From assembly GCF_044324785.1 (NCBI RefSeq), contig NZ_CP172127.1: a stretch of 64,000 nt of DNA, one strand, 5' to 3'. Origin of the DNA: Escherichia coli (GTDB lineage: Bacteria > Pseudomonadota > Gammaproteobacteria > Enterobacterales > Enterobacteriaceae). This document shows, one piece after another, positions 1 to 64,000 of the stretch (positions within the stretch are counted from its first letter, which is position 1; each line of letters starts with the position of its first letter). The notes beneath the pieces are model-generated. The model did no database searches and was not told the DNA's origin. It saw only the letters and a program-made list of their open reading frames with translations. The translations under genes were made by a program, and so were the position numbers.

Positions 1-54
1 GTTTGAGCAGGCAATAAGTCCGGACGGGTATTTACCGCAGTCCGGACTTATTTT

Positions 55-1308
55 TCAGGCGTGCAGACGACGATGCAAACGCGTCCCGACCAGCAGAGCA
101 ATGACCAGCATCAGAGCAATAAATGCGCCGACGCCGTTCCAGCCATAGTTATGCCAGAAAACACCACCCAGCGTCCCGGCAATACTCGACCCCAGATAGT
201 AACTGAACAGATAGAGCGAGGAGGCCTGGCCTTTAGCGCGTTTTGCGCGGGGGCCGATCCAGCTGCTGGCTACTGAGTGGGCTGCGAAGAATCCGGCTGA
301 GAAGAGTAACATTCCGGCAAAGATCAGCCACAGCGAGCTGAATAAGGTCATCAGTAAACCAAACAGCATAACCCCCGTCGAAAACAACATCACCGGACCG
401 CGTCCATAGCGGGTGGTCATGGTTCCGGCTTTGGGTGAGCTCCATGTACCGGTCAAATAAGCCAGCGATAATAAGCCAACCACGGCCTGACTGACATGCC
501 AGGGGGAGAGCATCAACCGATAGCCGATGTAATTAAACAGCGTGACGAACGACCCCATCAGCAAAAAGCCTTCTGCGAACAATAACGGTAATCCCCGGTC
601 ACGCCAGTGCAGACGAAAGTTGATAAATAACGTCTTTGGTCGCAGGGAAGTCGGGCGAAAATGGCGTGATTCCGGGAGGATTTTCCAGAACATCAACGCC
701 GAGGCCAGCGCGAAACAGCCGATAGCCGCCAGAGCAATTCGCCAGTTGAAAAAGTCCGTGAAGACACCGCTAATTAAGCGTCCGCTCATGCCGCCAATTG
801 AGTTGCCGCTGATATACAACCCCATCGAAAAGGCCACGAAACTGGGGTGGATTTCCTCGCTAAGATAAGTCATGCCAACAGCTGCCACGCCACTTAACGA
901 AAGCCCAATCAAGGCGCGCATAATCAAAATGCCGTGCCAGCTGGTCATCATTGTCGAAAGTAACGTACAAATGGAGGCCAACAGTAGCGCCGTGACCATC
1001 ACTGGTTTGCGACCAATGGCATCGGATAGCGGGCCAGTAAACAGCAAACCGATAGCCAACATCGCCGTGGAAATGGACAGTGAAATACTACTGTTCGCGG
1101 GCGTTAAGCCAAACTCTTGTGAAAGCACCGGAAGGATAGGTTGCACACAATAGAGAAGTGCGAAGGTTGCCAGTCCGGCAGAGAACAGCGCCAGGGTGAC
1201 GCGCATAAATTGCGGCGTACCGCGTTTAATAAATTGATTTGGCTGAGAAATGCTTTGCTTGTCAGTGTCGCTTGCCGGAGCGCCATCAACAGTTGTAGTA
1301 CGGCTCAC
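55..1308 (-). CDS. ynfM: MFS-family inner membrane transporter
   Basis: 417-aa ORF, multiple hydrophobic helices, matches recalled YnfM; conserved position next to ynfL. Confidence 0.9.
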   Translation of the reverse strand: MSRTTTVDGAPASDTDKQSISQPNQFIKRGTPQFMRVTLALFSAGLATFALLYCVQPILPVLSQEFGLTPANSSISLSISTAMLAIGLLFTGPLSDAIGRKPVMVTALLLASICTLLSTMMTSWHGILIMRALIGLSLSGVAAVGMTYLSEEIHPSFVAFSMGLYISGNSIGGMSGRLISGVFTDFFNWRIALAAIGCFALASALMFWKILPESRHFRPTSLRPKTLFINFRLHWRDRGLPLLFAEGFLLMGSFVTLFNYIGYRLMLSPWHVSQAVVGLLSLAYLTGTWSSPKAGTMTTRYGRGPVMLFSTGVMLFGLLMTLFSSLWLIFAGMLLFSAGFFAAHSVASSWIGPRAKRAKGQASSLYLFSYYLGSSIAGTLGGVFWHNYGWNGVGAFIALMLVIALLVGTRLHRRLHA

Positions 1309-1414
1309 TTGAAATCCTTGCTAAATATGCCTGTGGATCAGGCTTATACATAGGGTAGGAAAATCGAATTGTTCTGTCTAATATATTAATAATCTCAAAT
1401 AAGATGTTTTAAAT

Positions 1415-2308
1415 ATGAATATTGAACTTCGTCATCTGCGTTACTTTGTTGCTGTTGCGGAAGAGCTGCATTTCGGGCGCGCCGCTGCCCGCCTGAATAT
1501 TTCGCAACCGCCGCTAAGTCAGCAGATTCAGGCGCTGGAGCAACAAATTGGTGCCCGACTGCTGGCACGAACCAATCGCAGTGTATTGCTGACGGCAGCA
1601 GGAAAACAGTTTCTTGCAGATAGTCGGCAAATCCTGTCTATGGTGGATGACGCTGCCGCTCGCGCTGAAAGACTGCATCAGGGTGAAGCGGGGGAGTTGC
1701 GTATTGGTTTTACTTCGTCCGCTCCTTTTATTCGGGCGGTGTCCGATACGTTATCGCTGTTTCGCCGTGATTATCCTGATGTCCATTTACAAACCCGCGA
1801 AATGAACACTCGCGAGCAAATCGCTCCGCTCATTGAAGGAACGCTGGATATGGGATTGCTGCGTAACACAGCGTTACCGGAGACGCTTGAACACGCAGTC
1901 ATCGTCCATGAACCGCTTATGGCGATGATCCCGCACGATCATCCCCTGGCAAATAACCCGAATGTAACGCTGGCTGAACTGGCGAAAGAACCCTTTGTCT
2001 TTTTTGATCCGCACGTCGGGACAGGGCTGTATGACGATATTCTCGGACTGATGCGACGTTACCATTTGACGCCCGTCATCACTCAGGAGGTGGGCGAGGC
2101 AATGACCATCATCGGTCTGGTTTCCGCCGGTCTGGGTGTTTCAATTTTGCCTGCGTCATTTAAACGTGTTCAGCTCAACGAAATGCGCTGGGTGCCGATT
2201 GCTGAAGAGGATGCGGTTTCTGAAATGTGGTTGGTCTGGCCGAAACATCATGAACAAAGTCCGGCTGCGCGTAACTTTCGTATTCATCTGCTGAATGCTC
2301 TCAGGTGA
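1415..2308 (+). CDS. ynfL: LysR-type transcriptional regulator
   Basis: 297-aa ORF with N-terminal LysR HTH (LRYFVAVAEELHFGRAA), divergent from ynfM. Confidence 0.9.
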   Translation: MNIELRHLRYFVAVAEELHFGRAAARLNISQPPLSQQIQALEQQIGARLLARTNRSVLLTAAGKQFLADSRQILSMVDDAAARAERLHQGEAGELRIGFTSSAPFIRAVSDTLSLFRRDYPDVHLQTREMNTREQIAPLIEGTLDMGLLRNTALPETLEHAVIVHEPLMAMIPHDHPLANNPNVTLAELAKEPFVFFDPHVGTGLYDDILGLMRRYHLTPVITQEVGEAMTIIGLVSAGLGVSILPASFKRVQLNEMRWVPIAEEDAVSEMWLVWPKHHEQSPAARNFRIHLLNALR

Positions 2309-2442
2309 GGGAAATTTCAGCGAAAAAGCCCGAAAAATGTGCTGTTAATCACATGCCTAAGTAAAAATTTGACGACACGTATTGAAGTGCTTCACCATAG
2401 CCTACAGATTATTTCGGAGCGCGAAAATATAGGGAGTATGCG

Positions 2443-3663
2443 GTGGTTGCTGAAAACCAGCCTGGGCACATTGATCAAATAAAGCAGACCAACGCGGGCG
2501 CGGTTTATCGCCTGATTGATCAGCTTGGTCCAGTCTCGCGTATCGATCTTTCCCGTCTGGCGCAACTGGCTCCTGCCAGTATCACCAAAATTGTCCGTGA
2601 GATGCTCGAAGCACACTTGGTGCAAGAGCTGGAAATCAAAGAAGCGGGGAACCGTGGCCGTCCGGCGGTGGGGCTGGTGGTTGAAACTGAAGCCTGGCAC
2701 TATCTTTCTCTGCGCATTAGTCGCGGGGAGATTTTCCTTGCTTTGCGCGATCTGAGCAGCAAACTGGTGGTGGAAGAGTCGCAGGAACTGGCGTTAAAAG
2801 ATGACTTGCCATTGCTGGATCGTATTATTTCCCATATCGATCAGTTTTTTATCCGCCATCAGAAAAAACTTGAGCGTCTGACTTCGATTGCCATTACCTT
2901 GCCGGGAATTATTGATACGGAAAATGGTATTGTACATCGCATGCCGTTCTACGAGGATGTAAAAGAGATGCCGCTCGGCGAGGCGCTGGAGCAGCATACC
3001 GGCGTACCGGTTTATATTCAGCATGATATCAGCGCATGGACGATGGCTGAGGCCTTGTTTGGTGCCTCACGCGGGGCGCGCGATGTGATTCAGGTGGTTA
3101 TCGATCACAACGTGGGGGCGGGCGTCATTACCGATGGTCATCTGCTACACGCAGGCAGCAGTAGCCTCGTGGAAATAGGTCACACGCAGGTCGACCCGTA
3201 TGGGAAACGCTGTTATTGCGGGAATCACGGCTGCCTCGAAACCATCGCCAGTGTGGACAGTATTCTTGAGCTGGCACAGCTGCGTCTTAATCAATCCATG
3301 AGCTCGATGTTACATGGACAGCCGTTAACCGTGGACTCATTGTGTCAGGCGGCATTGCGCGGCGATCTACTGGCAAAAGACATCATTACCGGGGTGGGCG
3401 CGCATGTCGGGCGCATTCTTGCCATCATGGTGAATTTATTTAACCCACAAAAAATACTGATTGGCTCACCGTTAAGTAAAGCGGCAGAAATCCTCTTCCC
3501 GGTCATCTCGGACAGCATCCGTCAGCAGGCCCTTCCTGCGTATAGTCAGCACATTAGCGTTGAGAGTACTCAGTTTTCTAACCAGGGCACGATGGCAGGC
3601 GCTGCGCTGGTAAAAGACGCGATGTATAACGGTTCTTTGTTGATTCGTCTGTTGCAGGGTTAA
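2443..3663 (+). CDS. mlc: ROK-family global repressor Mlc (DgsA)
   Basis: 406-aa ORF, probable GTG start, ROK family with Cys-rich zinc motif (CYCGNHGCLE). Confidence 0.9.
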   Translation: MVAENQPGHIDQIKQTNAGAVYRLIDQLGPVSRIDLSRLAQLAPASITKIVREMLEAHLVQELEIKEAGNRGRPAVGLVVETEAWHYLSLRISRGEIFLALRDLSSKLVVEESQELALKDDLPLLDRIISHIDQFFIRHQKKLERLTSIAITLPGIIDTENGIVHRMPFYEDVKEMPLGEALEQHTGVPVYIQHDISAWTMAEALFGASRGARDVIQVVIDHNVGAGVITDGHLLHAGSSSLVEIGHTQVDPYGKRCYCGNHGCLETIASVDSILELAQLRLNQSMSSMLHGQPLTVDSLCQAALRGDLLAKDIITGVGAHVGRILAIMVNLFNPQKILIGSPLSKAAEILFPVISDSIRQQALPAYSQHISVESTQFSNQGTMAGAALVKDAMYNGSLLIRLLQG

Positions 3664-3787
3664 CATTTTTTAACTGTTCTACCAAAATTTGCGCTATCTC
3701 AATTTGGGCCAGGAAAGCATAACTTAGACTTTCAAGGTTAATTATTTTCCTGGTTTATATTTGTGAAGCATAACGGTGGAGTTAGTG

Positions 3788-4483
3788 ATGCTGAAGCGTT
3801 TCTTTATTACCGGTACAGACACTTCTGTAGGGAAAACGGTGGTTTCCCGCGCATTGCTACAAGCGTTAGCCTCCCAGGGAAAAACGGTTGCGGGATATAA
3901 ACCCGTAGCGAAGGGGAGCAAAGAGACACCCGAAGGGCTGCGTAATAAAGATGCCCTGGTGTTGCAGAGTGTTTCAACCATCGAACTGCCTTATGAAGCA
4001 GTTAATCCTATCGCGTTAAGCGAAGAAGAAAGTAGCGTGGCGCACAGTTGCCCAATCAATTACACCCTCATTTCAAACGGCCTGGCAAACCTGACCGATA
4101 AAGTCGATCATGTCGTGGTAGAAGGGACTGGCGGCTGGCGCAGTCTGATGAATGATTTGCGTCCGCTCTCTGAATGGGTGGTGCAGGAACAACTGCCGGT
4201 ATTGATGGTTGTCGGTATTCAGGAAGGTTGCATTAACCATGCACTACTAACAGCTCAGGCGATTGCCAACGACGGGCTGCCGCTCATTGGCTGGGTGGCT
4301 AACCGAATCAATCCAGGACTGGCGCATTATGCGGAAATCATTGATGTGCTGGGTAAAAAACTTCCGGCACCGCTCATTGGTGAACTGCCTTATCTGCCGC
4401 GCGCCGAACAGCGTGAACTGGGGCAATACATCCGCTTAGCTATGCTTCGCAGTGTGCTGGCGGTAGATAGAGTCACGGTGTAA
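3788..4483 (+). CDS. ynfK: dethiobiotin synthetase paralog (BioD-like)
   Basis: P-loop GTDTSVGKT near N-terminus; start taken at MLKRFF to give 231 aa. Confidence 0.85.
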
Positions 4484-5692
4484 CGTCCGCGAAATTACCG
4501 ACGCAATTACGCAGGCAATCAATAAACCGGGGAGTAGCTGATACTCCCCGGTCATTTCACATATCATCAACGTCGACATAATCGGCGCGTGCGTGGTTGC
4601 CGCCAACAGTGTCGCCATCCCGGTCAATCCTAGTAAAAGCGTAATTTCTTCCCCGTCAGGGAACCATAATCCCAGGCTACGACCATACAACATGCCAATG
4701 GCAAGACCGATAAATAGTGTCGGTGTAAAGACACCACCGGGCGCGCCAGAACCACTACTCGCCAGCACGGCAAACAGTTTACAGAGGAAGATCCCGGCAA
4801 TGATCATTAACAGTGGCGGGGCGGTTAAAAAGGATTGTACGGTGCTATAGCCGTTGCCCCACACTGCAGGTGTGACCAGGGAAAGCTGACCCACGATTAA
4901 GCCGCCCAGTGCCAGTTGCCAGGGCGGCGCAAGTTTGAGACTTACAAATCCACGATGACAGGCGTTCATTAACGTTAACAACAGTGGTCCGCACAGACCT
5001 GCCAGCACACCTGTACTGATAATCAGCGCATAGTCACGAGCCTGAACCGTCACTGAGAGTTGTACGCTGTAGAGTAACGCGTCGCTATGATTAATCAGAT
5101 TGCTAACCAGCAACGCCACGACGGCGGAAATAATCACCGGGCCGAGAGAGGCCAACATCATAGTGCCAAACAGCACTTCGGCTATAAATAAACTGCCAGC
5201 AAGCGGGGCGCGATAGGCCGCAGCCATTCCCGCCGCAGCTCCACAGGCGATCCATAATTTACACTCCTGGCGTGGCGTAAAACGTTGGGCAAAACAGGAG
5301 GCGGCAAGGGCAGCTAAAAGAATCATCGCACCTTCGCGACCAATTGCACTGCCGCTGGTTACTACCAGCAGCGAGGCAAGGGATTTAACCAGGCTTGCTG
5401 CGTAATCAAACTGCCCATCGGTTTGCAACGCTTCCATGTAATCGGTCGGCGCATGAGGGCGTTGCTGGGTAAATTTCTGCCAGCCCATCAACAACAAACC
5501 CGCCGCCAGTCCGCCGAGCGCCGGAGTTAGCAGCCGTCGCCACGGGGAAAGATTTGTCGCTGCATTGACCAGACTGCCGGAGTCATTATTGAGGAACAAC
5601 CACTCCAGTAGCAGCATTGCATGACGAAACCCGGCAACGGCAAAGGCCGCAAGAATACCGACGACTGTTGCGATAAGCAGACGGCGGAACAT
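4436..5692 (-). CDS. clcB: ClC-family voltage-gated chloride channel
   Basis: Polytopic membrane protein with GSGAPGGVF-type ClC motifs; start placed at MFRRLL within the longer ORF. Confidence 0.85.
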
Positions 5693-5886
5693 AGTGCGCA
5701 GATCCGGATAGATGTGTAGATGATGCATGAGCAGAAATGGGCAATGAAACACGGGCGACTATTTTGCGGCAAAAGAGGCCAGCCGCAAAAGCAGTGCGTG
5801 CTTTAAGAGATAAAAAAACGTGACACTGTAACCTATTATTGCCGAATTGCGCGTAATCGTCACCATCCGGCAATAATAAGGTGATC

Positions 5887-6501
5887 CTATCGAAAGAGTG
5901 GTTTAACCGCGACAGGAATTAACAGTTGTGATTGCCATTGCGCCAGCGTTAAGCGAGCCAGTTCACCCAGTGCACGGTAGAAAGGGTGTTCTGCTTTTTC
6001 GATAAAAACGTCAAGAAAACGTGTTGACCACGGAAAAAGGTGCCATGCCAGCAATTCTTCGCATTCTGTCTGGCGACCATTCTCCGCCAACCACGCAGCC
6101 ATCAACAGCAGTGAACCAAAATGATCTTCCGGTTCGTTTTGCTTCATTTCAAACTGAATGCCTTTCTCGCGCATCCACTGACGAAGTGCCAATGTTGAAT
6201 CGCCAAACAGCACAGATTCGCGATCCAGCCAGACCGATCCCCACGGCGGTGACGGCAGTGCCCACGGGCCGACAAACAAACGCTGCCAGGCCTGGGCGTG
6301 AGTCTCTTCACTCTGTGTCTGAAAAGCCGTCACCAGCGGCGCTAATGACGCTTCTGGTAGAGGCCACTGAGTTTCCCAGCCGTCACGGGTGAGTACCGCA
6401 ACCAGGGGGGCGGCTTCCGCACTCTCTGGAGCGTAATAAAACAGCGCGCCCAACACGCGCGCCGCGACAGAAAAATTATCTTGCTGTGAAAAATGGGTCA
6501 T
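5887..6501 (-). CDS. dmsD: Tat proofreading chaperone DmsD
   Basis: Begins MTHFSQQDNFSVAARVLGALFYYAPE, matches recalled DmsD; lies downstream of ynfEFGH. Confidence 0.9.
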   Translation of the reverse strand: MTHFSQQDNFSVAARVLGALFYYAPESAEAAPLVAVLTRDGWETQWPLPEASLAPLVTAFQTQSEETHAQAWQRLFVGPWALPSPPWGSVWLDRESVLFGDSTLALRQWMREKGIQFEMKQNEPEDHFGSLLLMAAWLAENGRQTECEELLAWHLFPWSTRFLDVFIEKAEHPFYRALGELARLTLAQWQSQLLIPVAVKPLFR

Positions 6502-6543
6502 TCCTAACATCCTGAAATGTGCGGGTTGCCCCGCACCAATTTG

Positions 6544-7398
6544 TTAACCTGCAATAGCCATTCCTACCGTCATGTGCAGGCCATAAAAGAGCACACGCCC
6601 GATCATCTCACCGCCAAGTATGAGGATTAGCCCCAGAACAAGTCCGGCAACGTGAGGTTCACGGCGACGAATGAGCGGACAAAGCCAGCATCCTAGACCT
6701 GCGCATAACAATACCACACGCCAGACCTGTAAGGAGGCGTAATCTGGTACCAGTGCGCTGGCTTGTTGTACGGATGAGTGAATAGACGCCAGAGACAAAC
6801 CTTGCAGCACAATCACCCCGGCACAAGCGATCAGCGCCAGAACGCTAATGATGGCAAATGGTGTGGTATTAAATGTAACGCGGGCTGCCCGCAGAATTGC
6901 GGCAGCAAGTATTGGACCACTCAATAATACTGTCAGGAAGAAAGCCAGCGTAGTGTAACCGTTATGCCAGGTTGGCACAGTGTCGATTTGATACACGCCG
7001 GTCATCATCCAGACGAAAATGACGCCGAGCGCCATGCTGACAAGTAACCAGAGTTTCCCCAACGCTTGCGGCATTTTACCGATGACCGCCACCAGCCACC
7101 ATAATCCGCCAACGGCAAAAAATATTGAACCGGCAGCAATCTCGTTACTCAGACCAGAAGCACCGATTCGATTCAGCGAGTTAAACGCTCGCAGTGGCGA
7201 TCCCAGGTGCATGACAGAGGCAATAAACCCGATGCCCATCAACAGCCAGAGGAAAAACATGCCACGAACAATGTGCTGACGGTCTGCGTCATTTTTGGCG
7301 GCGAACCAGCCAATTCCGCTAACAATCAGCGCGCCTACTACGCATTGACCCAATACGGTAAAGATAACCAGTGGCCATTCATGCCATCCATTTCCAAT
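6544..7398 (-). CDS. ynfH: DmsC-type membrane anchor subunit of the YnfEFGH oxidoreductase
   Basis: Hydrophobic polytopic ORF directly after ynfG; start codon uncertain because no ATG sits at the expected 284-aa start. Confidence 0.75.
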   Translation of the reverse strand: MGNGWHEWPLVIFTVLGQCVVGALIVSGIGWFAAKNDADRQHIVRGMFFLWLLMGIGFIASVMHLGSPLRAFNSLNRIGASGLSNEIAAGSIFFAVGGLWWLVAVIGKMPQALGKLWLLVSMALGVIFVWMMTGVYQIDTVPTWHNGYTTLAFFLTVLLSGPILAAAILRAARVTFNTTPFAIISVLALIACAGVIVLQGLSLASIHSSVQQASALVPDYASLQVWRVVLLCAGLGCWLCPLIRRREPHVAGLVLGLILILGGEMIGRVLFYGLHMTVGMAIAG

Positions 7399-7399
7399 T

Positions 7400-8017
7400 T
7401 TACACTTCCTCCGGATTAGCCAGATAACCAGTGGTATCGCCGGTCGGGCGGCTGTTGGCGTTAGGTTTGATAACGATATTGGGTTTTGTGAAATGCGCGC
7501 GCGGCAGTGGCGCGACGGCAGCCAGAGTGCCGTACTTCTGGCGCAGCTCTTCAATTGGACCGAACTCAAGTGCACGCAGCGGGCAGGATTCGACACATAT
7601 GGGTTGTTTCCCCTCGGCGACGCGCGAATAACAACCATCGCACTTCGTCATGTGCCCTTTTTCAGCATTGTACTGTGGCGCGCCGTACGGACAAGCCATG
7701 TGGCAGTAGCGGCAGCCGATACAAACATCTTCATCAACCACCACAAAGCCATCTTCACGCTTATGCATTGCGCCGCTGGGGCAGACTTTTGTACATGCGG
7801 GGTCATCGCAATGGTTACAGGAGATGGAGAGATAATAAGCGAACACGTTCTGGTGCCAGACGCCATTATCTTCCTGCCAGTCGCCGCCAGCATATTCATA
7901 AATACGGCGGAAACTGACTTCCGGGCCAAGATCTTTAAAATCTTTGCACGCCAGTTCGCAGGTTTTACAGCCAGTACAGCGGCTGGAATCGATAAAAAAT
8001 CCATATTGTGTGGTCAT
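7400..8017 (-). CDS. ynfG: 4Fe-4S ferredoxin-type subunit (DmsB-like)
   Basis: 205 aa with four CxxCxxCxxxCP clusters. Confidence 0.9.
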   Translation of the reverse strand: MTTQYGFFIDSSRCTGCKTCELACKDFKDLGPEVSFRRIYEYAGGDWQEDNGVWHQNVFAYYLSISCNHCDDPACTKVCPSGAMHKREDGFVVVDEDVCIGCRYCHMACPYGAPQYNAEKGHMTKCDGCYSRVAEGKQPICVESCPLRALEFGPIEELRQKYGTLAAVAPLPRAHFTKPNIVIKPNANSRPTGDTTGYLANPEEV

Positions 8018-8027
8018 GGGCTACTCC

Positions 8028-10454
8028 TTAAACCTTTTCGATCTGGACAAGATTGCTGTGCGACGGGTTTCCCTTTGCCAGCGGTGAAGGGCGGTGAGAG
8101 GTCAGAATATTAATACTGCCGCCGTGATCGACCCGGTCACCAAACATATCCGCTTTAAGCCACGCACCTTGCCCGATGGCGGTAACGCCAGGCAGAATAC
8201 GCGGAGTCACTTTTGCGGCAATCAGCATTTCTCCATTATTGTTAAATACCCGCACGGTATCGCCATGACGGATACCGCGTGCCTGAGCATCAATAGGGTT
8301 GATCCACACCTCTTGTGGGCAGGCCTGCTGTAACACATCAATATTGCCGTAGCTGGAGTGGGTACGCGCTTTGTAGTGGAAGCCCGTTAACTGCAGTGGA
8401 TAGGTTTTCCGCAGGGGATCGTCCCAGCCATCAAAACCTGGGGTATACGCAGGAAGGGGATGAATAATTTCATCTTTTTTCAATTCCCAGGTATCCGCAA
8501 TCGTCGCCAGTCGTTCAGAATAAATTTCGATTTTCCCCGAAGGTGTTTTCAACGGGTTTGCCTGTGGATCTTCACGGAATGCGCGGAAAGCGACGTAGTG
8601 TTCTTCCGGGCATTTTTTCTTAAAGATCCCGGTCGTTTTCATCTCCTCGTAGTCGGGCATCTCAGGGTTACGTTCCTTCGTTTTCGCATGGAGATATTTG
8701 ATCCATTCGTGCTGACTGCGGTCTTCAGTAAAGGTTTGATAAACGTCTGGTCCTAAGCGTTTGGCGACTTCGCTCAGCATCCAGTAGATGGGTTTGCGTT
8801 CAAATTTTGCTGAGGTTGCGGGTTGGGCGAGGATCACATAGCCCATATTCCCGGCAGATTCGTGAGAGATAAGGTCTTCTTGCTCTGTTGGCATCAGGTC
8901 GGGCAACAGGATATCGCAATACTTAGCCGAGGCAGTCATGAAGTGGTCAATGCCAACAATCATCTCGCACTTGCTGTCATCCTGAAGCACCTCATGGGTG
9001 TGATTGATGTCGCCATGTTGATTGATCAATGTGTTACTGGCGTAGCACCATAAAAACTTGATGGGGACATCCAGTTTTTCTTTTCCACGAACACCATCAC
9101 GGGTCGCGGTCATTTCCGTACCGTGGTCGATGGCATCTGTCCATGTAAAGACGGAAATCTGCGTTTTAACAGGATTCTCGAGCATCGGGAACCATTCTAC
9201 CCCCAGATCCCAGCTACCTTCGCGTACACCTGAGTTGCCGCCGTTTATGCCGACGTTACCGGTGAGAACGGAAAGCATGGCAATAGCGCGGGACGTTTGC
9301 TCGCCGTTGGAGTGTCGTTGTGGCCCCCAACCCTGACAAATATAAGCAGGTTTTGCTGAACCGATCTCTCGTGCCAACTGGATAATTTTTTCTGCCGGTA
9401 TGCTGGTGATTTTTGCTGCCCATTCCGGCGTTTTAGCTATGCCGTCAGGCCCTTCGCCCAGAATATAGGCTTTATAATGCGCGTTACGTGGTGCGTTGGC
9501 GGGCAGCGTTTTTTCATCGTAACCAACACAATATTTGTCGAGAAATGGCTGATCGACCATGTTTTCAGTAATCAGTACCCAGGCAATCGCACAGGCCAGT
9601 GCGCCATCGGTGCCTGGGCGAATTGGCAGCCATTCATCTTCACGCCCGGCAGCAGTGTCGTTATAACGTGGATCGATGACGATCATGCGTGCGTTTGAAC
9701 GTTCTCGGGCTTGCTCGACGTAGTAAGTGACACCACCGCCGCTCATCCGGGTTTCTGCCGGGTTATTTCCGAACATAACGACCAGTTTCGTATTGGCGAT
9801 ATCATCCGGGCTGTTGCCATCATTGGCACCGAACATATAACTCATTGCGGCACTGATCTGTGCGGTACTGTAGCTACCATAGCGACTGAGAAAACCACCG
9901 CAAGAGTTCATCAGACGGTACGGGACGTTTGAGTTGGTGATGTTTCCGCCATCTACGCCTGTTCCGTACAGGACATGTACAGCCTCATTGCCGTAATCTT
10001 TTAGGATCCGCCGAAGATTATCACTGATGGTATCCAGGGCTTCGTCCCAACTTATCCGTTCAAATTTACCTTCACCGCGCTTGCCGACGCGCTTCATGGG
10101 ATATTTCAGCCGATCAGGATGATTCATCCGTCGGCGGATAGAGCGCCCGCGTAAACACGCCCGAACCTGATGATTACCGTAAACGTCGTCACCTGTCGTA
10201 TCAGACTCCACCCAGTACACAGTGTCATCTTTCACATGCAAACGTAACAGACAGCGGCTCCCGCAGTTAACGGTGCAGGAACTCCAGACCGCTTTCTCTT
10301 CTACCGGTGCCTCTGCCGCTCGGACCATTTGGGAAAATGGCAGAGTGAAAGCACTGCTTGCCAGCGCGAGACTGCCAAGTGCGGAGGTTTTCATCAGACT
10401 TCTACGGCTGATTTCAGCCTTCATGAGCGCCTCTGTGGTATGGAATTTCATCAT
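8028..10454 (-). CDS. ynfF: molybdopterin oxidoreductase catalytic subunit (DmsA paralog)
   Basis: 808 aa, twin-arginine signal SRRSLMK, molybdopterin oxidoreductase family; tandem paralog of ynfE. Confidence 0.9.
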   Translation of the reverse strand: MMKFHTTEALMKAEISRRSLMKTSALGSLALASSAFTLPFSQMVRAAEAPVEEKAVWSSCTVNCGSRCLLRLHVKDDTVYWVESDTTGDDVYGNHQVRACLRGRSIRRRMNHPDRLKYPMKRVGKRGEGKFERISWDEALDTISDNLRRILKDYGNEAVHVLYGTGVDGGNITNSNVPYRLMNSCGGFLSRYGSYSTAQISAAMSYMFGANDGNSPDDIANTKLVVMFGNNPAETRMSGGGVTYYVEQARERSNARMIVIDPRYNDTAAGREDEWLPIRPGTDGALACAIAWVLITENMVDQPFLDKYCVGYDEKTLPANAPRNAHYKAYILGEGPDGIAKTPEWAAKITSIPAEKIIQLAREIGSAKPAYICQGWGPQRHSNGEQTSRAIAMLSVLTGNVGINGGNSGVREGSWDLGVEWFPMLENPVKTQISVFTWTDAIDHGTEMTATRDGVRGKEKLDVPIKFLWCYASNTLINQHGDINHTHEVLQDDSKCEMIVGIDHFMTASAKYCDILLPDLMPTEQEDLISHESAGNMGYVILAQPATSAKFERKPIYWMLSEVAKRLGPDVYQTFTEDRSQHEWIKYLHAKTKERNPEMPDYEEMKTTGIFKKKCPEEHYVAFRAFREDPQANPLKTPSGKIEIYSERLATIADTWELKKDEIIHPLPAYTPGFDGWDDPLRKTYPLQLTGFHYKARTHSSYGNIDVLQQACPQEVWINPIDAQARGIRHGDTVRVFNNNGEMLIAAKVTPRILPGVTAIGQGAWLKADMFGDRVDHGGSINILTSHRPSPLAKGNPSHSNLVQIEKV

Positions 10455-10511
10455 TACTCACTTATTGCTTTTCAAACAAAATGTCATGCCAGAATTTATG
10501 GTTGTAGTGGG

Positions 10512-12938
10512 TTATATTTTTTCGATCTCGACCAGATTAGTGTGCTGCGGGTTTCCCTTCGCCAGTGGTGAAGGGCGCAGAGTGGTTAGCGTATTCACAC
10601 AGCCGCCGTGGTCGATTTTATCGCCAGACATATTGGCCTCGTGCCAGGCTCCCTGACCCATAGCGCTAACTCCAGGAAGAATGCGTGGTGTCACTTTGGC
10701 TGGTAGCCGAACTTCGCCACGATGGTTAAACACCCGCACCATATCGCCGTTGGCAATCCCACGTTTCTGTGCATCTATAGGGTTGATCCACACTTCCTGA
10801 CGGCAGGCTGCCTTCAGGACATCAATGTTGCCGTAGGTCGAGTGAGTACGGGATTTGTAATGGAAACCAAACAGTTGCAGTGGGAAGGTACTACGTTCAG
10901 GGGAGTCCCAGCCTTCAAAGGTTGAGGCATAAACCGGCAGTGGGCTTATCACTTCATCTTTTTCCAGTTCCCAGGTACGGGCAATTTCCGCCAGCTTGCT
11001 GGAATAAATTTCAATCTTACCGGAAGGCGTTTTAAGTGGATTTGCCTCGGGGTCGTCACGAAATGCTTTGTAGGCGACAAAATGACCATTGGGATCTTTA
11101 CGCTTATAGATACCCATTTTTTTCAGTTCGTCGTAAGACGGTAACGCCGGATCTTTGGCAAGCATTTTGGCGTACAGATGTTGTAACCATTGTTCCTGCG
11201 TGCGACCTTCAGTGAACTTTTGATAGACGTCAGGTCCAAGACGTTTCGCGACTTCACTCAGGATCCAGTAAATCGGTTTGCGTTCGAATTTTTCGCTGGT
11301 GACAGGCTGGAGGAAAATGAGATATCCCATGTTACCGGTGTAGTCGTTAGGAATAATATCTTCCTGCTCAACGGTCATCAGGTCTGGCAGCAGAATGTCG
11401 GCATATTTTGCCGATGAGGTCATAAAGTTTTCGATGACCACAATCATTTCGCATTTCGATTCGTCCTGCAGAATTTCATGCGTTTTGTTGATGTCAGAAT
11501 GCTGATTAACCAGGGTATTTCCCGCGTAGTTCCAGATGAACTTAATGGGCACATCCAGTTTATCTTTGCCCCGGACGCCGTCGCGGATTGCCGTCATTTG
11601 CGGGCCATGATCGATAGCATCCGTCCAGCTGAAGCAGGAGATTGACGTTTTGACCGGATTATCAAGCACCGGCAGGCGTTCTATGGTAATGGTATAGGTC
11701 GATTCACGCGCGCCACTATTCCCGCCGCTGATGCCGACATTGCCCGTCAGAATAGGCAACATCGCAATAGCGCGTGCAGTCAGCTCGCCGTTTGCCTGGC
11801 GTTGCGGTCCCCAGCCCTGGCAGATATAAGCGGGTTTTGCTGTGCCAATTTCACGCGCCAGTTTGATGATACGGTCCACCGGGATACCGGTAATTTGCGA
11901 AGCCCACTGCGGCGTTTTCGCTGTTTTATCGTCACCTTCACCAAGAATATAGGCTTTATAGTGACCATTTTTTGGTGCATCTGCGGGTAAGGTTTTTTCG
12001 TCATAGCCGACGCAGTATTTATCGAGAAAAGGTTGATCAACGAGATTTTCGTTAATCAATACCCAGGCAATACCCGCAACCAGCGCGGCATCGGTGCCCG
12101 GGCGAATAGGAAGCCATTCGTCTTCACGACCGGCAGCCGTATCGGTATATCGCGGATCGATAACAATCATTTTTGCGTTCGATTTCTCGCGCGCTTTTTC
12201 AAGAAGATAAGTGATGCCACCGCCGCTCATGCGGGTTTCTGCCGGGTTGTTACCAAACATCACGACCAGCTTGCTGTTTTCAATATCCGTGGTGCTGTTG
12301 CCATCATTACTGCCGTAGGTGTAGGGCATGGCACAGGAAATTTGCGCGGTGCTGTAGGAGCCATACTGATTGAGTGAACCGCCGTAGCAGTTCATCAGGC
12401 GTTTGACCGCCGAGGCTGATGGTGAAGAGCGGGTCATATTGCCGCCAACAATCCCCGAAGAGTACTGAATATATACAGCCTCATTGCCATATTGTTCGAC
12501 GGTTTTTTTCAGGCTACTGGCGATAGTATCCAGGGCTTCATCCCAGCTAATCCGTTCGAATTTGCCTTCGCCGCGTTTGCCCACGCGTTTCATTGGGTAA
12601 TTCAAGCGATCGGGATGATTAATACGCCGACGGATGGAGCGACCGCGCAAACAGGCACGTACTTGATGATTGCCATACTCGTCGTTGCCGGTGTTGTCAG
12701 TTTCCACCCAGGTCACTTCATTATCTTTAACATGCAGACGAAGTGCACAGCGGCTACCACAGTTGACGGAACAGGCACCCCAGACCACTTTCTCGCTGGC
12801 CTGTTGTACCGCTGCCGCTGCACTGCGCAGGGTGAACGGTAAAGAAAAACCGCCTGCAGCCAGCGCCAGAGAACCTATCGCGGTAGATTTAACGAGTGTT
12901 CTGCGGCTGATGCCCACCATTTGTTCATTTTTGGACAT
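10512..12938 (-). CDS. ynfE: molybdopterin oxidoreductase catalytic subunit (putative selenate reductase, DmsA paralog)
   Basis: 808 aa, twin-arginine signal SRRTLVK, highly similar to the adjacent ynfF. Confidence 0.9.
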   Translation of the reverse strand: MSKNEQMVGISRRTLVKSTAIGSLALAAGGFSLPFTLRSAAAAVQQASEKVVWGACSVNCGSRCALRLHVKDNEVTWVETDNTGNDEYGNHQVRACLRGRSIRRRINHPDRLNYPMKRVGKRGEGKFERISWDEALDTIASSLKKTVEQYGNEAVYIQYSSGIVGGNMTRSSPSASAVKRLMNCYGGSLNQYGSYSTAQISCAMPYTYGSNDGNSTTDIENSKLVVMFGNNPAETRMSGGGITYLLEKAREKSNAKMIVIDPRYTDTAAGREDEWLPIRPGTDAALVAGIAWVLINENLVDQPFLDKYCVGYDEKTLPADAPKNGHYKAYILGEGDDKTAKTPQWASQITGIPVDRIIKLAREIGTAKPAYICQGWGPQRQANGELTARAIAMLPILTGNVGISGGNSGARESTYTITIERLPVLDNPVKTSISCFSWTDAIDHGPQMTAIRDGVRGKDKLDVPIKFIWNYAGNTLVNQHSDINKTHEILQDESKCEMIVVIENFMTSSAKYADILLPDLMTVEQEDIIPNDYTGNMGYLIFLQPVTSEKFERKPIYWILSEVAKRLGPDVYQKFTEGRTQEQWLQHLYAKMLAKDPALPSYDELKKMGIYKRKDPNGHFVAYKAFRDDPEANPLKTPSGKIEIYSSKLAEIARTWELEKDEVISPLPVYASTFEGWDSPERSTFPLQLFGFHYKSRTHSTYGNIDVLKAACRQEVWINPIDAQKRGIANGDMVRVFNHRGEVRLPAKVTPRILPGVSAMGQGAWHEANMSGDKIDHGGCVNTLTTLRPSPLAKGNPQHTNLVEIEKI

Positions 12939-13136
12939 AACTCACTCCCTGTTCTTTATCGTTATATAAAAGTTTATATATTGAATATTTAGCGCGCTAA
13001 CAATAGAGGGAGTCTACCTATTTTGGGTTAAGAATTATTAATCCATATCAATAGAAGGGTATGAGTAATAAGGTGGGATTATGTTGTATGTTCAAATCGC
13101 CGGATGTGTCGTATCCGGCGTTCAGTCGATAATGTG

Positions 13137-13442
13137 TTACTGCGGTTCGGCAGGCGCGCCATCCTGGGTAGACTGCGCGGGAGCAGAGACGTTACCGCTG
13201 GTGGTACGGGTGTAGAGAATTTTATGCGTATCATTAGCGCAATGCCCGACGACCTGGGAATCAGGCTGATCAACCTGGTCATTGGGTACAATACTTAACG
13301 TGAAGCTGCTTTCGGGTACGCCATTATTGATAATGCGCTGTGATATATCGCTCTGTATGCGCTCACAGGATCCCGGCGCGGCGAGTACCGCGGGTGAGGC
13401 GAGGGCGAGCAGAAGCGCGGCACAGCAGGTTGAGAGTTTCAT
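13137..13442 (-). CDS. ynfD: secreted DUF1161-type protein
   Basis: 101 aa from MKLSTCCAALLLALASPAVLA with a signal peptide. Confidence 0.85.
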   Translation of the reverse strand: MKLSTCCAALLLALASPAVLAAPGSCERIQSDISQRIINNGVPESSFTLSIVPNDQVDQPDSQVVGHCANDTHKILYTRTTSGNVSAPAQSTQDGAPAEPQ

Positions 13443-13549
13443 CATAAGCTCCTTACGCGAAGATAACTTCTTTAAGCATAGCATTTAACGTGTAAAGTAC
13501 TGTATTTGCTACTATGATTGAGAATCATCTCTACTCTCTGGTGACTGTT

Positions 13550-14260
13550 GTGAAATACAAATTACTGCCATGCTTACTCGCGATATTCCTCACAGGATGT
13601 GACCGCACAGAGGTAACACTTTCATTTACCCCTGAGATGGCCAGTTTCTCTAATGAATTCGATTTTGATCCGCTGCGTGGTCCGGTAAAAGATTTCACTC
13701 AGACATTAATGGATGAGCAAGGTGAAGTGACGAAACGTGTTTCTGGGACTTTGTCGGAAGAAGGCTGTTTTGATTCACTCGAATTACTGGATCTGGAAAA
13801 TAATACCGTGGTCGCTCTGGTACTGGACGCCAATTATTACCGTGATGCCGAGACGCTGGAGAAGAGAGTACGTTTACAGGGAAAATGCCAGCTAGCGGAA
13901 TTACCTTCTGCCGGGGTGAGCTGGGAAACCGATGATAATGGCTTCGTGATTAAAGCCAGCAGCAAACAGATGCAGATGGAATATCGCTATGATGATCAGG
14001 GTTATCCACTGGGTAAAACCACGAAAAGTAACGACAAAACATTATCTGTCAGCGCCACGCCATCAACGGACCCGATCAAAAAATTAGATTACACAGCGGT
14101 TACTTTACTGAATAATCAAAGGGTTGGTAATGTAAAACAGAGCTGTGAATATGACAGTCACGCCAATCCGGTGGACTGTCAGCTAATCATTGTTGATGAA
14201 GGAGTAAAACCCGCCGTCGAACGGGTTTACACCATCAAAAATACTATCGATTATTATTAA
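13550..14260 (+). CDS. ynfC: UPF0257-type lipoprotein
   Basis: Lipobox LLPCLLAIFLTGC; probable GTG start giving 236 aa. Confidence 0.8.
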   Translation: MKYKLLPCLLAIFLTGCDRTEVTLSFTPEMASFSNEFDFDPLRGPVKDFTQTLMDEQGEVTKRVSGTLSEEGCFDSLELLDLENNTVVALVLDANYYRDAETLEKRVRLQGKCQLAELPSAGVSWETDDNGFVIKASSKQMQMEYRYDDQGYPLGKTTKSNDKTLSVSATPSTDPIKKLDYTAVTLLNNQRVGNVKQSCEYDSHANPVDCQLIIVDEGVKPAVERVYTIKNTIDYY

Positions 14261-14262
14261 TG

Positions 14263-14823
14263 CTATTGTGCGGTCGGCTTCAGGAGAGTCTGACCCGGTA
14301 TTTTGTGCTCTGCCAGATACTGATGCTGGAATATGCACATGCGAATGGCATTCCGATATTGACCATTAATAAAGAACTCATGCATCAATTCACCTTCAAC
14401 CGTAAAGCCAAGCTTGCGGTAAATGTGAATCGCTTTTTCATTCTCTTTATCGACGATCAGATACAGCTTATAGAGATTGAGAACGGTGAAGCCATAGTCC
14501 ATTGCTAATTTTGCGGCACGCGTTGCCAGACCTTTCCCCTGATATTCCGGGGAGATAATTATCTGAAATTCTGCGCGGCGATGAACATGGTTAATTTCCA
14601 CCAGCTCCACCAGACCGGCTTTTTCGCCGTCACATTCCACCACAAAGCGCCGTTCGCTCTGATCGTGAATATGCTTATCGTACAGATCAGAGAGTTCAAC
14701 AAAGGCTTCGTAGGGTTCCTCAAACCAGTAACGCATCACACTGGCGTTATTGTCGAGTTGATGTACATAGCGTAAATCTTCACGCTCCAGCGGGCGTAGC
14801 TTAACACTGTGGGCGCTTGGCAT
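14263..14823 (-). CDS. speG: spermidine N1-acetyltransferase
   Basis: 186-aa GNAT protein matching recalled SpeG. Confidence 0.95.
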
Positions 14824-14857
14824 AACGTGTCCTTACATTCCTTAAATCAATAACAGG

Positions 14858-15199
14858 TTAGGGGGTAATAACGCGGCCAGTTCGACGGTCCAGGCAGCGC
14901 AAAGTATTTGGCTCCCAGTAGGCATTGATGTTGGCGCTTTGCTCACATTTATCGCGGTTATCAAAAGCGGCGTCGGCTTTATCCCACTCTTTTTCAGTGC
15001 GTTTATTCACTTTCTGGCGCAGATTGCGCGTGTCATTCCATTGCTCTTTTTCCATAGCGGCGTGCTGGCGGCTTTGTGCACTGTCGCCAGACTCAATCAC
15101 CAGTTTGTTAGTTTCGGCATGAACAGTTGTGCTCAATGCCAGTGTGCAAGGCAGCAGAAAAGCGAGCAGGCCAATTCGTTTGCTGAGAGTAATTTTCAT
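14858..15199 (-). CDS. ynfB: UPF0482 secreted protein
   Basis: 113 aa with signal peptide, conserved position. Confidence 0.85.
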
Positions 15200-15333
15200 A
15201 ATTCATTCCCTGTATGAATGATTAAAGGTGATTCTACACCATCCACTGCGAACGCAAAACGTACCAGGAGGATGTTTATATTGATGATATTATGTCGTCC
15301 TATAACTATACATGATGTCAATAAGTGACAAAG

Positions 15334-15660
15334 ATGATTAAAACAACGTTACTATTTTTTGCTACTGCGCTGTGTGAAATTATTGGATGCTTTCTGCCCT
15401 GGTTGTGGTTAAAACGAAACGCCAGTATCTGGCTGTTGCTTCCGGCGGGGATTTCTCTGGCACTGTTTGTCTGGTTGTTAACGTTGCATCCTGCGGCGAG
15501 TGGGCGTGTTTACGCGGCTTATGGTGGCGTTTATGTCTGCACGGCGTTGATTTGGCTGCGCGTTGTGGATGGCGTGAAACTGAGTCTTTATGACTGGACG
15601 GGGGCGTTGATTGCGCTTTGCGGCATGTTGATCATTGTTGCGGGCTGGGGGCGCGCGTAA
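15334..15660 (+). CDS. ynfA: UPF0060 small membrane protein
   Basis: 108 aa from MIKTTLLFF, four hydrophobic segments. Confidence 0.85.
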
Positions 15661-15865
15661 GGACATAAATCCATTTTATCAATAAGATACAAGGAAGTGT
15701 CAGCTGACAAAAGGTATTCTATTTCATCTTTTGTCAACCATTCACGGCGCAAATATACGCCTTTTTTTGTGATCACTCCGGCTTTTTTCGATTTTCATAC
15801 TTGTATGGTAGTAGCTCAGTTGCGTAGATTTCATGCATCACGACAAGCGATGCAAGGAATCGAAC

Positions 15866-17080
15866 ATGAAGATCGTAAAGGCTGAAGTTTTTGTTACCTG
15901 TCCGGGGCGTAATTTCGTCACATTAAAAATCACCACTGAGGACGGTATTACGGGCCTTGGGGATGCCACCCTCAATGGACGTGAGCTTTCCGTGGCCTCT
16001 TATTTGCAGGATCACCTTTGTCCGCAGCTTATTGGTCGCGATGCACACCGTATCGAAGATATCTGGCAGTTTTTCTATAAAGGAGCTTACTGGCGTCGCG
16101 GCCCGGTGACGATGTCGGCCATTTCAGCGGTTGATATGGCGCTGTGGGATATTAAAGCCAAAGCTGCCAACATGCCGCTTTACCAGTTACTCGGCGGCGC
16201 GTCTCGTGAAGGGGTGATGGTTTATTGCCATACCACCGGTCACAGTATTGATGAAGCTCTGGATGATTATGCCCGTCATCAGGAGCTGGGATTCAAAGCC
16301 ATCCGCGTGCAGTGCGGAATCCCTGGTATGAAAACCACCTACGGCATGTCGAAAGGTAAAGGTCTGGCTTATGAACCCGCAACCAAAGGACAGTGGCCGG
16401 AAGAGCAGCTGTGGTCGACGGAGAAATACCTCGATTTCATGCCGAAATTGTTTGACGCGGTACGTAACAAGTTTGGTTTTAATGAACATTTGCTGCATGA
16501 CATGCACCATCGCTTAACGCCTATTGAAGCGGCGCGCTTTGGTAAAAGCATTGAAGATTATCGCATGTTCTGGATGGAAGACCCGACGCCTGCGGAAAAC
16601 CAGGAATGCTTCCGTCTCATTCGCCAACATACCGTCACACCCATCGCGGTGGGTGAAGTCTTCAACAGCATCTGGGACTGCAAGCAACTGATTGAAGAGC
16701 AACTTATCGATTATATCCGCACCACGCTGACCCATGCAGGCGGAATTACCGGTATGCGCCGGATTGCCGATTTTGCTTCGTTGTATCAGGTACGTACTGG
16801 CTCACACGGTCCTTCCGATTTGTCACCAGTCTGCATGGCTGCGGCGCTGCACTTTGATCTGTGGGTCCCCAATTTCGGTGTCCAGGAATACATGGGTTAT
16901 TCCGAACAAATGCTTGAAGTCTTCCCGCACAACTGGACTTTCGATAACGGCTATATGCATCCGGGAGACAAACCGGGTCTTGGCATCGAATTCGATGAAA
17001 AGCTGGCGGCGAAATATCCCTATGAACCTGCTTATCTGCCAGTCGCACGGCTGGAAGATGGCACGCTGTGGAACTGGTAA
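15866..17080 (+). CDS. rspA: starvation-sensing protein RspA (enolase-superfamily mannonate dehydratase-like)
   Basis: 404 aa from [17 protein letters not shown]. Confidence 0.9.
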
Positions 17081-17091
17081 GGAGTAAGATA

Positions 17092-18111
17092 ATGAAAAGC
17101 ATTTTAATTGAAAAACCGAATCAACTGGCAATTATCGAACGCGAAATACCCACCCCGTCAGCGGGTGAAGTACGAGTAAAAGTGAAACTTGCCGGAATTT
17201 GTGGTTCAGATAGCCATATTTATCGTGGGCATAATCCTTTTGCGAAATATCCGCGCGTCATTGGTCATGAATTCTTTGGCGTCATTGATGCAGTGGGTGA
17301 AGGCGTGGAAAGCGACAGAGTCGGTGAACGCGTTGCTGTCGATCCGGTGGTCAGCTGTGGGCATTGCTATCCGTGCTCTATAGGTAAGCCGAACGTTTGT
17401 ACGACACTGGCTGTATTAGGTGTGCACGCTGACGGTGGTTTCAGTGAATATGCCGTGGTGCCGGCAAAAAATGCGTGGAAAATTCCTGAAGCAGTGGCCG
17501 ATCAATATGCGGTGATGATCGAACCTTTTACCATTGCGGCTAACGTTACCGGTCATGGTCAACCGACTGAAAATGATACCGTTCTGGTTTACGGCGCAGG
17601 TCCAATCGGCCTGACGATCGTTCAGGTATTAAAAGGCGTCTATAACGTTAAGAATGTGATTGTTGCCGATCGCATTGATGAACGACTGGAAAAAGCGAAA
17701 GAGAGCGGGGCAGACTGGGCGATTAATAACAGCCAGACACCGCTTGGCGAGATTTTCGCTGAAAAAGGCATAAAGCCGACATTAATTATCGATGCGGCTT
17801 GTCATCCTTCAATCCTGAAAGAAGCCGTAACGCTGGCTTCTCCAGCGGCACGTATTGTATTGATGGGCTTCTCCAGTGAACCGTCTGAAGTGATTCAGCA
17901 AGGAATTACCGGAAAAGAACTCTCTATTTTCTCTTCACGCTTAAATGCAAATAAATTCCCGGTCGTTATCGACTGGTTAAGTAAAGGGTTAATTAAACCA
18001 GAAAAACTAATTACCCATACGTTTGATTTCCAGCATGTTGCTGATGCCATTAGTTTATTTGAACAGGATCAAAAGCATTGCTGCAAAGTCTTACTCACTT
18101 TTTCTGAATAA
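17092..18111 (+). CDS. rspB: zinc-dependent alcohol dehydrogenase family protein RspB
   Basis: 339 aa from MKSILIEK, MDR zinc-ADH motifs (GICGSD, GHE), overlaps the rspA stop. Confidence 0.9.
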   Translation: MKSILIEKPNQLAIIEREIPTPSAGEVRVKVKLAGICGSDSHIYRGHNPFAKYPRVIGHEFFGVIDAVGEGVESDRVGERVAVDPVVSCGHCYPCSIGKPNVCTTLAVLGVHADGGFSEYAVVPAKNAWKIPEAVADQYAVMIEPFTIAANVTGHGQPTENDTVLVYGAGPIGLTIVQVLKGVYNVKNVIVADRIDERLEKAKESGADWAINNSQTPLGEIFAEKGIKPTLIIDAACHPSILKEAVTLASPAARIVLMGFSSEPSEVIQQGITGKELSIFSSRLNANKFPVVIDWLSKGLIKPEKLITHTFDFQHVADAISLFEQDQKHCCKVLLTFSE

Positions 18112-18168
18112 TACCAATAACGGCGAGTAAGTAGTACGCATCTTACCTCTTTTTTAGAGATAACCATT

Positions 18169-18261
18169 ATGACAATAGAAAAACACGAAAGAAGCACTAA
18201 GGATTTGGTGAAAGCAGCAGTATCGGGATGGCTGGGCACTGCGCTTGAATTTATGGATTTC
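18169..18261 (+). pseudogene. ydfJ: 5-prime fragment of MFS transporter gene ydfJ, truncated by prophage integration
   Basis: Reads MTIEKHERSTKDLVKAAVSGWLGTALEFMDF, then runs into AT-rich phage DNA and stops after 11 unrelated codons. Confidence 0.6.
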
Positions 18262-18298
18262 AAGAGTCATACGTGTCAACTATTTGATAAATATTAAA

Positions 18299-19594
18299 TT
18301 AATTTTTCATTGCTTCGTTATGGGGCATGGTTGGGGCAAACTCGCTTAACTGTGTATTTAACAAAGCTACCTGTGCATTATTGTTTTCAGACATCCATTT
18401 TCCGTATACCTGAAATACCATTTGCGCATCTGCATGGCCCATCTGGTTTGCTATAAATGCCGGATTAGCACCAGCTGTCAGCGACCAGCAGGCATAAGTA
18501 TGTCTCGACTGATATGATTTTCGATGGCGGAGTCCGGCACGTTTTATCGCTGCGTCCCACATCTGCCTTATTGAGTCAACGGTAAAATGGTCACCATAAT
18601 TTTTTACTCTCGCTGACACTTCAGGTTGAAAAACAAAGGTGCATTTATGTTTTTCTGTTCTGCCATACTCTCTGAGGTGAACATCAATGATATGCTCTTT
18701 GCTCAGTCTCGTTAATGTCATCTGACTCCGGAGAGCGTCGATTGCTGGCTTAATAAGATGAATGACCCGATTGGTTCCCGCCTGTGTTTTTGGTACCGTG
18801 AAACGGTCTTTTGCTAAATTTCTCCTGATCATCATTGTTCCATTTTTCAGATCTATGTCCTCCCATCCAAGTGCACACAGCTCACCAGGGCGAACGCCAG
18901 TATAAACAGAAACACACCATAAATTTTTGGCTTGCTGATTTCTGCACGCATCGATAAGACGGATGAATTCCTCCCGCGAAAGAGGATCCGGAATGGTTCT
19001 TGATTCCTTTAATGGCGAGATCCCCTTAAACGGGTTATCTGCCAGGTAACCGTTATCAACACCAAACTGGAACACGGCGTTAAGATTTGTCATGTAATTA
19101 TTTACAGTTACAGCCGATCTCCCTGGTTGTGTAACAATATAGTTACTTTTGGGGATCTGGTATCCAGTCAGTAGCTCTTTACGAACCTCCAGTAATTTTT
19201 CTTTATTAATCGATGAGGCAAGATTTTTTTCACCGATTATGCTCAGGATATTTTTGATGACGGCACGGTATGTGTTGAGTGATGTTTTTGCGACTTCAGT
19301 TTCTTTCAGTGCCAGAAATTTTTCAGCCAGTTCTTTTATGGTTAAATCTTGTCGAGTCTCACCAAATTTTTCCAGATTGCGTGAGGAGGGAAACTGTTTT
19401 GCATAGTCGAAAACACCAGTTTTTATTGCGTAACAAACAGAGGCGCGTAGCTCACCTGCAACGCGCCTGTTTTTTGCTGTGTCAGGAACCCCCAGGTTTT
19501 CCCTGACTCTTACGCCTTTATAAACAAACCAGATACGTAATTTCCCTCCATGGTTTTCCACGCCTGTCGGATATTTCATTTCAACTTCTCTCAT
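18299..19594 (-). CDS. phage tyrosine integrase
   Basis: 431-aa ORF at the prophage edge with C-terminal catalytic region (HTYACW...VYGKW); true start may be a few codons in. Confidence 0.85.
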   Translation of the reverse strand: MREVEMKYPTGVENHGGKLRIWFVYKGVRVRENLGVPDTAKNRRVAGELRASVCYAIKTGVFDYAKQFPSSRNLEKFGETRQDLTIKELAEKFLALKETEVAKTSLNTYRAVIKNILSIIGEKNLASSINKEKLLEVRKELLTGYQIPKSNYIVTQPGRSAVTVNNYMTNLNAVFQFGVDNGYLADNPFKGISPLKESRTIPDPLSREEFIRLIDACRNQQAKNLWCVSVYTGVRPGELCALGWEDIDLKNGTMMIRRNLAKDRFTVPKTQAGTNRVIHLIKPAIDALRSQMTLTRLSKEHIIDVHLREYGRTEKHKCTFVFQPEVSARVKNYGDHFTVDSIRQMWDAAIKRAGLRHRKSYQSRHTYACWSLTAGANPAFIANQMGHADAQMVFQVYGKWMSENNNAQVALLNTQLSEFAPTMPHNEAMKN

Positions 19595-19613
19595 TAGTTA
19601 GTGTGGCTTTTAG

Positions 19614-19865
19614 TCAAGTAAGATGACGTCTTGGTCTTGCTGATGCCTGGCGCTCAATCCAGCGATCAATTTCTTCCAGGTTGTAAAAGCATGGACTGTT
19701 ATCCCATGGCATACCGTCATGAGCGACATGCTTATATTCCCTTCCTTCCATAAACGATTTTTCCCGGGCCTTTTTTAACGTACCTTTTTTTATTCCTTTC
19801 AGCGCAATTAACTGCTCTTCGGATACCCATTTGCCGGGAGAGACAATCATGATTACTTCGCTCAT
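19614..19865 (-). CDS. putative excisionase
   Basis: 83-aa ORF immediately upstream of int with a GREY motif reminiscent of lambda Xis. Confidence 0.55.
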   Translation of the reverse strand: MSEVIMIVSPGKWVSEEQLIALKGIKKGTLKKAREKSFMEGREYKHVAHDGMPWDNSPCFYNLEEIDRWIERQASARPRRHLT

Positions 19866-19937
19866 CGATTTCTTTATCTCTTACATCAGACGAGCGCCGG
19901 TTGCAGAATACCAGTCACAACCGGCGACAGTTGAACA

Positions 19938-20282
19938 TTAAGAATCAGCCTGACTCGGGATCAGTTTTTGCCAGATAACTGAAACGTATTTTGCCTGGTA
20001 ACGGGCGTCATCAAGTGCATTATGGCGCTCACCTTCGAATGGAATAGCCGTTCTGGCATCGAAGTCTATGGCTTTCCCCAGCTCAACGATTGTGCGTACA
20101 TCGCGATCGTTGTAGTAACGCCACGGGCAGGGGATCCCCTGCCGTTCGTATGAACGGCGCAAAATCGTGTTGTCGAAGTTGGCTCCATTTCCCCAAACCT
20201 GAACAAAAAATTCACCGGAGTTTTCGTCGATAAATTCCCGCAATTGTAACAGTGCATCATCTAACGGGATTTCATCGGTCAT
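19938..20282 (-). CDS. C-terminal part of a split DEDDh 3-5 exonuclease (Exo II and Exo III motifs)
   Basis: WGNGANFD and HNALDDARY motifs; start overlaps the upstream stop as ATGA; the Exo I motif is in the preceding ORF. Confidence 0.7.
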   Translation of the reverse strand: MTDEIPLDDALLQLREFIDENSGEFFVQVWGNGANFDNTILRRSYERQGIPCPWRYYNDRDVRTIVELGKAIDFDARTAIPFEGERHNALDDARYQAKYVSVIWQKLIPSQADS

Positions 20283-22411
20283 AATGGCCGATTGCGCTTC
20301 GCGTGATTGCTCTTAAGCCACCATTTAATGGTGTCCCGATCAATGACTCCGCCAGCAGTTTCCAGATCGATAGTCTTACTAAATTCCGGTCCCATATCTC
20401 CGGTTTGCGGATCGAAAAATATTGCACCTATTGAGATGATCGGGGCATCAGGATTTTTTCCCATGGTTTCAAGGTCGATCATTAGATGGTCACACGTCCT
20501 GCTGGTGGATGTGATTTCGTGATGACCGTTCACCTTAATTGAGTGATCTGCCGTCTCGCCAGTTTCATTATCGCTATCGTGATGCTGATTGCCGCCAGCG
20601 TTCTCCTTGTGTGGATGTTCAGCGCCTTCCATTTCCTCCGGATCATCTTCCTGAACTTCAACCTGATACTCTTCATCGAATGTTTCTTGGTATGTTGCGT
20701 CGCCCATCACCGCGCCACAATCAGGGCAGTTGCCGCCGCCGGTCTGACCGCAAGCGGTGCAGACTTTTTCCACTTCCTGTTGCGCCACTGATTCAGGCTG
20801 TTTCGTTTCTGGCTCGTTTTGTAACGCATTTGGGCTGTTTTGTTCCGCTTTTTGGTAGTTCCGTTCCGATTCATGCTGGTTCTGGTTCACAGAATCGCGG
20901 GTCTGGATCCCCTTAACCCATTTCGGATCATTCGGGTCACTAATCCCTTCAACAAATTCACCACGTGATGCAGCAAGCAACTTATCGGCGTCAGGCTGGC
21001 TGATATTGGCTGCCTGCATAATTTTGTTTACTTCGTCAGCGGTAACTTTTATCGGCTCTGGTTGTTCTGAATCTTCAGCGGTATCTACATTTTGCGGTAA
21101 GCCCGTGTATGTGCCATTTTTTCGGGCAAAATATTCTTCTTTTGTGATTTCAGTGGCGCCAGCAGCCAGTGCCTTATCCAGACCAGAAAGTTTGTTTGCG
21201 CGACCGTATTTTTCTCCGTCCTTATCTGCGAAGAGGAAATAGAACGGCCCCTCACGCTCTACAGATGGTTCAGCTTCCGGTGCGGTTTCATTTTTTGGGA
21301 TATCAGATACCTCAGTTTCCACTGCATCAGTTTGTGTTTCTGATGACTTGAGAACATCAACAGTGCCCAGGTCTGTTTCTTCATTCTCAAACACGCCCTT
21401 TGTCGTCAGGTATTCGCAGATATATTTGTTCAGTGCTACGGGATCTTTGTGAATGTCGATCGGACGCTCACGGACAAGGCCAAAAATAGTTTGGCGGTCG
21501 TAGCGAAGGGCATCAGGCTGTTTGCGTATTGATGCCGAGATACGCTTCCAGTCTTCGCGGTCGTTGTCGATAACTTCATTTTTTGCCCAGCGATGGATGC
21601 TGCCGTCAATGTTTCCGGCATCCACATCACCAGGCCAGAGAGCGTAGGCCAGTTCGTCATCCAGTGTTTTCCATGTCTGCTTGTATTCGCGATGAATGGC
21701 AGCAATGACCGGGCTGATTTTTCCTGTTGAATTTTCAGTGTACTGTTGATTGGCTCTGGCGCGGGCGAGATCAACAACAGACGTGTATTTTCCGGTTTCC
21801 TTGCGTTCACCTTCGCGACGTTTTTTCCAGATGCGCATCTCTGCCTGAATTTCGGGCCATTTAGCACCAGGAATACATTTATGCTTAACCCACCCAATGG
21901 CGTGCAACTTAAGCTCCGGATACATGGCGTTAACTTCTGGCATTTTCATCAACGCTTCAACGATATGTCCGTTGAATGTTGCCATGTCTTCCTGCAACAA
22001 TTCCTGTGCGCTAATAACCATATCAACGGTGATGTTTTCACATGTGTCGAACTTAACCATGACAGCGTTCTGTACTTCAGGGGCCAGCTTGTCAAAAGTG
22101 ACGTTCATCGGATCGGATTCAGTCTCAACCGGGACAAAAGAAGCAGACTCCTCATCCCAGCGGTTTTCCTGCATATATTCAGCATCCCATGAATCGAGGG
22201 CAGGGCGGGGTATACCAGGTTTATCCTCGCAGACAATAAATTTATAAGCGCAGTCCTGAGCAGCCGGATAATGTTCCAGGAATTGCCAGTGAAATTTTGC
22301 TCGAGCACGGCGTTCGTCGCCAGCTTCAATGGCTGTGGCTACAGCCACAGCGCCTTCTTCCCTTGTTGCCAGTTCGTCAGGAATAGCGGCGCAAATAAAG
22401 ACTTTACTCAT
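20279..22411 (-). CDS. prophage exonuclease, N-terminal 710 aa (RecE/exodeoxyribonuclease VIII position) ending in an Exo I motif
   Basis: 710-aa ORF with acidic low-complexity middle, Cys4 zinc-ribbon (CTACGQTGGGNCPDCG) and C-terminal MIDLETMG motif. Confidence 0.7.
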   Translation of the reverse strand: MSKVFICAAIPDELATREEGAVAVATAIEAGDERRARAKFHWQFLEHYPAAQDCAYKFIVCEDKPGIPRPALDSWDAEYMQENRWDEESASFVPVETESDPMNVTFDKLAPEVQNAVMVKFDTCENITVDMVISAQELLQEDMATFNGHIVEALMKMPEVNAMYPELKLHAIGWVKHKCIPGAKWPEIQAEMRIWKKRREGERKETGKYTSVVDLARARANQQYTENSTGKISPVIAAIHREYKQTWKTLDDELAYALWPGDVDAGNIDGSIHRWAKNEVIDNDREDWKRISASIRKQPDALRYDRQTIFGLVRERPIDIHKDPVALNKYICEYLTTKGVFENEETDLGTVDVLKSSETQTDAVETEVSDIPKNETAPEAEPSVEREGPFYFLFADKDGEKYGRANKLSGLDKALAAGATEITKEEYFARKNGTYTGLPQNVDTAEDSEQPEPIKVTADEVNKIMQAANISQPDADKLLAASRGEFVEGISDPNDPKWVKGIQTRDSVNQNQHESERNYQKAEQNSPNALQNEPETKQPESVAQQEVEKVCTACGQTGGGNCPDCGAVMGDATYQETFDEEYQVEVQEDDPEEMEGAEHPHKENAGGNQHHDSDNETGETADHSIKVNGHHEITSTSRTCDHLMIDLETMGKNPDAPIISIGAIFFDPQTGDMGPEFSKTIDLETAGGVIDRDTIKWWLKSNHAKRNRPL

Positions 22412-22534
22412 TTTGTTTTAACCTCATGACAGATTTAAGGATGAACAAATCCCTGCCATTGCTGGCATATAAGAATGAAACCGGATATTTATTACGGAAC
22501 TGTTTTAAAGACCTGCCGGGATTTCGATATTATC

Positions 22535-22705
22535 CTAGTGAATAACTTTATCGACCGGGTAACAGTTACCGGGAATTTTCTGTTCGGTTGCTGCAGTCAT
22601 ACACTCCTGCATTGTCCTGTGAACACTGACTGCAATATCAACTGGCACTCCGGAAACAAGAAAAACTGTCAGAACAAGCGCAAATGCTGAATTCATTGTG
22701 CACAT
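22535..22705 (-). CDS. ydfD: small secreted/membrane protein at the YdfD (Qin lysis-protein) position
   Basis: Signal-like MNSAFALVLTVFLVSG directly downstream of dicB; start choice uncertain. Confidence 0.55.
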   Translation of the reverse strand: MCTMNSAFALVLTVFLVSGVPVDIAVSVHRTMQECMTAATEQKIPGNCYPVDKVIH

Positions 22706-22881
22706 CCTTTTGGCATCAGACGTAAACGAGCCAGCATTGAAACAATGCATATTTTATTTAATAGCTCCCGTTCTTGTTTTCTCTTGTTAATGGCATCTTC
22801 AGTAAATACAGGGTTACTGATAGTGACACCAATTTCAAAACAACCTTCAGACGTATTAACGTTTGGTAATAACGTTTTCAT
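22693..22881 (-). CDS. dicB: cell division inhibitor DicB
   Basis: 62 aa MKTLLPNVNTSEGCFEIGVTISNPVF... matches recalled DicB; internal start of the 97-aa ORF. Confidence 0.9.
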   Translation of the reverse strand: MKTLLPNVNTSEGCFEIGVTISNPVFTEDAINKRKQERELLNKICIVSMLARLRLMPKGCAQ

Positions 22882-23055
22882 TATCGCGCCCTCAACAATG
22901 AGTTTTGTGATGCGGTGCCTGGTGCCTCCAGGTGACGTTAACCAGTTAACAATTAACGCCGGATACAGAGAATCCACCCATAACACTGTTTTTGGTTTTA
23001 ACTGTTCCGCGTGCGCTCAGCCGCATTCACCACATCACAAAATTCACTTTAAAAA

Positions 23056-23108
23056 GGGCGGCAGAGCAGTCACGGAGTAAAACTGATACCGCCAAACGTC
23101 ACCAGAAA
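23056..23108 (-). ncRNA. dicF: DicF small regulatory RNA
   Basis: Minus strand reads TTTCTGGTGACGTTTGGCGGTATCAGTTTTACTCCGTGACTGCTCTGCCGCCC followed by a T-run, matching recalled DicF; lies between ydfC and dicB as in K-12. Confidence 0.85.
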
Positions 23109-23448
23109 ATTGATAACAGAGGGCGTTGCAGCGGGGTTGTCACTTAAGCGTATGGTCAACCTGACAACCCGGTGTCCTCAACGGGGAAGGAATAACCCCG
23201 CCATACTTACCGCCGCGCCATTTCGCGGGTTGCCACAACCGGAAGCGCACGGTCGACGAAAATTTAACGACAGGCTATCTATGAACCAGCTACCTCGCCG
23301 TGCGCTTTCGCGTTATGGTCTGACTTTTCAGGGAAATATCCTTTCAGTAAACTGTCAGTGCCGGATGCTCACCCGTGTCCGGCGCACGCACTCCACCTCA
23401 CCCGTGGAGAACTCCTTAATTACCAACCTTAGCTTCGTTGGTTAGCTA

Positions 23449-23667
23449 TTAACGCGGGTATGTAATCATTCTGGCAATGCTTAATGCCGCTGCTTTTTCC
23501 AGATTGGTGATATCCTGCTCCAGAGAGAACAGATTTTCAGCCTGCTTAGCCCTGGCTTCATTAGCCCATTTCAGATCCTGCGCTGCATTAATTTTCTGGT
23601 GCATCCACTCATAAAGTTCATCATCGGTATAGTCTGGCGCGATGATAACGGGTTCTCGTTTCTGCAT
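23449..23667 (-). CDS. ydfC: Qin-type protein YdfC
   Basis: 72-aa ORF in the conserved dicB operon position. Confidence 0.8.
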   Translation of the reverse strand: MQKREPVIIAPDYTDDELYEWMHQKINAAQDLKWANEARAKQAENLFSLEQDITNLEKAAALSIARMITYPR

Positions 23668-23696
23668 ACTGATTCCTTGCGGTGCTGTTTCGCTTA

Positions 23697-23825
23697 TCAG
23701 CCGTTAGATTTTGCCGAACTGGAAAGCGCCTGTTTAAATTCGCTGAAGCTGAGAGCTTCTTCGCCTTCGGCAAGGCCTTCGAAGTATTCTTCGTAAGCCT
23801 TTTCCATGATTGTGTCGAAATCCAT
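23697..23825 (-). CDS. ydfB: Qin-type small protein YdfB
   Basis: Manual translation MDFDTIMEKAYEEYFEGLAEGEEALSFSEFKQALSSSAKSNG, 42 aa, below the ORF-track length cutoff. Confidence 0.75.
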   Translation of the reverse strand: MDFDTIMEKAYEEYFEGLAEGEEALSFSEFKQALSSSAKSNG

Positions 23826-23826
23826 A

Positions 23827-23982
23827 TCACCCACCTGAATTTCTTTCCAGCCAGCGACGCGCTCCAGATTCGGTTTTAAACGTTTTGCTTTTGGTATACG
23901 TCATTGCGGTGAACGTGCCGTCCTGGTTTGGAAACACGCCGTACACCAGAGATTCGTTGTTGCCAAGATCGATAGTATCCAT
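23827..23982 (-). CDS. ydfA: Qin-type small protein YdfA
   Basis: 51 aa from MDTIDLGNNESLVYGVF, first gene of the dicB operon. Confidence 0.8.
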   Translation of the reverse strand: MDTIDLGNNESLVYGVFPNQDGTFTAMTYTKSKTFKTESGARRWLERNSGG

Positions 23983-24095
23983 GCTGACCTCATTTCCCCT
24001 TAACGCCGGGGTAGCGGAACTGTTTGCTGAGAACACCGTGCGGTGTCTTGATGGAAAATAATTTAGAATAACCTAACATGAGAGGCAAGTGTTTT

Positions 24096-24113
24096 TGTTA
24101 GATTGATCTAACA
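24096..24113. promoter_or_regulatory. 18-bp palindromic operator (TGTTAGA-N4-TCTAACA) in the dicB-operon promoter region
   Basis: Perfect palindrome tgttagattgatctaaca between dicA and ydfA; same half-sites as the site at 24607-24624. Confidence 0.5.
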
Positions 24114-24149
24114 AAAAGGGTGGGCGCAACTAATCACTTGAAAAGAATG

Positions 24150-24557
24150 TTATTTTATTGATTTATTTTTACGCGCTTTAAGCATTTCTTCGAAGAGTTT
24201 GTTGAAGTTTTCTACTCTTGCGCGCATTTCAGACAGCAAGGCTTCCTGCTCGGAAGATGGAAGAGCATCGAATAATTCGATCAATTCTTTGTGGTTGGGA
24301 GTTAGCTCTGTTTCCACATGAAGTTCTTGTGCAGGCACTGGTGCCTTGTCTTCGTCACCAAACATTAGCCATGTAGGTGAGCACTTCAGAGCATCCGCTA
24401 AAGCAAACAATCGTTTTCCGACTGGCTGGGTTTCGTCTCTTTCCCATTGTGAAATTGTGACGTGAGCAACTCCAGCGAGGCGCGCGGCTTCTCGTTGTGT
24501 TAAGCGTAATTCTTTTCGTCGCGCCAGAACTCGCTGGCCCAGGGTTCTTGTATCCAT
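24150..24557 (-). CDS. dicA: Cro/C1-type HTH repressor, DicA-like
   Basis: 135 aa with N-terminal HTH (LRLTQREAARLAGVAHVTISQWE); divergent from dicC. Confidence 0.8.
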   Translation of the reverse strand: MDTRTLGQRVLARRKELRLTQREAARLAGVAHVTISQWERDETQPVGKRLFALADALKCSPTWLMFGDEDKAPVPAQELHVETELTPNHKELIELFDALPSSEQEALLSEMRARVENFNKLFEEMLKARKNKSIK

Positions 24558-24606
24558 AGTTAGGTAATTCTAATTTTTCTTGACTTAGGTATCCCGCGCA
24601 CAATAA

Positions 24607-24624
24607 TGTTAGAAAAGTCTAACA
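24607..24624. promoter_or_regulatory. 18-bp palindromic operator in the dicA-dicC divergent promoter region
   Basis: tgttagaaaagtctaaca just upstream of the dicC start, with a TTGACT -35-like hexamer at 24580-24585. Confidence 0.5.
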
Positions 24625-24634
24625 AGAGGGGGAT

Positions 24635-24865
24635 TTGATGCTTAAAGTTGACGCAATTACTTTTTTTGGCAGCAAAACAAAGCTTGCCAATGCCGCAGGA
24701 GTGAGGCTGGCAAGTGTTGCTGCTTGGGGGATACTGGTTCCTGAAGGTCGCGCGATGCGTCTACAGGAGGCATCTGGCGGGGAGCTTCAGTATGATCCCA
24801 AAGTTTATGATGAATATCGTAAGACGAAGCGGGCGGGGCGGTTGAACAATGAAAATCACTCCTGA
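24635..24865 (+). CDS. dicC: Cro-like regulator DicC
   Basis: 76 aa; C-terminal RAMRLQEASGGELQYDPKVYDEYRKTKRAG matches recalled DicC. Confidence 0.8.
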   Translation: MMLKVDAITFFGSKTKLANAAGVRLASVAAWGILVPEGRAMRLQEASGGELQYDPKVYDEYRKTKRAGRLNNENHS

Positions 24866-25370
24866 ACAGGCTCGTGAGGCTCTGGATGCCTGGATATGTC
24901 GACCAGGAATGACACAGGAGCAGGCGACGATATTAATCACTGAAGCATTCTGGGCTTTGAAAGAGCGCCCGAACATCGATGTTCAGCGTGTCACAGATGA
25001 AGGTGGCGCGGTTGATCAGCGAGCGCTTGGTGTTAATCGAGTGAAGATATTCGAACGCTGGAAGGCTATCGACACCAGGGATAAGCGTGAAAAGTTCACG
25101 GCGCTAGTGCCTGCGATTATGGAGGCTATCCGGATTAGTGATTTCAGGTTGTATCGTGAAATTACTGACGGAAAAAGCATCACGTGCATGATCGCCGGGT
25201 TAAACAAAGAATATGGCGATGTGGTGGAGTCCGGACTGCTTTTTGCTGATCCTGCCGTAGTGGATCGTGAAACTGACGAACTTATAGAAAAAGCAATTGC
25301 TTTCAAGCTTGCGTATCGACAGCAATACCAACAAAAAGCTGGATGGAATTATGAGCCTTCTTTTTGCTGA
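24849..25370 (+). CDS. hypothetical phage early protein (cII/YdaT position)
   Basis: 173-aa ORF overlapping the dicC stop; function not recognisable from sequence. Confidence 0.45.
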   Translation: MKITPEQAREALDAWICRPGMTQEQATILITEAFWALKERPNIDVQRVTDEGGAVDQRALGVNRVKIFERWKAIDTRDKREKFTALVPAIMEAIRISDFRLYREITDGKSITCMIAGLNKEYGDVVESGLLFADPAVVDRETDELIEKAIAFKLAYRQQYQQKAGWNYEPSFC

Positions 25371-26316
25371 ACGCCCACTGGTTATAAACACGCAGCTGGC
25401 AATGAAAATTGGCTTAAACGAAGCCATTGTTTTGCAACAACTGCACTACTGGTTGAGAGATACCAACTCCGGCATGGAATGTGATGGTGTTCGCTGGATT
25501 TATAACACAACGGAACAATGGCTGGAACAGTTCCCATTCTGGTCAGAGTCAACGTTAAAGCGCGCGTTTGCAAGTCTGAAAACGCTGGGGCTTTTGCGTT
25601 GTGAAAAGCTCAATAAATCAAAGCGCGATATGACCAATTTCTACACGATCAACTATGGGAGCGAGCTTTTAGATGGTGGCAAATTGAGCGAATCCATCGG
25701 TTCAAAATGCGCCGCTCCATCAGGTCAAAATGACACGATGGAAGAGGTCAAAATGAAACGCTCCATTGATTCAAAACGACCCAATGTCATCGGGTCAAAA
25801 TGGCCTGATGATCTTACAGAGAATACAACAGAGATTACTACAGAGAATAAAAACACTTTTCGTCCGGAAGCTTCGCAACCGGACCCGCAGACGACTGAAC
25901 AGGATTTTTTAACCCGGAACTCCGACGCGGTTGTGTTTAGTGCGAAAAAACGCCAGTGGGGTAGCAGGGAGGATTTGGCGTGTGCGCAGTGGATCTGGGG
26001 GCGGATCGTGGGTCTCTACGAACAGGCAGCCAGTGATGATGGCGAGATCATGCGACCAAAAGAGCCTAACTGGACTGCCTGGGCCAATGACGTGCGCACA
26101 ATGCGGATGCTGGATGGCAGAAGCCACAGACAAATTTGCGAAATGTTTGGTCGGGTTCAGCGAGATCCATTCTGGGTAAAAAACATCATGAGCCCGTCAA
26201 AGCTCCGCGAAAAATGGGACGAACTGGTCATCCGCCTGGGACGTTCACCTGTACAGCGTTGTGTTAATCATATTTCTGAACCGGATACAGAAATTCCGCC
26301 TGGTTTCAGAGGATAA
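25297..26316 (+). CDS. phage replication initiation/organizer protein (O-like)
   Basis: N-terminal winged-helix replisome-organizer-like region, acidic linker, conserved C-terminal domain; true start probably MSLLFAERP at 25351. Confidence 0.6.
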   Translation: MLSSLRIDSNTNKKLDGIMSLLFAERPLVINTQLAMKIGLNEAIVLQQLHYWLRDTNSGMECDGVRWIYNTTEQWLEQFPFWSESTLKRAFASLKTLGLLRCEKLNKSKRDMTNFYTINYGSELLDGGKLSESIGSKCAAPSGQNDTMEEVKMKRSIDSKRPNVIGSKWPDDLTENTTEITTENKNTFRPEASQPDPQTTEQDFLTRNSDAVVFSAKKRQWGSREDLACAQWIWGRIVGLYEQAASDDGEIMRPKEPNWTAWANDVRTMRMLDGRSHRQICEMFGRVQRDPFWVKNIMSPSKLREKWDELVIRLGRSPVQRCVNHISEPDTEIPPGFRG

Positions 26317-26356
26317 GTGTTGATTTCAGGTCATGAGGTAATTTTAAGGGGGACTT

Positions 26357-26779
26357 GTGGCAAAAGTTTTTACACAAGAAGAGCGGGAAAAAATTAAATG
26401 GCAGGTGGTGGAACTCGTGCGCCAGAGCGGCCGTGAGACGTTACGGCAACTGGAAGCTAAAACAGGTGCGACTAGATATCTGATGAGCGTTCTTGCCAGA
26501 GAGCTGGTAGCCAGTGGCGATGTATACAACTCCGGCTACGGGTTATTCCCCTCTGAACAGGCGCGTAAGGACTGGCAAAACGCCCGCAAAAAACTCTCGA
26601 GGGCAAAGGTGAAGAAACCTGCTGTGGTTGATCCGGACCTTATCTGGTCATCACCTGACGGAGAAATACGTCGCTACGACAGTCGCCTAAACATAATCTG
26701 TCGCGAGTGCCGGAAGAGCGAAGTTATGCAGCGCATACTGGCTTTCTATCAGGGTAATTTTCAGGACGTGGCGCAGTGA
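26357..26779 (+). CDS. hypothetical phage protein
   Basis: 140-aa ORF with good coding character, no recognisable motif. Confidence 0.45.
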   Translation: MAKVFTQEEREKIKWQVVELVRQSGRETLRQLEAKTGATRYLMSVLARELVASGDVYNSGYGLFPSEQARKDWQNARKKLSRAKVKKPAVVDPDLIWSSPDGEIRRYDSRLNIICRECRKSEVMQRILAFYQGNFQDVAQ

Positions 26780-27210
26780 GTGCACCGGCAACCATTCTTG
26801 ATATGTGCTGTGGCAGCCGCATGTTCTGGTTCGATAAGTCTGACGAACGGGCGATATTTAGCGATATCAGAAAAGAAGGATACACATTACGCAATGGGAG
26901 ACGCTTGATTATCAGCCCTGACATTATCGCAGATTTTCGTGCATTATCATTTGCAGACGCATCTTTTTCGATGGTTGTATTAGACCCTCCGCATCTTGAG
27001 CGTGTTGGTGATAACGCCTGGATGGGAAAGAAATATGGACGGCTGAATAAAGATGCCTGGCGTGATGATTTGCGACAGAGATTTAAAGAAGCTTTTCGGG
27101 TGTTGAGGCCGCACGGCGTTCTGATTTTTTAATGGAATGAAACGCAAATACCGGTAAGCCAGATTCTGGCACTGACAGATAGAAAGCCTGTTATCTGTCA
27201 ACGAACAGGG
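26776..27210 (+). pseudogene. truncated phage DNA methyltransferase (amino-MTase with DPPH motif)
   Basis: VLDPPHL catalytic motif; stop inside a T-run at 27130-27132, similarity continues about 26 codons in-frame after it. Confidence 0.6.
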
Positions 27211-27554
27211 AAAAAACGATAAAACCCACTGGATTATTTTTATGAAAGAGGCATCCAGTGAGTAGATTCGTAAGGTTACAGATACGTATATCTGAATAAT
27301 TAAATTCAGTTCTGTAAATAAAACTTAATCCTTAACCGGATGGATTTCTGCACCCTCAGAACATCAGGAGGCCGCCCGAAAGGGCGGTAGTGAAATGCGA
27401 AAGTTCAAAATTATTATTGAAACGGGAATAGCTGGTGGAGATTTTGAGGATGTATTCGAAGTGGACGATGACGCAACACCTGATGAAATTCATGACGGAG
27501 CATAAGAAATTTTCTTTAACTACTGCAATTACTCATACCACGAAATAAAAGACG

Positions 27555-28030
27555 ATGAGGAAGAACAAAGTGGCTGATTTTTGTTCAGCTAAATATAACA
27601 TCAGTTTTGAAGAGCGGGATGAACTATTAATGGACTATGGTGAGTTACGCGGTGGAAGTGCTGCTGATGTCGAATCCTAGCGTGATGACTATGAAGCGGG
27701 AAAAACTCCGGTCGAAGCATATTGTGAGGAGTGGGGCGATGAATGAGCGAGATTAATTATCAGGAAGGGCATGAAACGGCGGGGCAAGCAAAACCAGTGA
27801 CATGGCGATATCGCTACGTGAAAAAAGGCGTTACGGACTTTCAGGGGAAGTAGTGGTCTGGTGACTGGAAATATGTACCGAAAAAAGAGGATTGTAACGA
27901 CAGGCCGAACTATCAAATTCAGGCCTTATTCACTGCCTCACCAGTCCCGGTTACATCAGAAGAATTGGTTAAAGCTGTGCACTTTTATGAACAACTAAAA
28001 CGCGAAAATCCACCAACATCCGGCAACTAG
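27555..28030 (+). pseudogene. two translationally coupled small ORFs, each interrupted by one in-frame TAG
   Basis: Frame-0 ORF 27555-27746 has TAG at 27678; overlapping frame-2 ORF 27743-28030 (MSEINYQEGHE...) has TAG at 27851. Confidence 0.35.
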
Positions 28031-28284
28031 ATTAATGGGTTAACTATGTCGGTTAAACGACCAGCCAACTGAAAAAGCGGAAACCTGATTACAGGTTGCC
28101 AGATAAGGCAATGAGCTACCTGGCGCGGAACGGACTGATAAGTATGGGGAATGTTTTACGATGAACCTTTAGACTAAAGAGTTTGTAACGCTATGTAAGT
28201 GATTTTTTCTGGTTTAGATATTTATATGTCCGGCCAAATTGAGGTGTGTTTAAATGTAATTGCACATTGATTGTAGGAGGAATA

Positions 28285-28464
28285 ATGAAAAACGCATTGC
28301 AGTTTTTGTTTGTTGCGTTCTGGTTGTTCGCATCATGTATGCCCATCATCTTCACAGCAAGGTATATGGAAAAAGTTGATGTTTTGATATTAATATTTGG
28401 ATATATAAATGCCCTTTTTTTAGGGGTGTTCATGGCGGTCATGTGCATTGAATACTGGCGGTAA
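28285..28464 (+). CDS. small two-helix membrane protein, unknown function
   Basis: 59 aa from MKNALQFLFVAFWLFASCMPIIF, preceded by AGGAGG Shine-Dalgarno. Confidence 0.45.
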   Translation: MKNALQFLFVAFWLFASCMPIIFTARYMEKVDVLILIFGYINALFLGVFMAVMCIEYWR

Positions 28465-29755
28465 ATACAGCGAACTCCATTGGTTTAGTTGGATATTTAC
28501 TGTGCTGGACAAAAACGGTTTGCGGGGAAATCTTAGTTAAGTAGAATGACTGCGGGTGCTTGAGGCTATCTGCCTCGGGCACGAACACCAACGGCAGGTA
28601 GAGAAAAGCCCCAGTTAACATTACGCGTCCTGCAAGACGCTTAACATTAATCTGAGGCCAATTTCATGCCAGACACATGTAGGTTAGCCTCTTACGTGCC
28701 GAAAGGCAAGGAGAAGCAGGCTATTGTTAACACCAAGCTGTAATGTCCCCTTTGAACCATTCTAAAATGTCCCCAGACAATTCTCTGGGGGATTTTTCAT
28801 GACCAAAGAAACTGTTACGATGAGTCATAAGGAACTCCACCGACTTCAGATTATTCAGGAGTCAATTAATCGACATATTACTCAGGAACAAGCTGCGGCA
28901 CGCATTGGCATTTCTATTCGGCAGGTTAAACGTCTGGTGCAACGGTATAGAAATGAAGGGCCTTCTGGTCTGGTTTCCCACCGACGTGGAAAGCGTCCTA
29001 ATAATTCCTTTTCTACTGAATTCAGAGCAACAGTAATTTTACTCCTCAAAGGCCGTTACGCTGATTTTGGACCTACGTTTGCGTGCGAAAAATTGCGCGA
29101 GATACACGGTTTATCTTTATCCGTTGAAACTCTCAGAAAGTGGATGATAGAAGAGGGGGGTATGGCGTGAACGCCGTCGTAAAATTGCCCGTATATATCA
29201 ACGCCGCATGCGACGACCATCTTACGGTGAACTGATCCAGATTGATGGCTCACCTCATGACTGGTTTGAAAATCGAGGCCCCAGATGTACACTGATCGTT
29301 TTCATTGATGATGCCACCAGTGCGTTGATGGCGTTGCGTTTTGTGCCTGCTGAAACAACCCGGGCTTACATGGAAACCCTCCGGGGTTACCTTAATGATC
29401 ATGGCGTACCGCTCGCTCTCTACTCTGATAGACACAGTATATTCAGGGTAAATAACCCAGAGCGGGAAGGTGAGCTGACCCAGTTCACTCGTGCGATAAA
29501 GACACTGGGCATCGAGCCAATCCATGCCAACAGCCCGCAGGCAAAAGGGCGGGTAGAGCGCGCCAATCAGACACTACAGGACAGGCTGGTCAAAGAAATG
29601 CGGCTTCAGAATATCAGTGATATTGAAACAGCAAATGCATGGTTGCCGACCTTTATTGAAGCCTATAACAACCGGTTCGCTACGTCGCCTCGTACTACTG
29701 ATAATGCTCATCTTGATGTGCACCATTCTGAAGAGGAACTGGGTTATATCTTCAG

Positions 29756-29764
29756 CCTACAGGC
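29756..29764. repeat. 9-bp target site duplication (CCTACAGGC), left copy
   Basis: Identical 9-mer immediately flanks both ends of the IS. Confidence 0.8.
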
Positions 29765-30821
29765 GGCTTTGTTGAATAAATCAGATTTCGGGTAAGTCTC
29801 CCCCGTAGCGGGTTGTGTTTTCAGGCAATACGCACGCTTTCAGGCATACCTGCTTTCGTCATTTTGTTCAGCGCTCGTACCAGGGCCATAGCCTCCGCAA
29901 CCTGACCATCGTAGTCACGCAGCGTCAGTGAACCCCCGAACAGCTGTTTTACCCGGTACATCGCCGTTTCCGCTATCGAGCGACGGTTGTAATCTGTTGT
30001 CCATTTCCACCGCGCATTACTCCCGGTCATTCGCTGATTAGCCACTGCACGGTTACGGTCTGCATATTCACCGGGCCAGTAACCCGCACCTTTTCGGGGA
30101 GGGATAAGCGCGCTGATTTTCTTACGCCGCAGTTCATCGTGACATAGCCGGGTATCGTAAGCGCCATCGGCGGCGGCTGACCTGATTTTCCGGTGGGTTT
30201 GCCGGATTAACCCGGGGAAGGCCTCTGAGTCCGTAACGTTGTTCAGCGACAGGTCAGCGCAGATGATTTCATGTGTTTTACTGTCAACGGCGAGATGCAG
30301 CTTACGCCAGATACGGCGGCGTTCCTGGCCATGCTTTTTGACTTTCCACTCGCCTTCACCGAAGACCTTCAGCCCGGTGGAATCAATTACCAGGTGTGCG
30401 ATTTCACCCCGGGTGGGCGTTTTGAAACTGACATTAACCGACTTTGCCCGCCTGCTGACACAGCTGTAATCCGGGCAGCGTAGCGGAACGTTCATCAGAG
30501 AAAAAATGGAATCAATAAAGCCCTGCGCAGCCCGCAGGGTCAGCCTGAATACGCGTTTAATGACCAGCACAGTAGTGATGGCAAGGTCAGAATAGCGCTG
30601 AGGTCTGCCTCGTGAAGAAGGTGTTGCTGACTCATACCAGGCCTGAATAGCTTCATCATCCAGCCAGAAAGTTATGGAGCCACGGTTGATGAGGGCTTTA
30701 TTGTAGGTGGGCCAGTTGGTGATTTTGAACTTTTGCTTTGCCACGGAACGGTCTGCGTTGTCGGGAAGATACGTGATCTGATCCTTCAACTCAGCAAAAG
30801 TTCGATTTATTCAACAAAGCC
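29765..30821 (-). mobile_element. IS903-group insertion sequence (IS5 family), 1057 bp
   Basis: Perfect 18-bp terminal inverted repeats GGCTTTGTTGAATAAATC, 1057-bp length and 9-bp duplication typical of IS903/IS102. Confidence 0.9.
29821..30744 (-). CDS. IS903-type DDE transposase
   Basis: ORF inside the IS with DDE residues and YREK-like signature; probable GTG start giving 307 aa. Confidence 0.85.
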   Translation of the reverse strand: MAKQKFKITNWPTYNKALINRGSITFWLDDEAIQAWYESATPSSRGRPQRYSDLAITTVLVIKRVFRLTLRAAQGFIDSIFSLMNVPLRCPDYSCVSRRAKSVNVSFKTPTRGEIAHLVIDSTGLKVFGEGEWKVKKHGQERRRIWRKLHLAVDSKTHEIICADLSLNNVTDSEAFPGLIRQTHRKIRSAAADGAYDTRLCHDELRRKKISALIPPRKGAGYWPGEYADRNRAVANQRMTGSNARWKWTTDYNRRSIAETAMYRVKQLFGGSLTLRDYDGQVAEAMALVRALNKMTKAGMPESVRIA

Positions 30822-30830
30822 CCTACAGGC
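30822..30830. repeat. 9-bp target site duplication (CCTACAGGC), right copy
   Basis: Direct repeat of 29756-29764. Confidence 0.8.
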
Positions 30831-31642
30831 GAAGCGCGTTCTGTCTAAAAATCTCACTTTCCAGTACAAAAGCAGTGCGTTTCAGGTACGCAGTGAGGGC
30901 CGGGGATATCGACTTAGGCATTCGGTTGTTACTGTATGCGAGAACTTTGACGGTGAAATTAACGTTCTGTATGACGGGAAAGCGCTGGGCTGGGAAAAGT
31001 ATGTTGATGGCCCGGAGCCTATACCACTGGATGATGAAAAGAGTGTCCATGAACGAGTGGATAATGCCCGTATTGATTTACGCTCAAAATACTATGTTAA
31101 ACCTAAAGCTGACCATCCCTGGCTTACGCGCCGAACGCAAAGTCATCAGCAAGTTAAGCCCCCGAAGTTACCTAAAAAGAAGCCTGATCCCGATAAAAAA
31201 GATTGAAACCAAGATCGATTCGGTTGAGTGCATATCCATTCATAGGGTAGATTCTTAAGTCGCGTTTCTGGTGTTCATTTTCGGGTGGTTTGTTACTTGT
31301 TTTACCGGGGATATGCCAGAAACGCGCTGAGTCAGTCTGGGCGGTGCGCGTAATGAGGCGTTATGGTAAATAGCCTATGCTAATGTCCGCTAAGAGCAAG
31401 AAGCGGAAGTTGGCAGTTTTGTGGACTGTCCCCACAAATGTGACTACAGAAATAGTTGCAATTCATAATTGATCATGGGTTGTCAGTTAAACTCGTGGCG
31501 ATTTAAATAGACTAATTGGGAGTGCGTCCATTACTTATATCTTGTAATGTTAACTATCAGAAATGATACAAAGATAATATGTCTTTAAAGAAAAGGCTGA
31601 TGGCGAAAAGTGGCCCGATGAGGGCCACAATACGGCTGTCAC

Positions 31643-31975
31643 TTAGACGTAAATATCAATGGTGCCAGCGGTATTTGTATCGTCTTTTTTCTCTTCTTTT
31701 TTATCAGGCTGAACTGTCGCGTCTTTATTCTTTTTCTCTGCCTGCTGCCTTAACAACTGCTCCAGTTGAGCCCTGAGGCTTTCAATTTGCTTCTGTACCA
31801 ATGCAGCCATTTCTTTTTTCTGCTGTGTCGTCATCCCCTCTTCCGATGAGATTTTCCCAAGCTTTTCAGTCAGCACCTGAATTTGTCTTGTGATTTTGGC
31901 TATTTCTGATGTTCCTTCCGGGGCGGAGTTGTTTGAAATAACGGTTGAGGTATTTCCCTGAATTGTGACAGACAT
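31643..31975 (-). CDS. flxA: FlxA (sigma-28-dependent prophage protein)
   Basis: 110 aa MSVTIQGNTSTVISNNSAPEG... matches recalled FlxA. Confidence 0.9.
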   Translation of the reverse strand: MSVTIQGNTSTVISNNSAPEGTSEIAKITRQIQVLTEKLGKISSEEGMTTQQKKEMAALVQKQIESLRAQLEQLLRQQAEKKNKDATVQPDKKEEKKDDTNTAGTIDIYV

Positions 31976-31999
31976 AGATTTCTCCTTTTAAAAAAGCAC

Positions 32000-32026
32000 T
32001 ATCGGCATGCACAAAAAAATCTTTAA
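32000..32026 (-). promoter_or_regulatory. sigma-28 (FliA) promoter for flxA
   Basis: Minus strand TAAAGATT-N11-GCCGATAG against consensus TAAAGTTT-N11-GCCGATAA, about 25 bp upstream of the flxA start. Confidence 0.65.
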
Positions 32027-32177
32027 TCGTATTTCTTGTGTCATTAATTGTTTGATGTTCAGATTGTTTTCCTCGCGGGCTGGCGCGCCTCAGAAAGTAA
32101 AGCTTGTTGACAGGGGTAAACGTTCGGCAATAATTTTCTGCCGCATGCGGGTGTTGCATAAAACGTGCTACGTTCCT

Positions 32178-32483
32178 TTATCGACAGGTCAGGTCACCGC
32201 TCACCCGCCGACGAGAAAGCAACACTGACATGCTAAAGCAAAAAATAGATGAATAAGTTGAGTTGTGCATATGTAGCCTGACCGTCACAAAGTATATGGT
32301 GTCTGTACCAGTAAGATGATGGCCGGACTCTTTAAAAACGAGCTGACCTGCACAATACAGGATGGACTTAGCAATGGCTGCTCCTGGCACAAAGCGGACA
32401 GTGATCACCGTTCTTACGACTACTTTCTGACTTCCTTCGTGACTTGCCCTAAGCATGTTGTAGTGCGATACTTGTAATGACAT
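32178..32483 (-). CDS. ydfV: hypothetical protein at the YdfV position
   Basis: 101-aa ORF between flxA and relB. Confidence 0.55.
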   Translation of the reverse strand: MSLQVSHYNMLRASHEGSQKVVVRTVITVRFVPGAAIAKSILYCAGQLVFKESGHHLTGTDTIYFVTVRLHMHNSTYSSIFCFSMSVLLSRRRVSGDLTCR

Positions 32484-32507
32484 TTGTAATTACAAGAGGT
32501 GTAAGAC

Positions 32508-32747
32508 ATGGGTAGCATTAACCTGCGTATTGACGATGAACTTAAAGCGCGTTCTTACGCCGCGCTTGAAAAAATGGGTGTAACTCCTTCTGAAGCGCTT
32601 CGTCTCATGCTCGAGTATATCGCTGACAATGAACGCTTGCCGTTCAAACAGACACTCCTGAGTGATGAAGATGCTGAACTTGTGGAGATAGTGAAAGAAC
32701 GGCTTCGTAATCCTAAGCCAGTACGTGTGACGCTGGATGAACTCTGA
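32508..32747 (+). CDS. relB: RelB antitoxin
   Basis: 79 aa MGSINLRIDDELKARSYAALEKMGVTPSEALR... matches recalled RelB. Confidence 0.9.
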   Translation: MGSINLRIDDELKARSYAALEKMGVTPSEALRLMLEYIADNERLPFKQTLLSDEDAELVEIVKERLRNPKPVRVTLDEL

Positions 32748-33034
32748 TGGCGTATTTTCTGGATTTTGACGAGCGGGCACTAAAGGAATGGCGAAAGCTG
32801 GGCTCGACGGTACGTGAACAGTTGAAAAAGAAGCTGGTTGAAGTACTTGAGTCACCCCGGATTGAAGCAAACAAGCTCCGTGGTATGCCTGATTGTTACA
32901 AGATTAAGCTCCGGTCTTCAGGCTATCGCCTTGTATACCAGGTTATAGACGAGAAAGTTGTCGTTTTCGTGATTTCTGTTGGGAAAAGAGAACGCTCGGA
33001 AGTATATAGCGAGGCGGTCAAACGCATTCTCTGA
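32747..33034 (+). CDS. relE: RelE mRNA-interferase toxin
   Basis: 95 aa MAYFLDFDERALKEWRKLGSTVREQLKKKL..., start overlaps the relB stop. Confidence 0.9.
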   Translation: MAYFLDFDERALKEWRKLGSTVREQLKKKLVEVLESPRIEANKLRGMPDCYKIKLRSSGYRLVYQVIDEKVVVFVISVGKRERSEVYSEAVKRIL

Positions 33035-33105
33035 ACCAAAGCATGACATCTCTGTTTCGCACCGAAGGTGACACTTCTGCTTTGCGTTGACAGGAGAAGC
33101 AGGCT

Positions 33106-33261
33106 ATGAAGCAGCAAAAGGCGATGTTAATCGCCCTGATCGTCATCTGTTTAACCGTCATAGTGACGGCACTGGTAACGAGGAAAGACCTCTGCGAGGT
33201 ACGAATCCGAACCGGCCAGACGGAGGTCGCTGTCTTCACAGCTTACGAACCTGAGGAGTAA
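33106..33261 (+). CDS. hokD: Hok-family membrane toxin HokD (RelF)
   Basis: Manual translation MKQQKAMLIALIVICLTVIVTALVTRKDLCEVRIRTGQTEVAVFTAYEPEE, 51 aa, below the ORF-track cutoff. Confidence 0.85.
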   Translation: MKQQKAMLIALIVICLTVIVTALVTRKDLCEVRIRTGQTEVAVFTAYEPEE

Positions 33262-33477
33262 GAGACCCGGCGGGGGAGAAATCCCTCGCCACCTCTGATG
33301 TGGCAGGCATCCTCAACGCACCCGCACTTAACCCGCTTCGGCGGGTTTTTGTTTTTATTTTCAACGCGTTTGAAGTTCTGGACGGTGCCGGAATAGAATC
33401 AAAAATACTTAAGTAGCGCGCAGGGATAAGAGGGATGGTCCCTTAAAGGGGAGAGCTAATTATCCGGAAGGATTCTG

Positions 33478-33729
33478 ATGATGAACATCGAAGAACTGCG
33501 TAAAATTTTTTGTGAAGATGGCCTCTATGCTGTGTGCGTTGAAAATGGAAATCTTGTTAGTCATTACCGCATTATGTGTTTGCGAAAGAATGGGGCTGCG
33601 TTAATTAATTTTGTGGATGCTCGGGTCACGGACGGATTTATCTTGCGCGAAGGTGAGTTTGTCACTTCATTACAGGCATTGAAAGAGATCGGAATAAAAG
33701 CTGGCTTTTCTGCTTTTTCAGGAGAATAA
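33478..33729 (+). CDS. rem: Rem protein (function unknown)
   Basis: 83-aa ORF after relBE-hokD as in Qin. Confidence 0.7.
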   Translation: MMNIEELRKIFCEDGLYAVCVENGNLVSHYRIMCLRKNGAALINFVDARVTDGFILREGEFVTSLQALKEIGIKAGFSAFSGE

Positions 33730-33795
33730 ACTCATCTACAATCTTGCGCGGGGCTGAACTCCCGCTGAGTAACACCGTGCCACCGGAGAAAACCG

Positions 33796-34074
33796 ATGGC
33801 ACGCAACGCAAAATATTACAATTCTGATAATTCGCCCGTTCTTGCCTGCACGCACGGGCGGTATTCTCACGCATTCAAGTCTGAATGGTTCCAGCACCCT
33901 CCATGCACTGCAGAACAGGCCGAATGGCTGATTCATTCTTACCGCAGGCGCGGGTTCGAGGTTAAGAAAGCTCTCAGTCTCGACTATCGGCACTGGATAA
34001 TCTCTGTCAGGCTGCCTTATTCCGAACGCCCACCACGTGCGTCCCGCACTTTCCAGCAACGGATCTGGAGGTAA
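33796..34074 (+). CDS. hypothetical ORF, possibly the frameshifted 5-prime part of ydfU
   Basis: 92-aa ORF overlapping the next ORF start by 38 nt in another frame. Confidence 0.35.
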   Translation: MARNAKYYNSDNSPVLACTHGRYSHAFKSEWFQHPPCTAEQAEWLIHSYRRRGFEVKKALSLDYRHWIISVRLPYSERPPRASRTFQQRIWR

Positions 34075-35125
34075 CGTGCGGGTATTACTTAGACCTGTTC
34101 TGGTGCCTGAGCTTGGGCTGGTGGTCCTTAAGCCGGGCCGTGAATCCATACAGATATTTCATAATCCTCGAGTGCTGGTGGAACCGGAACCAAAAAGCAT
34201 GCGTAATCTGCCATCCGGAGTCGTTCCTGCCGTTCGCCAGCCGCTGGCGGAAGACAAAACATTGCTGCCGTTTTTTAGTAACGAACGGGTGATTCGTGCT
34301 GCTGGCGGCGTTGGCGCATTGTCCGACTGGCTATTACGTCATGTTACATCCTGCCAGTGGCCTAATGGCGATTACCATCACACTGAAACAGTCATTCACC
34401 GTTATGGTACCGGCGCAATGGTGTTGTGCTGGCACTGCGACAACCAACTGCGTGACCAGACATCGGAATCACTGGAGCTGCTTGCTCAACAAAATCTGAC
34501 AGCATGGGTGATTGACGTCATCCGTCACGCAATAAGCGGTACGCAGGAGCGGGAATTATCTTTGGCTGAATTATCCTGGTGGGCGGTCTGCAATCAGGTG
34601 GTGGATGCACTACCTGAGGCTGTATCGCGTCGTTCGCTGGGATTACCAGCGGAAAAAATCTGCTCGGTGTACCGCGAAAGCGACATCGTACCGGGAGAGC
34701 AGACCGCCACCAGCATATTGAAACAACGCACAAAAAATCTTGCACCGTTGCCTTACGCCCACCAGCAACAAAAATCACCACAGGAAAAGACGGTGGTAAG
34801 CATCACCGTTGATCCAGAGTCTCCGGAATCTTTCATGAAGCTGCCTAAACGTCGCCGCTGGGTTAAGGAGAAATACACACGTTGGGTTAAGACACAGCCG
34901 TGTGCTTGCTGCGGTATGCCAGCCGACGATCCGCATCATCTGATTGGTCACGGGCAGGGCGGAATGGGAACAAAAGCACATGATCTCTTTGTGTTGCCTT
35001 TGTGCAGAAAGCATCACAACGAGCTGCATACGGATACAGTGGCATTTGAAGATAAGTATGGCTCCCAACTGGAGCTGATATTTCGTTTTATCGATCGCGC
35101 GCTGGCAATTGGCGTACTGGCGTAA
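34037..35125 (+). CDS. ydfU: DUF968/HNH-like phage protein YdfU
   Basis: 362 aa with C-terminal Cys/His cluster (CACCGMPADDPHHL...CRKHHNELH). Confidence 0.65.
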   Translation: MRPALSSNGSGGNVRVLLRPVLVPELGLVVLKPGRESIQIFHNPRVLVEPEPKSMRNLPSGVVPAVRQPLAEDKTLLPFFSNERVIRAAGGVGALSDWLLRHVTSCQWPNGDYHHTETVIHRYGTGAMVLCWHCDNQLRDQTSESLELLAQQNLTAWVIDVIRHAISGTQERELSLAELSWWAVCNQVVDALPEAVSRRSLGLPAEKICSVYRESDIVPGEQTATSILKQRTKNLAPLPYAHQQQKSPQEKTVVSITVDPESPESFMKLPKRRRWVKEKYTRWVKTQPCACCGMPADDPHHLIGHGQGGMGTKAHDLFVLPLCRKHHNELHTDTVAFEDKYGSQLELIFRFIDRALAIGVLA

Positions 35126-35138
35126 GTGGAGAACGAGC

Positions 35139-35891
35139 ATGAACCTTGAAGCCTTACCAAAATATTACTCCCCAAAATCTCCAAAATTGAGCGATGACGC
35201 TCCAGCGACAGGCACCGGTTGTTTAACAATTACGGATGTAATGGCAGCGCAGGGGATGGTGCAGTCGAAAGCACCACTTGGGTTGGCCTTATTTCTGGCA
35301 AAAGTTGGTGTTCAGGACCCCCAGTTTGCGATTGAAGGCCTGCTAAATTACGCGATGGCACTGGATAACCCGACATTGAACAAATTGAGTGAAGAAATCC
35401 GGTTACAGATTATTCCTTACCTCGTGAGTTTTGCCTTTGCTGATTACTCCAGGTCTGCGGCAAGTAAGGCTCGCTGTGAGCATTGTTCAGGTACGGGATT
35501 TTATAATGTATTGCGCGAAGTGGTGAAACACTACAGACGCGGGGAATCTGTAATCAAGGAAGAATGGGTGAAGGAACTATGTCAGCATTGCCATGGTAAG
35601 GGCGAAGCCAGCACAGCGTGCAGAGGGTGTAAGGGTAAAGGGATTGTTCTGGATGAAAAAAGAACCCGGTTTCATGGCGTACCGGTATATAAGATTTGTG
35701 GGCGTTGTAATGGAAACCGGTTTAGTCGTTTACCGACCACGCTGGCACGACGTCATGTCCAGAAGCTGGTACCAGACCTGACCGATTATCAGTGGTATAA
35801 GGGGTATGCGGACGTCATTGGTAAACTGGTAACAAAGTGCTGGCAGGAAGAAGCATACGCGGAAGCGCAATTGAGGAAGGTGACAAGATAA
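35139..35891 (+). CDS. quuQ: late-gene antiterminator Q-like protein
   Basis: About 250 aa with zinc-binding Cys clusters (CEHCSGTG, CQHCHGKG, CRGCKGKG, CGRCNG) upstream of the lysis genes. Confidence 0.8.
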   Translation: MNLEALPKYYSPKSPKLSDDAPATGTGCLTITDVMAAQGMVQSKAPLGLALFLAKVGVQDPQFAIEGLLNYAMALDNPTLNKLSEEIRLQIIPYLVSFAFADYSRSAASKARCEHCSGTGFYNVLREVVKHYRRGESVIKEEWVKELCQHCHGKGEASTACRGCKGKGIVLDEKRTRFHGVPVYKICGRCNGNRFSRLPTTLARRHVQKLVPDLTDYQWYKGYADVIGKLVTKCWQEEAYAEAQLRKVTR

Positions 35892-36312
35892 ATGATTTTT
35901 GCTGAAGATGGCGACATGATGTTTGCATTTTTCAAAAAATATGGATAAAATTTTTTCAACGATGGGCTTTGTATACCCGACGTTAAGAAAAAGTAGAAAA
36001 CCCGCTGATGAGCGGGTTTTGTGCTTTAAATGGGGCAATGGTAATGTTGAATCTCATCCCGGGACTCATGTCTGTTAACTTATTATTTAGCTGGTGACTT
36101 GGTTATTTGCCTGATGTTTAAAATGTTTTCTTCCAGTACAATGTCCCTAAACACAATGAGTCTGCTTATTATATTATTAGCAGAGCTATTACGGCCAAAG
36201 TACAGCATAAGCTTTTAAAGCCAATCAACCAGTCATCAAGACAGACGGGGTTATTCATAAAAACTCTCCATGTGTGATCCGATGGGGCCTGAAATTAAAG
36301 CTTTAATATAGC

Positions 36313-36525
36313 TCATGAAAGGTAAACATTGGCAGCTGAAGGGCCACGCAGACCATTTATCCGGCAAAATTCCACGCGTAATCCGGTGGTAATTTCTTCT
36401 GCATCGCGGAGATTGAGCGCTGAGACATGAAGCTGGACATCGATACGACCATCGGATGGGGTGATAAGACCCTTGCCGCTTTTGCCGTCAAAGGTTTTGA
36501 CAATTCCTGTCATTTTACGGGACAA
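36313..36525 (-). CDS. cspF: cold-shock-domain protein CspF
   Basis: 70-aa CSD ORF, divergent type. Confidence 0.85.
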
Positions 36526-36825
36526 AAAAATTCCTTAATACTGATAACTTGGCGCACTATACACACGTTCCTGAAGAAAGCTATAGTTTTTTGATGGGGT
36601 TGAAGATGGCTGGATGTCTAAAATAAACATTGCTTCATATGTTCAACTATGCGTTAATGATTGCGTCGGTTTGAAGAACAGACGATATACGAAGTAGTTT
36701 ACTAAAGCAGTTCTCATTTCAGGTGTTATTCACTTATTCCTTCTTTGAGTCTCTCCAATTAAGTACGAAGTCGTTTCTGTTATGCAAACCATTTATGCCG
36801 AAAGGCTCAAGTTAAGGAATGTAGA

Positions 36826-37041
36826 ATGTCAAATAAAATGACTGGTTTAGTAAAATGGTTTAACGCTGATAAAGGTTTCGGCTTTATTTCTCCTGTTGAT
36901 GGTAGTAAAGATGTGTTTGTGCATTTTTCTGCGATTCAGAATGATAATTATCGAACCTTATTTGAAGGTCAAAAGGTTACCTTCTCTATAGAGAGTGGTG
37001 CTAAAGGTCCTGCAGCAGCAAATGTCATCATTACTGATTAA
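36826..37041 (+). CDS. cspB: cold-shock protein CspB
   Basis: 71 aa [23 protein letters not shown] with RNP motifs. Confidence 0.9.
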
Positions 37042-37322
37042 AATTCATCGCTCGTCTGTATACGATAACGAAGAAGGCTGATGCCTGAGTAGAGATACGG
37101 ACAGAGTAGTGAATATTGGATCTCTTTAATAAAAAGTAAGGAGGTCCAATACATGAAACAATGGCTAGCATATTTGGCAAAATCTTAATCAGGAAAAGTA
37201 TGCTAACCATTGTGGTGAAGTGCAGGTTTGCTGCATGAATAGTTTTACAGCAGAAGCTAACTGCTGGCATGGCAAAACAAAGTGCGTAAGTGGATGACTC
37301 CCACAAAAAGCACCACAATCTC

Positions 37323-37346
37323 AAACCCGCTCAGGCGGGTTTTTTA
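37323..37346 (+). terminator. intrinsic terminator after cspB
   Basis: aaacccgc-tcag-gcgggttt hairpin followed by a T-run. Confidence 0.6.
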
Positions 37347-37794
37347 TTATCTGCTTTAAATATATTATTAAAATATAAAAAATACTTGTTACTAATAAAA
37401 TCAATCAGGCTACAGCTTTAAGATTTGTCTGGAATACTTTGTTGCAATGAGGGCAGATCAAAAGGGCACCTTTTTGTACTCTTGAAAAACTGTGTTCTGA
37501 CTCTTGGGTGCAGTTTGGGCAGGAACATTTAACGAGATAATTACGGCGTGATTTTGAGTTTTTACGTTCTGACATAGGCTTTTCCTGTATAAATGGCCGT
37601 ATACAGTACACTAAATATGAAAACATTTCTCGTATTATTATTTTATATATGACTTTCTTTCAAAATAATTACCCACATTTTTAATGTGTATGTTTTTTTA
37701 GCGCCGTTGAGAACAACGTGTGCTGTCAAAACTACCCCGTAGACTCCGATCTTTTCAAACATATTGCACCATCCGTGTACATCGGGGTGAGGAT

Positions 37795-38010
37795 ATGAAA
37801 TCAATGGATAAGTTAACAACAGGTGTTGCCTATGGCACATCGGCGGGTAATGCTGGTTTCTGGGCATTGCAGTTACTCGATAAAGTAACTCCGTCACAGT
37901 GGGCTGCAATCGGTGTGCTGGGTAGCCTGGTTTTTGGCCTGCTGACGTATCTGACAAATCTTTATTTCAAGATTAAAGAAGACAGGCGTAAGGCTGCGAG
38001 AGGAGAGTAA
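37795..38010 (+). CDS. essQ: phage holin
   Basis: 71 aa from MKSMDKL with hydrophobic helices and a charged C-terminus, first gene of the lysis cassette. Confidence 0.8.
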
Positions 38011-38014
38011 TCCA

Positions 38015-38322
38015 ATGACTCAAGACTATGAACTGGTTGTGAAAGGAGTCCGTAATTTTGAGAATAAAGTTACGGTAACTGTAGCCTTACAGGACAAAGA
38101 ACGCTTTGACGGTGAAATTTTTGACCTGGATGTCGCCATGGACCGTGTTGAAGGAGCTGCGCTGGAGTTTTATGAGGCAGCAGCCAGAAGGAGCGTCCGG
38201 CAAGTCTTCCTGGAAGTAGCAGAAAAATTGTCAGAAAAAGTTGAGTCTTATCTGCAGCATCAGTACTCCTTTAAGATTGAAAATCCTGCCAATAAGCACG
38301 AGCGTCCTCATCATAAATATAT

Positions 38323-38326
<4 letters not shown>
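38015..38326 (+). CDS. ydfR: DUF1327 phage protein YdfR
   Basis: 103-aa ORF between holin and endolysin. Confidence 0.7.
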
Positions 38327-39350
<1,024 letters not shown>

Positions 39351-39713
39351 GGTAATATTAAATCGGAACATTTACATCGCGGAATGTAAAATTTAAATAA
39401 AAAGGACTCTTCCATGAGCCAAAATTCCTGAAATCTTAAGGGTAAGATAAAAGGTCTTAATCAGAATGACACGTTATTATTAATAAATAAAGCTATTCTT
39501 TCATTGCTGTGTTTTTCTTTACAAAAGTAATCCTTGCTATGGGTGGTTAATCATGCGTTAATGGTGTTCTGGTTTGTTACAAATTTATCTGAAGCAGTCA
39601 TTGTTATAATTTTATTATTTGTACCTCTTGAGATTTCCTTGTTGGTTTTTCTCTCTGATATTTTTTTTCGGACCATTCTGCCCAAGGGCTAATTTCTTCA
39701 AAAGGTAATAATT

Positions 39714-39926
39714 ATGTCTAACAAAATGACTGGTTTAGTGAAATGGTTTAACCCTGAAAAAGGTTTTGGTTTCATCACGCCGAAAGATGGCAGCAAAGAT
39801 GTGTTTGTCCATTTCTCAGCAATTCAGAGCAACGATTTCAAAACATTAACTGAGAATCAGGAAGTTGAATTTGGTATTGAGAACGGACCTAAAGGTCCTG
39901 CCGCTGTTCATGTAGTGGCGCTTTGA
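39714..39926 (+). CDS. cspI: cold-shock protein CspI
   Basis: 70 aa [23 protein letters not shown]. Confidence 0.9.
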
Positions 39927-40133
39927 GGTAGACAATATTACAAACCATATTCACTTTAGATGCCCGTGTTGTCATGGTTCCCAGTATAGAACATCATCTT
40001 TTGATGTTTCTGACATGAATCCTTTCGGGGCAAAATGTATCTTTTGTAAATCAATGATGATTACATTTGATAATATTTCACAATACTTAAATGCCAGCCG
40101 TCTGTCGTTGGATTTAAAAAAGTGAAAATGAAG

Positions 40134-40153
40134 GCTCCTTCGGGAGCTTTTTT
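40134..40153 (+). terminator. intrinsic terminator after cspI
   Basis: gctcc-ttcg-ggagc hairpin with UUCG loop and T6 run. Confidence 0.55.
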
Positions 40154-40197
40154 GCTTGGTATCTATTCGATGGATACTCACATACTACGGTAACATC

Positions 40198-40428
40198 ATG
40201 AAAAAAATCATAGTTTTTTTTAACTCTGAACCTGCAGTGGTAGTGCCAGCGATGACTGGAGTTAACACCATCATGCGTGAATATCCAAATGGCGAAAAAA
40301 CACACCTTACTGTAATGGCCGCAGGGTTTCCATCTCTGACCGGAGATCATAAAGTCATTTATGTAGCCGCGGATCGACATGTTACTTCAGAAGAAATTCT
40401 GGAAGCAGCAATAAGGCTCTTGAGTTGA
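40198..40428 (+). CDS. ynfN: small prophage protein at the YnfN position
   Basis: ORF beginning MKKIIVFFNSEPAVVVPAMTGV. Confidence 0.55.
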   Translation: MKKIIVFFNSEPAVVVPAMTGVNTIMREYPNGEKTHLTVMAAGFPSLTGDHKVIYVAADRHVTSEEILEAAIRLLS

Positions 40429-40600
40429 TTTGATGCTATTGTATTGATAATTCAGGAAAATTTTCTTTGTCTGTTTGTGTAAAATTTAGACTATCGTATG
40501 TTGATTATTGCGATGTTTCATCTTATCTTTTACACGTTTGCACCATATAATCGACTTACTGTGTAACTGGAAAGTCATAACAGACTAAAAGAGGAAATGA

Positions 40601-40774
40601 TGAATATTGAAAACTTAAAAACAAAAGCAGAAGCAGATATTTCTGAATATATAACAAAAAAAATTATTGAACTTAAGAAAAAGACCGGGAAAGAAGTTAC
40701 CAGTATTCAGTTTACCGCACGGGAAAAAATGACGGGTCTTGAAAGCTATGATGTCAAGATTAATTTAATCTGAT
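40601..40774 (+). CDS. gnsB: GnsB
   Basis: 57 aa MNIENLKTKAEADISEY...REKMTGLESYDVKINLI, Gns-family, manual translation. Confidence 0.8.
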
Positions 40775-40924
40775 GTATTCAATAATAAAATTTATCCATA
40801 AACCTCGTTTTTACGGGGTTTTGTTATATTTGAATGGTTCCGAATATCTAAATCACAATTGTTGATGGTTTTTATTAAACCAATGCAGTCCGGCTCAGGA
40901 GTGAGAGAAGCCGGACGTTATGGT

Positions 40925-41335
40925 TTAGCGTGGTAAGATCTGTGTAGTTTTCTGGATGCTTTCAGTAAATAGTAATGAATTATCAAAGGTATAGTAATAT
41001 CTTTTTTGTTCGTGGATATTTGTAACCCACCGAAAAACTCCTGCTTTAGCAAGGTTTCTTCTGTATTCCTGAAATGTGATCTCTCTGGATTTCAGCTTAT
41101 TAGAGGTCGTTTCTATAAGATGCCTATCCTTTGAAAATTTGACAGACACAATGTTTTTTAGGCCCTTTAATAACACTGTATTATCATTTTTTAATACAAT
41201 ATGAACATTCTCTGTGGCTAAATAGTAAATGTAATGTGAGACATTGTGACGTTTTAGCTCAGAATAAAACCATTGATAGTTTAAATCGTTTCGAACTTTA
41301 TCAAATATTTGTTTAAAAATGACTACCTGATCCAT
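40925..41335 (-). CDS. ydfO: DUF1398 prophage protein YdfO
   Basis: About 136 aa, conserved position before the cos/Nu1 region. Confidence 0.75.
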
Positions 41336-41392
41336 AGATAAACCTTCCATATGATATGAGGGGGCGTAGTCTGCACGATTATCTAAATTGCT

Positions 41393-41626
41393 TCAATCTG
41401 GTCTGACCTGTTTTCTGAGCAATTCAGTAATGTCACTCTTTTCTTTGTTTGCTTCAGAAGAAACTCTTTTTTCTGAGCACAGTCTCCGGCGGCAGGCTTC
41501 AATGACCCAGGCTGAGAAATTCCCGGACCCTTTTTGCTCAAGAGCGATGTTAATTTGTTCAATCATTTGGTTAGGAAAGCGGATGTTGCGGGTTGTTGTT
41601 CTGCGGGTTCTGTTCTTCGTTGACAT
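41393..41626 (-). CDS. ynfO: small ribbon-helix-helix-like DNA-binding protein (YnfO position)
   Basis: 77-aa ORF with RHH-like segment IRFPNQMIEQINIALEQKG. Confidence 0.55.
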   Translation of the reverse strand: MSTKNRTRRTTTRNIRFPNQMIEQINIALEQKGSGNFSAWVIEACRRRLCSEKRVSSEANKEKSDITELLRKQVRPD

Positions 41627-41825
41627 GAGGTTGTCCCGTATTCAGTGTCGCTGATTTGTATTGTCTGAAGTTGTTTTTACGTTAAGTTGATGCAGATCAA
41701 TTAATACGATATCTGCGTCATAATTGATTATTTGACGTGGTTTGATGGCGTAGATGCACGTTGTGACATGCAGATGATAATTATTATCATTTTGCGGGTC
41801 CTTTCCGGCGATCCGACAGGTTACG

Positions 41826-42014
41826 GGGCGGCGACCTCGCGGGTTTTCGCTATTTATGAAAATTTTCCGGTTTAAGGCATTTCCGTTCTTCTTCGTCGTA
41901 ACTTAATGTTTTTATTTAAAATACCCCCTGAAAAGAAAGGAAACAACAGGTGCTGAAAACGAGCTTTTGGGCCTCTGTCGTTTCCTTTCTCTGTTTTTGG
42001 CCGTGGAATGAACA
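41826..42014 (+). other. lambda-type cos site: cosN cohesive-end sequence GGGCGGCGACCT (41826-41837) followed by the cosB region
   Basis: ACAGGTTACG + GGGCGGCGACCT + CGCGGGTTTTCGCTATTTATGAAAATTTTCCGG matches the recalled lambda right-end/left-end junction; Nu1 starts at 42015. Confidence 0.85.
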
Positions 42015-42534
42015 ATGGAAGTCAACAAAAAGCAGCTGGCTGACATTTTCGGTGCGAGTATCCGTACCATTCAGAACTGGCAGGAACAGGGAATGCCCGT
42101 TCTGCGAGGCGGTGGCAAGGGTAATGAGGTGCTTTATGACTCTGCCGCCGTTATAAGATGGTATGCCGAAAGGGATGCTGAAATTGAGAACGAAAAGCTG
42201 CGCCGGGAAGTTGAAGAACTGCGGCAGGCCAGCGAGACAGATCTCCAGCCAGGGACTATTGAGTACGAACGCCATCGACTTACGCGTGCGCAGGCCGACG
42301 CACAGGAGCTGAAAAATGCCAGAGACTCCGCTGAAGTGGTGGAAACCGCATTCTGTACTTTCGTGCTGTCGCGGATCGCAGGTGAAATTGCCAGTATTCT
42401 CGACGGGATCCCCCTGTCGGTGCAGCGGCGTTTTCCGGAACTGGAAAACCGACATGTTGATTTCCTGAAACGGGATATCATCAAAGCCATGAACAAAGCA
42501 GCCGCGCTGGATGAACTGATACCGGGGTTGCTGA

Positions 42535-42560
<26 letters not shown>
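42015..42560 (+). CDS. nohA: terminase small subunit (lambda Nu1 homolog)
   Basis: 181 aa MEVNKKQLADIFGASIRTIQNWQEQGMPVLRGGGKGNEVLYD, matches recalled lambda Nu1. Confidence 0.9.
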
Positions 42561-46241
<3,681 letters not shown>

Positions 46242-46261
<20 letters not shown>

Positions 46262-47561
46262 TCTCCCGCATATTGCCAGCATGGCTTTTAATGAGCCGCT
46301 GATGCTTGAACCCGCCTATGCGCGGGTTTTCTTTTGTGCGCTTGCAGGCCAGCTTGGGATCAGCCGCCTGACGGATGCGGTGTCCGGCGACAGCCTGACT
46401 GCCCAGGAGGCACTCGCGACGCTGGCATTATCCGGTGATGATGACGGACCACGACAGGCCCGCAGTTATCAGGTCATGAACGGCATCGCCGTGCTGCCGG
46501 TGTCCGGCACGCTGGTCAGCCGGACGCGGGCGCTGCAGCCGTACTCGGGGATGACCGGTTACAACGGCATTATCGCCCGTCTGCAACAGGCTGCCAGCGA
46601 TCCGATGGTGGACGGCATTCTGCTCGATATGGACACGCCCGGCGGGATGGTGGCGGGGGCATTTGACTGCGCTGACATCATCGCCCGTGTGCGTGACATA
46701 AAGCCGGTATGGGCGCTGGCCAATGACATGAACTGCAGCGCAGGTCAGCTGCTTGCCAGTGCCGCCTCCCGGCGTCTGGTCACGCAGACCGCCCGGACAG
46801 GCTCCATCGGCGTCATGATGGCTCACAGTAATTACGGCGCTGCACTGGAGAAACAGGGCGTGGAAATCACGCTGATTTACAGCGGCAGCCATAAGGTGGA
46901 TGGCAATCCCTACAGCCATCTTCCGGATGACGTCCGGGAGACACTGCAGTCCCGGATGGACGCAACCCGCCAGATGTTTGCGCAGAAGGTGTCGGCATAT
47001 ACCGGCCTGTCTGTGCAGGCTGTGCTGGATACCGAGGCTGCAGTGTACAGCGGTCAGGAGGCCATTGATGCCGGACTGGCTGATGAACTTGTCAACAGCA
47101 CCGATGCGATCACCGTTATGCGTGATGCACTGGATGCACGTAAATCCCGTCTCTCAGGAGGGCGAATGACCAAAGAGACTCAATCAACAACTGTTTCAGC
47201 CACTGCTTCGCAGGCTGACGTTACTGACGTGGTGCCAGCGACGGAGGGCGAAAACGCCAGCGCGGCGCAGCCGGACGTGAACGCGCAGATCACCGCTGCG
47301 GTTGCGGCAGAAAACAGCCGCATTATGGGGATCCTCAACTGTGAGGAGGCTCACGGACGCGAAGAACAGGCCCGCGTGCTGGCAGAAACCCCCGGTATGA
47401 CCGTGGAAACGGCCCGCCGCATTCTGGCAGCTGCACCACAGAGTGCACAGGCGCGCAGTGACACTGCGCTGGATCGTCTGATGCAGGGGGCACCGGCACC
47501 GCTGGCTGCAGGTAACCCGGCATCTGATGCCGTTAACGATTTGCTGAACACACCAGTGTAA
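46242..47561 (+). CDS. C: head maturation protease/scaffold gpC with in-frame nested Nu3
   Basis: GTG start after GGAGGAG ribosome-binding site, 439 aa (VTAELRNLPHIASMAF...). Confidence 0.9.
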
Positions 47562-47570
47562 GGGATGTTT

Positions 47571-47903
47571 ATGACGAGCAAAGAAACCTTTACCCATTAC
47601 CAGCCGCTGGGCAACAGTGACCCGGCTCATACCGCAACCGCGCCCGGCGGATTGAGTGCGAAAGCGCCTGCAATGACCCCGCTGATGCTGGACACCTCCA
47701 CCCGTAAGCTGGTTGCGTGGGATGGCACCACCGACGGTACTGCCGTTGGCATTCTGGCGGTTGATGCTGACCAGACCAGCACCACGCTGACGTTCTACAA
47801 GTCCGGCACGTTCCGTTATGAGGATGTGCTCTGGCCGGAGGCTGCCAGCGACGAGACGAAAAAACGGACCGCGTTTGCCGGAACGGCAATCAGCATCGTT
47901 TAA
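47571..47903 (+). CDS. D: head decoration protein gpD
   Basis: 110 aa from [12 protein letters not shown]. Confidence 0.9.
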
Positions 47904-47958
47904 CTTTACCCTTCATCACTAAAGGCCGCCTGTGCGGCTTTTTTTACGGGATTTTTTT

Positions 47959-48984
47959 ATGTCGATGTACACAACCGCCCAGCTGCTGGCGGCAAATGAG
48001 CAGAAATTTAAGTTTGATCCGCTGTTTCTGCGTCTCTTTTTCCGTGAGAGCTATCCCTTCACTACGGAGAAAGTCTATCTCTCACAAATTCCGGGACTGG
48101 TAAACATGGCGCTGTACGTTTCGCCGATTGTTTCCGGTGAGGTTATCCGTTCCCGTGGCGGCTCCACCTCTGAATTTACGCCGGGATATGTCAAACCCAA
48201 GCATGAAGTGAATCCGCAGATGACCCTGCGTCGCCTGCCGGATGAAGATCCGCAGAATCTGGCGGACCCGGCTTACCGCCGCCGTCGCATCATCCTGCAG
48301 AACATGCGTGACGAAGAGCTGGCCATTGCTCAGGTCGAAGAGATGCAGGCAGTTTCTGCCGTGCTCAAGGGCAAATACACCATGACCGGTGAAGCCTTCG
48401 ATCCGGTTGAGGTGGATATGGGCCGCAGTGCGGCGAACAACATCACGCAGTCCGGCGGCACGGAGTGGAGCAAGCGTGACAAGTCCACGTATGACCCGAC
48501 CGACGATATCGAAGCCTACGCGCTGAACGCCAGCGGCGTGGTGAATATCATCGTGTTTGATCCGAAAGGCTGGGCGCTGTTCCGTTCCTTCAAAGCCGTC
48601 AAGGAGAAGCTGGATACCCGTCGCGGCTCTCATTCCGAGCTGGAGACAGCGGTAAAAGACCTGGGCAAAGCGGTGTCCTATAAGGGAATGTATGGCGATG
48701 TGGCCATCGTCGTGTATTCCGGACAGTACGTGGAAAACGGCGTCAAAAAGAACTTCCTGCCGGACAACACGATGGTGCTGGGTAACACTCATGCACGCGG
48801 TCTGCGCACCTATGGCTGTATTCAGGATGCGGATGCATTGAGTGAGGGTATTAATGCGTCTCCCCGTTATCCGAAAAACTGGAAGACATCCGGCGATCCG
48901 GCGCGAGAGTTCACCATGATTCAGTCAGCACCGCTGATGCTGCTGGCTGATCCTGATGAGTTCGTGTCCGTTCAACTGGCGTAA
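47959..48984 (+). CDS. E: major capsid protein gpE
   Basis: 341 aa from MSMYTTAQLLAANEQKF. Confidence 0.95.
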   Translation: MSMYTTAQLLAANEQKFKFDPLFLRLFFRESYPFTTEKVYLSQIPGLVNMALYVSPIVSGEVIRSRGGSTSEFTPGYVKPKHEVNPQMTLRRLPDEDPQNLADPAYRRRRIILQNMRDEELAIAQVEEMQAVSAVLKGKYTMTGEAFDPVEVDMGRSAANNITQSGGTEWSKRDKSTYDPTDDIEAYALNASGVVNIIVFDPKGWALFRSFKAVKEKLDTRRGSHSELETAVKDLGKAVSYKGMYGDVAIVVYSGQYVENGVKKNFLPDNTMVLGNTHARGLRTYGCIQDADALSEGINASPRYPKNWKTSGDPAREFTMIQSAPLMLLADPDEFVSVQLA

Positions 48985-49025
48985 TCATGGCCCTTCGGGG
49001 CCATTGTTTCTCTGTGGAGGAGTCC

Positions 49026-49421
49026 ATGACGAAAGATGAACTGATTGCCCGTCTCCGCTCGCTGGGTGAACAACTGAACCGTGATATCAGCCTGACGGGG
49101 ACGAAAGAAGAACTGGCGCTCCGTGTGGCAGAGCTGGAAGAAGAGCTTGATGACACGGGCGACACTGCCGGTCAGGATACCCCTCTCAGCCCGGAAAATG
49201 TGCTGACCGGACATGAAAATGAGGTTGTATCAGCGCAGCCGGATACCGTGACTGATACGGCTGATCTGGTCACGGTTGTGGCACTGGTGACGCTGCATAC
49301 TGATGCACTTCACGCCACGCGGGATGAGGCTGTGGCATTTGTGCTGCCGGGAACGGCGTTCCGTGTCTCTGCCGGTGTGGCAGCTGAAATGACAGAGCGC
49401 GGCCTGGCCAGAATGCAATAA
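49026..49421 (+). CDS. FI: DNA packaging protein gpFI
   Basis: Starts MTKDELIARLRSLGEQLN. Confidence 0.85.
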   Translation: MTKDELIARLRSLGEQLNRDISLTGTKEELALRVAELEEELDDTGDTAGQDTPLSPENVLTGHENEVVSAQPDTVTDTADLVTVVALVTLHTDALHATRDEAVAFVLPGTAFRVSAGVAAEMTERGLARMQ

Positions 49422-49432
49422 CGGGAGGCGCT

Positions 49433-49786
49433 GTGGCTGATTTCGATAACCTGTTCGATGCTGCCATTGCCTGCGCCGATGAAACGATACGCGGGTACAT
49501 GGGAACGTCAGCCACCATGACATCCGGTGAGCAGTCCGGTGCTGTGATACGTGGTGTTTTTGATGACCCTGAAAATATCAGCTATGCCGGACAGGGCGTG
49601 CGCGTTGAAGGCTCCAGCCCGTCCCTGTTTGTCCGGACTGATGATGTGCGGCAGCTGCGGCGCGGCGACACGCTGACCATCGGTGAGGAAAACTTCTGGA
49701 TAGACCGGATTTCGCCGGATGATGGCGGAAGCTGTCATCTCTGGCTTGGGCGGGGCGTACCGCCTGCCGTTAACCGTCGCCGCTGA
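49433..49786 (+). CDS. FII: head-tail connector gpFII
   Basis: 117 aa from MADFDNLFDAAIA. Confidence 0.9.
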   Translation: MADFDNLFDAAIACADETIRGYMGTSATMTSGEQSGAVIRGVFDDPENISYAGQGVRVEGSSPSLFVRTDDVRQLRRGDTLTIGEENFWIDRISPDDGGSCHLWLGRGVPPAVNRRR

Positions 49787-49797
49787 AAGGGGGATGT

Positions 49798-50376
49798 ATG
49801 GCCATAAAAGGTCTTGAGCAGGCCGTTGAAAACCTCAGCCGTATCAGCAGAACGGCGGTGCCCGGTGCCGCCGCAATGGCCATTAACCGCGTTGCTTCAT
49901 CCGCGATATCGCAGTCGGTGGCACAGGTTGCCCGTGAGACAAAGGTACGCCGGAAACTGGTAAAGGAAAGGGCCAGGCTGAAAAGGGCCACGGTCAAAAA
50001 TCCGCAGGCCAGAATCAGGGTTAACCGGGGGGATTTGCCCGTAATCAAGCTGGGTAACGCGCGGGTTGTCCTTTCCCGCCGCAGACGTCGTAAAAAGGGG
50101 CAGCGTTCATCCCTGAAAGGTGGCGGCAGCGTGCTTGTGGTGGGAAACCGTCGTATTCCCGGCGCGTTTATTCAGCAACTGAAAAATGGCCGGTGGCATG
50201 TCATGCAGCGTGTGGCCGGGAAAAACCGTTACCCCATTGATGTGGTGAAAATCCCGATGGCGGTGCCGCTGACCACGGCGTTTAAACAGAATATTGAACG
50301 GATACGGCGTGAACGTCTTCCGAAAGAGCTGGGCTATGCGCTGCAGCATCAACTGAGAATGGTAATAAAGCGATGA
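49798..50376 (+). CDS. Z: tail completion protein gpZ
   Basis: 192-aa ORF in lambda order. Confidence 0.9.
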   Translation: MAIKGLEQAVENLSRISRTAVPGAAAMAINRVASSAISQSVAQVARETKVRRKLVKERARLKRATVKNPQARIRVNRGDLPVIKLGNARVVLSRRRRRKKGQRSSLKGGGSVLVVGNRRIPGAFIQQLKNGRWHVMQRVAGKNRYPIDVVKIPMAVPLTTAFKQNIERIRRERLPKELGYALQHQLRMVIKR

Positions 50377-50768
50377 AACATACTGAACTCCGTGCAGCCG
50401 TACTGGATGCACTGGAGAAGCATGACACCGGGGCGACGCTTTTTGATGGTCGCCCCGCTGTTTTTGATGAGGCGGATTTTCCGGCAGTTGCCGTTTATCT
50501 CACCGGCGCTGAATACACGGGCGAAGAGCTGGACAGCGATACCTGGCAGGCGGAGCTGCATATCGAAGTTTTCCTGCCTGCTCAGGTGCCGGATTCAGAG
50601 CTGGATGCGTGGATGGAGTCCCGGATTTATCCGGTGATGAGCGATATCCCGGCACTGTCAGATTTGATCACCAGTATGGTGGCCAGTGGCTATGACTACC
50701 GGCGCGACGATGATGCGGGCCTGTGGAGTTCAGCCGATCTGACTTATGTCATTACCTATGAAATGTGA
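50373..50768 (+). CDS. U: tail terminator gpU
   Basis: 131-aa ORF in lambda order. Confidence 0.9.
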
Positions 50769-50775
50769 GGACGAT

Positions 50776-51516
50776 ATGCCAACACCAAATCCTCTGGCAC
50801 CGGTGAAAGGGGCCGGGACCACCCTGTGGGTTTATAACGGGAGCGGCGACCCTTATGCAAACCCGCTTTCAGACAATGACTGGTCGCGTCTGGCAAAGGT
50901 TAAAGACCTGACGCCCGGCGAACTGACCGCTGAGTCCTATGACGACAGTTATCTCGATGATGAAGATGCGGACTGGACCGCGACCGGACAGGGGCAGAAA
51001 TCCGCCGGAGATACCAGCTTCACGCTGGCGTGGATGCCCGGAGAGCAGGGGCAGCAGGCGCTGCTGGCGTGGTTTAATGAAGGTGATACCCGTGCCTATA
51101 AAATCCGCTTCCCGAACGGCACGGTCGATGTGTTCCGCGGCTGGGTCAGCAGTATCGGTAAGGCGGTGACGGCGAAGGAAGTGATCACCCGCACGGTGAA
51201 AGTCACCAATGTGGGCCGTCCGTCGATGGCAGAAGATCACAGCACGGTCACAGCGGCAACCGGCATGACCGTGACGCCTGCCAGCACCTCGGTGGTGAAA
51301 GGGCAGAGCACCACGCTGACCGTGGCATTCCAGCCGGAAGGCGCAACCGACAAGAGCTTCCGTGCGGTGTCAGCGGATAAAACAAAAGCCACCGTGTCGG
51401 TCAGTGGTATGACCATCACCGTGAAAGGTGTTGCTGCAGGCAAGGTCAACATTCCGGTCGTATCCGGTAATGGTGAACTTGCTGCGGTTGCAGAAATCAA
51501 CGTCACCGCCAGTTAA
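50776..51516 (+). CDS. V: major tail protein gpV
   Basis: 246 aa from [20 protein letters not shown] with C-terminal Ig-like region. Confidence 0.9.
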
Positions 51517-51531
51517 TCCGGAGAGTCAGCG

Positions 51532-51954
51532 ATGTTCCTGAAAACCGAATCATTTGAACATAACGGTGTGACCGTCACGCTTTCTGAACTGTCAGCCCTG
51601 CAGCGTATTGAGCATCTCGCCCTGATGAAACGGCAGGCAGAACAGGCGGAGTCAGACAGCAACCGGAAGTTTACTGTGGAAGACGCCATCAGAACCGGTG
51701 CTTGTGTGGTGGCGATGTCCCTGTGGCATAACCATCCGCAGAAGACGCAGATGCCTTCCATGAATGAAGCCGTTAAACAGATTGAGCAGGAAGTGCTTAC
51801 CACCTGGCCTACAGAGGCAATTTCTCATGCTGAAAACGTGGTGTACCGGCTGTCCGGTATGTATGAGTTTGTGGTGAATGATGCCCCTGAACAGGCAGAG
51901 GATGCCGGGCCTGCAGAGCCTGTTTCTGCGGGAAAGTGTTCGACGGTGAGCTGA
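51532..51954 (+). CDS. G: tail assembly chaperone gpG
   Basis: 140-aa ORF ending just after the slippery site. Confidence 0.9.
   Translation: MFLKTESFEHNGVTVTLSELSALQRIEHLALMKRQAEQAESDSNRKFTVEDAIRTGACVVAMSLWHNHPQKTQMPSMNEAVKQIEQEVLTTWPTEAISHAENVVYRLSGMYEFVVNDAPEQAEDAGPAEPVSAGKCSTVS
51930..51936 (+). other. programmed -1 ribosomal frameshift heptamer G GGA AAG (G to G-T fusion)
   Basis: GGGAAAG in the G zero frame a few codons before the G stop; the -1 frame continues as the T ORF. Confidence 0.8.
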
Positions 51955-52370
51955 GTTTTGCCCTGAAACTGGCGCGCGAGATGGGGCGACCCGACTGGCG
52001 TGCCATGCTTGCCGGGATGTCATCCACGGAGTATGCCGACTGGCACCGCTTTTACAGTACCCATTATTTTCATGATGTTCTGCTGGATATGCACTTTTCC
52101 GGGCTGACGTACACCGTGCTCAGCCTGTTTTTCAGCGATCCGGATATGCATCCGCTGGATTTCAGTCTGCTGAACCGGCGCGAGGCTGACGAAGAGCCTG
52201 AAGATGATGTGCTGATGCAGAAAGCGGCAGGGCTTGCCGGAGGCGTTCGTTTTGGCCCGGACGGGAATGAAGTTATCCCCGCTTCCCCGGATGTGGCGGA
52301 CATGACGGAGGATGACGTAATGCTGATGACAGTATCAGAAGGGATCGCAGGAGGAGTCCGGTATGGCTGA
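51936..52370 (+). CDS. T: T portion of the gpG-T tail assembly chaperone fusion
   Basis: ORF in the -1 frame relative to G, running to the start of H. Confidence 0.85.
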   Translation: MFDGELSFALKLAREMGRPDWRAMLAGMSSTEYADWHRFYSTHYFHDVLLDMHFSGLTYTVLSLFFSDPDMHPLDFSLLNRREADEEPEDDVLMQKAAGLAGGVRFGPDGNEVIPASPDVADMTEDDVMLMTVSEGIAGGVRYG

Positions 52371-54942
52371 ACCGGTAGGCGATCTGGTCGTTGATTTAAG
52401 TCTGGATGCGGCCAGATTTGACGAGCAGATGGCCAGAGTCAGGCGTCATTTTTCCGGTACGGAAACTGATGCGAAAAAAACAGCGGCAGTCGTTGAACAG
52501 TCGCTGAGCCGACAGGCGCTGGCTGCACAGAAAGCGGGGATTTCCGTCGGGCAGTATAAAGCCGCCATGCGTATGCTGCCTGCACAGTTCACCGACGTGG
52601 CCACGCAGCTTGCAGGCGGGCAAAGTCCGTGGCTGATCCTGCTGCAACAGGGTGGTCAGGTTAAGGACTCCTTCGGCGGGATGATCCCCATGTTCAGGGG
52701 GCTTGCCGGTGCGATCACCCTGCCGATGGTGGGGGCCACCTCGCTGGCGGTGGCGACCGGTGCGCTGGCGTATGCCTGGTATCAGGGCAACTCAACCCTG
52801 TCCGATTTCAACAAAACGCTGGTCCTTTCCGGCAATCAGGCGGGACTGACGGCAGATCGTATTCTGGCCCTGTCCAGAGCCGGGCAGGCGGCAGGGCTGA
52901 CGTTTAACCAGACCAGCGAGTCACTGACGGCGCTGGTGAATGCCGGTGTGCGTGGTGGTGAGCAGTTTGAGGCGATCAGCCAGAGTGTGGCGCGTTTCTC
53001 CTCTGCATCCGGCGTGGAGGTGGACAAGGTCGCTGAAGCCTTCGGGAAGCTGACCACAGACCCGACGTCGGGACTGACAGCGATGGCACGTCAGTTCCAT
53101 AACGTGACGGCGGAGCAGATTGCGTATGTTGCTCAGTTGCAGCGTTCCGGAGATGAAGCCGGGGCATTGCAGGCGGCGAACGAGGCCGCAACGAAAGGGT
53201 TTGATGACCAGACCCGCCGCCTGAAAGAGAACATGGGCACGCTGGAGACCTGGGCAGACAGGACAGCACGGGCATTCAAATCCATGTGGGATTCGGTGCT
53301 GGATATTGGTCGCCCGGACACTGCCCAGGGAATGCTGGAGAAAGCAGAAAAGGCTTTTGATGAGGCGGACAAAAAATGGCAGTGGTATCAGAGCCGAAGC
53401 CACCGGCGCGGTAAAACCTCAGCATTTCTTGCCAATCTCCGGGGAGCATGGGAGGACAGAGCGAATGCGCAACTTGGGCTTTCAGCCGCCACGTTGCAGG
53501 CCGATCTTGAAAAGGCCAGAGAGATGGCAGCAAAGGACTGGGCCGAGTCTGAGGCATCACGGCTGAAATATACCGAAGAGGCGCAGAAGGCTTACGAACG
53601 CCTGCAGACGCCGCTGGAGAAATATACCGCCCGTCAGGAAGAACTGAACAAGGCACTGAAAGACGGGAAAATCCTGCAGGCAGATTACAACACGCTGATG
53701 GCGGCGGCGAAAAAGGATTATGAAGCGACGCTGAAAAAGCCGAAACAGTCCGGCGTGAAAGTGTCTGCGGGCGATCGTCAGGAAGACAGTGCTCATGCTG
53801 CCCTGCTGACGCTTCAGGCTGAACTCCGGACGCTGGAGAAGCATGCCGGAGCAAATGAGAAAATCAGCCAGCAGCGCCGGGATTTGTGGAAGGCGGAGAG
53901 TCAGTTCGCGGTACTGGAGGAGGCGGCGCAACGTCGCCAGCTGTCCGCACAGGAGAAATCCCTGCTGGCGCATAAAGATGAGACGCTGGAGTACAAACGC
54001 CAGCTGGCTGCACTTGGCGACAAGGTTACGTATCAGGAGCGCCTGAACGCGCTGGCGCAGCAGGCGGATAAGTTCGCACAGCAACAACGGGCAAAACGGG
54101 CAGCCATTGAGGCGAAAAACCGGGGGCTTACTGACCGGCAGGCAGCGCGGGAAGCCACAGAACAGCGCCTGAAGGAACAGTATGGCGATAATTCGCTGGC
54201 GCTGAATAACGTCATGTCAGAGCAGAAAAAGACCTGGGCGGCTGAAGACCAGCTTCGCGGGAGCTGGATGGCAGGCCTCAGGTCCGGCTGGAGTGAGTGG
54301 GAAGAGAGCGCCACGGACAGTATGTCGCAGGTTAAAAGTGCAGCCACGCAGACCTTTGATGGTATTGCGCAGAATATGGCGGCGATGCTGACCGGCAGTG
54401 AGCAGAACTGGCGCAGCTTCACCCGTTCCGTGCTGTCCATGATGACAGAAATTCTGCTTAAGCAGGCAATGGTGGGGATTGTCGGGAGTATCGGTAGCGC
54501 CATTGGCGGGGCTGTTGGTGGCGGCGCATCCGCATCAGGCGGTACAGCCATTCAGGCAGCTGCGGCGAAATTCCATTTTGCAACCGGAGGATTTACGGGA
54601 ACCGGCGGCAAATATGAGCCAGCGGGGATTGTTCACCGTGGTGAATTTGTCTTCACGAAGGAGGCAACCAGCCGAATTGGTGTCGGCAACCTGTACCGCC
54701 TGATGCGGGGCTATGCGGAAGGTGGTTATGTGGGCGGTGCCGGAAGTCCGGCGCAGATGCGGCGGGCTGAAGGCATTAATTTTAATCAGAACAATCACGT
54801 GGTGATTCAGAACGACGGTACGAATGGTCTGCCAGGTCCACAGATGATGAAGGCAGTGTATGACATGGCCCGCAAGGGTGCCCGTGATGAAATTCAGGCA
54901 CAGATGCGCGATGGTGGTCTGTTCTCCGGAGGTGGACGATGA
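52363..54942 (+). CDS. H: tail tape measure protein gpH
   Basis: 859 aa starting MAEPVGDLVVDLSLDAARFDEQ, coiled-coil rich, Gly-rich C-terminal part. Confidence 0.9.
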   Translation: MAEPVGDLVVDLSLDAARFDEQMARVRRHFSGTETDAKKTAAVVEQSLSRQALAAQKAGISVGQYKAAMRMLPAQFTDVATQLAGGQSPWLILLQQGGQVKDSFGGMIPMFRGLAGAITLPMVGATSLAVATGALAYAWYQGNSTLSDFNKTLVLSGNQAGLTADRILALSRAGQAAGLTFNQTSESLTALVNAGVRGGEQFEAISQSVARFSSASGVEVDKVAEAFGKLTTDPTSGLTAMARQFHNVTAEQIAYVAQLQRSGDEAGALQAANEAATKGFDDQTRRLKENMGTLETWADRTARAFKSMWDSVLDIGRPDTAQGMLEKAEKAFDEADKKWQWYQSRSHRRGKTSAFLANLRGAWEDRANAQLGLSAATLQADLEKAREMAAKDWAESEASRLKYTEEAQKAYERLQTPLEKYTARQEELNKALKDGKILQADYNTLMAAAKKDYEATLKKPKQSGVKVSAGDRQEDSAHAALLTLQAELRTLEKHAGANEKISQQRRDLWKAESQFAVLEEAAQRRQLSAQEKSLLAHKDETLEYKRQLAALGDKVTYQERLNALAQQADKFAQQQRAKRAAIEAKNRGLTDRQAAREATEQRLKEQYGDNSLALNNVMSEQKKTWAAEDQLRGSWMAGLRSGWSEWEESATDSMSQVKSAATQTFDGIAQNMAAMLTGSEQNWRSFTRSVLSMMTEILLKQAMVGIVGSIGSAIGGAVGGGASASGGTAIQAAAAKFHFATGGFTGTGGKYEPAGIVHRGEFVFTKEATSRIGVGNLYRLMRGYAEGGYVGGAGSPAQMRRAEGINFNQNNHVVIQNDGTNGLPGPQMMKAVYDMARKGARDEIQAQMRDGGLFSGGGR

Positions 54943-55268
54943 AGACCTTCCGCTGGAAAGTGAAACCCGGTATGGATGTGGCTTCGGCCCCTTCCGTCAG
55001 GAAAGTGCGCTTTGGTGATGGCTATTCCCAGCGAGCGCCTGCCGGGCTGAATGCCGACCTGAAAACGTACAGCGTGACGCTTTCTGTTCCCCGTTGGGAG
55101 GCCACGGCGCTGGAGTCGTTTCTGGCTGAGCACGGGGGCTGGAAAGCCTTTCTGTGGACGCCGCCTTATGAGTGGCGGCAGATAAAGGTGACCTGCGCAA
55201 AATGGTCGTCGCGGGTCAGTATGCTGCGTGTTGAGTTCAGCGCAGAGTTTGAACAGGTGGTGAACTGA
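54939..55268 (+). CDS. M: tail tip protein gpM
   Basis: 109-aa ORF in lambda order. Confidence 0.9.
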   Translation: MKTFRWKVKPGMDVASAPSVRKVRFGDGYSQRAPAGLNADLKTYSVTLSVPRWEATALESFLAEHGGWKAFLWTPPYEWRQIKVTCAKWSSRVSMLRVEFSAEFEQVVN

Positions 55269-55966
55269 TGCAGGATATCCGGCAGGAAACACTGAATGAA
55301 TGCACCCGTGCGGAGCAGTCGGCCAGCGTGGTGCTCTGGGAAATCGACCTGACAGAGGTCGGTGGAGAACGTTATTTTTTCTGTAATGAGCAGAACGAAA
55401 AAGGTGAGCCGGTCACCTGGCAGGGGCGACAGTATCAGCCGTATCCCATTCAGGGGAGTGGTTTTGAACTGAATGGCAAAGGCACCAGTACGCGCCCCAC
55501 ACTGACGGTTTCTAACCTGTACGGTATGGTCACCGGGATGGCGGAAGATCTGCAGAGTCTGGTCGGTGGAACGGTGGTCCGGCGTAAGGTTTACGCCCGT
55601 TTTCTGGATGCGGTGAACTTCGTCAACGGAAACAGTGGCGCCGATCCGGAGCAGGAGGTGATCAGCCGCTGGCGCATTGAGCAGTGCAGCGAACTGAGCG
55701 CGGTGAGTGCCTCTTTTGTACTGTCCACGCCGACGGAAACGGATGGCGCTGTTTTTCCGGGACGTATCATGCTGGCCAACACCTGCACCTGGACCTATCG
55801 CGGTGACGAGTGCGGTTATAGCGGTCCGGCTGTCGCGGATGAATATGACCAGCCAACGTCCGATATCACGAAGGATAAATGCAGCAAATGCCTGAGCGGT
55901 TGTAAGTTCCGCAATAACGTCGGCAACTTTGGCGGCTTCCTTTCCATTAACAAACTTTCGCAGTAA
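55268..55966 (+). CDS. L: tail tip protein gpL
   Basis: 232-aa ORF in lambda order. Confidence 0.9.
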   Translation: MQDIRQETLNECTRAEQSASVVLWEIDLTEVGGERYFFCNEQNEKGEPVTWQGRQYQPYPIQGSGFELNGKGTSTRPTLTVSNLYGMVTGMAEDLQSLVGGTVVRRKVYARFLDAVNFVNGNSGADPEQEVISRWRIEQCSELSAVSASFVLSTPTETDGAVFPGRIMLANTCTWTYRGDECGYSGPAVADEYDQPTSDITKDKCSKCLSGCKFRNNVGNFGGFLSINKLSQ

Positions 55967-55971
55967 ATCCC

Positions 55972-56715
55972 ATGACACAGACAGAATCAGCGATTCTGGC
56001 GCACGCCCGGCGATGTGCGCCAGCGGAGTCGTGCGGCTTCGTGGTAAGCACGCCGGAGGGGGAAAGATATTTCCCCTGCGTGAATATCTCCGGTGAGCCG
56101 GAGGCGTATTTCCGTATGTCGCCGGAAGACTGGCTGCAGGCAGAAATGCAGGGTGAGATTGTGGCGCTGGTCCACAGCCACCCCGGTGGTCTGCCCTGGC
56201 TGAGTGAGGCCGACCGGCGGCTGCAGGTGCAGAGTGATTTGCCGTGGTGGCTGGTCTGCCGGGGGACGATTCATAAGTTCCGCTGTGTGCCGCATCTCAC
56301 CGGGCGGCGCTTTGAGCACGGTGTGACGGACTGTTACACACTGTTCCGGGATGCTTATCATCTGGCGGGGATTGAGATGCCGGACTTTCATCGTGAGGAT
56401 GACTGGTGGCGTAACGGCCAGAATCTCTATCTGGATAATCTGGAGGCGACGGGGCTGTATCAGGTGCCGTTGTCAGCGGCACAGCCGGGCGATGTGCTGC
56501 TGTGCTGTTTTGGTTCATCGGTGCCGAATCACGCCGCAATTTACTGCGGCGACGGCGAGCTGCTGCACCATATTCCTGAACAACTGAGCAAACGAGAGAG
56601 GTACACCGACAAATGGCAGCGACGCACACACTCCCTCTGGCGTCACCGGGCATGGCGCGCATCTGCCTTTACGGGGATTTACAACGATTTGGTCGCCGCA
56701 TCGACCTTCGTGTGA
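55972..56715 (+). CDS. K: tail tip assembly protein gpK (JAB/MPN plus NlpC/P60-like)
   Basis: HSHP metal-binding motif and Cys/His peptidase-like region; 3-prime end overlaps I. Confidence 0.85.
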   Translation: MTQTESAILAHARRCAPAESCGFVVSTPEGERYFPCVNISGEPEAYFRMSPEDWLQAEMQGEIVALVHSHPGGLPWLSEADRRLQVQSDLPWWLVCRGTIHKFRCVPHLTGRRFEHGVTDCYTLFRDAYHLAGIEMPDFHREDDWWRNGQNLYLDNLEATGLYQVPLSAAQPGDVLLCCFGSSVPNHAAIYCGDGELLHHIPEQLSKRERYTDKWQRRTHSLWRHRAWRASAFTGIYNDLVAASTFV

Positions 56716-57284
56716 AAACGGGGGCTGAAGCCATCCGGGCACTGGCCACACAGCTCCCGGCGTTTCGTCAGAAACTGAGCGACGGCTGGTATCAGGTACG
56801 GATTGCCGGGCGGGACGTCAGCACGTCCGGGTTAACGGCGCAGTTACATGAGACTCTGCCTGATGGCGCTGTGATTCATATTGTTCCCAGAGTCGCCGGG
56901 GCCAAGTCAGGTGGCGTATTCCAGATTGTCCTGGGGGCTGCCGCCATTGCCGGATCATTCTTTACCGCCGGAGCCACCCTTGCAGCATGGGGGGCAGCCA
57001 TTGGGGCCGGTGGTATGACCGGCATCCTGTTTTCTCTCGGTGCCAGTATGGTGCTCGGTGGTGTGGCGCAGATGCTGGCACCGAAAGCCAGAACTCCCCG
57101 TACACAGACAACGGATAACGGTAAGCAGAACACCTATTTCTCCTCACTGGATAACATGGTTGCCCAGGGCAATGTTCTGCCTGTTCTGTACGGGGAAATG
57201 CGCGTGGGGTCACGCGTGGTTTCTCAGGAGATCAGCACGGCAGACGAAGGGGACGGTGGTCAGGTTGTGGTGATTGGTCGCTGA
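56613..57284 (+). CDS. I: tail assembly protein gpI
   Basis: 223 aa with ubiquitin-like N-terminus and Gly/Ala-rich hydrophobic segment. Confidence 0.9.
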   Translation: MAATHTLPLASPGMARICLYGDLQRFGRRIDLRVKTGAEAIRALATQLPAFRQKLSDGWYQVRIAGRDVSTSGLTAQLHETLPDGAVIHIVPRVAGAKSGGVFQIVLGAAAIAGSFFTAGATLAAWGAAIGAGGMTGILFSLGASMVLGGVAQMLAPKARTPRTQTTDNGKQNTYFSSLDNMVAQGNVLPVLYGEMRVGSRVVSQEISTADEGDGGQVVVIGR

Positions 57285-57344
57285 TGCAAAATGTTTTATG
57301 TGAAACCGCCTGCGGGCGGTTTTGTCGTTTATGGAGCGTGAGGA

Positions 57345-60300
57345 ATGGGTAAAGGAAGCAGTAAGGGGCATACCCCGCGCGAAGCGAAGGACAACCTGAA
57401 GTCCACGCAGTTGCTGAGTGTGATTGATGCCATCAGTGAAGGGCCGATTGAAGGTCCGGTGGATGGATTAAAAAGCGTGCTGCTGAACAGTACGCCGGTG
57501 CTGGACAGTGATGGGAATACCAACATCGCCGGTGTCACGGTGGTGTTCCGGGCTGGTGAGCAGGAGCAGACTCCGCCGGAGGGATTTGAATCCTCCGGCT
57601 CCGAGACGGTGTTGGGTACGGAAGTGAAATACGACACGCCGATCACCCGCGCCATCACGTCGGCAAACATCGACCGACTGCGCTTTACCTTCGGTGTGCA
57701 GGCACTGGTGGAAACCACCTCAAAGGGGGACCGGAATCCGTCGGAAGTTCGCCTGCTGGTTCAGATACAGCGTAATGGTGGCTGGGTGACGGAAAAAGAC
57801 ATCACCATTAAGGGCAAAACCACCTCGCAGTATCTGGCCTCGGTGGTGGTGGATAACCTGCCGCCGCGCCCGTTTAATATCCGGATGCGCAGAATGACGC
57901 CGGACAGCACCACAGACCAGCTGCAGAACAAAACGCTCTGGTCGTCATACACCGAAATCATCGATGTGAAACAGTGCTACCCGAACACGGCACTGGTCGG
58001 CGTGCAGGTGGACTCGGAACAGTTCGGCAGCCAGCAGGTGAGCCGTAATTATCATCTTCGCGGGCGCATTCTGCAGGTGCCGTCGAACTATAACCCGCAG
58101 ACGCGGCAATACAGCGGTATCTGGGACGGAACGTTTAAGCCAGCATACAGCAACAACATGGCCTGGTGTCTGTGGGATATGCTGACCCATCCGCGCTACG
58201 GCATGGGGAAGCGTCTCGGTGCGGCGGATGTGGACAAATGGGCGCTGTATGTCATCGGCCAGAATTGCGACCAGTCGGTGCCGGATGGCTTTGGTGGCAC
58301 GGAGCCGCGCATCACCTGTAATGCCTGGCTGACCACACAGCGCAAGGCGTGGGATGTTCTCAGTGATTTCTGCTCGGCGATGCGCTGTATGCCGGTATGG
58401 AACGGGCAGACGCTGACGTTCGTGCAGGACCGACCGTCGGATAAGGTGTGGACCTATAACTGCAGTAATGTGGTGATGCCGGATGATGGCGCGCCGTTCC
58501 GCTACAGCTTCAGTGCCCTGAAGGACCGTCATAATGCCGTTGAGGTGAACTGGATTGACCCGGATAACGGCTGGGAGACGGCGACAGAGCTTGTTGAAGA
58601 TACGCAGGCCATTCTCCGTTACGGTCGTAACGTCACGAAGATGGATGCCTTTGGCTGTACCAGCCGGGGGCAGGCGCACCGCGCCGGGCTGTGGTTGATT
58701 AAAACGGAACTACTGGAAACGCAGACCGTGGACTTCAGCGTGGGGGCGGAAGGGCTTCGCCATGTGCCGGGCGATGTCATTGAAATCTGCGATGATGACT
58801 ATGCGGGGATCAGCACCGGCGGGCGCGTGCTGGCGGTGAACAGCCAGACCCGGACGCTGACGCTCGACCGTGAAATCACGCTGCCATCCTCCGGTACCAC
58901 GCTGATAAGCCTGGTTGACGGAAGTGGCAATCCGGTCAGCGTGGAGGTCCAGTCCGTCACCGACGGCGTGAAGGTAAAAGTGAGCCGTGTTCCTGACGGC
59001 GTTGCCGGATACAGCGTATGGGGGCTGAAGCTGCCGACGCTGCGCCAGCGCCTGTTCCGCTGCGTGAGTATCCGTGAGAACGACGACGGCACGTATGCCA
59101 TCACCGCCGTGCAGCATGTACCGGAAAAAGAAGCTATCGTGGATAACGGGGCGCACTTTGACGGCGACCAGAGCGGCACGGTGAATGGTGTCACGCCGCC
59201 AGCAGTGCAGCACCTGACTGCCGAAGTCACCGCAGACAGCGGGGAGTATCAGGTACTGGCCCGCTGGGACACGCCGAAGGTGGTGAAGGGCGTGAGTTTC
59301 ATGCTTCGCCTGACCGTAACAGCGGATGACGGCAGTGAGCGGCTGGTCAGCACGGCCCGGACGACGGAAACCACTTACCGCTTCACACAACTGGCTCTGG
59401 GGAACTACAGGCTGACAGTCCGGGCAGTAAATGCGTGGGGGCAGCAGGGCGATCCGGCGTCGGTATCGTTCCGGATTGCCGCACCGGCAGCGCCGTCGCG
59501 GATTGAGCTGACGCCGGGCTATTTTCAGATAACCGCCACGCCGCATCTTGCGGTTTATGATCCGACGGTACAGTTTGAGTTCTGGTTCTCGGAAAAGCGG
59601 ATTGCGGATATCAGGCAGGTTGAAACCAGCGCGCGTTATCTTGGTACGGCACTGTACTGGATAGCCGCCAGTATCAATATCAAACCGGGCCATGATTATT
59701 ATTTTTACGTTCGCAGTGTGAACACCGTTGGCAAATCGGCATTCGTGGAGGCTGTCGGTCAGCCGAGTGATGATGCATCAGGCTATCTGGATTTTTTCAA
59801 AGGCGAGATAGGGAAAACCCATCTGGCTCAGGAGCTGTGGACGCAGATTGATAACGGTCAGCTTGCGCCTGACCTGACTGAAATCAGGACGTCCATAACG
59901 GATGTCAGCAATGAAATAACACAGACCGTCAATAAGAAACTGGAAGACCAGAGTGCAGCGATCCAGCAGATACAGAAGGTTCAGGTTGATACAAATAATA
60001 ACCTGAACAGCATGTGGGCAGTGAAGCTGCAGCAGATGCAGGACGGACGCCTTTATATTGCGGGTATCGGTGCCGGTATTGAGAACACCCCTGACGGCAT
60101 GCAGAGTCAGGTGCTGCTGGCGGCGGACAGGATTGCGATGATTAATCCTGCAAATGGCAACACAAAACCGATGTTTGTTGGTCAGGGTGATCAGATATTC
60201 ATGAATGACGTGTTCCTGAAACGCCTGACGGCTCCCACCATTACCAGCGGTGGAAATCCGCCGGCATTTTCCCTGACACCGGACGGAAAGCTGACCGCTA

Positions 60301-60842
60301 AAAATGCGGATATCAGTGGCAGTGTGAATGCGAACGCCGGGACGCTCAACAATGTCACGGTAAATGAAAACTGTACGATTAAGGGCATGCTGGAGGCGAC
60401 TCAGGTCAGAGGTGACTTCGTTAAAGCTGTATCCAAATCATTCCCGAAACAGGCTGGTACGTGGGGTAATACGGAAACACCAAACGGGACGGTTACAGTC
60501 ACCATCAGCGATGATCATAACTTTGACCGTCAAATCATTATTCCGCCCATTATCTTTAACGGAATAGCGTATAGCGATCCGGGAAGTGGTAATAACCCGG
60601 GAGGTACAAGATACACGGGTTATGGTTTTGAAGTTCGCAAAAACGGCGTATTAATCGCATCCAGAGAAACTAAAGGGGCCATTCCCGGTAGTTACAGTGC
60701 AGTTATTGATATGCCGAGTGGCAGGGGAAGCGTCACTCTGGAGTTTAAGATTTTCCAGAAAGGCAATCAGGGGGCAGGCAATATCACCGACTGTACGGTG
60801 ATTGTGACCAAAAAAGCCGCTTCCGGCATCAGTATTCGTTGA
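57345..60842 (+). CDS. J: central tail fiber / host specificity protein gpJ
   Basis: 1165 aa; N-terminal about 800 aa match recalled lambda J, C-terminal region differs. Confidence 0.9.
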
Positions 60843-60864
60843 AATATTTATAACCCCAATAAAG

Positions 60865-60888
60865 GGCGTCAGGAATGACGCCTTTTTT
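60865..60888 (+). terminator. intrinsic terminator after J
   Basis: ggcgtca-ggaa-tgacgcc hairpin followed by T6. Confidence 0.6.
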
Positions 60889-60912
60889 ATTGCAGAAAAG
60901 CGAGAGGTAATT

Positions 60913-61512
60913 ATGCGTAAAGTTTGTGCAGCAATTTTGTCCGCAGCCATTTGTCTGGCCGTATCCGGTGCGCCTGCATGGGCGTCTGAACATCAGTCCA
61001 CGCTGAGCGCGGGGTATCTTCATGCCTCGACGAACGTCCCCGGCAGTGATGATCTGAACGGGATTAACGTGAAATACCGTTATGAGTTTACGGACACACT
61101 GGGGCTGGTGACGTCATTCAGCTATGCAGGAGACAAGAATCGCCAGCTGACCCGTTACAGCGATACCCGCTGGCATGAAGATTCCGTTCGTAACCGCTGG
61201 TTCAGCGTAATGGCGGGGCCGTCTGTGCGCGTGAATGAATGGTTCAGCGCGTATGCGATGGCGGGTGTGGCTTACAGCCGTGTGTCGACTTTCTCCGGGG
61301 ATTATCTTCGCGTAACTGACAACAAGGGGAAAAAGCACGATGTGCTGACCGGAAGTGATGACGGTCGCCACAGCAACACGTCTCTGGCGTGGGGGGCTGG
61401 CGTGCAGTTTAACCCGACCGAATCCGTGGCCATTGATATTGCTTATGAAGGCTCCGGCAGTGGTGACTGGCGCACTGACGGTTTCATCGTGGGTGTCGGT
61501 TATAAATTCTGA
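60913..61512 (+). CDS. lom: Lom-like outer membrane beta-barrel protein (Ail/OmpX family)
   Basis: 199 aa with signal peptide and C-terminal aromatic GVGYKF. Confidence 0.85.
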   Translation: MRKVCAAILSAAICLAVSGAPAWASEHQSTLSAGYLHASTNVPGSDDLNGINVKYRYEFTDTLGLVTSFSYAGDKNRQLTRYSDTRWHEDSVRNRWFSVMAGPSVRVNEWFSAYAMAGVAYSRVSTFSGDYLRVTDNKGKKHDVLTGSDDGRHSNTSLAWGAGVQFNPTESVAIDIAYEGSGSGDWRTDGFIVGVGYKF

Positions 61513-61576
61513 TTAGCCAGGTAACACAGTGTTATGACAGCCCGCCGGTTCAGGTGGGCTTTTTTGTGGGGTGAAT

Positions 61577-64000
61577 ATGGCAGTAAAGATTTCAGGTGTA
61601 CTGAAAGACGGCACAGGAAAACCGGTACAGAACTGCACAATCCAGCTGAAAGCAAAACGTAACAGCACCACGGTGGTGGTAAACACGCTGGCCTCAGAAA
61701 ATCCGGATGAAGCCGGGCGTTACAGCATGGACGTTGAGTACGGGCAGTACAGCGTTATTCTGTTGGTGGAGGGATTCCCGCCGTCACATGCCGGGACCAT
61801 CACCGTGTATGAAGATTCCCGACCCGGTACGCTGAATGATTTTCTCGGTGCCATGACGGAGGATGATGCCCGTCCTGAGGCACTGCGCCGTTTTGAACTG
61901 ATGGTGGAAGAGGTGGCGCGTAACGCGTCCGCGGTGGCACAGAACACGGCAGCCGCGAAGAAGTCAGCCAGCGATGCCGGCACATCAGCACGTGAGGCGG
62001 CAACCCATGCGACTGATGCTGCAGGCTCAGCACGCGCAGCCAGCACGTCAGCCGGACAGGCCGCGTCGTCGGCTCAGTCAGCATCTTCCAGCGCAGGAAC
62101 GGCATCAACAAAGGCCAGTGAAGCATCGAAAAGTGCTGCTGCTGCAGAGTCCTCAAAAAGCGCGGCAGCTACCAGTGCCGCTGCGGCGAAAACGTCAGAA
62201 ACGAATGCGGCAGCGTCACAACAATCAGCAGCCACTTCTGCATCCGCCGCGACCACGAAGGCGTCAGAAGCTGCCACCTCAGCCCGGGATGCGGCGGCCT
62301 CAAAAGAGGCGGCAAAATCATCAGAAACGAGCGCAGCCTCGAGCGCCAGTAGTGCAGCCTCCTCGGCAACAGCGGCAGGAAATTCCGCGAAGGCGGCAAA
62401 AACGTCCGAGACGAACGCTAAGTCTTCTGAGACGGCAGCAGCACAGAGTGCCTCCGCAGCAGCAGACTCAAAAACAGCGGCTGCCTCATCTGCCAGCGCC
62501 GCGTCAACAAATGCCGGGCAGGCCTCAGCCAGTGCCACCGCCGCCGGAAAATCGGCAGAAAGTGCTGCATCGTCCGCTTCAACAGCCACAACGAAGGCTG
62601 GCGAAGCCGCTGTACAGGCCAGCGCAGCAGCGAGGTCTGCTTCCGCAGCGAAGACATCCGAGACGAACGCGAAAGCGTCGGAAACCAGCGCAGAATCCTC
62701 AAAAACGGCTGCCGCATCGTCCGCCAGTTCGGCGGCGTCATCGGCATCATCTGCGTCTGCTTCAAAAGATGAGGCGACCAGACAAGCGTCCGCAGCGAAG
62801 GGCAGCGCCACGACAGCATCCACGAAGGCGACAGAGGCAGCTGGCAGTGCGACGGCGGCAGCACAGAGCAAAAGTACGGCGGAATCCGCGGCAACGCGCG
62901 CCGAGACAGCGGCAAAACGGGCAGAGGATATTGCATCCGCCGTGGCGCTTGAGGATGCGAGCACGACGAAAAAGGGGATAGTACAGCTCAGCAGTGCGAC
63001 CAACAGCACTTCCGAGTCACAGGCGGCAACGCCAAAAGCCGTTAAGGCCGCGTATGACCTGGCTAACGGGAAATACACCGCACAGGACGCTACGACAGCA
63101 CAAAAAGGAATTGTCCAGCTCAGTAGTGCAACCAACAGCACATCTGAAACGCTTGCTGCGACACCGAAAGCAGTGAAAGCAGCTAATGACAATGCGAATG
63201 GTCGGGTACCTTCTGCCCGTAAGGTGAATGGTAAGGCGCTTTCAGCGGATATAACACTGACGCCGAAAGATATTGGTACGCTTAACTCAACAACAATGTC
63301 ATTCAGCGGTGGTACTGGTTGGTTCAAATTAGCAACGGTAACCATGCCACAGGCGAGTTCTGTTGTTTCAATTACGTTGATTGGTGGCGCTGGATTTAAC
63401 GTGGGGTCACCTCAACAGGCAGGTATATCTGAACTTGTTTTACGTGCAGGTAATGGTAATCCGAAGGGGATTACTGGTGCTTTATGGCAGCGCACATCGA
63501 CAGGGTTTACAAATTTTGCCTGGGTCAATACATCTGGTGATACTTACGATATTTACGTTGCAATCGGAAATTATGCGACTGGTGTAAATATTCAATGGGA
63601 TTATACCAGTAATGCCAGCGTGACGATTCATACGTCACCAGCATATTCTGCTAATAAGCCGGAAGGGTTAACGGACGGTACAGTTTATTCACTCTATACG
63701 CCATCAGAGCAGTTTTATCCGCCTGGCGCACCAATCCCGTGGCCATCAGATACCGTTCCGTCTGGCTATGCCCTGATGCAGGGGCAGACTTTTGACAAAT
63801 CTGCATACCCGAAACTTGCAGCCGCTTATCCGTCAGGCGTGATCCCTGATATGCGTGGCTGGACGATTAAGGGCAAACCTGCCAGTGGTCGGGCCGTATT
63901 GTCTCAGGAACAGGACGGCATTAAATCGCATACCCACAGCGCCAGCGCATCCAGTACGGATTTGGGGACGAAAACCACATCGTCGTTTGATTACGGCACT
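61577..64000 (+). CDS. stf: side tail fiber protein, 5-prime partial (continues past window end)
   Basis: Starts [26 protein letters not shown], long Ala/Ser-rich repeat region, then tail-fiber repeat motifs; no stop before 64000. Confidence 0.8.

Follow-up and report, generated by a model that had tools for sequence, protein, structure and literature searches.

Tandem paralogous catalytic genes ynfE and ynfF in an ordinary Escherichia coli ynfEFGH-dmsD operon

The locus analysed here raises the question of why two catalytic genes stand in tandem upstream of a single iron-sulphur subunit and a single membrane anchor, how old the pair is, and whether both copies are still maintained. It lies on the minus strand of a 64,000-nucleotide stretch of DNA, which we call the window. 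A preliminary description of this DNA had reported two tandem genes for 808-residue catalytic (A) subunits, and two open reading frames are indeed found head to tail at 10512..12938 (ynfE, the first) and 8028..10454 (ynfF, the second), each encoding 808 amino acids from its first ATG. The shared length holds for the open reading frames, but the curated lengths are 808 for YnfE and 807 for YnfF. The ynfF frame opens with two adjacent ATGs, of which RefSeq and the K-12 annotation use the second (window 10451, so that ynfF becomes 8028..10451 with 807 amino acids); the in-frame ATG upstream of it, at 10452-10454, gives the 808-residue frame. Up to the curated start the two genes are separated by 60 nt (10452..10511), a spacer that includes the ynfF ribosome-binding region.

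Downstream, the preliminary description had named one Fe-S subunit, one anchor and dmsD, and family matches bear this out. The start of ynfG (7400..8017, 205 amino acids) is 10 nt past the ynfF stop codon; its product, the single Fe-S (B) subunit, scores 265.6 bits on TIGR02951 (DMSO_dmsB; cut-off 214.1) and contains Pfam Fer4_11. The single membrane-anchor (C) subunit is encoded by ynfH (6544..7398, 284 amino acids), identified by annotation and by Pfam DmsC (E = 1.1e-126), and the Tat proofreading chaperone by dmsD, also called ynfI (5887..6501, 204 amino acids), identified by annotation, NF008632 (346.2 bits, cut-off 162) and Pfam Nitrate_red_del. Two tandem A genes, one B gene, one C gene and dmsD, all located between ynfD and clcB, are the composition of the ynfEFGH-dmsD operon. 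The surrounding 25 kb are collinear with annotated E. coli loci in three genomes, with the shared order ynfM-ynfL-mlc-bioD-clcB-dmsD-ynfH-ynfG-ynfF-ynfE-ynfD-ynfC-speG-ynfB-ynfA-rspAB. Of 5426 complete E. coli genomes searched by megablast, 5322 match the segment at their annotated ynfE/ynfF; even in the nearest of these the pair is only 99.1% identical. Compared with E. coli K-12 (b1587-b1591), order, orientation and flanks are alike, YnfE is 98.8% identical in amino acids and 97.7% in nucleotides (10 amino-acid substitutions), and YnfF 99.6% and 98.6% (3 substitutions). We therefore identify the locus, with high confidence, as the usual chromosomal ynfEFGH-dmsD operon of E. coli or a very close relative, with an old tandem pair that arose in situ.

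The two catalytic proteins share 70.9% amino acid identity (566 of 801 positions in BLASTP, 71%, E = 0) and their genes 69.6% codon-aligned nucleotide identity, which is the pairwise calculation that had been proposed as a check. A repeat finder, run independently, picks up direct repeats over the whole span (period 2484-2496 nt, identity 70-78%). This similarity is far beyond chance, and the names ynfE and ynfF agree with the annotated loci. A self-BLASTP of all open reading frames of at least 100 amino acids returned no second paralogous pair beyond this pair's antisense shadows, in agreement with the description of this pair as the main chromosomal paralogy of the window. The pair is correctly described but ordinary: the operon, the paralogy, the Tat/DmsD dependence and the link to selenate and tellurate are already published, and the literature already terms YnfE and YnfF paralogous Tat-dependent catalytic subunits, so the duplication is a known one, as had been said. 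With the window copy intact and typical, the locus carries little weight as a discovery.

The two copies can nevertheless be told apart by family models. On the NCBIfam models for selenate/tellurate reductase subunits YnfE (NF041885) and YnfF (NF041884), which have curated whole-protein cut-offs, the ynfE product (window 10515-12938, minus strand) scores 1796.9 bits (cut-off 1675) and the ynfF product (8031-10454, minus strand) 1772 bits (cut-off 1650), whereas the cross-scores stay below the cut-offs (1478.7 bits for the ynfF product on the YnfE model, 1478.2 for the ynfE product on the YnfF model). Both proteins contain the same three Pfam domains, PF04879 (Molybdop_Fe4S4), PF00384 (Molybdopterin) and PF01568 (Molydop_binding), and both exceed the threshold of 777.7 bits for TIGR02166, the DmsA/YnfE subfamily of the DMSO reductase family, with 1398.6 and 1281.8 bits. 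Neither is a DmsA orthologue. On the model for DmsA proper (NF011566, cut-off 1600) YnfE reaches 1346.3 and YnfF 1315.9 bits, and their identity to E. coli DmsA is 67.4% and 66.5%, respectively. The partner subunits differ in their closeness to the Dms system, YnfG being 93.7% identical to K-12 DmsB and YnfH 57% identical to K-12 DmsC. E. coli DmsABC resembles the window operon in its A/B/C architecture, domains, DmsD-served Tat leader and cofactor-binding residues, but dmsABC comprises a single catalytic gene, and dmsD is not linked to it. A sequence search of our copy of the PDB found only distant relatives of YnfE and YnfF, the best being Rhodobacter DMSO reductase (E = 5e-76), and no solved structure for either protein or for E. 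coli DmsA.

The motifs expected of such enzymes are present in both copies. A cysteine group of the form C-x3-C-x3-C … C, which we take as the motif of the FS0 [4Fe-4S] cluster, is found as C56-x3-C60-x3-C64…C96 in YnfE and as C59-x3-C63-x3-C67…C99 in YnfF. These groups, together with Ser196 of YnfE and Ser195 of YnfF, align with C63/C67/C71/C104 and S205 of DmsA; we take Ser205 (precursor numbering; Ser176 in the older numbering) to be the molybdenum ligand. The twin-arginine leaders that had been noted in both subunits are confirmed, with the motif G-I-S-R-R-T-L-V-K in YnfE (SRRTLVK, residues 11-17), followed by STAIGSLALAAGGFSLPF…AAA, and E-I-S-R-R-S-L-M-K in YnfF (SRRSLMK), followed by TSALGSLALASSAFTLPF…VRA. 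Both leaders thus have the features by which we recognised Tat substrates, namely S/T-R-R-x-F/L-x-K, a hydrophobic h-region and an A-x-A-type c-region. Window YnfE also keeps L24, A28, L33 and F35, the DmsD-binding face mapped in Salmonella YnfE (PMC5203670). The n-region of the YnfF leader is closer to DmsA than to YnfE, in our alignment as well as in PMC5203670.

How old is the duplication? The genes are tandem, in the same orientation, of equal length and separated by a short spacer, as might be expected of a recent duplication or of copies kept similar by ongoing gene conversion. Their divergence speaks against both. The nucleotide identity is no higher than 69.6%, synonymous substitution has reached saturation (pS = 0.71, dS about 2.2), no identical run exceeds 17 nt, and sliding windows along ynfE and ynfF show no high-identity tract, all being at or below 79%. 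The Salmonella enterica operon, which also has two tandem catalytic genes, shows the same 71% identity between them in the published figures (PMC5203670). We also built a distance-based neighbour-joining tree of 10 taxa from 725 ungapped columns, with 500 bootstraps and a plasmid-borne homologue as the root, in which window YnfE groups with Klebsiella YnfE, not with its neighbour YnfF, at 100% bootstrap. YnfE and YnfF together form a group, again at 100%, and DmsA falls in a separate clade with homologues from Proteus, Vibrio, Photobacterium and Aeromonas (93%). The tree thus places the split between ynfE and ynfF before the divergence of Escherichia and Klebsiella, and the duplication is old; the Klebsiella gene entered this tree as the full translation across its stop codon. 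On the sliding-window identity, the 17-nt run and the saturated dS we reject recent duplication and conversion, to which we assign next to no probability. The age of the pair, older than the Escherichia-Klebsiella split and without gene conversion, is a descriptive by-product of this analysis.

The Klebsiella comparison raises a different possibility, namely that ynfF was acquired horizontally: a ynfE-like gene of some related bacterium would have reached an ancestor shared by Escherichia and Salmonella and landed between ynfE and ynfG. In the one Klebsiella pneumoniae chromosome examined (CP125156.1) the flanks are alike (ynfA, ynfB, speG, ynfC and ynfD on one side; ynfG, ynfH, dmsD, clcB, bioD, mlc and ynfL on the other), but there is a single catalytic gene, 85.9% identical to window YnfE. 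It is followed directly by ynfG after 13 nt, and ynfF is absent from this syntenic position without a trace. The DmsA-like leader n-region of YnfF might also hint at a foreign source. Against insertion, the tree has YnfE and YnfF as sister lineages, with YnfF outside the DmsA clade. The Klebsiella evidence moreover comes from a single chromosome, whose ynfE-like gene itself carries a TAG at codon 297. Loss of ynfF in Klebsiella is the simpler reading because independent loss of ynfF is observed within E. coli, and we consider an insertion highly improbable.

Within E. coli, 546 of the 5426 complete genomes, ST131 strain EC958 among them, have ynfF as a pseudogene with two internal deletions, and ynfF is thus dispensable elsewhere. 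One might ask whether one copy in our genome, most plausibly ynfF, is likewise a functionless, redundant duplicate decaying towards a pseudogene. Its absence from the Klebsiella locus would fit such a decay, as would the small share of Salmonella YnfF in selenate reduction (PMC5203670) and a 2026 pangenome study in which ynfE and ynfF rank among the metabolic genes most frequently found as pseudogenes (PMC13322260). The window gene itself argues otherwise. It is full-length with every motif intact, its product scores above the curated YnfF cut-off, and it differs from K-12 by 3 amino-acid changes against 30 synonymous ones. The resulting dN/dS of 0.028 is below that of ynfE (0.061), and values this low indicate strong purifying selection on both window copies. 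The junction of the 580-bp deletion that marks the pseudogene lineage is also missing from about 90% of E. coli genomes. Decay of ynfF in this genome is thus very unlikely. Through these deletions about 10% of the complete E. coli genomes, with the ST131 reference EC958 among them, are natural ynfF knockouts, a point to bear in mind when ynfF expression or Ynf function is measured in the ST131 lineage.

The start of ynfF has a further feature of its own. Window positions 10451-10471, from -20 to the start codon of ynfF, are complementary to nucleotides 39-57 of the small RNA RyhB, which represses ynfF translation and the expression of a fusion carrying ynfF -60..+24 (PMC4666370). Over these -60..+24 positions the window differs from K-12 at 2 of 84. 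A duplex prediction with full-length RyhB was over-extended and uninformative, and a core-region test was used in its place. In this test the predicted RyhB-ynfF duplex has -20.8 kcal/mol, a value reached by 7 of 1000 shuffles; the margin over the 5' region of ynfE (-17.9 kcal/mol) is modest.

Published work gives these genes a function. YnfE and YnfF are described as paralogous Tat-dependent selenate reductase catalytic subunits (PMC5203670, PMC12724226, PMC12096835), and E. coli with ynfE and ynfF deleted (ΔynfEF) no longer reduces selenate (PMC12724226). In Salmonella most of this activity comes from YnfE and little from YnfF, DmsD binds the leaders of YnfE, YnfF and DmsA, and Tat/DmsD-dependent export is backed by genetic evidence there and for the E. 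coli orthologues, with DmsD-binding residues largely conserved between Salmonella and the window (PMC5203670). The published support for the reductase function of the orthologues is genetic, and according to the same paper no direct enzyme assay for YnfE or YnfF exists. Fujita 2021, as cited in PMC12096835, names ynfEF as selenate/tellurate reductase genes, and roles in S- and N-oxide repair have been proposed for the Ynf enzymes (PMC12096835). From this work on orthologues we infer the export route, chaperone binding and substrates of the window proteins. YnfE and YnfF would both be catalytic subunits of the DmsA/YnfE branch that face the periplasm, each with a bis-MGD molybdenum cofactor and, in its N-terminal part, a single [4Fe-4S] cluster. 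DmsD would bind the twin-arginine leader of the precursor in the cytoplasm during cofactor insertion, and the folded subunit, most likely together with four-cluster YnfG, would then be exported by Tat and dock on YnfH. YnfH would take electrons from menaquinol and hand them via YnfG to YnfE or YnfF, where selenate or tellurate would be reduced. With a single B gene and a single C gene in the operon, the likeliest arrangement, judged from gene counts, is two alternative heterotrimers, YnfEGH and YnfFGH, with YnfG and YnfH in common.

Within this scheme YnfE would be the main selenate reductase and YnfF a partly redundant isoenzyme under its own RyhB translational control. The separate RyhB control and the DmsA-like leader n-region raise the question whether YnfF is kept for a different substrate or condition, for instance an S-/N-oxide or an iron-dependent role, and is lost when that niche disappears. 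We regard this as possible but rather doubtful. If true, a role of its own could explain why YnfF, although repeatedly deleted, has been kept by strong purifying selection from a time before Escherichia and Klebsiella diverged, and the losses in ST131 E. coli and in Klebsiella would mark lineages whose niche is gone.

The operon promoter lies in the ynfD-ynfE intergenic region (12939..13136, minus strand), which differs from K-12 by 3 substitutions in 198 nt. A single FNR-type half-palindrome pair is present there, TTGATATGGATTAA at 13038-13051, with 1 mismatch to TTGAT-N4-ATCAA and none of the substitutions within it. The pattern occurs in the window at chance level (4 found against 3.0 expected), so we credit this candidate site only for where it lies and for being unchanged from K-12; FNR control of ynfEFGH is among the findings cited in PMC10845959. 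In a consensus scan for internal promoters and terminators, promoter-like sites were fewer than in shuffled sequence (5 against 9.3), terminator-like matches all lay inside coding sequence and none was called, and Rfam at the gathering threshold gave no RNA element between 5.6 and 13.6 kb. Two plus-strand open reading frames, 9360-9695 and 11991-12374, resemble each other and were rejected as genes, being antisense shadows of the ynfE/ynfF paralogy.

The locus belongs to the ynfEFGH-dmsD operon family, all of whose testable defining features it shows. Two tandem catalytic genes are found on the minus strand, each an ORF of 808 aa when read from its first ATG, with ynfE upstream at 10512..12938 and ynfF downstream at 8028..10454, at the bounds that the preliminary description had given them. 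Downstream of the pair lie the sole Fe-S subunit ynfG (7400..8017; TIGR02951, 265.6 bits against a cut-off of 214.1), the sole membrane anchor ynfH (6544..7398; Pfam DmsC, E = 1e-126) and the chaperone gene dmsD (5887..6501; NF008632, 346 bits against a cut-off of 162), again as described. The statement that both products have 808 aa is true of the ORFs but not of the curated lengths, which are 808 and 807 aa, because the RefSeq and K-12 annotation starts ynfF at the second (window 10451) of two adjacent in-frame ATGs (window 10449-10454). A Shine-Dalgarno-like GTGAG is found 2 nt from the first of these ATGs and 5 nt from the second, a spacing that agrees with the curated start. With this reservation about length, the description of the pair is accurate on all elements, but the pair was already known. 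The span 8028-12938 is matched by megablast in 5322 of 5426 complete E. coli genomes, with a best identity of 99.1%, and the annotation beneath all listed matches is selenate/tellurate reductase subunits YnfE and YnfF. The surrounding 25 kb is collinear with the annotated chromosomes of E. coli, with zero indels, in the order ynfM, ynfL, mlc, bioD, clcB, dmsD, ynfH, ynfG, ynfF, ynfE, and beyond these ynfD, ynfC, speG, ynfB, ynfA, rspA, rspB and a prophage integrase. For window 1-25000 the best match among complete E. coli genomes is 98.8%, and most genomes lie at 95%-99%. The window may thus come from a lineage that the complete RefSeq genomes of E. coli do not cover, for instance Shigella or an uncommon E. 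coli lineage.

The Pfam trio Molybdop_Fe4S4, Molybdopterin and Molydop_binding is common to YnfE and YnfF. With the NCBIfam models for YnfE, YnfF and DmsA (cut-offs 1675, 1650 and 1600), the upstream product scores 1796.9, 1478.2 and 1346.3 and the downstream product 1478.7, 1772 and 1315.9, respectively; each passes its own model alone, and both miss the DmsA cut-off. The twin-arginine leaders noticed earlier can be recognised as SRRTLVK in YnfE and SRRSLMK in YnfF; beyond the motif, each has a hydrophobic stretch and then a c-region rich in Ala. Both proteins also contain the Cx3Cx3C…C group for the N-terminal [4Fe-4S] cluster, and a serine (S196 in YnfE, S195 in YnfF) that aligns with DmsA Ser205 and which we take, from work on DmsA Ser176, to be the molybdenum ligand. 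A PDB search found no solved structure of YnfE, YnfF or E. coli DmsA, the nearest entries being Rhodobacter DMSO reductases and TMAO reductases.

The pairwise comparison proposed for the two copies, run as BLASTP, gives 566/801 identities (71%) and 85% positives (E = 0), and the codon-aligned nucleotide identity is 69.6%. An independent repeat finder detects direct repeats across the whole ynfE-ynfF span, with a period of 2484-2496 nt and 70-78% identity. It is fair to call this the main paralogy in the window, because self-BLASTP of all ORFs in the window with 100 aa or more yields no other paralogous pair, bar antisense shadows of ynfE and ynfF. A recent duplication, or gene conversion between the copies, was considered and rejected: pS is 0.71 (dS about 2.2) and pN 0.18, the copies are identical over at most 17 consecutive nucleotides, and identity stays at or below 79% in every 150-nt window, and therefore there is no sign of either. 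In a neighbour-joining tree (725 ungapped columns, 500 bootstraps), with outgroups drawn from chromosomes and chromids filed in the plasmid collection, the window YnfE groups with the Klebsiella pneumoniae YnfE-like protein (100% bootstrap) and YnfE with YnfF (100%), and the DmsA proteins of E. coli, K. aerogenes, Proteus, Vibrio, Photobacterium and Aeromonas form a separate clade (93%). These groupings indicate that the YnfE/YnfF split is older than the Escherichia-Klebsiella divergence, and by the same tree the ynf lineage is no recent copy of dmsABC. The pair is also present in Salmonella, likewise at 71% identity (PMC5203670). Relative to K-12, 46 synonymous and 10 non-synonymous changes are seen in ynfE (dN/dS 0.061), against 30 and 3 in ynfF (dN/dS 0.028). 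In the window each gene is intact, and each is under strong purifying selection.

Published work shows that DmsD binds the leaders of YnfE, YnfF and DmsA, and describes export by Tat with YnfG as the most likely passenger and YnfH as the quinol-oxidising anchor; in Salmonella YnfE is the main selenate reductase and the contribution of YnfF is small (PMC5203670). Selenate reduction is lost in E. coli ΔynfEF (PMC12724226), and tellurate reduction also requires ynfEF according to Fujita 2021, as cited in PMC12096835. By analogy with these orthologues, YnfE and YnfF of the window would be catalytic and dependent on Tat and DmsD. Because two A genes stand against one B and one C gene, we infer that two alternative heterotrimers are the likeliest arrangement, which would have YnfG and YnfH in common.

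In other lineages ynfF is dispensable. The syntenic locus of the one Klebsiella chromosome examined (K. pneumoniae CP125156.1, 7001-10064 of comparison locus L004) has the same flanks as the window and lacks ynfF; the only catalytic gene there shares 85.9% identity with YnfE, lies 13 nt upstream of ynfG and is interrupted by an in-frame TAG (codon 297). The ranked spread of megablast matches contains a block of E. coli genomes with only 83% query coverage. In strain 131, ynfF is a 1570-bp remnant, annotated 'frameshifted', without window 8110-8383 (274 bp) and 9158-9737 (580 bp), and the ST131 reference strain EC958 has the same pseudogene. When end-to-end matches of a 120-nt probe spanning the 580-bp deletion junction are counted, the deletion is found in 10.1% of the complete E. 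coli genomes (546 of 5426). In these genomes ynfF is a 1570-bp pseudogene with both deletions (as at 2501-4070 of comparison locus L013 and 5264-6833 of L014), beside which ynfE, ynfG, ynfH and dmsD are intact. A 2026 pangenome paper lists ynfE and ynfF among the most often pseudogenised metabolic genes (PMC13322260), and therefore the pseudogenisation of ynfF agrees with published work and is not new. It is conceivable, if rather doubtful, that YnfF acts on a different substrate or under a different condition; such a role, if true, would account for both long-term purifying selection and repeated lineage-specific loss.

Upstream of ynfE, the promoter region has 3 differences from K-12 in 198 nt and retains a predicted FNR-like site, TTGATATGGATTAA, at 13038-13051; that FNR controls the operon is reported in work cited in PMC10845959. 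RyhB translationally represses a ynfF -60..+24 fusion (PMC4666370); in the window this region shows 2 differences from K-12 in 84 nt. Pairing is predicted between ynfF -20 to the start codon (window 10451-10471) and RyhB nt 39-57 at -20.8 kcal/mol, a value attained in 7 of 1000 shuffles, compared with -17.9 kcal/mol for the 5' region of ynfE. These predictions lend modest support to RyhB pairing at the ynfF start.

Unlike dmsABC, the ynf operon has two catalytic genes and carries dmsD in cis, and its A subunits share 66-67% identity with DmsA. We also observed that the B subunits are closer within a genus than between orthologues (ynfG 7400-8017; dmsB L003 3915-4529; L004 9447-10061; L009 6411-7025, the last three on comparison loci). 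Protein identity is 93.7% between E. coli YnfG and DmsB (pS 0.73, synonymous sites saturated) and 96.1% between K. pneumoniae YnfG and K. aerogenes DmsB (pS 0.47), whereas the orthologue pairs reach 87.8% (E. coli and Klebsiella YnfG) and 90.2% (E. coli and K. aerogenes DmsB). Judged from these sequences, the pattern resembles concerted evolution or gene conversion of ynfG and dmsB, in Klebsiella at least. No comparable within-genus likeness is seen for the A subunits in the neighbour-joining tree.

A complete dmsABC-like operon, together with chaperone and ferredoxin genes, is found on many E. coli plasmids (for example at L011 4977-9990, on NZ_CP029181.1). Two ISKpn26 copies flank the set, and the operon adjoins P1-type phage genes (C1 repressor, antirepressor, Icd-like). 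The A subunit that it encodes shares only about 51% identity with YnfE. The 'plasmid' records CP125156.1, NZ_OL790812.1, NZ_CP141089.1 and CP054253.1 are 4-5 Mb long or chromosomal fragments and are truly chromosomes, and therefore the ynfE, ynfF and dmsA matches there are no evidence of mobility.

A lambdoid prophage occupies window 18299-64000, at the K-12 site of the cryptic prophage Qin. It starts with the integrase (18299-19579), followed by an excisionase, an exonuclease and then ydfD, dicB, ydfC, ydfB and ydfA; the genes for terminase, portal and capsid come later. Rfam matches within it are DicF (23056-23107, minus strand), sok (28554-28725, plus strand) and two cspA-type thermoregulator leaders (36665-37057 and 39568-39953, both plus strand).

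Follow-up and report, generated by a model that had tools for sequence, protein, structure and literature searches.

The ydfJ junction of an Escherichia coli chromosome, very probably the left attachment site of a Qin-type, lambda-like prophage

Introduction

The left attachment site of phage lambda (attL, BOP') has a short core, an IHF site about 20-30 bp off and tandem arm-type repeats about 60-80 bp off, with int and xis reading away from it. Phage 21, found in icd, is an intragenic integrator that repairs its target.

Rac is integrated in ttcA, where the target gene is repaired (PMC6379469). For Qin, the same review gives integration at the 5' end of ydfJ and describes the consequence for that gene as the loss of the promoter and the truncation of 28 N-terminal codons (PMC6379469). 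Lambda-like prophages integrated in ydfJ are also described from STEC under the name 'PPydfJ' (Nakamura et al. 2021, PMC8112680); the legend of S7 Fig of that report mentions an '18- or 19-bp att sequence', defined from attP, attB, attL and attR. An attL at ydfJ is already known as the Qin/PPydfJ integration site, a standard and often occupied lambdoid locus in E. coli (PMC6379469, PMC8112680).

Here the boundary of an integrated element is described from a 64,000-nt stretch of E. coli DNA, referred to as the window. This boundary is very probably the attL (B-O-P') that arose when a tyrosine integrase inserted a temperate, lambda-like phage of the Qin type, by site-specific recombination, at the 5' end of ydfJ, a gene for an MFS transporter. 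An earlier note, made from the sequence without database searches, had already suspected a left prophage junction here. The features are summarized in Table 1.

Table 1. Features at the ydfJ junction (window coordinates unless another location is named)
Feature	Location	Strand	Remarks
rspB	17092..18111	+	Last intact host gene left of the junction; collinear with the annotated rspB of CE-O153H30 (L001 3193-4212, offset +13899)
5' ydfJ fragment	18169..18261	+	Start codon and codons 1-31; 100% identity to the intact ydfJ of CE-O153H30
Chimeric junction ORF	18169..18297	+	42 aa, from 31 ydfJ codons and 11 phage-derived codons; homologue of K-12 ynfP (36 aa)
attL core	18246..18264	+	gcgct, TGAATTTATGGATTTCAAG (19 bp), agtca; left part from attB, right part from attP
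Crossover block	18253..18261	+	ATGGATTTC (9 bp); sole strictly identical block of attB and attP
Lambdoid prophage body	18262..64000	.	Runs past the window end; at least 45.7 kb of the window
P' arm	18265..18340	.	Identical to the DNA right of the core in mEp460_ev081 and PhiR42_1; extent estimated from candidate protein-binding sites
Candidate H'-like IHF site	18277..18289	-	Exact match to the IHF consensus WATCAANNNNTTR (TATCAAATAGTTG); 20-32 bp from the core centre
Tyrosine integrase	18299..19594	-	431-aa ORF; start of RefSeq relatives 5 codons later
Candidate arm-type integrase sites	18321..18338	+	Tandem TGGGGCA-N4-TGGGGCA, the sole such tandem in the window; part of the int coding sequence
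Excisionase	19614..19865	-	83 aa; Pfam DUF1233 (putative excisionase), 1.6e-31; annotated as excisionase in relatives
attB	Empty site, ydfJ codons 27-32		gcgct, TGAATTTATGGATTTCCAG, ttata
attP	Free phages		acctg, TGAATT-ATGGATTTCAAG, agtca
attR	IAI1, K-12		acctg, TGAATT-ATGGATTTCCAG, ttata

Junction and occurrence

The host neighbourhood in the window (ynfM ... ynfE/F, speG, ynfB, ynfA, rspA and rspB) is collinear with annotated genomes and is that of an E. coli-type chromosome. In the host part (window 1-18261) the identity to the two strains that were aligned with it is 97.8-98.3%. Among 5426 complete E. coli genomes the closest reach 98.6% in the host and early region and 99.4% in the late region, with no identical match.

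The genome of CE-O153H30 carries the empty site, in the gene order rspB-ydfJ-ydfI-ydfZ-rspR. Window 13900-18264 forms an unbroken host alignment with it at 98.3% identity, and nothing beyond 18264 aligns. Base by base, the agreement is perfect up to 18261; a mismatch at 18262 is followed by two matching bases and then by noise. The left prophage boundary lies at 18261/18262, within a core at 18246-18264, and the position of about 18262 given in the earlier note was exact to the base. The description of the surroundings in that note also holds: the ORF that follows the end of rspB agrees base for base with intact ydfJ over its first 31 codons, and the abrupt change to AT-rich DNA before the integrase gene is seen as a fall in G+C from 0.43 (18169-18261) to 0.24 (18262-18298), the low-G+C spacer of 37 bp reaching up to the int stop codon. 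The split gene is a host transporter gene, as proposed. Integration into a tRNA gene is ruled out, since the target is the coding sequence of ydfJ and no tRNA or tmRNA gene was detected with ARAGORN in the whole 64-kb window.

Window 17900-18700 was searched against the 5426 complete E. coli genomes, and matches with at least 80% query coverage (rspB plus the same integrase) were assigned to the junction class. The same rspB-integrase junction was found in 2662 genomes (about half), and an uninterrupted attB in 2009. A second class of matches covers only query positions 1 to 362 or 365, equivalent to a last matching base at window 18261-18264, and is annotated as rspB followed by 'ydfJ: MHS family MFS transporter YdfJ'. 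Empty-site genomes thus provide the uninterrupted ydfJ that the note had proposed for comparison: they carry an unbroken rspB-ydfJ-ydfI, and the homology to them ends at these same bases.

Attachment sites and strand exchange

A search of the window with up to three mismatches gave no repeat of the junction sequence, and ydfJ from codon 32 onward is likewise absent; the right end of the prophage is therefore located outside the window. The far end is seen in relatives. The complete genomes closest to window 40000-64000 are those of NCTC11129, G47-1 and IAI1 (99.4%). IAI1 has the same rspB-int left junction, with two cores 47.8 kb apart. Past the equivalent of the window end, the order in IAI1 is the remaining part of the tail fibre gene, tfaQ, pinQ, ydfK, ynfT, a ydfJ pseudogene annotated as 'missing N-terminus', ydfI, ydfZ and rspR. 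The homology to ydfJ restarts in IAI1 at position 4347 of the CE-O153H30 locus (L001), and the left homology ends at L001 4362/4365, which leaves an overlap of 16-19 bp. In both IAI1 and K-12 Qin the far prophage end consists of attR and then ydfJ from codon 32 onward; the truncated ydfJ of RefSeq K-12 starts at an ATG inside the core.

The attR of IAI1 is located at position 40033 of its locus (L003), and the window end corresponds to L003 37034. By this comparison, the right junction of the window prophage is predicted about 3.0 kb past base 64000, where it would read CACCTG-TGAATTATGGATTTCCAG-TTATATTCGC, followed by ydfJ codons 32-455 and ydfI. The expectation in the earlier note of a direct repeat of 18255-18270 was correct as to the existence of a repeat, which is found as the second core of IAI1 and K-12 only, but not as to its coordinates; it occupies 18246-18264 and is imperfect (18/19 bp). 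The 3' remainder of ydfJ, likewise expected at the far end, lies behind the second core in these two genomes and is absent from the window, where the prophage runs past 64000.

In its common form, TGAATT(T)ATGGATTTC(A/C)AG, the core also occurs in the attP of the phages mEp460_ev081, HannyBb and PhiR42_1. Two places in the core distinguish attB from attP, namely an extra T at 18252 on the left and C vs A at 18262 on the right, and the core measures 19 bp in attB and attL and 18 bp in attP and attR. In the attL of the window the left of these places agrees with attB and the right one with attP, the attR of IAI1 and K-12 has the opposite combination, and the attP of the three phages is composed exactly of the left part of attR and the right part of attL. 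Such marker segregation is the signature of a reciprocal site-specific exchange. Because the two markers sort to opposite junctions, strand exchange is confined to the 9-bp block between them. We infer a lambda-like overlap of about 7 bp inside this block.

These observations also bear on another origin of the break in ydfJ, in which a deletion, a rearrangement caused by IS elements or a prophage-prophage inversion would have left an illegitimate junction beside an integrase gene by chance. In STEC, prophages at ydfJ and ompW are reported to recombine and to undergo inversions with one another (PMC8112680), and the window prophage carries IS elements. Against this, the position of the junction is identical to the base in K-12, IAI1 and FDAARGOS_497, the same rspB-integrase junction recurs in approximately 2660 genomes, the sequence on the phage side is exactly that of the attP of free phages, and the two attB/attP polymorphisms segregate as predicted for reciprocal site-specific exchange. 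An illegitimate rearrangement is extremely improbable and was rejected on account of the reciprocal att structure.

With site-specific integration as the preferred reading, excision, if the prophage is still capable of it, would be predicted to yield the phage core TGAATTATGGATTTCAAG and to restore the host core TGAATTTATGGATTTCCAG. The attP core of phage Tritos (L006 1487-1504) carries a G-to-C change inside the 9-bp block, ATGCATTTC vs ATGGATTTC. Judged from the sequence, the presumed overlap region of Tritos would thereby be heterologous to attB.

Integrase, excisionase and P' arm

The integrase matches the Pfam families Arm-DNA-bind_2 (5.6e-24) and Phage_integrase (3.9e-18). When aligned with the structure of Tn1549 Int (6EMY), the residues R235, K269, R364, H387 and the nucleophile Y397 correspond, with Y361 at the position of the first His. 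The int-xis segment is 98.9-99.8% identical to that of the phages mEp460_ev081, HannyBb, Tritos and PhiR42_1, the four phage records in which attP was read.

The P' arm overlaps the final 14 codons of int. Exact matches to the IHF consensus number five in the 64-kb window, both strands counted. The C/T polymorphism at 18277, to which the two lengths of the junction ORF (42 aa here, 36 aa in K-12) are due, coincides with the final R of this consensus as read on the other strand, and the consensus is matched with either allele. In 4.6 kb of mEp460_ev081, the motif TGGGRCA has only four matches; all lie on one strand, no more than 150 bp from the core, and they form two pairs with a spacing of 11 bp. 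The second of these pairs belongs to the P arm, approximately 130-145 bp left of the core, an arm that is not part of the window. A generic repeat search of attP returned further short two-copy families (GAAAAAAC, CAACTAT...) besides the TGGGRCA pairs. The IHF-consensus match and the TGGGRCA repeats are candidate binding sites of the P' arm, and their positions resemble those of the H' and arm-type sites of lambda attP.

Fate of ydfJ and the junction ORF

During integration, strand exchange between the phage attP core TGAATT-ATGGATTTCAAG and the attB core of the chromosome, TGAATTTATGGATTTCCAG, would have taken place within the shared 9-bp sequence. On the rspB side, the promoter of ydfJ, its ribosome-binding site and its first 31 codons are joined to DNA of the P' arm, and the fusion reads as the 42-aa chimeric ORF. 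The rest of ydfJ (about 424 codons) would have been moved to the far end of a prophage of about 48 kb, without a promoter. As the 3' part has neither the promoter nor the N-terminal codons, the gene is inactivated and not rebuilt.

The translation of the junction ORF is MTIEKHERSTKDLVKAAVSGWLGTALEFMDFKSHTCQLFDKY, of which MTIEKHERSTKDLVKAAVSGWLGTALEFMDF derives from ydfJ and KSHTCQLFDKY, followed by the stop codon, from the phage. K-12 MG1655 annotates the equivalent 36-aa ORF as ynfP. The difference between 42 and 36 aa results from a single codon, CAA (window 18277-18279) vs TAA in K-12. VanOrsdel et al. list YnfP (36 aa) with the small proteins that their tagging study detected (PMC6001520). 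Both the annotation in K-12 and this detection speak for an independent, selected small-protein gene (ynfP) that would be more than a leftover of ydfJ. Such a gene is nevertheless very unlikely: the translation start and the first 31 codons of a ynfP-type ORF belong to ydfJ, the shift of the phage-derived tail between the 36-aa and 42-aa forms by one CAA/TAA change argues against constraint on the tail, no Pfam family was found for the 42-aa ORF, and expression of YnfP is expected merely from the surviving initiation region of ydfJ. As a primary reading, the independent gene was rejected on account of the 31 initial codons, which come from ydfJ, and the ORF is taken here as a ydfJ/phage chimera.

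The initiation region of ydfJ appears to be still active. There is a very slight chance that the surviving promoter and start have been co-opted, producing the 42-aa YnfP variant and a transcript across the P' arm, antisense to the 3' end of int; transcription entering from rspAB-ydfJ upstream could in that case modulate integrase expression or the accessibility of attL, and hence excision.

Properties of the prophage

Among the genes of the prophage is a lambda-like set for terminase, portal, capsid, tail, J, lom and tail fibre. PhiR42_1, a complete phage record of 48,668 bp with the stated host ECOR13, covers 94% of window 18262-43000 at 99.2% identity.

The copy in the window shows some decay (exo frameshift, IS insertions). 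In exo (RecE-like exodeoxyribonuclease VIII; 19938-22411, minus strand), a 2-bp insertion (CT) at 20310-20311 produces ORFs of 710 aa and 114 aa, with the intact 2472-bp gene of FDAARGOS_497 as reference; this frameshift is either a real inactivation or else a sequencing error. In the early region (28799-30789), two ORFs of 123 aa and 195 aa represent a broken ISNCY-family (ISEsa1-like) transposase, which abuts a complete IS5-family transposase (322 aa, minus strand).

The exo frameshift and the disrupted ISNCY transposase with its neighbouring IS5-family insertion would suit an element reduced, as K-12 Qin is, to a short cryptic remnant rather than a full-length prophage, the junction then being a fossil without a functional right end. 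This is unlikely in view of the extent of the prophage DNA in the window (Table 1), its head and tail genes, which form a complete lambda-like set, the coverage by PhiR42_1, and int and xis, which are both intact. The interpretation as a full-length prophage is preferred.

Matches at the Rfam gathering score were obtained for the DicF sRNA (23056-23107, minus strand), the sok antitoxin RNA of hok/sok (28554-28725, plus strand) and two cspA-type thermoregulator leaders (36665-37057 and 39568-39953, both plus strand). DicF, sok and the cspA-type RNAs are typical Qin-type cargo. The G+C content is only 35-40% at 36-42 kb of the window, in the second half of the region where the early and late parts join. 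The tail-fibre region at 62001-63000 is unusual in composition, with a G+C content of 0.62 and an AT skew of 0.40; the overlapping long ORFs there, at 61974-62981 (plus strand) and 62074-63345 (minus strand), have no NCBIfam match.

For annotation, the left prophage boundary is fixed to the base, with strand exchange within 18253-18261, and a predicted location is available for the right boundary, about 3 kb past the window end. The 42-aa ORF is a homologue of ynfP and no new gene, and the host is left with one transporter gene less between rspAB and ydfI. As ydfJ is a documented and very frequently occupied lambdoid site, no new biology is implied.

Comparison with known systems

One of the closest described elements is Qin of K-12, with attL at ynfP/intQ and attR at ydfJ (b1543). 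Its insertion point, in ydfJ codons 29-31, is identical. The attL core of Qin is that of the window and its attR core that of IAI1, and both ynfP and the boundary of the Qin feature coincide with the window junction. The neighbours rspB and ydfJ'-ydfI are the same, as is the type of integrase, and DicF, dicB, relBE, hokD/sok, csp genes and pinQ are cargo that Qin has in common with the window or its closest relatives. Qin differs in being a remnant of about 20.5 kb with intQ truncated by IS2, whereas the window carries an intact integrase ORF, an excisionase and a full head and tail module. The junction ORF has 36 aa in Qin and 42 aa in the window.

The 'PPydfJ' lambda-like prophages of STEC (PMC8112680) are likewise integrated in ydfJ. 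Their att sequence of 18 or 19 bp, as given in that figure legend, agrees with the window in a comparison by length only; the T3SS effector loci and secondary attB sites that the report describes belong to those prophages. The attP of mEp460_ev081, HannyBb and PhiR42_1 supplies the exact phage side of the window attL; these phages and Tritos are unintegrated genomes, unlike the window prophage.

With lambda attL, the junction shares its layout, in which the IHF consensus and the arm-type-like repeats are sequence matches here, and an N-terminal arm-binding domain in the integrase. The arm domain of the window integrase comes from a different Pfam family (Arm-DNA-bind_2), and the P' arm of the window overlaps the 3' end of int. 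The target of lambda is the gal-bio intergenic region, whereas that of the window phage is inside a coding gene, and the core sequences are unrelated.

As in phage 21 at icd and Rac at ttcA, a lambdoid integrase acts here on a protein-coding gene. Those two elements repair their target. Unlike them, the phage in the window brings no replacement gene end, and ydfJ, minus its promoter and first 28-31 codons (PMC6379469), is inactivated.

Follow-up and report, generated by a model that had tools for sequence, protein, structure and literature searches.

A tandem dinucleotide insertion divides a ydfE-family prophage 3′-5′ exonuclease gene of Escherichia coli into two open reading frames

The locus and the frameshift

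The window analyzed in this study, a 64,000-nucleotide stretch of an Escherichia coli genome (contig NZ_CP172127.1), carries on its minus strand a prophage exonuclease gene that is divided into two open reading frames (ORFs) of 710 and 114 codons. A preliminary description of this DNA had correctly reported the two ORFs and the overlap of stop and start codon as ATGA; at the junction the letters read CGG CCA TTA TGA, with ATG ACC GAT in the −1 frame. The motif positions given there also agree with our results, as MIDLETMG (Exo I) is located near the end of the 710-aa ORF and WGNGANFD (Exo II) and HNALDDARY (Exo III) are located in the 114-aa ORF. The features of the locus are listed below; residue numbers (D646, E648, D746, H796, and D801) follow the intact 823-aa protein throughout.

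19938 to 22411, minus strand: whole disrupted ydfE-family prophage exonuclease gene, delimited by end-to-end alignment with single-ORF orthologues
20279 to 22411, minus strand: upstream fragment ORF, 710 aa, consisting of ancestral residues 1 to 700, 10 out-of-frame residues (SNHAKRNRPL), and the stop codon
19938 to 20282, minus strand: downstream fragment ORF, 114 aa, which corresponds to ancestral residues 710 to 823
20279 to 20282, minus strand: ATGA stop/start overlap, a by-product of the frameshift
20312 to 20313, minus strand: 2-bp insertion (the lesion), the only point at which the gene departs from the NZ_CP027462 allele
20282 to 20311, minus strand: out-of-frame tail of the 710-aa ORF, where the ancestral frame encodes QSREAQSAI(M)

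The disrupted gene corresponds to ydfE of the Qin prophage in its full-length form. Precomputed Pfam matches comprise YdfE_N and YdfE_C (PF27430 and PF27432) and the Rv2179c-like domain, and Phrog_2082 ("exonuclease") matches positions 1 to 822 of the 823 residues. The protein consists of the N-terminal YdfE_N/YdfE_C part, a RecE-like middle part (residues 246 to 625), and a C-terminal DEDDh domain. The host element is a lambdoid, Qin-type prophage inserted beside rspB, and the order dicB-ydfD-exo-xis-int-rspB is common to the window and its relatives. The chromosomal flank (positions 1 to 16000 of the window) shares no more than 99.2% identity with any complete RefSeq E. coli, and the source may be a Shigella or a lineage of E. 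coli not yet sampled. The full-length YdfE-family exonuclease WP_021511903.1 of E. coli 07-4299 has the same domains and the same location, and the window copy shares 99.9% nucleotide identity with it. The ydfE gene of the Qin prophage in E. coli K-12 is a truncated remnant of the full-length gene. In the literature, ydfE was found to be named only in gene lists, and no paper on its function was found.

The gene has a length of 2,474 nt in the window, compared to 2,472 nt (823 aa) for the intact form. When aligned with the closest intact allele, that of E. coli 07-4299 (NZ_CP027462), it showed no substitution over 2,472 nt, the 2-bp insertion being the only change. On the coding strand, AG was duplicated in tandem after codon K700, which converted CTTAAG-CAATC to CTTAAGAGCAATC, in a context (AAG-CAA, now AAGAGCAA) that contains no homopolymer. 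In about 45 kb of prophage compared with the same near-identical relative, the AG insertion was the only frame-breaking indel. As nothing else separates the window gene from the closest intact allele, the event is recent.

Across the break, the ancestral protein reads ...IKWWLKQSREAQSAIMTDEIPLDD..., and the ancestral join is IKWWLK-QSREAQSAI-MTDEIPLDD. The sequence SNHAKRNRPL is out of frame, and nine conserved residues are lost. In an alignment of 22 homologues, the QSREAQSAI segment, which is now read by neither ORF, has invariant E, A, and I, with Q, S, and A conserved to at least 90%. This segment corresponds to a conserved helix, predicted in the AlphaFold model at domain residues 73 to 80.

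The preliminary description had considered a recent 1-bp frameshift within 20270 to 20290 that splits a DEDDh exonuclease. A recent frameshift does split such a domain, but the alignment identified the lesion as a 2-bp AG duplication at 20312 to 20313. A 1-bp frameshift at the ATGA itself was ruled out by the alignment to the intact allele, in which the 2-bp insertion is positioned 30 nt upstream. One base added at the ATGA junction would restore the frame arithmetically but not the real sequence; the proposed fusion NRPL-MTDE differs from the true ancestral join, as the 710-aa ORF ends in 10 out-of-frame residues.

Intact and decayed copies of the gene

The YdfE-family orthologues, including those of E. 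coli 07-4299, of the phages HannyBb, Tritos, and mEp460, and of PHROG 2082, are single ORFs, whereas the window copy consists of 710 plus 114 aa. Each of the top 40 E. coli matches is annotated as one exonuclease coding sequence. A single ORF of 823 or 813 aa is present in each of the isolated phages HannyBb, Tritos, mEp460, and vB_EcoS-640R1, so that the refuting condition named in the preliminary description mostly speaks for the frameshift reading. Of 750 phage records with a match, 40 were listed in an even spread; in these the domain is present in one piece, and all but the weakest match cross the break point. All 21 of 21 homologues with 58% to 87% identity are contiguous through WWLKQSxEARxAI, and the intact junction is present in at least 120 IMG/VR contigs.

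In other genomes, the gene has been lost repeatedly. Among full-length IMG/VR copies, 59 of 65 are uninterrupted and 6 of 65 (about 9%) are disrupted, and independent lesions range from a 1-bp deletion and the stop codons E381* and W697* to truncations, among them one by IS66. The PPompW prophage examined (EH1846) is annotated as "frameshifted by deletion," and relatives of this prophage in EHEC Stx2a phage records share the label "putative exonuclease."

None of the 3,482 E. coli records holding the 86-bp stretch contained the AG insertion, which was thus missing from 3,476 complete E. coli genomes, and it was likewise not found in GTDB species representatives, JGI metagenome contigs, IMG/VR contigs, or the isolated phages checked. 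This absence is what one would expect if the extra AG were a sequencing or assembly error that is missing from the real genome, in which case the gene would be intact, and a single difference from an intact allele is also what such an error would look like. However, an exact-protein look-up found the 710-aa product in Logan assemblies of two sequencing samples. These contigs are built directly from reads, and the contig with the 710-aa product is identical (100%) to the window over 8,133 bp, although the two samples may stem from one strain, or from the very data behind the window, and may thus not be independent. In addition, the AAG-CAA context is free of homopolymers, and sequencing platforms do not typically produce 2-bp insertions as errors. 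We therefore regard the AG insertion as probably real, because it is present in read-derived assemblies, and consider an error very unlikely.

The divided exonuclease domain and the ATGA overlap

The C-terminal 180 residues of the 823-aa protein form a DexA/Rv2179c-like DEDDh 3′-5′ exonuclease domain (residues about 642 to 813). The restored protein matched the Pfam model PF16473 (Rv2179c-like 3′-5′ exoribonuclease domain) at model positions 2 to 177 of 177 (E value, 5.2e-67), whereas the 710-aa ORF alone matched only positions 2 to 69. An AlphaFold (AF2) model of residues 631 to 823 of the restored sequence (pLDDT, 85) fits an RNase H-like alpha/beta fold with a five-stranded sheet, and the best Foldseek matches of this model were T4 DexA, RNase T, DnaQ, oligoribonuclease (Orn), and REXO2, with E values of 1e-7 to 1e-11. 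The 22 homologues show hardly any variation at the five DEDDh residues: in the D-x-E motif of Exo I, D646 is invariant and E648 at least 90% conserved; in Exo II, D746 is invariant; and in the H-x4-D motif of Exo III (HNALDD), which defines the "h" subtype, H796 and D801 are both invariant.

In the window, these motifs are no longer located on one polypeptide. The 710-aa ORF retains Exo I (D646 and E648), strands beta1 to beta3, and helix 1 of the exonuclease domain, and the 114-aa ORF, whose ATG is the internal Met710 codon, retains Exo II (D746) and Exo III (H796 and D801). The domain is cut after residue 700, and the nine conserved residues are read by neither ORF. In the AlphaFold model the break falls between the domain helices 62 to 69 and 73 to 80, and the cut parts beta1-beta3 from beta4-beta5 of the core sheet. 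The restored protein matches over its full length the Rv2179c-like family (PF16473) of the DEDDh (DnaQ-like) superfamily, to which RNase T, Pol III epsilon, and oligoribonuclease also belong, whereas the domain in the window is interrupted after model position 69. Because the domain is cut and nine residues are lost, the window gene is a pseudogene of a member of the DEDDh superfamily rather than a working member. We infer that the window allele has lost exonuclease activity.

The ATGA overlap is an accident of the frameshift. After nt 1982 of the intact gene, the shifted frame meets no stop before the TGA at nt 2129, and the next start codon in frame is the ATG at nt 2128, so that any shift of the same phase between nt 1985 and nt 2128 necessarily yields the overlap. 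Met710 is not conserved among the homologues. In the L006 genome, a pair of 709 plus 114 aa with the same ATGA is present, which arose from an independent 1-bp deletion at nt 2023; as this lesion is a different one, the L006 pair is a case of convergence and not of conservation. The preliminary description had named intact phages with the same two-ORF organization and conserved ATGA as evidence against a recent inactivation; the phages have single ORFs, and the one corresponding pair, that of L006, stems from its own lesion.

An ATGA overlap is a classic arrangement for translational coupling, and all five catalytic residues are still encoded, shared out between the two ORFs. This raises the possibility of a functional two-subunit exonuclease, in which the 114-aa ORF is coupled to the 710-aa ORF and both polypeptides together form an active DEDDh site; the L006 pair might be taken as a second example. 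Termination-reinitiation at an ATGA overlap can proceed without a Shine-Dalgarno sequence, and therefore some 114-aa product may be made; in principle, the fragments of a split enzyme can also complement each other. However, the gene is a single ORF in every isolated phage checked and in about 90% of the IMG/VR copies, any shift of this phase in that interval forces the overlap, Met710 is not conserved in the family, and the L006 pair stems from a different lesion. Moreover, the 114-aa ORF lacks a Shine-Dalgarno sequence, its value of −1.7 kcal/mol being close to the median for all ATGs of the window, the helix with the invariant residues is lost, and the cut distributes the strands of the modelled core sheet over two chains. 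The two-polypeptide alternative of the preliminary description is thus refuted, and a working two-subunit enzyme in this strain appears highly improbable.

The frames of the two ORFs are related by −1 with an overlap of about 30 nt, and a dinucleotide duplication is a change typical of repeat slippage. Programmed ribosomal frameshifting, transcriptional slippage, or a phase-variable switch might thus be thought to restore the full-length protein. However, no slippery heptamer of the type X XXY YYZ was found in 20279 to 20330 of the window, the relatives have no ORF overlap that could be a conserved frameshift site, and more than 3,400 orthologues need no recoding. With only two AG units, the repeat falls well below the length needed for phase variation. 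Frameshifting within the overlap would yield a product that misses part of the conserved QSREAQSAI segment. We consider recoding or switching extremely improbable.

Taken together, we have little doubt that the window gene is a recently formed, ordinary strain-specific pseudogene. The intact gene, located between ydfD/dicB and xis/int, encodes one 823-aa protein, and in this strain the tandem duplication of AG after codon 700 shifted the reading frame. Translation would then run 10 codons out of frame and end at the first TGA, which happens to overlap the internal Met710 codon. The active site is thereby cut in two, with D646, E648, and beta1-beta3 on the 710-aa product and D746, H796, D801, and beta4-beta5 in a 114-aa ORF without a ribosome-binding site, and the conserved nine-residue helix between the halves is lost.

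Relationship to RecE, DexA, and EcD

The preliminary description had referred to a recombination exonuclease, and many database records call the YdfE-family gene "exodeoxyribonuclease VIII." RecE, the exodeoxyribonuclease VIII of the Rac prophage, is a 5′-3′ enzyme with a different fold and works with RecT. Residues 246 to 625 of the YdfE-family protein align to positions 271 to 602 of the 877 positions of the RecE model (NCBIfam PRK09709) with a score of 282 bits, which is below the curated cut-off of 1269. At the nucleotide level, about 400 nt match recE of Rac-SA53 at 85%. The RecE nuclease domain (model positions about 602 to 877) is missing from the YdfE-family protein, which has the DEDDh domain instead. 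The window ORFs in 22400 to 29300 correspond to the early-region genes of the near-identical collinear relative, none of which is annotated as RecT-, Bet-, or Erf-like. A role as recombination exonuclease is thus not supported, the nuclease being of the 3′-5′ DEDDh type and not of the RecE/lambda Exo type.

The closest studied relatives are T4 DexA and the anti-T4 exonuclease EcD. Among solved structures, T4 DexA (exonuclease A; PDB 8KEL/8KEN) gave the best sequence match (E value, 1.6e-6), and it was also the best fold match of the AlphaFold model (E value, 3.5e-11; TM score, 0.72). DexA and EcD share with the YdfE-family domain the DEDDh catalytic residues and the WW..QS.EA motif, but the identity of DexA to this domain is only about 21%. 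Whereas DexA (227 aa) and EcD are free-standing, the YdfE-family domain forms the C terminus of an 823-aa protein. At the position equivalent to D90 of DexA, the YdfE-family protein has Asp and EcD has Ala. The intact enzyme presumably is a DNA 3′-5′ exonuclease like DexA and EcD.

EcD, a bacterial DexA homologue, was described as an anti-T4 defence exonuclease (HREX), and experiments on EcD showed that it selectively cleaves 5hmC-modified DNA and protects against T4 (PMC12153337). By analogy, the intact YdfE-family protein might be a prophage defence nuclease of the DexA/EcD (HREX) type, in which a RecE-like scaffold is fused to a 3′-5′ exonuclease directed against the modified DNA of T-even phages that superinfect the host. 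The basis of this reading consists entirely of the homology of the C-terminal domain to DexA and the one paper on EcD (PMC12153337), and we regard it as a rather unlikely prospect. EcD (HAK9828821.1) was not among the listed members of the retrieved homologue clusters, and PADLOC gave no match for the 823-aa protein.

The two ORFs are best annotated as one frameshifted ydfE-family 3′-5′ exonuclease pseudogene rather than as two genes or as "exodeoxyribonuclease VIII / RecE." Beyond annotation, the importance of the finding is small. The AG insertion provides a clean lineage marker for the strain. The locus also illustrates that an ATGA overlap resembling translational coupling can be the automatic result of a shift in frame ahead of an internal Met codon, which explains the recurring 114-aa "exonuclease" fragments in databases, including a PHROG family of their own (phrog_8783). 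If the protein were indeed a defence nuclease, its repeated independent inactivation, in about 9% of the IMG/VR copies, in many E. coli assemblies, and by the AG insertion described here, would reflect a carrying cost or changing phage pressure, and the window allele would represent a natural loss-of-function control. In view of the report on EcD/HREX, the YdfE family, with its RecE-like scaffold and DexA-like nuclease, may merit study.

The split gene and its intact orthologues

The ORF listing and the sequence itself confirmed that the ydfE-family exonuclease gene is represented in the window by two minus-strand ORFs, in which the stop of the upstream ORF overlaps the start of the downstream ORF as ATGA, and that the exonuclease motifs are divided between the two.

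20279..22411, minus strand: upstream ORF, 710 aa, MIDLETMG near its end
19938..20282, minus strand: downstream ORF, 114 aa, containing WGNGANFD and HNALDDARY
20312-20313, minus strand: AG insertion, CTTAAGCAATC to CTTAAGAGCAATC (multiple alignment)

In a megablast search of 5,426 complete E. coli genomes, 3,488 had the region at a coverage of at least 80%. The best matches measured 2549 nt compared to the 2551-nt query, and each of the best 40 of the 3,488 matches had one annotated "exonuclease" CDS. As a single 2472-nt ORF (823 aa), the gene is present in the closest genome, E. coli 07-4299 (NZ_CP027462), as well as in phage HannyBb and one further strain. In the multiple alignment, two added bases, AG on the coding strand, were the sole difference between the window and the 07-4299 allele. 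The frame was therefore shifted by tandem duplication of 2 bp, 30 nt upstream of ATGA, rather than by a single-base change within the overlap. The earlier proposal of a frameshift was right in substance, but not in the size and position of the lesion. Since the orthologue translation reads ...DRDTIKWWLKQSREAQSAIMTDEIPLDDALLQL..., the 710-aa ORF consists of ancestral residues 1-700 followed by ten out-of-frame residues (SNHAKRNRPL), the 114-aa ORF corresponds to residues 710-823, and residues 701-709 (QSREAQSAI) are missing from both.

The insertion was present in none of 3,482 E. coli records holding the surrounding 86 bp (best identity, 84/86), and the junction with the insertion was not found in GTDB species representatives, JGI metagenome contigs, or IMG/VR; the intact junction occurred in at least 120 IMG/VR contigs. 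The exact 710-aa product was recorded on Logan contigs from two sequencing samples, with 100% identity between Logan contig and window over 8,133 bp. The AG insertion is therefore present in independently assembled reads, which makes an assembly artefact unlikely; we retain it as a formal possibility because the two samples may represent one strain.

Origin of the ATGA overlap

Read in the shifted frame, the intact gene has no stop from nt 1982 until a TGA at nt 2129, and the ATG at nt 2128, which is the Met710 codon, is the first in-frame start after the lesion. It follows that exactly this overlap, an accident of the frameshift, arises from any shift of the same phase between nt 1985 and 2128. 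The E. coli assembly L006 likewise has a pair of ORFs (709 aa and 114 aa) with an ATGA overlap, which there results from the loss of a single base at nt 2023, an unrelated event. The Met710 position is variable in the wider family (L, C, V, I, N, D, A).

The preliminary description had also considered a two-polypeptide arrangement, for which orthologous phage genes were to be compared. As in the best 40 E. coli matches, a single ORF was present in all four isolated phages examined (HannyBb, Tritos, mEp460, and vB_EcoS-640R1). The exonuclease domain was matched in 750 phage records and was a single piece in the 40 listed, which were spread evenly down the ranking. No Shine-Dalgarno sequence precedes the ATG of the 114-aa ORF: its pairing energy of -1.7 kcal/mol is close to the median for the 2,251 ATGs of the window, compared to -6.3 kcal/mol at the true gene start. 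The ORF overlap contains no slippery heptamer. A two-polypeptide enzyme was rejected, as a Shine-Dalgarno sequence is absent, the four isolated phages each have a single ORF, the L006 pair has an unrelated cause, and the overlap is a by-product of the frameshift.

Exonuclease domain and family assignment

Residues 642-813 of the restored protein matched the complete model of PF16473 (Rv2179c-like 3'-5' exoribonuclease domain; E 5e-67), and with the 710-aa ORF alone the match ended at model position 69 of 177. All five DEDDh residues (D646, E648, D746, H796, and D801) show no or almost no variation. An AlphaFold2 model of residues 631-823 (22 homologues as input, mean pLDDT 85) had T4 DexA as its top structural match (8KEL, E 3.5e-11), followed by RNase T, a DnaQ domain, oligoribonuclease, and REXO2; DexA was the only match in a sequence search of solved structures. 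According to the model, the frameshift site lies between helices 62-69 and 73-80 (domain numbering), so that the upstream product keeps strands beta1-beta3 and Exo I, and strands beta4-beta5, Exo II, and Exo III fall on the downstream ORF. In the lost segment, E, A, and I are invariant and Q, S, and A nearly invariant. Free-standing relatives of the C-terminal nuclease (180-190 aa, ~60% identity) occur in E. coli, Salmonella, Klebsiella, and Citrobacter.

Precomputed Pfam matches assign YdfE_N and YdfE_C to the N-terminal part, and PHROG 2082 ("exonuclease") spans the protein from end to end. The RecE equivalog model PRK09709 covers only residues 246-625 (model positions 271-602 of 877), with 282 bits versus a cut-off of 1269. 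The protein therefore has in common with RecE a homologous non-catalytic module but carries a different nuclease, the C-terminal DexA/Rv2179c-like DEDDh domain. In the nearly identical relative, the annotation of the early region includes no gene resembling RecT or Bet. Because of the different nuclease and the lack of an annotated RecT/Bet-like gene, neither the label "exodeoxyribonuclease VIII" nor the earlier designation "recombination exonuclease" is supported. The protein is a mosaic, as seen at window 19938-22411 (protein level) and at locus L001 (1540-4011), and has a CxxC...CxxC motif (CTACGQTGGGNCPDCG) at residues ~555-570. A 2025 paper (PMC12153337) describes bacterial homologues of T4 DexA and reports that EcD, a member of this group, protects E. 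coli against T4 and cleaves DNA modified with 5hmC. PADLOC had no model matching the 823-aa protein.

Prophage context and recurrent decay

After ynfE-rspAB chromosomal DNA, the window continues into a full-length lambdoid prophage of the Qin family with int, xis, dicB/DicF, relBE, hokD/sok, cspB/F/I, lysis, terminase, head, and tail genes, and gpJ.

18299 to at least 64000: Qin-family lambdoid prophage adjoining rspB, collinear with the 07-4299 prophage
23056-23107 (minus) and 28554-28725 (plus): DicF antisense RNA and sok antitoxin RNA (Rfam, above gathering score)
29766-30821: IS903-like insertion sequence, ~1,057 bp, nested in a prophage-borne ISEsa1-like transposase remnant
29821..30789, minus strand: IS903-like transposase ORF, 322 aa
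36665-37057 and 39568-39953, plus strand: two cspA-type thermoregulator leaders (Rfam, above gathering score)
42535-44460: terminase large subunit, uninterrupted 641-aa ORF

DicF, sok, and the cspA-type leaders are expected parts of a Qin-type prophage. The IS903-like element is absent from NZ_CP027462, the closest relative. Apart from the AG insertion, no indel relative to 07-4299 disrupts a reading frame across ~45 kb, the others being intergenic or compensated, and the exonuclease gene has no substitutions; the insertion is therefore very recent. The prophage otherwise looks well preserved. Its terminase large subunit gene is intact, whereas the annotation of 07-4299 gives it as a pseudogene containing an internal stop, so that, the exonuclease apart, the window prophage may be less decayed than its closest relative. 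Whereas the early region and that of 07-4299 are ~99.9% identical, divergence in the chromosomal flank (15-18 kb) is 1-3%, which suggests a recent exchange of the prophage between lineages. For the chromosomal backbone (window 1-16000, with ynfE/F, clcB, and mlc among its genes), identity to the 5,426 complete RefSeq E. coli genomes does not exceed 99.2%.

The exact 114-aa product was called as its own gene in 373 blocks of the assembly collection, and at least seven different lesions were seen at ten places examined, including a 1-bp deletion, E381*, W697*, an IS66 insertion, and several truncations. The annotation of the PPompW prophage examined (EH1846) states a frameshift by deletion. Among full-length IMG/VR copies, 59 of 65 were intact and six (~9%) were disrupted by other frameshifts. 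Decay of this gene is common, and fragment-sized PHROG families such as phrog_8783 (114 positions) exist for this reason. Orthologues in the E. coli assemblies L006, L008, L009, and L011 have independent lesions; the disrupted IMG/VR copies are L026, L045, L058, L065, L136, and L138. The gene in the window is a real, ordinary, strain-specific frameshift pseudogene of a known prophage family of predicted exonucleases.

Follow-up and report, generated by a model that had tools for sequence, protein, structure and literature searches.

Gene Content of the Locus

The minus strand of the window, the 64-kb stretch of Escherichia coli DNA analyzed here, carries ydfA, ydfB, ydfC, dicF, dicB, and ydfD downstream of a dicA-type repressor gene, and a dicC-like gene is transcribed divergently from the repressor gene, as in K-12. 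The K-12 order that had been predicted for the operon is borne out by the coordinates and by alignment with K-12, and its genes are 97–100% identical to those of the K-12 Qin prophage (pairwise alignment with NC_000913).

22535–22696, minus strand: ydfD, nonsense-truncated (Q54*) as judged from the K-12 alignment
22693–22881, minus strand: dicB, 62 residues, 62/62 identical to K-12 (NCBIfam NF049927)
23056–23108, minus strand: dicF small RNA, 53 nt including the 3′ hairpin (Rfam RF00039, 76.7 bits)
23449–23667, minus strand: ydfC, 69/72 residues identical to K-12
23697–23825, minus strand: ydfB, 42/42 residues identical to K-12
23827–23982, minus strand: ydfA, 49/51 residues identical to K-12
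24150–24557, minus strand: DicA-family repressor gene, 135 residues (NCBIfam NF007257, Pfam HTH_3)
24638–24865, plus strand: dicC-like gene, Cro analogue, 75 residues (NCBIfam NF007282)
33478–33729, plus strand: rem, the DicA antirepressor gene in K-12, 83/83 residues identical to K-12

The dicB product matches NF049927 with 132.8 bits (cutoff 100). The predicted DicF RNA and its terminator are likewise recovered: dicF is a full-model match to RF00039 (76.7 bits; gathering score 48), is 100% identical to K-12 dicF, and has a 3′ hairpin followed by UUUUU at 23051–23055. The loop of this hairpin is beyond the limit of the terminator scan, which did not call the terminator, and the Rfam match and the fold were therefore used instead; the fold z-score of −1.39 is not significant alone. 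From approximately the +1 position of the dicB promoter (dicBp) to dicB, the sequence is 97–100% identical to K-12, with 99–100% identity in the RNA-processing region, and transcription from dicBp followed by RNase III/RNase E processing to the 53-nt DicF would be expected as in K-12 (PMC10448788).

The operon is not fully intact, contrary to the original prediction, and the coordinates that had been assigned to it, 22693–24624, leave most of ydfD outside. The ydfD start codon overlaps the dicB stop codon as ATGA, and codon 54 is TAG here versus CAG in K-12, resulting in a product of 53 instead of 63 residues; the 66-mer containing this TAG is matched exactly in 10 of the 3,433 matching records. 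Loss of one, two, or five C-terminal residues abolishes the lysis activity of YdfD (PMC8835842), and the YdfD lysis protein of this copy is probably inactive through Q54*. Downstream of the operon, the exonuclease gene has a 2-bp insertion that strain WAT lacks and that shifts its reading frame.

The repressor matches the NF007257 model, “transcriptional repressor DicA”, over residues 1–134 of 135 with 224.7 bits (cutoff 101), although its PGAP label reads only “helix-turn-helix domain-containing protein”. Pfam places an HTH_3 domain at residues 12–64 (E = 2.9e-14) and no peptidase family in the protein. An Ala-Gly dipeptide is present inside the helix-turn-helix (HTH), without a catalytic domain. 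The divergent gene product matches the DicC model NF007282 with 165.8 bits (cutoff 130).

The prophage that contains these genes adjoins rspB, as K-12 Qin does, and is far less decayed than K-12 Qin. The virion genes that had been predicted for it are present at about 42015–62981, where lambda-like genes encode terminase, portal, major capsid, tail tube, tape measure, and J-type tip proteins (PHROGs, E values from 1e-125 to 0). The early-right region contains IS elements and pseudogenes.

Promoters and Candidate Operators

The motif TGTTAGANNNNTCTAACA has exactly the two perfect matches that had been predicted, at 24096–24113 and 24607–24624, and no further site within two mismatches was found in the whole 64 kb. 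Shuffled sequences average 0.14 matches even when two mismatches are allowed, and two matches occurred in 1 of 100 shuffles; a pair of perfect palindromes far exceeds what chance would give. The palindromes were considered as terminators and rejected, there being no U-run after the hairpin on either strand. The promoters and operator-like sites of the region are the following.

24060–24088, minus strand: putative dicB-operon promoter (dicBp), placed by homology to the K-12 position
24061–24078, unstranded: core dicBp operator-like site, TGTTAGG-TTAT-TCTAAAT, conserved in allele L078
24096–24113, unstranded: candidate distal dicBp operator from the motif scan, perfect palindrome TGTTAGA-TCAA-TCTAACA
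24558–24575, unstranded: weak operator-like site directly next to the dicA start codon; equivalents in all four DicA allele classes
24580–24607, plus strand: predicted dicC promoter, TTGACT, 16-nt spacer, AATAAT (consensus scan, 10/12)
24607–24624, unstranded: Oc homologue by alignment with K-12 Oc, perfect palindrome TGTTAGA-AAAG-TCTAACA

The 24607–24624 palindrome is homologous by position to K-12 Oc (TTGTTAGTCATAACTAACAA), which is bound by DicA in vivo (PMC3441716). It overlaps the −10 element and start region of the predicted dicC promoter, whose location coincides with that given for K-12 dicC in the same study. The 24096–24113 palindrome, which extends to 11-bp arms over 24092–24117, sits just upstream of the dicBp −35 element, and allele-specific equivalents are found at the same position in the K12, NEK, and L035 classes. 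The dicBp hexamers were assigned by eye in K-12 (TTGACC, 17-nt spacer, TAATCT) and then at the same position in the other alleles, giving TTGCCT (24083–24088) and TAAATT (24060–24065) with a 17-nt spacer in the window. The sigma-70 consensus scan called the dicC promoter and did not call dicBp (8/12 matches), so dicBp is placed by homology only; its −35 element is weaker here than the TTGACC of the other alleles.

Two less perfect sites accompany the palindromes. The site at 24061–24078 occupies the dicBp spacer and −10 element and has allele-specific equivalents at the same position in the other three classes, whereas the site at 24558–24575 reads AATTAGA-ATTA-CCTAACT on the minus strand. Judged by this comparison, the operator-like sites probably number four; the original prediction of two operators stands for both perfect sites but not for the total. 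A third operator was also sought in the segment that separates the dicA stop codon from the distal dicBp palindrome, but only a lone TTAG half-site was seen. Even for K-12, experiments have yet to locate the DicA site at dicBp (PMC7567609), and the allele comparison places two candidate repressor sites at this promoter. Since K-12 DicA does not bind in vivo to Om and Oa, the two non-Oc sites of the dicA promoter region (PMC3441716), the weak sites of the window may be nonfunctional or DicC-specific. In K-12, DicC ChIP-seq identified two sites flanking dicA, with the motif TT(A/C/T)G...C(G/A/T)AA.

A Swapped Immunity Cassette

Pairwise alignment with K-12 Qin reveals a block of divergence that spans the repressor gene.

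24054–24742, unstranded: swapped immunity cassette, ~690 bp (pairwise alignment with NC_000913)

Identity to K-12 Qin is 50–66% per 100 alignment columns through most of the cassette and 76–78% in the blocks that straddle its ends, with flanks of 97–100%. The cassette contains the dicB promoter and operators, dicA, the dicA/dicC promoter region, and the DNA-binding N terminus of DicC; its boundaries fall at about the dicBp transcription start on one side and inside dicC on the other. The first ~35 codons of dicC are diverged from K-12 and the remainder is identical, such that DicC is identical to K-12 DicC at 65/76 positions with every difference in residues 1–33. The repressor is identical to K-12 DicA at 75/137 positions (55%); identity is 51% for the N-terminal half, which contains the HTH, and 58% for the C-terminal half. 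Divergence had been ascribed to the C-terminal half; it runs instead along the whole protein and, as the alignment indicates, is part of the exchange of an entire immunity cassette rather than a C-terminal event.

Comparison with L078, an allele of the same class, shows 27 synonymous differences in dicA versus 1 nonsynonymous difference, a ratio indicating that the window repressor is under strong purifying selection. Both dicBp sites are unchanged within the class while the neighboring spacer and the flank adjoining the 24096–24113 palindrome diverge. Across all four allele classes, including the window repressor, the C-terminal blocks CSPTW.FGDEDK and ALP.SEQ...E.RARV.NFN.LF are invariant.

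Each of the four DicA allele classes has its own half-site (TGTTAGA, TGTTAG(T/C), TATTGAG, or CCTTAGA), repeated at the same four positions. In a matrix of half-site mismatches, the diagonal values are 0–3 and those between classes are 4–6, except for the K-12/window pair (2–4). The recognition helix ..HV(T/S)(I/V)SQWE.. occurs with TTAG-type sites and ..GSSISLWE.. with TTGAG. The operator half-site thus changes together with the recognition helix at four conserved positions, which supports reading these sites as operators. This covariation and the positional homology to K-12 Oc support the prediction that one operator belongs to the dicB promoter and another lies between dicA and dicC.

It is highly improbable that the palindromes instead arose by chance, serve as hairpins, terminators, or other structural elements, or bind a host factor. 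The distal dicBp palindrome, 36 nt past the stop codon of dicA, does have the potential to fold into an 11-bp hairpin, and DicA targets are reported to come under the host regulator YjdC when DicA is missing. These points are outweighed by the chance expectation of 0.14 and the missing U-run, by the correspondence of the palindromes to K-12 sites, one of them DicA-bound, and by half-sites that covary with the repressor allele at both locations.

Distribution and Specificity of the Repressor Allele

Of 5,426 complete E. coli genomes, 565 contain the window repressor allele, each of them only once, and 516 genomes conserve the repressor at 99% or more; a 2.5-kb dicB-operon query, by contrast, is matched in some part up to 10 times per genome. 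The repressor and operators of the window are a different but common, uncharacterized allele of a known system. In isolated phage genomes, the best match to the exact repressor allele is 94% identical and comes from a partial 8-kb record, and complete phage genomes such as PhiR42_1 carry other DicA-family alleles in the cI position.

Whether the exchanged cassette also confers an immunity separate from that of K-12 DicA, with altered specificity and no cross-repression of operators, is a close question to which we give slightly less than an even chance. The repressors are only 55% identical, the specificity module (operators, repressor, and DicC HTH) has been exchanged as a whole, and all three of the strongest window half-sites have A at position 7, where K-12 has T or C. 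The two alleles nevertheless agree in the six outer bases of the half-site (TGTTAG), position 7 varies among the K-12 sites themselves, the recognition helices are predicted to contact bases through the same residues (H-V-S/T-x-S-Q), and the K-12 half-site pattern fits the window operators with only 2/14 mismatches. Both alleles are found together in 23 genomes, which would favor separate immunity, but this co-occurrence is about fourfold below the ~89 genomes expected under independence, a deficit confounded by the attachment site that both alleles mostly share.

It is also conceivable, but unlikely, that the module is a decaying relic whose repressor, promoter, or toxic genes no longer function in this strain. 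The ydfD nonsense codon, the exonuclease frameshift, the IS elements and pseudogenes of the early-right region, and the weaker dicBp −35 element are all in keeping with decay. Against it, dicB and dicF are 100% identical to functional K-12 genes with a nearly invariant (99–100%) RNA-processing region, the operators are perfect palindromes, and the full-length repressor is both under purifying selection (27 synonymous to 1 nonsynonymous) and highly conserved in the 516 genomes noted above. The “poised and repressor-controlled” state originally ascribed to the module is what homology would lead one to expect.

The Rem Antirepressor

Rem acts as the antirepressor of DicA in K-12 (PMC10448788), and rem is present on the same prophage as the window repressor. 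The rem region including flanks is identical to K-12 at 851/851 nucleotides. Relative to strain WAT, the window carries an extra IS5-like insertion that shifts rem. Among identified repressors, those of the DicA family account for 34/35 in Rem-anchored loci versus 27/65 in ydfA-anchored loci (Fisher p = 6e-9), and the Rem-anchored DicA-family repressors span all four allele classes, linking rem to each of them. Because of this association, and because a Rem identical to that of K-12 lies beside a repressor of 55% identity, we tentatively suggest, with rather more doubt than conviction, that Rem could be an allele-independent antirepressor that docks on the invariant C-terminal half or the linker of DicA-family proteins and not on the variable DNA-binding half. 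If true, a single rem gene could relieve repression of dicB operons on several prophages of one cell even where their DicA alleles differ.

Proposed Mechanism and Relation to Known Systems

The dicBF operon, DicF, and DicA/DicC with their operators are textbook features of K-12, and published work already describes their conservation among Qin-like and other lambdoid prophages from many E. coli strains. The locus is an ordinary instance of this known Qin-prophage cell-division-inhibitor operon under a DicA/DicC repressor switch, and the significance of the finding beyond annotation is small. The core of the original prediction, in which a DicA-type repressor controls a dicB/DicF operon and the surrounding prophage retains virion genes, holds with partial support. 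We consider it very probable that the region constitutes the immunity switch and early-left (PL-like) operon of a Qin-type lambdoid prophage with a DicA/DicC-operator mechanism.

By analogy with K-12, the 135-residue DicA-family repressor, as the CI analogue, and the divergent DicC, as the Cro analogue, would act on a common set of palindromic operators built around the core TGTTAG-N6-CTAACA. Of the two strong sites, one would cover the −10 element and start of the dicC promoter and the other would lie just upstream of the dicB promoter −35 element, with a weaker site in the dicB promoter spacer and −10 element and a fourth, weak site abutting the dicA start codon. Bound DicA would keep both dicC and the ydfABC-dicF-dicB-ydfD transcript off, and the operon would be transcribed when repression is lifted. 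In K-12, the routes to derepression are the Rem antirepressor, a spontaneous flip of the bistable DicA/DicC switch, and urea or heat; derepression by Rem may occur here as well.

With K-12 Qin, whose dicBF operon reads ydfABC-dicF-dicB-ydfDE, the window prophage shares its site next to rspB, its gene order and orientation, the operator positions and TGTTAG core, identical dicF, dicB, and rem, and 94–100% protein identity in ydfA, ydfB, ydfC, and the 3′ part of dicC. It differs in the replaced ~690-bp cassette, and hence in the repressor, the DicC N terminus, both promoters, and the inner bases of the operators; the two strong operators of the window are perfectly palindromic, unlike the imperfect K-12 dicBp site. 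In addition, ydfD is truncated, and the window prophage keeps the integrase, excisionase, replication, and lysis genes and an apparently full lambda-like virion module, which K-12 Qin has lost. With the Gifsy-type repressors of the GfoR/GfoA class (PMC10448788), the window repressor has in common a short HTH architecture without an autocleavage domain and a small antirepressor gene on the same prophage, here rem, the link to the Gifsy repressors being taken from that literature. The arrangement also resembles lambda and P22 immunity in its divergent repressor and Cro genes, in operators that overlap PR-like and PL-like promoters, in a PL-like operon directed toward exonuclease, xis, and int, and in immunity cassettes that can be exchanged between conserved flanks. 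Unlike in lambda and P22, the repressor of the window has no S24 peptidase domain, the operator motif is a different one, and the early-left operon carries dicF and dicB.

The dicB operon

The minus strand carries the operon, with the gene for the DicA-like repressor (the CI analogue) beyond its promoter and that for DicC (the Cro analogue) divergent from it. Identities are to the K-12 proteins unless stated.

24638–24865, plus strand (opposite to the operon): dicC-like gene
24150–24557, minus strand: DicA-like repressor gene, 75 of 137 aligned columns identical
23827–23982, minus strand: ydfA, 49/51 identical
23697–23825, minus strand: ydfB, 42/42 identical
23449–23667, minus strand: ydfC, 69/72 identical
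23056–23108, minus strand: dicF, 53 nt by K-12 alignment, 100% identical to K-12
22693–22881, minus strand: dicB, 62/62 identical
22535–22696, minus strand: ydfD, 60/63 identical with the stop included, truncated at codon 54

The claimed presence of DicF is borne out by this identity and by an Rfam match covering the full model (23056–23107, minus strand; 76.7 bits, gathering score 48); on folding, UUUUU directly follows the 3′ hairpin. DicB matches NCBIfam NF049927 (132.8 bits, cutoff 100). The DicF match, the operon genes, and two perfect palindromes in the control region therefore establish that the observation behind the original prediction is real.

The operon had also been called intact, which holds for dicF and dicB but not for ydfD, where a TAG replaces the CAG of K-12 and shortens the product from 63 to 53 aa, nor for the exonuclease gene downstream, which is frameshifted relative to the near-identical E. 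coli strain WAT by a 2-bp CT insertion at 20310–20311. Since deletion of one, two, or five C-terminal residues already abolishes YdfD lysis (PMC8835842), the YdfD encoded here is probably inactive. The TAG-bearing exact ydfD 66-mer is rare (10 of 3,433 matching records). The exonuclease gene, counterpart of the K-12 ydfE remnant, reads as ORFs of 710 and 114 aa (19938–22411, minus strand) versus a single 823-aa CDS in WAT.

A replaced immunity cassette

The repressor matches NCBIfam NF007257, “transcriptional repressor DicA” (224.7 bits, cutoff 101), and the dicC product NF007282 (165.8 bits, cutoff 130). The repressor had been described as diverged from K-12 DicA in its C-terminal half; instead, divergence spans the whole length, with 51% identity in the N-terminal helix-turn-helix half and 58% in the C-terminal half. 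Relative to Qin, the K-12 prophage with the reference dicB operon, alignment gives 97–100% identity leftwards from about 24053, across the operon into the exonuclease gene, and again rightwards from 24743, where the 3′ part of dicC lies. The interval in between is 50–66% identical per 100 alignment columns for most of its length and 76–78% in the blocks straddling its ends. These ~690 bp contain the dicB promoter and operators, dicA, the dicA/dicC promoter region, and the first ~35 dicC codons, which encode the DNA-binding part of DicC; the left junction falls roughly where transcription from the dicB promoter (dicBp) is predicted to start. The structure is a cassette swap, the classic mosaicism of lambdoid immunity regions.

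Predicted operators and promoters

The pattern TGTTAGANNNNTCTAACA has exactly two matches in the 64 kb, both perfect, at 24096–24113 and 24607–24624, as originally claimed; shuffled sequence averages 0.14 matches, and no further site occurs in the 64 kb at up to two mismatches. The 24607–24624 palindrome aligns with the K-12 operator Oc, TTGTTAGTCATAACTAACAA, which DicA binds in vivo and which a single A-to-C change inactivates (PMC3441716), and it overlaps the −10 (AATAAT, 24602–24607) of a good dicC promoter found by consensus scan. At the distal dicBp palindrome the symmetry continues, giving arms of 11 bp (TTTTTGTTAGA / TCTAACAAAAA; 24092–24117).

Among 80 viral contigs anchored on ydfA, the 135-aa DicA family falls into four classes, each with its own half-site.

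DicA classes, their half-sites, and the repressors at Rem-anchored loci
Class; half-site; Rem-anchored loci
NEK; TATTGAG; 16
Window; TGTTAGA; 10
K-12; TGTTAG(T/C); 6
L035; CCTTAGA; 2
Non-DicA type; –; 1

In all four classes the half-site recurs at four common positions, two near dicC/dicA (one over the −10 of the dicC promoter, the other directly next to the start codon of dicA) and two at dicBp (just upstream of the −35 and in the spacer/−10). Half-sites differ at 0–3 of 14 positions within a class and at 4–6 between classes, except for the K-12 and window classes, which differ at only 2–4. The recognition helix covaries with the half-site, VAHVTISQWE or ISHVSVSQWE accompanying TTAG-type sites and VSGSSISLWE accompanying TTGAG. 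In L078, a window-class allele, both dicBp sites are unchanged and the adjacent non-coding sequence has diverged; its repressor gene differs from ours by 27 synonymous versus one non-synonymous change. Because of the Oc alignment, the class-specific half-sites, the helix covariation, and the L078 conservation, we accept the palindromes as predicted operators. Two weaker candidate sites lie at 24061–24078 and 24558–24575, and the literature describes three operator-like sequences per control region. As K-12 DicA left the two non-Oc sites in its dicA promoter region unbound in vivo (PMC3441716), the role of the weaker sites may be confined to DicC or to cooperative binding.

With hexamers set by eye in K-12 (TTGACC-17-TAATCT) and the other alleles, dicBp is predicted by position at TTGCCT (24083–24088) and TAAATT (24060–24065), separated by 17 nt; the other alleles have a stronger −35, and a consensus promoter scan made no call for dicBp in the window. 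The A-tract immediately upstream of the −35, kept in all four classes, could act as an UP-element-like sequence.

Association of Rem with the DicA family

Rem is the antirepressor of DicA in K-12 (PMC10448788). The rem gene (33478–33729) is 100% identical to K-12 across 851 nt, whereas the repressor is only 55% identical. When Rem-anchored contigs were fetched and their repressors classified, 34 of the 35 identified belonged to the DicA family, versus 27 of 65 at ydfA-anchored loci (Fisher p = 6e-9). Rem thus accompanies the family whatever the DNA-binding allele, which suggests that it would target the invariant part of DicA (CSPTW.FGDEDK, ALP.SEQ...RARV.NFN.LF).

Prophage context

The region 22400–24900 is 100% identical to WAT, from which the window is nonetheless distinct (98.96% identity over 27 kb, plus one extra ~1-kb insertion). 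The WAT prophage adjoins rspB (PGAP annotation), as Qin does, and is annotated with integrase, excisionase, exonuclease, CII-like and O-like replication genes, relBE, hokD, rem, Q, lysis genes, and terminase/portal genes. Retention of virion genes, also predicted, is confirmed by PHROGs matches to terminase, portal, major head, major tail, tape measure, and J proteins (42535–60842). Despite this module the prophage is partly decayed, since WAT annotates the early-right SAM-dependent methyltransferase and two small genes (26776–27132 and following) as frameshifted or internally stopped pseudogenes.

Nested insertion sequences occupy 28799–31206. Transposase fragments at 28799–29795 and 30733–31206 (IS1202-like/ISEsa1 family per PGAP in WAT) are interrupted by a 322-aa transposase ORF (29821–30789, minus strand), which we take to be IS5-like and which lies on the ~1-kb insertion absent from WAT. 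Just upstream of the IS-derived HTH ORF starting at 28799 is a strong Rfam sok/hok-leader match (RF01794, 28554–28725, plus strand, 99.8 bits), which WAT leaves unannotated and which no intact hok ORF follows; this is probably a hok/sok locus that the IS has cut, and it is distinct from the hokD beside relBE in WAT (window ~33106–33261 by offset). Two Rfam cspA-thermoregulator matches on the plus strand (36665–37057, 158.8 bits; 39568–39953, 112.8 bits) correspond, by WAT-annotation offset, to the 5′ regions of cspB and cspI, cold-shock genes of the prophage.

Prevalence and relation to known systems

The dicB-operon query (22400–24900) matches 4,763 genomes at up to 10 places each, whereas the window repressor allele, found in 565 of 5,426 complete E. 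coli genomes (516 copies at least 99% identical), is always single-copy, a pattern consistent with immunity exclusion but confounded by attachment-site occupancy. Genomes with the K-12 allele number 851; both alleles co-occur in 23 versus ~89 expected if independent, which is no arbiter of shared immunity because both use one attachment site.

In ydfA-anchored viral contigs the ydfA-dicB operon lies downstream of many repressor types. Loci L003–L082 of this set (ydfA at ~3501) join at least 10 to it, including 139-, 158-, and 136-aa types and 212–240-aa ones that are LexA/CI-like by appearance; about 10 loci carry a RelE/ParE-like toxin gene between the immunity region and ydfA, and conserved sequence always restarts at ...CATCAA(G/C)ACACCGCACGG, roughly where transcription from dicBp would start.

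No complete phage record yielded the exact window allele; the best match, from a partial record, is 94% identical. Complete phage genomes do carry the dicB operon with a DicA-family repressor in the cI position, as in PhiR42_1, where cI matches K-12 DicA at 100% identity. The operon is known to be conserved in lambdoid prophages, Qin-like ones included (PMC5069750), and DicA has been published as a short repressor uncleavable by RecA (PMC10448788), a description that the repressor fits, with HTH_3 (residues 12–64) as its only Pfam domain and no peptidase domain by Pfam search. The original prediction thus correctly identified a known system, bar two factual slips. Our comparative map of the operators and the association of Rem with the family add modestly to it, and in the instance studied here the DicA immunity cassette is of an allele that is common but uncharacterised.

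Follow-up and report, generated by a model that had tools for sequence, protein, structure and literature searches.

An N-terminal motif I with DPPH directly after strand β4 is the arrangement of methyltransferases that act on exocyclic or amide nitrogen. The N6_N4_Mtase enzymes and the m2G RNA methyltransferases, RsmD included, share a motif IV of the form (D/N/S)PP(Y/F/W/H) and the class I Rossmann-like fold with the protein described here. The m2G methyltransferases Trm11, TrmN, RsmC and Trm14, as well as N6_N4_Mtase, show weak profile and fold similarity to it. Two differences stand out: the protein has motif I before motif IV, whereas PF01555 models the reverse, β-class order, and, unlike the amino-methyltransferases, it has no target-recognition, THUMP or other substrate-binding domain. 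Three intact copies, with 72–88% amino acid identity to the repaired or read-through product and the same motif order, motif I and then DPPH, provide a direct comparison:

Klebsiella phage ST846-OXA48phi9.2, QBP07693.1, 160 amino acids
Pectobacterium phage ZF40, gp20, 158 amino acids
E. coli M8, in a different prophage, WP_073535260.1, 157 amino acids

The copy considered here lies in a Qin-type prophage within the window, the 64,000-nucleotide stretch of E. coli DNA that we analysed. It is almost certainly a decaying pseudogene of a small phage class I methyltransferase, disabled by two mutations. An A>T transversion at 27130 cuts the protein within strand β5, an additional G at 27208–27210 shifts the frame of the remaining C-terminal coding sequence, and both lesions predate the spread or diversification of the Qin lineage, with the open reading frame (ORF) probably drifting neutrally since.

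The ancestral enzyme and its family

The remnant ORF and its recognizable motifs are as follows:

26357–26779, + strand: intact DUF977-family gene immediately upstream, translationally coupled to the methyltransferase start
26776–27132, + strand: methyltransferase remnant ORF, 118 codons from a GTG start, then TAA
26794–26826, + strand: motif I, the SAM-binding loop ILDMCCGSRMF, residues 7–17, after strand β1
26983–26994, + strand: motif IV, DPPH, residues 70–73, at the end of β4; invariant in 47 of 47 aligned homologs

The GTG start at 26776 shares four nucleotides (GTGA) with the TGA stop of the DUF977 gene. The intact enzyme is a class I SAM-dependent methyltransferase of about 162 residues, with a seven-strand Rossmann-like fold, a glycine-containing motif I loop after β1 and an acidic residue ending β2. 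The AlphaFold2 model of the repaired protein has a mean pLDDT of 93.8 and a pTM of 0.88. In this model, a strand at residues 7–11 runs into motif I, and the β4 strand (residues 64–70) leads into VVLDPPH (residues 66–73 of the remnant ORF), so placed as to fit the motif IV pattern (D/N/S)PP(Y/F/W/H) that follows β4 in N6A/N4C DNA methyltransferases. All predicted elements belong to one class I catalytic core of about 160 residues, with no target-recognition domain in the model. Helices are absent before residue 82, and loops and a small hairpin occupy the positions of the canonical helices A to C; judged from the model, the family fold looks stripped down relative to a canonical class I methyltransferase.

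Across an alignment of 47 diverse homologs, residues D9, C12, D30, R32, P48, D70-P71-P72-H73, E105, R108, K119, W120 and P138 are invariant, and G13 and K157 are nearly so. The conserved DxCCG form of motif I (alignment A3) includes the invariant cysteine, C12. The family comprises 6,410 clusters at 90% identity and 2,033 representatives at 50% identity; its members are mostly 157–170 residues long, with a 248-residue subgroup and some relatives bearing N- or C-terminal extensions. A literature search returned no experimental paper on the family and nothing on the Qin gene. This seems to be a minimal DPPH methyltransferase family that is very widespread and has no experimentally defined substrate.

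Profile and structure searches place the protein broadly. It scores 16.4 bits against Pfam N6_N4_Mtase (PF01555), below the 26.7-bit cut-off, and only 8 of 47 family members match that profile even at E ≤ 0.01; with Methyltransf_11 it is borderline, at the cut-off. The NCBIfam profile search gave no match near its cut-offs, and sequence searches of the PDB gave nothing beyond weak generic or m2G-methyltransferase matches. By profile search, the leading PDB entry was PH0226, a protein of unknown function, followed by very weak matches to Trm11, the RsmD-like HI0767 and UPF0020. Foldseek against BFVD found one unnamed close relative, with other matches weak. The match to PHROG 954 is strong (E = 1e-81), its label of DNA methyltransferase being an annotation rather than a test.

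Because the fold is generic, the N6_N4_Mtase match lies below threshold and a target-recognition domain is absent, we treat the label of adenine or cytosine DNA methyltransferase as a hypothesis. The early, nin-like location of the gene in temperate phages is compatible with a role in DNA methylation and does not prove it. The original prediction had named a phage DNA methyltransferase: the methyltransferase is upheld as class I, and its DNA target has the PHROG label as its one support, N6_N4_Mtase being sub-threshold.

Two lesions in the Qin-type copy

The sequence at and beyond the stop codon contains the following:

27125–27132, + strand: stop context TTTTTTAA, in which T27130 is the mutated base (ancestral A)
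27133–27210, + strand: 26 in-frame codons after the stop, WNETQIPVSQILALTDRKPVICQRTG, which align with homologs of the family
27208–27210, + strand: GGG run with a one-base G insertion (ancestral GG), column 439 of alignment A1
27220–27222, + strand: out-of-frame TAA that closes the shifted reading (...TGKKR*)
27209–27265, + strand: genuine C-terminus, encoded in the +1 frame as GKNDKTHWIIFMKEASSE and ending in TAG at 27263–27265, from translation against homologs

The product of the remnant ORF ends in ...GVLIF, followed by TAA at 27130–27132. The ORF, its DPPH motif and the position of the stop within a T-run had been predicted, and all were confirmed from the sequence. Beyond the stop, the frame stays open for 29 further codons, reading WNETQIPVSQILALTDRKPVICQRTGKKR, up to 27220–27222. 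When the read-through product was compared with phage genomes by tblastn, 254 records matched, and 244 of these cover at least 80% of the query across the stop; since so many phage records span the stop and PHROG 954 matches at E = 1e-81, chance resemblance of the post-stop sequence is ruled out.

We built a DNA alignment (A1) of the window, three other Qin-type copies, the intact M8 gene, an O157:H7 copy and the Klebsiella phage gene. Column 361 is T in all Qin-type copies and A in the intact M8, O157 and Klebsiella phage sequences. The A>T change at 27130 thus turns ATT TTT AAA TGG into ATT TTT TAA TGG, replacing the AAA codon of Lys119, an invariant residue across the 47 homologs, with a premature stop where all intact relatives read AAA (Lys). 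The T of the stop codon is the sixth of the run 27125–27130, which is followed by AA. Simple slippage in the T-run was considered and rejected: TTTTTAAA became TTTTTTAA with no change in length relative to the intact copies, and because the length is the same the lesion is a nonsense substitution. Of the two routes first proposed, nonsense or slippage, the former is borne out. The change makes the T-run one base longer and the A-run one base shorter. Such a gain at the expense of the neighbouring run is the expected signature of transient-misalignment mutagenesis, and we infer from the bases themselves that the substitution probably arose by transient misalignment ("dislocation") at the T5/A3 junction.

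In the AlphaFold2 model of the repaired protein, the region around and beyond the stop comprises a strand at residues 110–121, a helix at 127–131 and the last strands at 140–144 and 150–156, such that residues 119–162 account for the end of β5, one helix and two core-sheet strands. Truncation takes part of β5, the last helix and the whole β6–β7 hairpin. The conserved residues W120, P138 and K157 sit past the stop and, together with K119, all four are lost or displaced in the window. On the model and the conservation pattern, the truncated 118-residue product would be expected to be inactive.

The second lesion lies at the far end of the in-frame homology. Column 439 of A1 is a gap in the intact M8, O157 and Klebsiella phage sequences, and it is because of this additional G that the homology ends after exactly 26 codons, at 27210. 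The predicted count of 26 codons and the predicted end at 27210 were therefore exact. Beyond the insertion, the C-terminus in the +1 frame corresponds to ...GKNDKTHWIIFVK... in the homologs, and its TAG agrees with the end coordinate given by PGAP, the RefSeq annotation pipeline. Coding homology past the first lesion thus amounts to 26 in-frame codons followed by 18 in the +1 frame. This continuation to the TAG places the ancestral gene at 26776–27265 minus one base, encoding 162 amino acids. The intact M8 and phage genes are uninterrupted; they read AAA (Lys) in place of the window's TAA and GG in place of its GGG. The original account of a single inactivating event was right about the stop, missed the inserted G and fell short of the gene end at 27265.

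Comparison with full-length relatives supports the reading of a truncated gene. Intact relatives are 157–170 residues long, and for 236 of the 268 that were fetched the alignment reaches query position 150 or further. Among these 268, an end at residue 118 occurs only in the cluster of the Qin allele itself (P0123) and in one fragment; homologs that naturally end at this position were looked for and, beyond P0123 and the fragment, none was found. The prediction of an inactivated, prophage-borne methyltransferase agrees with the Qin location of the gene, its DPPH motif, invariant in the 47 homologs, and the coding sequence beyond its stop. Repair of the gene would take two edits, T27130 to A and removal of one G at 27208–27210; it would be simpler to clone an uninterrupted homolog, for example WP_073535260.1 from E. 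coli M8.

Spread in E. coli and alternative readings

Both lesions are old. Of the 484 complete E. coli genomes with the 70-mer centred on the TAA, 464 have it without a single difference, and the version with A put back at 27130 is absent from all 5,426 genomes, where matches reach 98.6% at best. A recent event, as was first suggested, is rejected at the level of the strain on these counts. Over the 1,101 bp around the locus, IAI1 and other complete E. coli chromosomes, at least 22 in all, are 100% identical to the window. In the complete-genome collection, the stop is present in all Qin-type copies and the frameshift in all but one, from which it follows that both are older than the spread or diversification of this prophage lineage in E. 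coli.

The alleles differ in ways that suggest relaxed constraint. The commonest, the KO11FL type, has six substitutions relative to the window, of which R76S and L100S are non-synonymous at conserved positions; the E275a allele carries E23K, and K_EC180 has a further one-nucleotide deletion inside the 118 codons. Relaxed constraint is seen in the second lesion, in R76S and L100S, in the K_EC180 deletion and in the neighbouring pseudogenes, the changes being too few for a dN/dS estimate. The pattern is that of an old, lineage-fixed lesion followed by neutral drift.

A phage record, PhiR42_1 (PV340562.1, a 48.7-kb "complete phage genome" from ECOR13), bears the doubly disrupted KO11FL-type allele (extract 1501–1995). 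If PhiR42_1 is viable, the methyltransferase gene is dispensable for that phage; a literature search found no paper on it.

A paralog in an O157:H7 prophage (MB41-1, extract 1001–1474), with 88% nucleotide identity, carries an independent TGG>TAG change at Trp95, and many O157:H7 genomes have the same pseudogene-style label for this paralogous copy. We consider it unlikely, though worth stating, that the family is an uncharacterised kind of enzyme, minimal at about 160 residues and very widespread in temperate phages of Gram-negative and Gram-positive hosts, acting on DNA without sequence specificity, RNA (m2G), protein or a small molecule. On that reading, the separate losses in E. coli prophages, by TAA in the Qin lineage and by TAG in O157:H7, might be due to selection against a working enzyme in lysogens and not to mere neglect. 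If so, the novelty would lie in the family, and the window copy would still be a dead gene.

It is very improbable that the 118-residue product is itself functional, for instance as a SAM-binding or regulatory fragment kept by selection. In its favour, 464 genomes share an intact ORF with the same bases around the stop, PGAP names the ORF as an ordinary protein in many genomes, and it retains motif I, D30, D53 and DPPH, so that by its motifs some residual activity may persist. However, a prophage passed on vertically within one species would also be expected to look identical from genome to genome, and the fragment is missing β6–β7 of the core sheet and the four conserved residues. R76S and L100S in the commonest allele, E23K in E275a and the K_EC180 frameshift all fall within the 118 codons, and no other lineage of the family stops at residue 118.

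Even less credible is that programmed recoding or phase variation, through read-through or through changes in the length of the T6 or GGG/A6 tracts, toggles a full-length enzyme. Both lesions do sit at or beside homopolymer runs. The repaired 69-mer for the frameshift site was found in one of 762 genomes, strain VE-V11-M (NZ_AP027978.1; locus extract 701–769), which has GG rather than GGG and is in frame there, yet keeps the TAA stop. Since the window-type and KO11FL-type alleles both carry the extra G, the simplest reading of this GG is a secondary loss or a misassembly, and it could be the ancestral state. Against toggling, no gain or loss of tract length could bring back an in-frame sense codon at the first lesion, which is a substitution; 464 of 484 genomes agree base for base across the T-run region, and the one non-identical full-length copy examined differed elsewhere; the GG variant is a single case in 762, possibly a secondary slip or an assembly error; and recoding would require two independent events. 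In E. coli, TAA terminates translation more efficiently than the other stop codons, which further counts against read-through.

Sequencing or assembly errors in the window, conceivable in that homopolymers are error-prone on some platforms, are just as implausible and were rejected, since the same bases recur in the phage record and in hundreds of complete genomes that were sequenced independently.

Prophage context and existing annotation

We identified a cryptic Qin (Kim) prophage by dicA, dicC, dicB and DicF, ydfA–D, relBE, hokD, cspB, cspF and cspI, and ydfU and ydfT, lying between rspB and ydf/ynf genes, all annotated in IAI1. The window is collinear with IAI1 1651337–1715336 (reverse strand) at 98.2–99.9% identity; its strain is a close relative of IAI1. 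This IAI1 stretch comprises the chromosomal genes ynfM to rspB and then a Qin-type lambdoid prophage. In abridged form, the prophage order in IAI1 begins with integrase, excisionase, exonuclease, ydfD, dicB, ydfC/B/A, dicA and dicC, continues with a ydaT-family gene, an O-like replication gene, the DUF977 gene, the methyltransferase, flxA, relBE and hokD, and ends with ydfU, ydfT, the csp genes, lysis genes, and head and tail genes. The intact copy in E. coli M8 also sits after replication and DUF977 genes. By blastn, window positions 24230–24727 (the dicA/dicC region) and 29765–30822 (the region of an IS remnant) did not align to IAI1; at these two short segments the strains differ. Other features around the locus are:

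23056–23107, − strand: DicF small RNA (Rfam), as expected for Qin
27395–27577, + strand: DUF7167-family pseudogene, next downstream, with TAA at 27503–27505 and in-frame coding sequence beyond it
about 27743–28164, + strand: third consecutive pseudogene, placed by coordinate offset and labelled in IAI1 as "hypothetical protein; frameshifted; internal stop"
36665–37057 and 39568–39953, + strand: cspA-type thermoregulator leaders (Rfam), presumably of the prophage cold-shock genes

PGAP likewise flags the DUF7167 gene with "internal stop" in IAI1, KO11FL and others. The whole segment from the DUF977 gene to the IS remnant is decaying.

The methyltransferase locus is an ordinary pseudogene that is already flagged publicly. 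In the RefSeq/PGAP annotation of IAI1, it is ECIAI1_RS08200, a [quoted passage not shown], which has both lesions and, like the window copy, a 3′ end equivalent to 27265; PGAP starts it at a position equivalent to 26821, downstream of the GTG start at 26776 in the window. The locus is called a pseudogene in IAI1, E275a, K_EC180 and E-ge-1. The same 118-codon ORF is listed in hundreds of genomes as WP_001310834.1, "class I SAM-dependent methyltransferase" (KO11FL extract 3001–3357; VE-V11-M extract 302–658). RefSeq is thus inconsistent, treating one sequence now as a pseudogene and now as an intact protein, and surveys of methylomes or defence systems that count methyltransferases should therefore exclude this ORF. 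Otherwise the locus matters little, being one more case of gene decay in a domesticated cryptic prophage.

A promoter and terminator scan of 26200–27700 gave consensus-level matches only, with no evident meaning. Ahead of the ATG of the DUF7167 pseudogene at 27395 (+ strand), an AGGAGG at 27366–27371 precedes a GC stem of 6 bp closed by a GAAA loop (CCGCCC-GAAA-GGGCGG, 27372–27387). Going by its sequence, this stem-loop region (27366–27397) might be a translational or processing element. Further downstream, at 28554–28725 (+ strand), a sok antitoxin RNA match scores 99.8 bits in Rfam against a gathering score of 59 and is unannotated in IAI1. It lies just upstream of an IS-associated helix-turn-helix ORF (28799–29170), with no intact hok-like ORF nearby, and may be a remnant of a hok/sok system.

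Follow-up and report, generated by a model that had tools for sequence, protein, structure and literature searches.

The window, by which we mean the whole 64-kb stretch of Escherichia coli DNA that was analysed, contains between positions 27395 and 28164 three consecutive small genes, which were originally translationally coupled. They follow a conserved intergenic module and the remnant of a methyltransferase gene (Table 1). The locus lies behind the replication genes in the early-right operon of a defective E. coli prophage of the lambdoid, Qin/DicB type. The first-pass annotation had described a complete 36-aa reading frame followed by two coupled frames, each with a single in-frame amber codon, and had named decayed pseudogenes as the simplest reading; this reading is supported by the homologues, by their sense codons and by the multiple lesions described below, while several of the gene models had to be revised.

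Table 1. Features of the three-gene locus and its upstream flank, in window coordinates
Feature	Coordinates	Strand	Basis
SAM-dependent methyltransferase pseudogene	26776..27265	+	PGAP: frameshifted; internal stop (NZ_CP027462.1)
Intergenic module ahead of gene 1	27292..27394	+	conserved; fold, homology
Gene 1, DUF7167 pseudogene, 60 codons	27395..27577	+	alignment, Pfam, PHROG, PGAP
Gene 2, phrog_519 pseudogene, 58 codons	27570..27746	+	translation, alignment, PHROG
Gene 3, phrog_660 pseudogene (intact form 171 aa)	27743..28164	+	translation, DNA alignment, PHROG, PGAP

The three genes and their prophage setting

The 36-aa reading frame (27395-27505) is not a complete gene, but corresponds to codons 1-36 of a DUF7167 gene of 60 codons, which is cut at 27503-27505 by an ochre codon. 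Here, codon 37 has changed from AAA (Lys) to TAA, and AAA is found at this position in all intact relatives. When the stop is bridged by lysine, residues 2-53 of the protein match Pfam DUF7167 (PF23768) at E = 2.5e-13, covering model positions 1-60 of 60, and a match to phrog_1997 over residues 1-57 likewise runs across the stop. In the record of the E. coli genome NZ_CP027462.1, which is 99.97% identical to window positions 23301-29765, PGAP lists the same interval as 'DUF7167 family protein, internal stop'.

The second gene had been thought to start at an ATG at 27555. This ATG is present only in the lineage of the window, relatives having GAA GAG, and the conserved start lies at 27570, where relatives have ATG and the window has GTG. 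From there, gene 2 overlaps the stop of gene 1 by 8 nt (GTGGCTGA at 27570-27577; ATGGCTGA in the conserved form of the junction), and its own end overlaps the start of gene 3 in an ATGA at 27743-27746. Codon 37 of gene 2 is TAG (27678-27680) in place of the TGG (Trp) found in the alleles that lack the stop, and intact CDSs of 58 aa are annotated in three relatives (L002, L004 and L006). The bridged protein matches phrog_519 over residues 1-58 (E = 1.2e-13). In the NZ_CP027462.1 record, gene 2 carries neither an annotation nor a pseudogene flag.

Gene 3 is the most heavily damaged of the three. Intact forms of 171, 119 and 104 aa occur among the relatives, and the lesions were scored against the 171-aa form of L065. 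Codon 37 has changed from CAG (Gln) to TAG (27851-27853), with CAG or CCG in relatives, and a 90-nt in-frame deletion is located at an AATCCRCCAG repeat at about 28007-28016. A second change from CAG to TAG is found at 28028-28030. The latter codon is not where the gene naturally stops, as had been assumed: CAG is found there in intact relatives, and the frame continues, past a deletion of 4 nt between 28061 and 28062, to a TGA at 28162-28164. The deletion shifts the tail (28063-28164) into the +2 frame, in which the conserved C-terminus ...LPDKAMSYLARNGLISMGNVLR* is encoded. Additional frameshifts that would spoil the homology of the bridged translation had been named beforehand as refuting the amber reading, and gene 3 contains such a frameshift. 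Once repaired, the protein can be aligned over its full length with the intact homologue of 171 aa (E = 2e-77), and gene 3 matches phrog_660 at E = 3.3e-28. Accordingly, PGAP describes the equivalent interval of NZ_CP027462.1 as a hypothetical protein, 'frameshifted; internal stop'. Searching the bridged proteins against phage families, as had been proposed, thus gave matches that span the stops in all three cases (DUF7167 and phrog_1997, phrog_519, phrog_660), and the codons opposite the three codon-37 stops are sense codons throughout the intact alleles (AAA, TGG and CAG/CCG, respectively). No Pfam family was found for genes 2 and 3, and no NCBIfam name for any of the three proteins.

Two further polymorphisms were observed in gene 3. 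A run of six A residues at 27821-27826 is extended to A7 or A8 in other amber-bearing alleles and constitutes a slippage hotspot; the A8 allele opens an out-of-frame ORF of 85 codons, which has received a protein annotation in some phage records. In addition, a 57-nt segment between CGGMAAC direct repeats (28028-28084) is shared by the window and L045, is missing from alleles of the L002/L004 type and represents a second small indel polymorphism of this gene.

In NZ_CP027462.1, the prophage is situated between rspB and lambda-like head genes. From the rspB side, it consists of genes for an integrase and an exonuclease, dicB, ydfABC and a repressor/Cro pair, followed by a YdaT-like gene, a replication gene, DUF977 and then the three-gene region, beyond which lie an IS fragment, ydfW, flxA, ydfV, relBE, hokD, rem and ydfU and, in the distal part, ydfT, cspF/B/I, lysis genes, nohA and the lambda-like head genes. 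Three successive pseudogenes are annotated by PGAP in this genome, for a SAM-dependent methyltransferase, the DUF7167 protein and the hypothetical protein. The open frame of the methyltransferase fragment spans 26776-27132 and is terminated at 27133 by a TAA within a T-run, and this pseudogene demonstrates that decay reaches outside the interval originally reported. The annotations of phage PhiR42_1 and of several genomes list the resulting 118-aa stub as an ordinary CDS.

Some rearrangements were seen further downstream. A full-length match to sok RNA (RF01794, 99.8 bits) is located at 28554-28725, and in phage 640R1 and similar relatives window position 28724 is joined directly to 33092, with an overlap of 16 nt. 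The other part of the locus lies at about 33092-33356, the coding start of hokD being predicted near 33096 by offset from the annotation of L087, and about 4.4 kb (IS fragments, ydfW, flxA, ydfV and relBE) appears to have been inserted into the hok/sok locus, parting sok and the 5' portion from hokD. Within this stretch, a segment of 1056 bp (29766-30821) is missing from NZ_CP027462.1, which is otherwise 99.9% identical; the segment has a minus-strand ORF of 322 aa (29821-30789) and is probably an additional IS copy inside a truncated ISEsa1-like transposase region.

An 801-bp region comprising the locus has matches in 2526 of 5426 complete E. coli genomes and is covered to at least 80% in 1522 of them; it is also found in a handful of induced lambdoid phages. 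The relatives were compared in an alignment with intact alleles (A1), in a separate DNA alignment of gene 3 (L065, L045, L070 and L084) and in 80 IMG/VR loci, all of which encode a DUF7167 protein 100% identical to the query and which are, therefore, informative on the allele diversity of gene 3 and weak for tests of structure.

The Shine-Dalgarno/hairpin module ahead of gene 1

Homology with all relatives starts at 27292, and the module between this position and gene 1 is unique in the window. The strong AGGAGG site and the GAAA-loop hairpin reported ahead of the start codon are indeed present: AGGAGG occupies 27366-27371, the hairpin 27371-27388, and the ATG follows at 27395. The hairpin (GCCGCCC-GAAA-GGGCGGU) has a stem of 7 bp and a predicted stability of -16.9 kcal/mol (z = -3.7 against shuffled sequences), and its 3' end is separated from the ATG by 6 nt. 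In the linear sequence, 23 nt lie between the Shine-Dalgarno motif and the ATG, more than a normal ribosome-binding site allows; closure of the hairpin would shorten this distance to about 6 nt. Thus, it is plausible that the module constitutes a putative split ribosome-binding site.

The part of the module with the Shine-Dalgarno motif and the hairpin recurs in other lambdoid phages (L082:2477-2574, L083:1534-1631 and L067:2477-2574), where it stands in front of a small gene unrelated to gene 1 (MTTLFRKEYP...). The stem variants among relatives consist of four C to T changes in the 5' arm that retain G.U pairs and of one A.C mismatch, and no compensatory double change in the stem occurs among the relatives compared. 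A role of the hairpin as an intrinsic terminator was rejected, as no T-run lies behind it and the terminator scan calls no terminator on either strand. Scanning 26500-29000 against Rfam returned no family for the hairpin or the surrounding region, the sole match being the sok RNA further downstream.

Premature stops, allele spread and the course of decay

The in-frame TAG codons at 27678-27680 and 27851-27853 and the further TAG at 28028-28030 were all confirmed in the sequence. It had been argued that an interruption of consecutive coupled genes by amber codons only would be unusual. This is not what the locus contains: the stops in the trio are TAA, TAG, TAG and TAG, another TAA ends the methyltransferase fragment, and gene 3 has a frameshift and a second amber. 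The three ambers, one from TGG and two from CAG, are all G:C>A:T transitions, the dominant class of spontaneous substitutions in E. coli. A one-step enumeration of the intact genes gave 16 sites at which such a transition creates TAG, 14 for TGA and two for TAA. Hence, the excess of ambers is not unusual, as G:C>A:T changes yield TAG at least as often as other stops in these genes.

How far each lesion has spread was determined with 55-mer queries centred on the variant, so that every 28-nt megablast seed contains the variant base, against the 5426 E. coli genomes. The codon-37 amber of gene 3 was recovered from 1158 genomes, the amber of gene 2 with window-type flanks from 505 and the ochre of gene 1 from 482, and because of this difference we conclude that the gene-3 amber is older or more widely spread than the stops in genes 1 and 2. 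All A7 and A8 frameshift alleles of gene 3 retain the TAG, and therefore the amber came first and further lesions were acquired later. The same TGG to TAG change of gene 2 was also found in the separately diverged phage 606R7 (L005) in a different flanking background, and of 86 relatives sampled, about half have a disrupted gene 3. Between intact alleles, pN/pS is 0.07-0.31, so that the genes are under purifying selection wherever they are open. Between the two amber-bearing gene-3 lineages (the window and L002/L004), pN/pS is 0.80, a value obtained from only eight differences. In gene 2, 10-12 non-synonymous differences separate the window lineage from the amber-free alleles L002 and L006, and two such differences separate these alleles from each other.

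Taken together, these observations argue that dispensable genes of the early operon have decayed neutrally in a defective prophage that is passed on vertically, a reading to which we assign a probability of roughly 0.93. The lesions themselves, the sense codons of the homologues, the differing spread of the alleles and the layering of secondary lesions are matters of observation; from them, we infer the neutrality of the process. A single inactivating hit in gene 3 would have been followed by the free accumulation of further lesions, the lesions being ordinary spontaneous mutations in genes that a vertically inherited prophage can presumably dispense with, and all three genes are dead in the lineage of the window, with nothing being read through or recoded. 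One feature does sit uneasily with this reading. The first premature stop is located at codon 37 in each of the three genes (27503, 27678 and 27851 for the starts 27395, 27570 and 27743), a placement that looks non-random. A common cause such as a shared motif or repeat was considered and rejected, since the contexts are unrelated, the mutations are A>T, G>A and C>T, and the allele frequencies differ. We treat the agreement as a coincidence, though a striking one.

That the trio might still be functional, with full-length proteins arising by read-through of the ambers, whether programmed or due to a suppressor tRNA, can hardly be maintained, even though TAG accounts for three of the four premature stops in genes 1-3 and the gene-3 amber is widespread (1158 genomes). 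Gene 1 is stopped by TAA and not by TAG, and gene 3 has a 4-nt frameshift that suppression cannot restore; therefore, suppression could not rescue either of them, and read-through in a suppressor background, as envisaged in the first-pass annotation, is not supported. At the stop positions, homologues have sense codons, other amber-bearing alleles have gone on to gain A-run frameshifts, and the pN/pS of 0.80 between amber-bearing lineages, based on eight differences, would point in the same direction. A search of the 64-kb window with ARAGORN revealed no tRNA gene, and the ORFs of the terminase (641 aa) and the portal protein (533 aa) in the window are uninterrupted; thus, nothing suggests recoding. 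Amber suppressors are not known to occur in wild-type E. coli. It is even less conceivable, to the point of being negligible, that the stops are sequencing or assembly errors of this window, as identical alleles recur in phage PhiR42_1 and, for genes 1, 2 and 3, in 482, 505 and 1158 independent complete genomes, respectively.

A further possibility, which need not exclude neutral decay, is that the loss of these genes was selected, in that their products or leaky expression of the early operon may be costly or toxic to the lysogen, so that null alleles arose repeatedly and spread. The recurrence of the gene-2 TGG to TAG change on two different backgrounds and the disruption of gene 3 in about half of the relatives leave some room for it against pure neutrality. 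In the same direction point the occurrence in gene 3, besides the amber, of two or more frameshift alleles that arose independently in the A-run, and the high frequency of this amber, which is carried by 1158 of the about 1520 genomes that have the region. YdaT-like, DicB and Kil-type neighbours in such operons are known host-toxic functions, which would fit as well. However, a transition can create a stop at only about six sites of gene 2, so that recurrence is unsurprising, and the A6 homopolymer is an intrinsic slippage hotspot, at which slippage in a dead gene needs no selection. The frameshifts have all occurred on the amber background, as fits neutral decay after a single event, vertical inheritance of the prophage accounts for the high allele frequency, and toxicity of the three proteins is a supposition. 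We therefore regard selected loss as distinctly unlikely and favour neutral decay. As a separate observation, the ORF of the large terminase subunit (42535-44460) is intact in the window, while an internal stop is annotated in NZ_CP027462.1; thus, the decay of this prophage has hit different genes in different strains.

Significance and relation to known systems

The case is one of routine pseudogene decay in a prophage, which for genes 1 and 3 had largely been flagged already by RefSeq in a near-identical genome. Its consequences are modest. A candidate for stop-codon read-through or recoding is removed, which matters little, and the gene models are corrected in that gene 1 is truncated by an ochre, the start of gene 2 is placed at 27570 and the end of gene 3 at 28164. 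The pattern described as amber-only is to be expected in E. coli from the bias towards G:C>A:T mutations. The only mildly interesting element is the cassette of Shine-Dalgarno motif, hairpin and ATG as a candidate split ribosome-binding site outside the T-even phages. It might be speculated, as an idea that we consider unlikely though not far-fetched, that the AGGAGG/GAAA-hairpin/ATG cassette (27292-27394), which is found ahead of two unrelated genes, may serve lambdoid phages as a portable element acting like the split ribosome-binding sites of T4 genes 38 and 25, and/or that genes 2 and 3 may have been inactivated repeatedly because early proteins toxic to the host are selected against in domesticated prophages. 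Amber suppression plays no part in either idea.

By its gene content, the prophage of the window appears to be the cryptic prophage Qin (DicB/relBE/hokD) in a more complete form. The two would represent the same chromosomal prophage, having in common the integrase, dicB, ydfABC and the DicA/DicC-type switch on the rspB side as well as relBE, hokD, rem, ydfU, cspB/F/I and nohA, and in both of them pseudogenes have been inactivated by point mutations, indels and IS insertions. The Qin remnant of K-12 presumably retains less of the early-right operon and of the head genes than the version in the window.

The closest undamaged counterpart of the locus is the intact DUF7167/phrog_519/phrog_660 trio of inducible E. 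coli lambdoid phages such as vB_EcoS-689R5 (ON470583). There, the genes occur in the same order with overlapping start/stop junctions and behind the same Shine-Dalgarno/hairpin module, at a nucleotide identity to the window of 88-92%. The phage copies are open (60, 58 and 119-171 aa), whereas the window copy has five disabling lesions and, beyond these, the change of the gene-2 start from ATG to GTG and the 90-nt in-frame deletion in gene 3.

With stop-codon-recoded phages and suppressor-dependent amber mutants, the locus shares the presence of in-frame TAG codons in phage genes. In contrast to recoded phages, the window has two types of stop, an accompanying frameshift and sense codons in the homologues, it lacks a suppressor tRNA, and its structural genes are uninterrupted.

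In its layout, the region in front of gene 1 is similar to the split ribosome-binding sites known from genes 38 and 25 of phage T4, in that a strong, distant Shine-Dalgarno motif is combined with an intervening stable hairpin. For these two T4 genes, Shine-Dalgarno spacings of 22 and 27 nt are described in a review as being cut to 5 and 11 nt by the hairpin, and mutations that destabilise the stem are said to lower translation (PMC3014915, citing Nivinskas et al. 1999, Malys & Nivinskas 2009). The window module is unrelated to them in sequence, and belongs to a lambdoid and not to a T-even phage. Its geometry is that of a split ribosome-binding site, with a linear spacing of more than 20 nt and an effective spacing of about 6 nt, compared to 5-11 nt for the T4 type.
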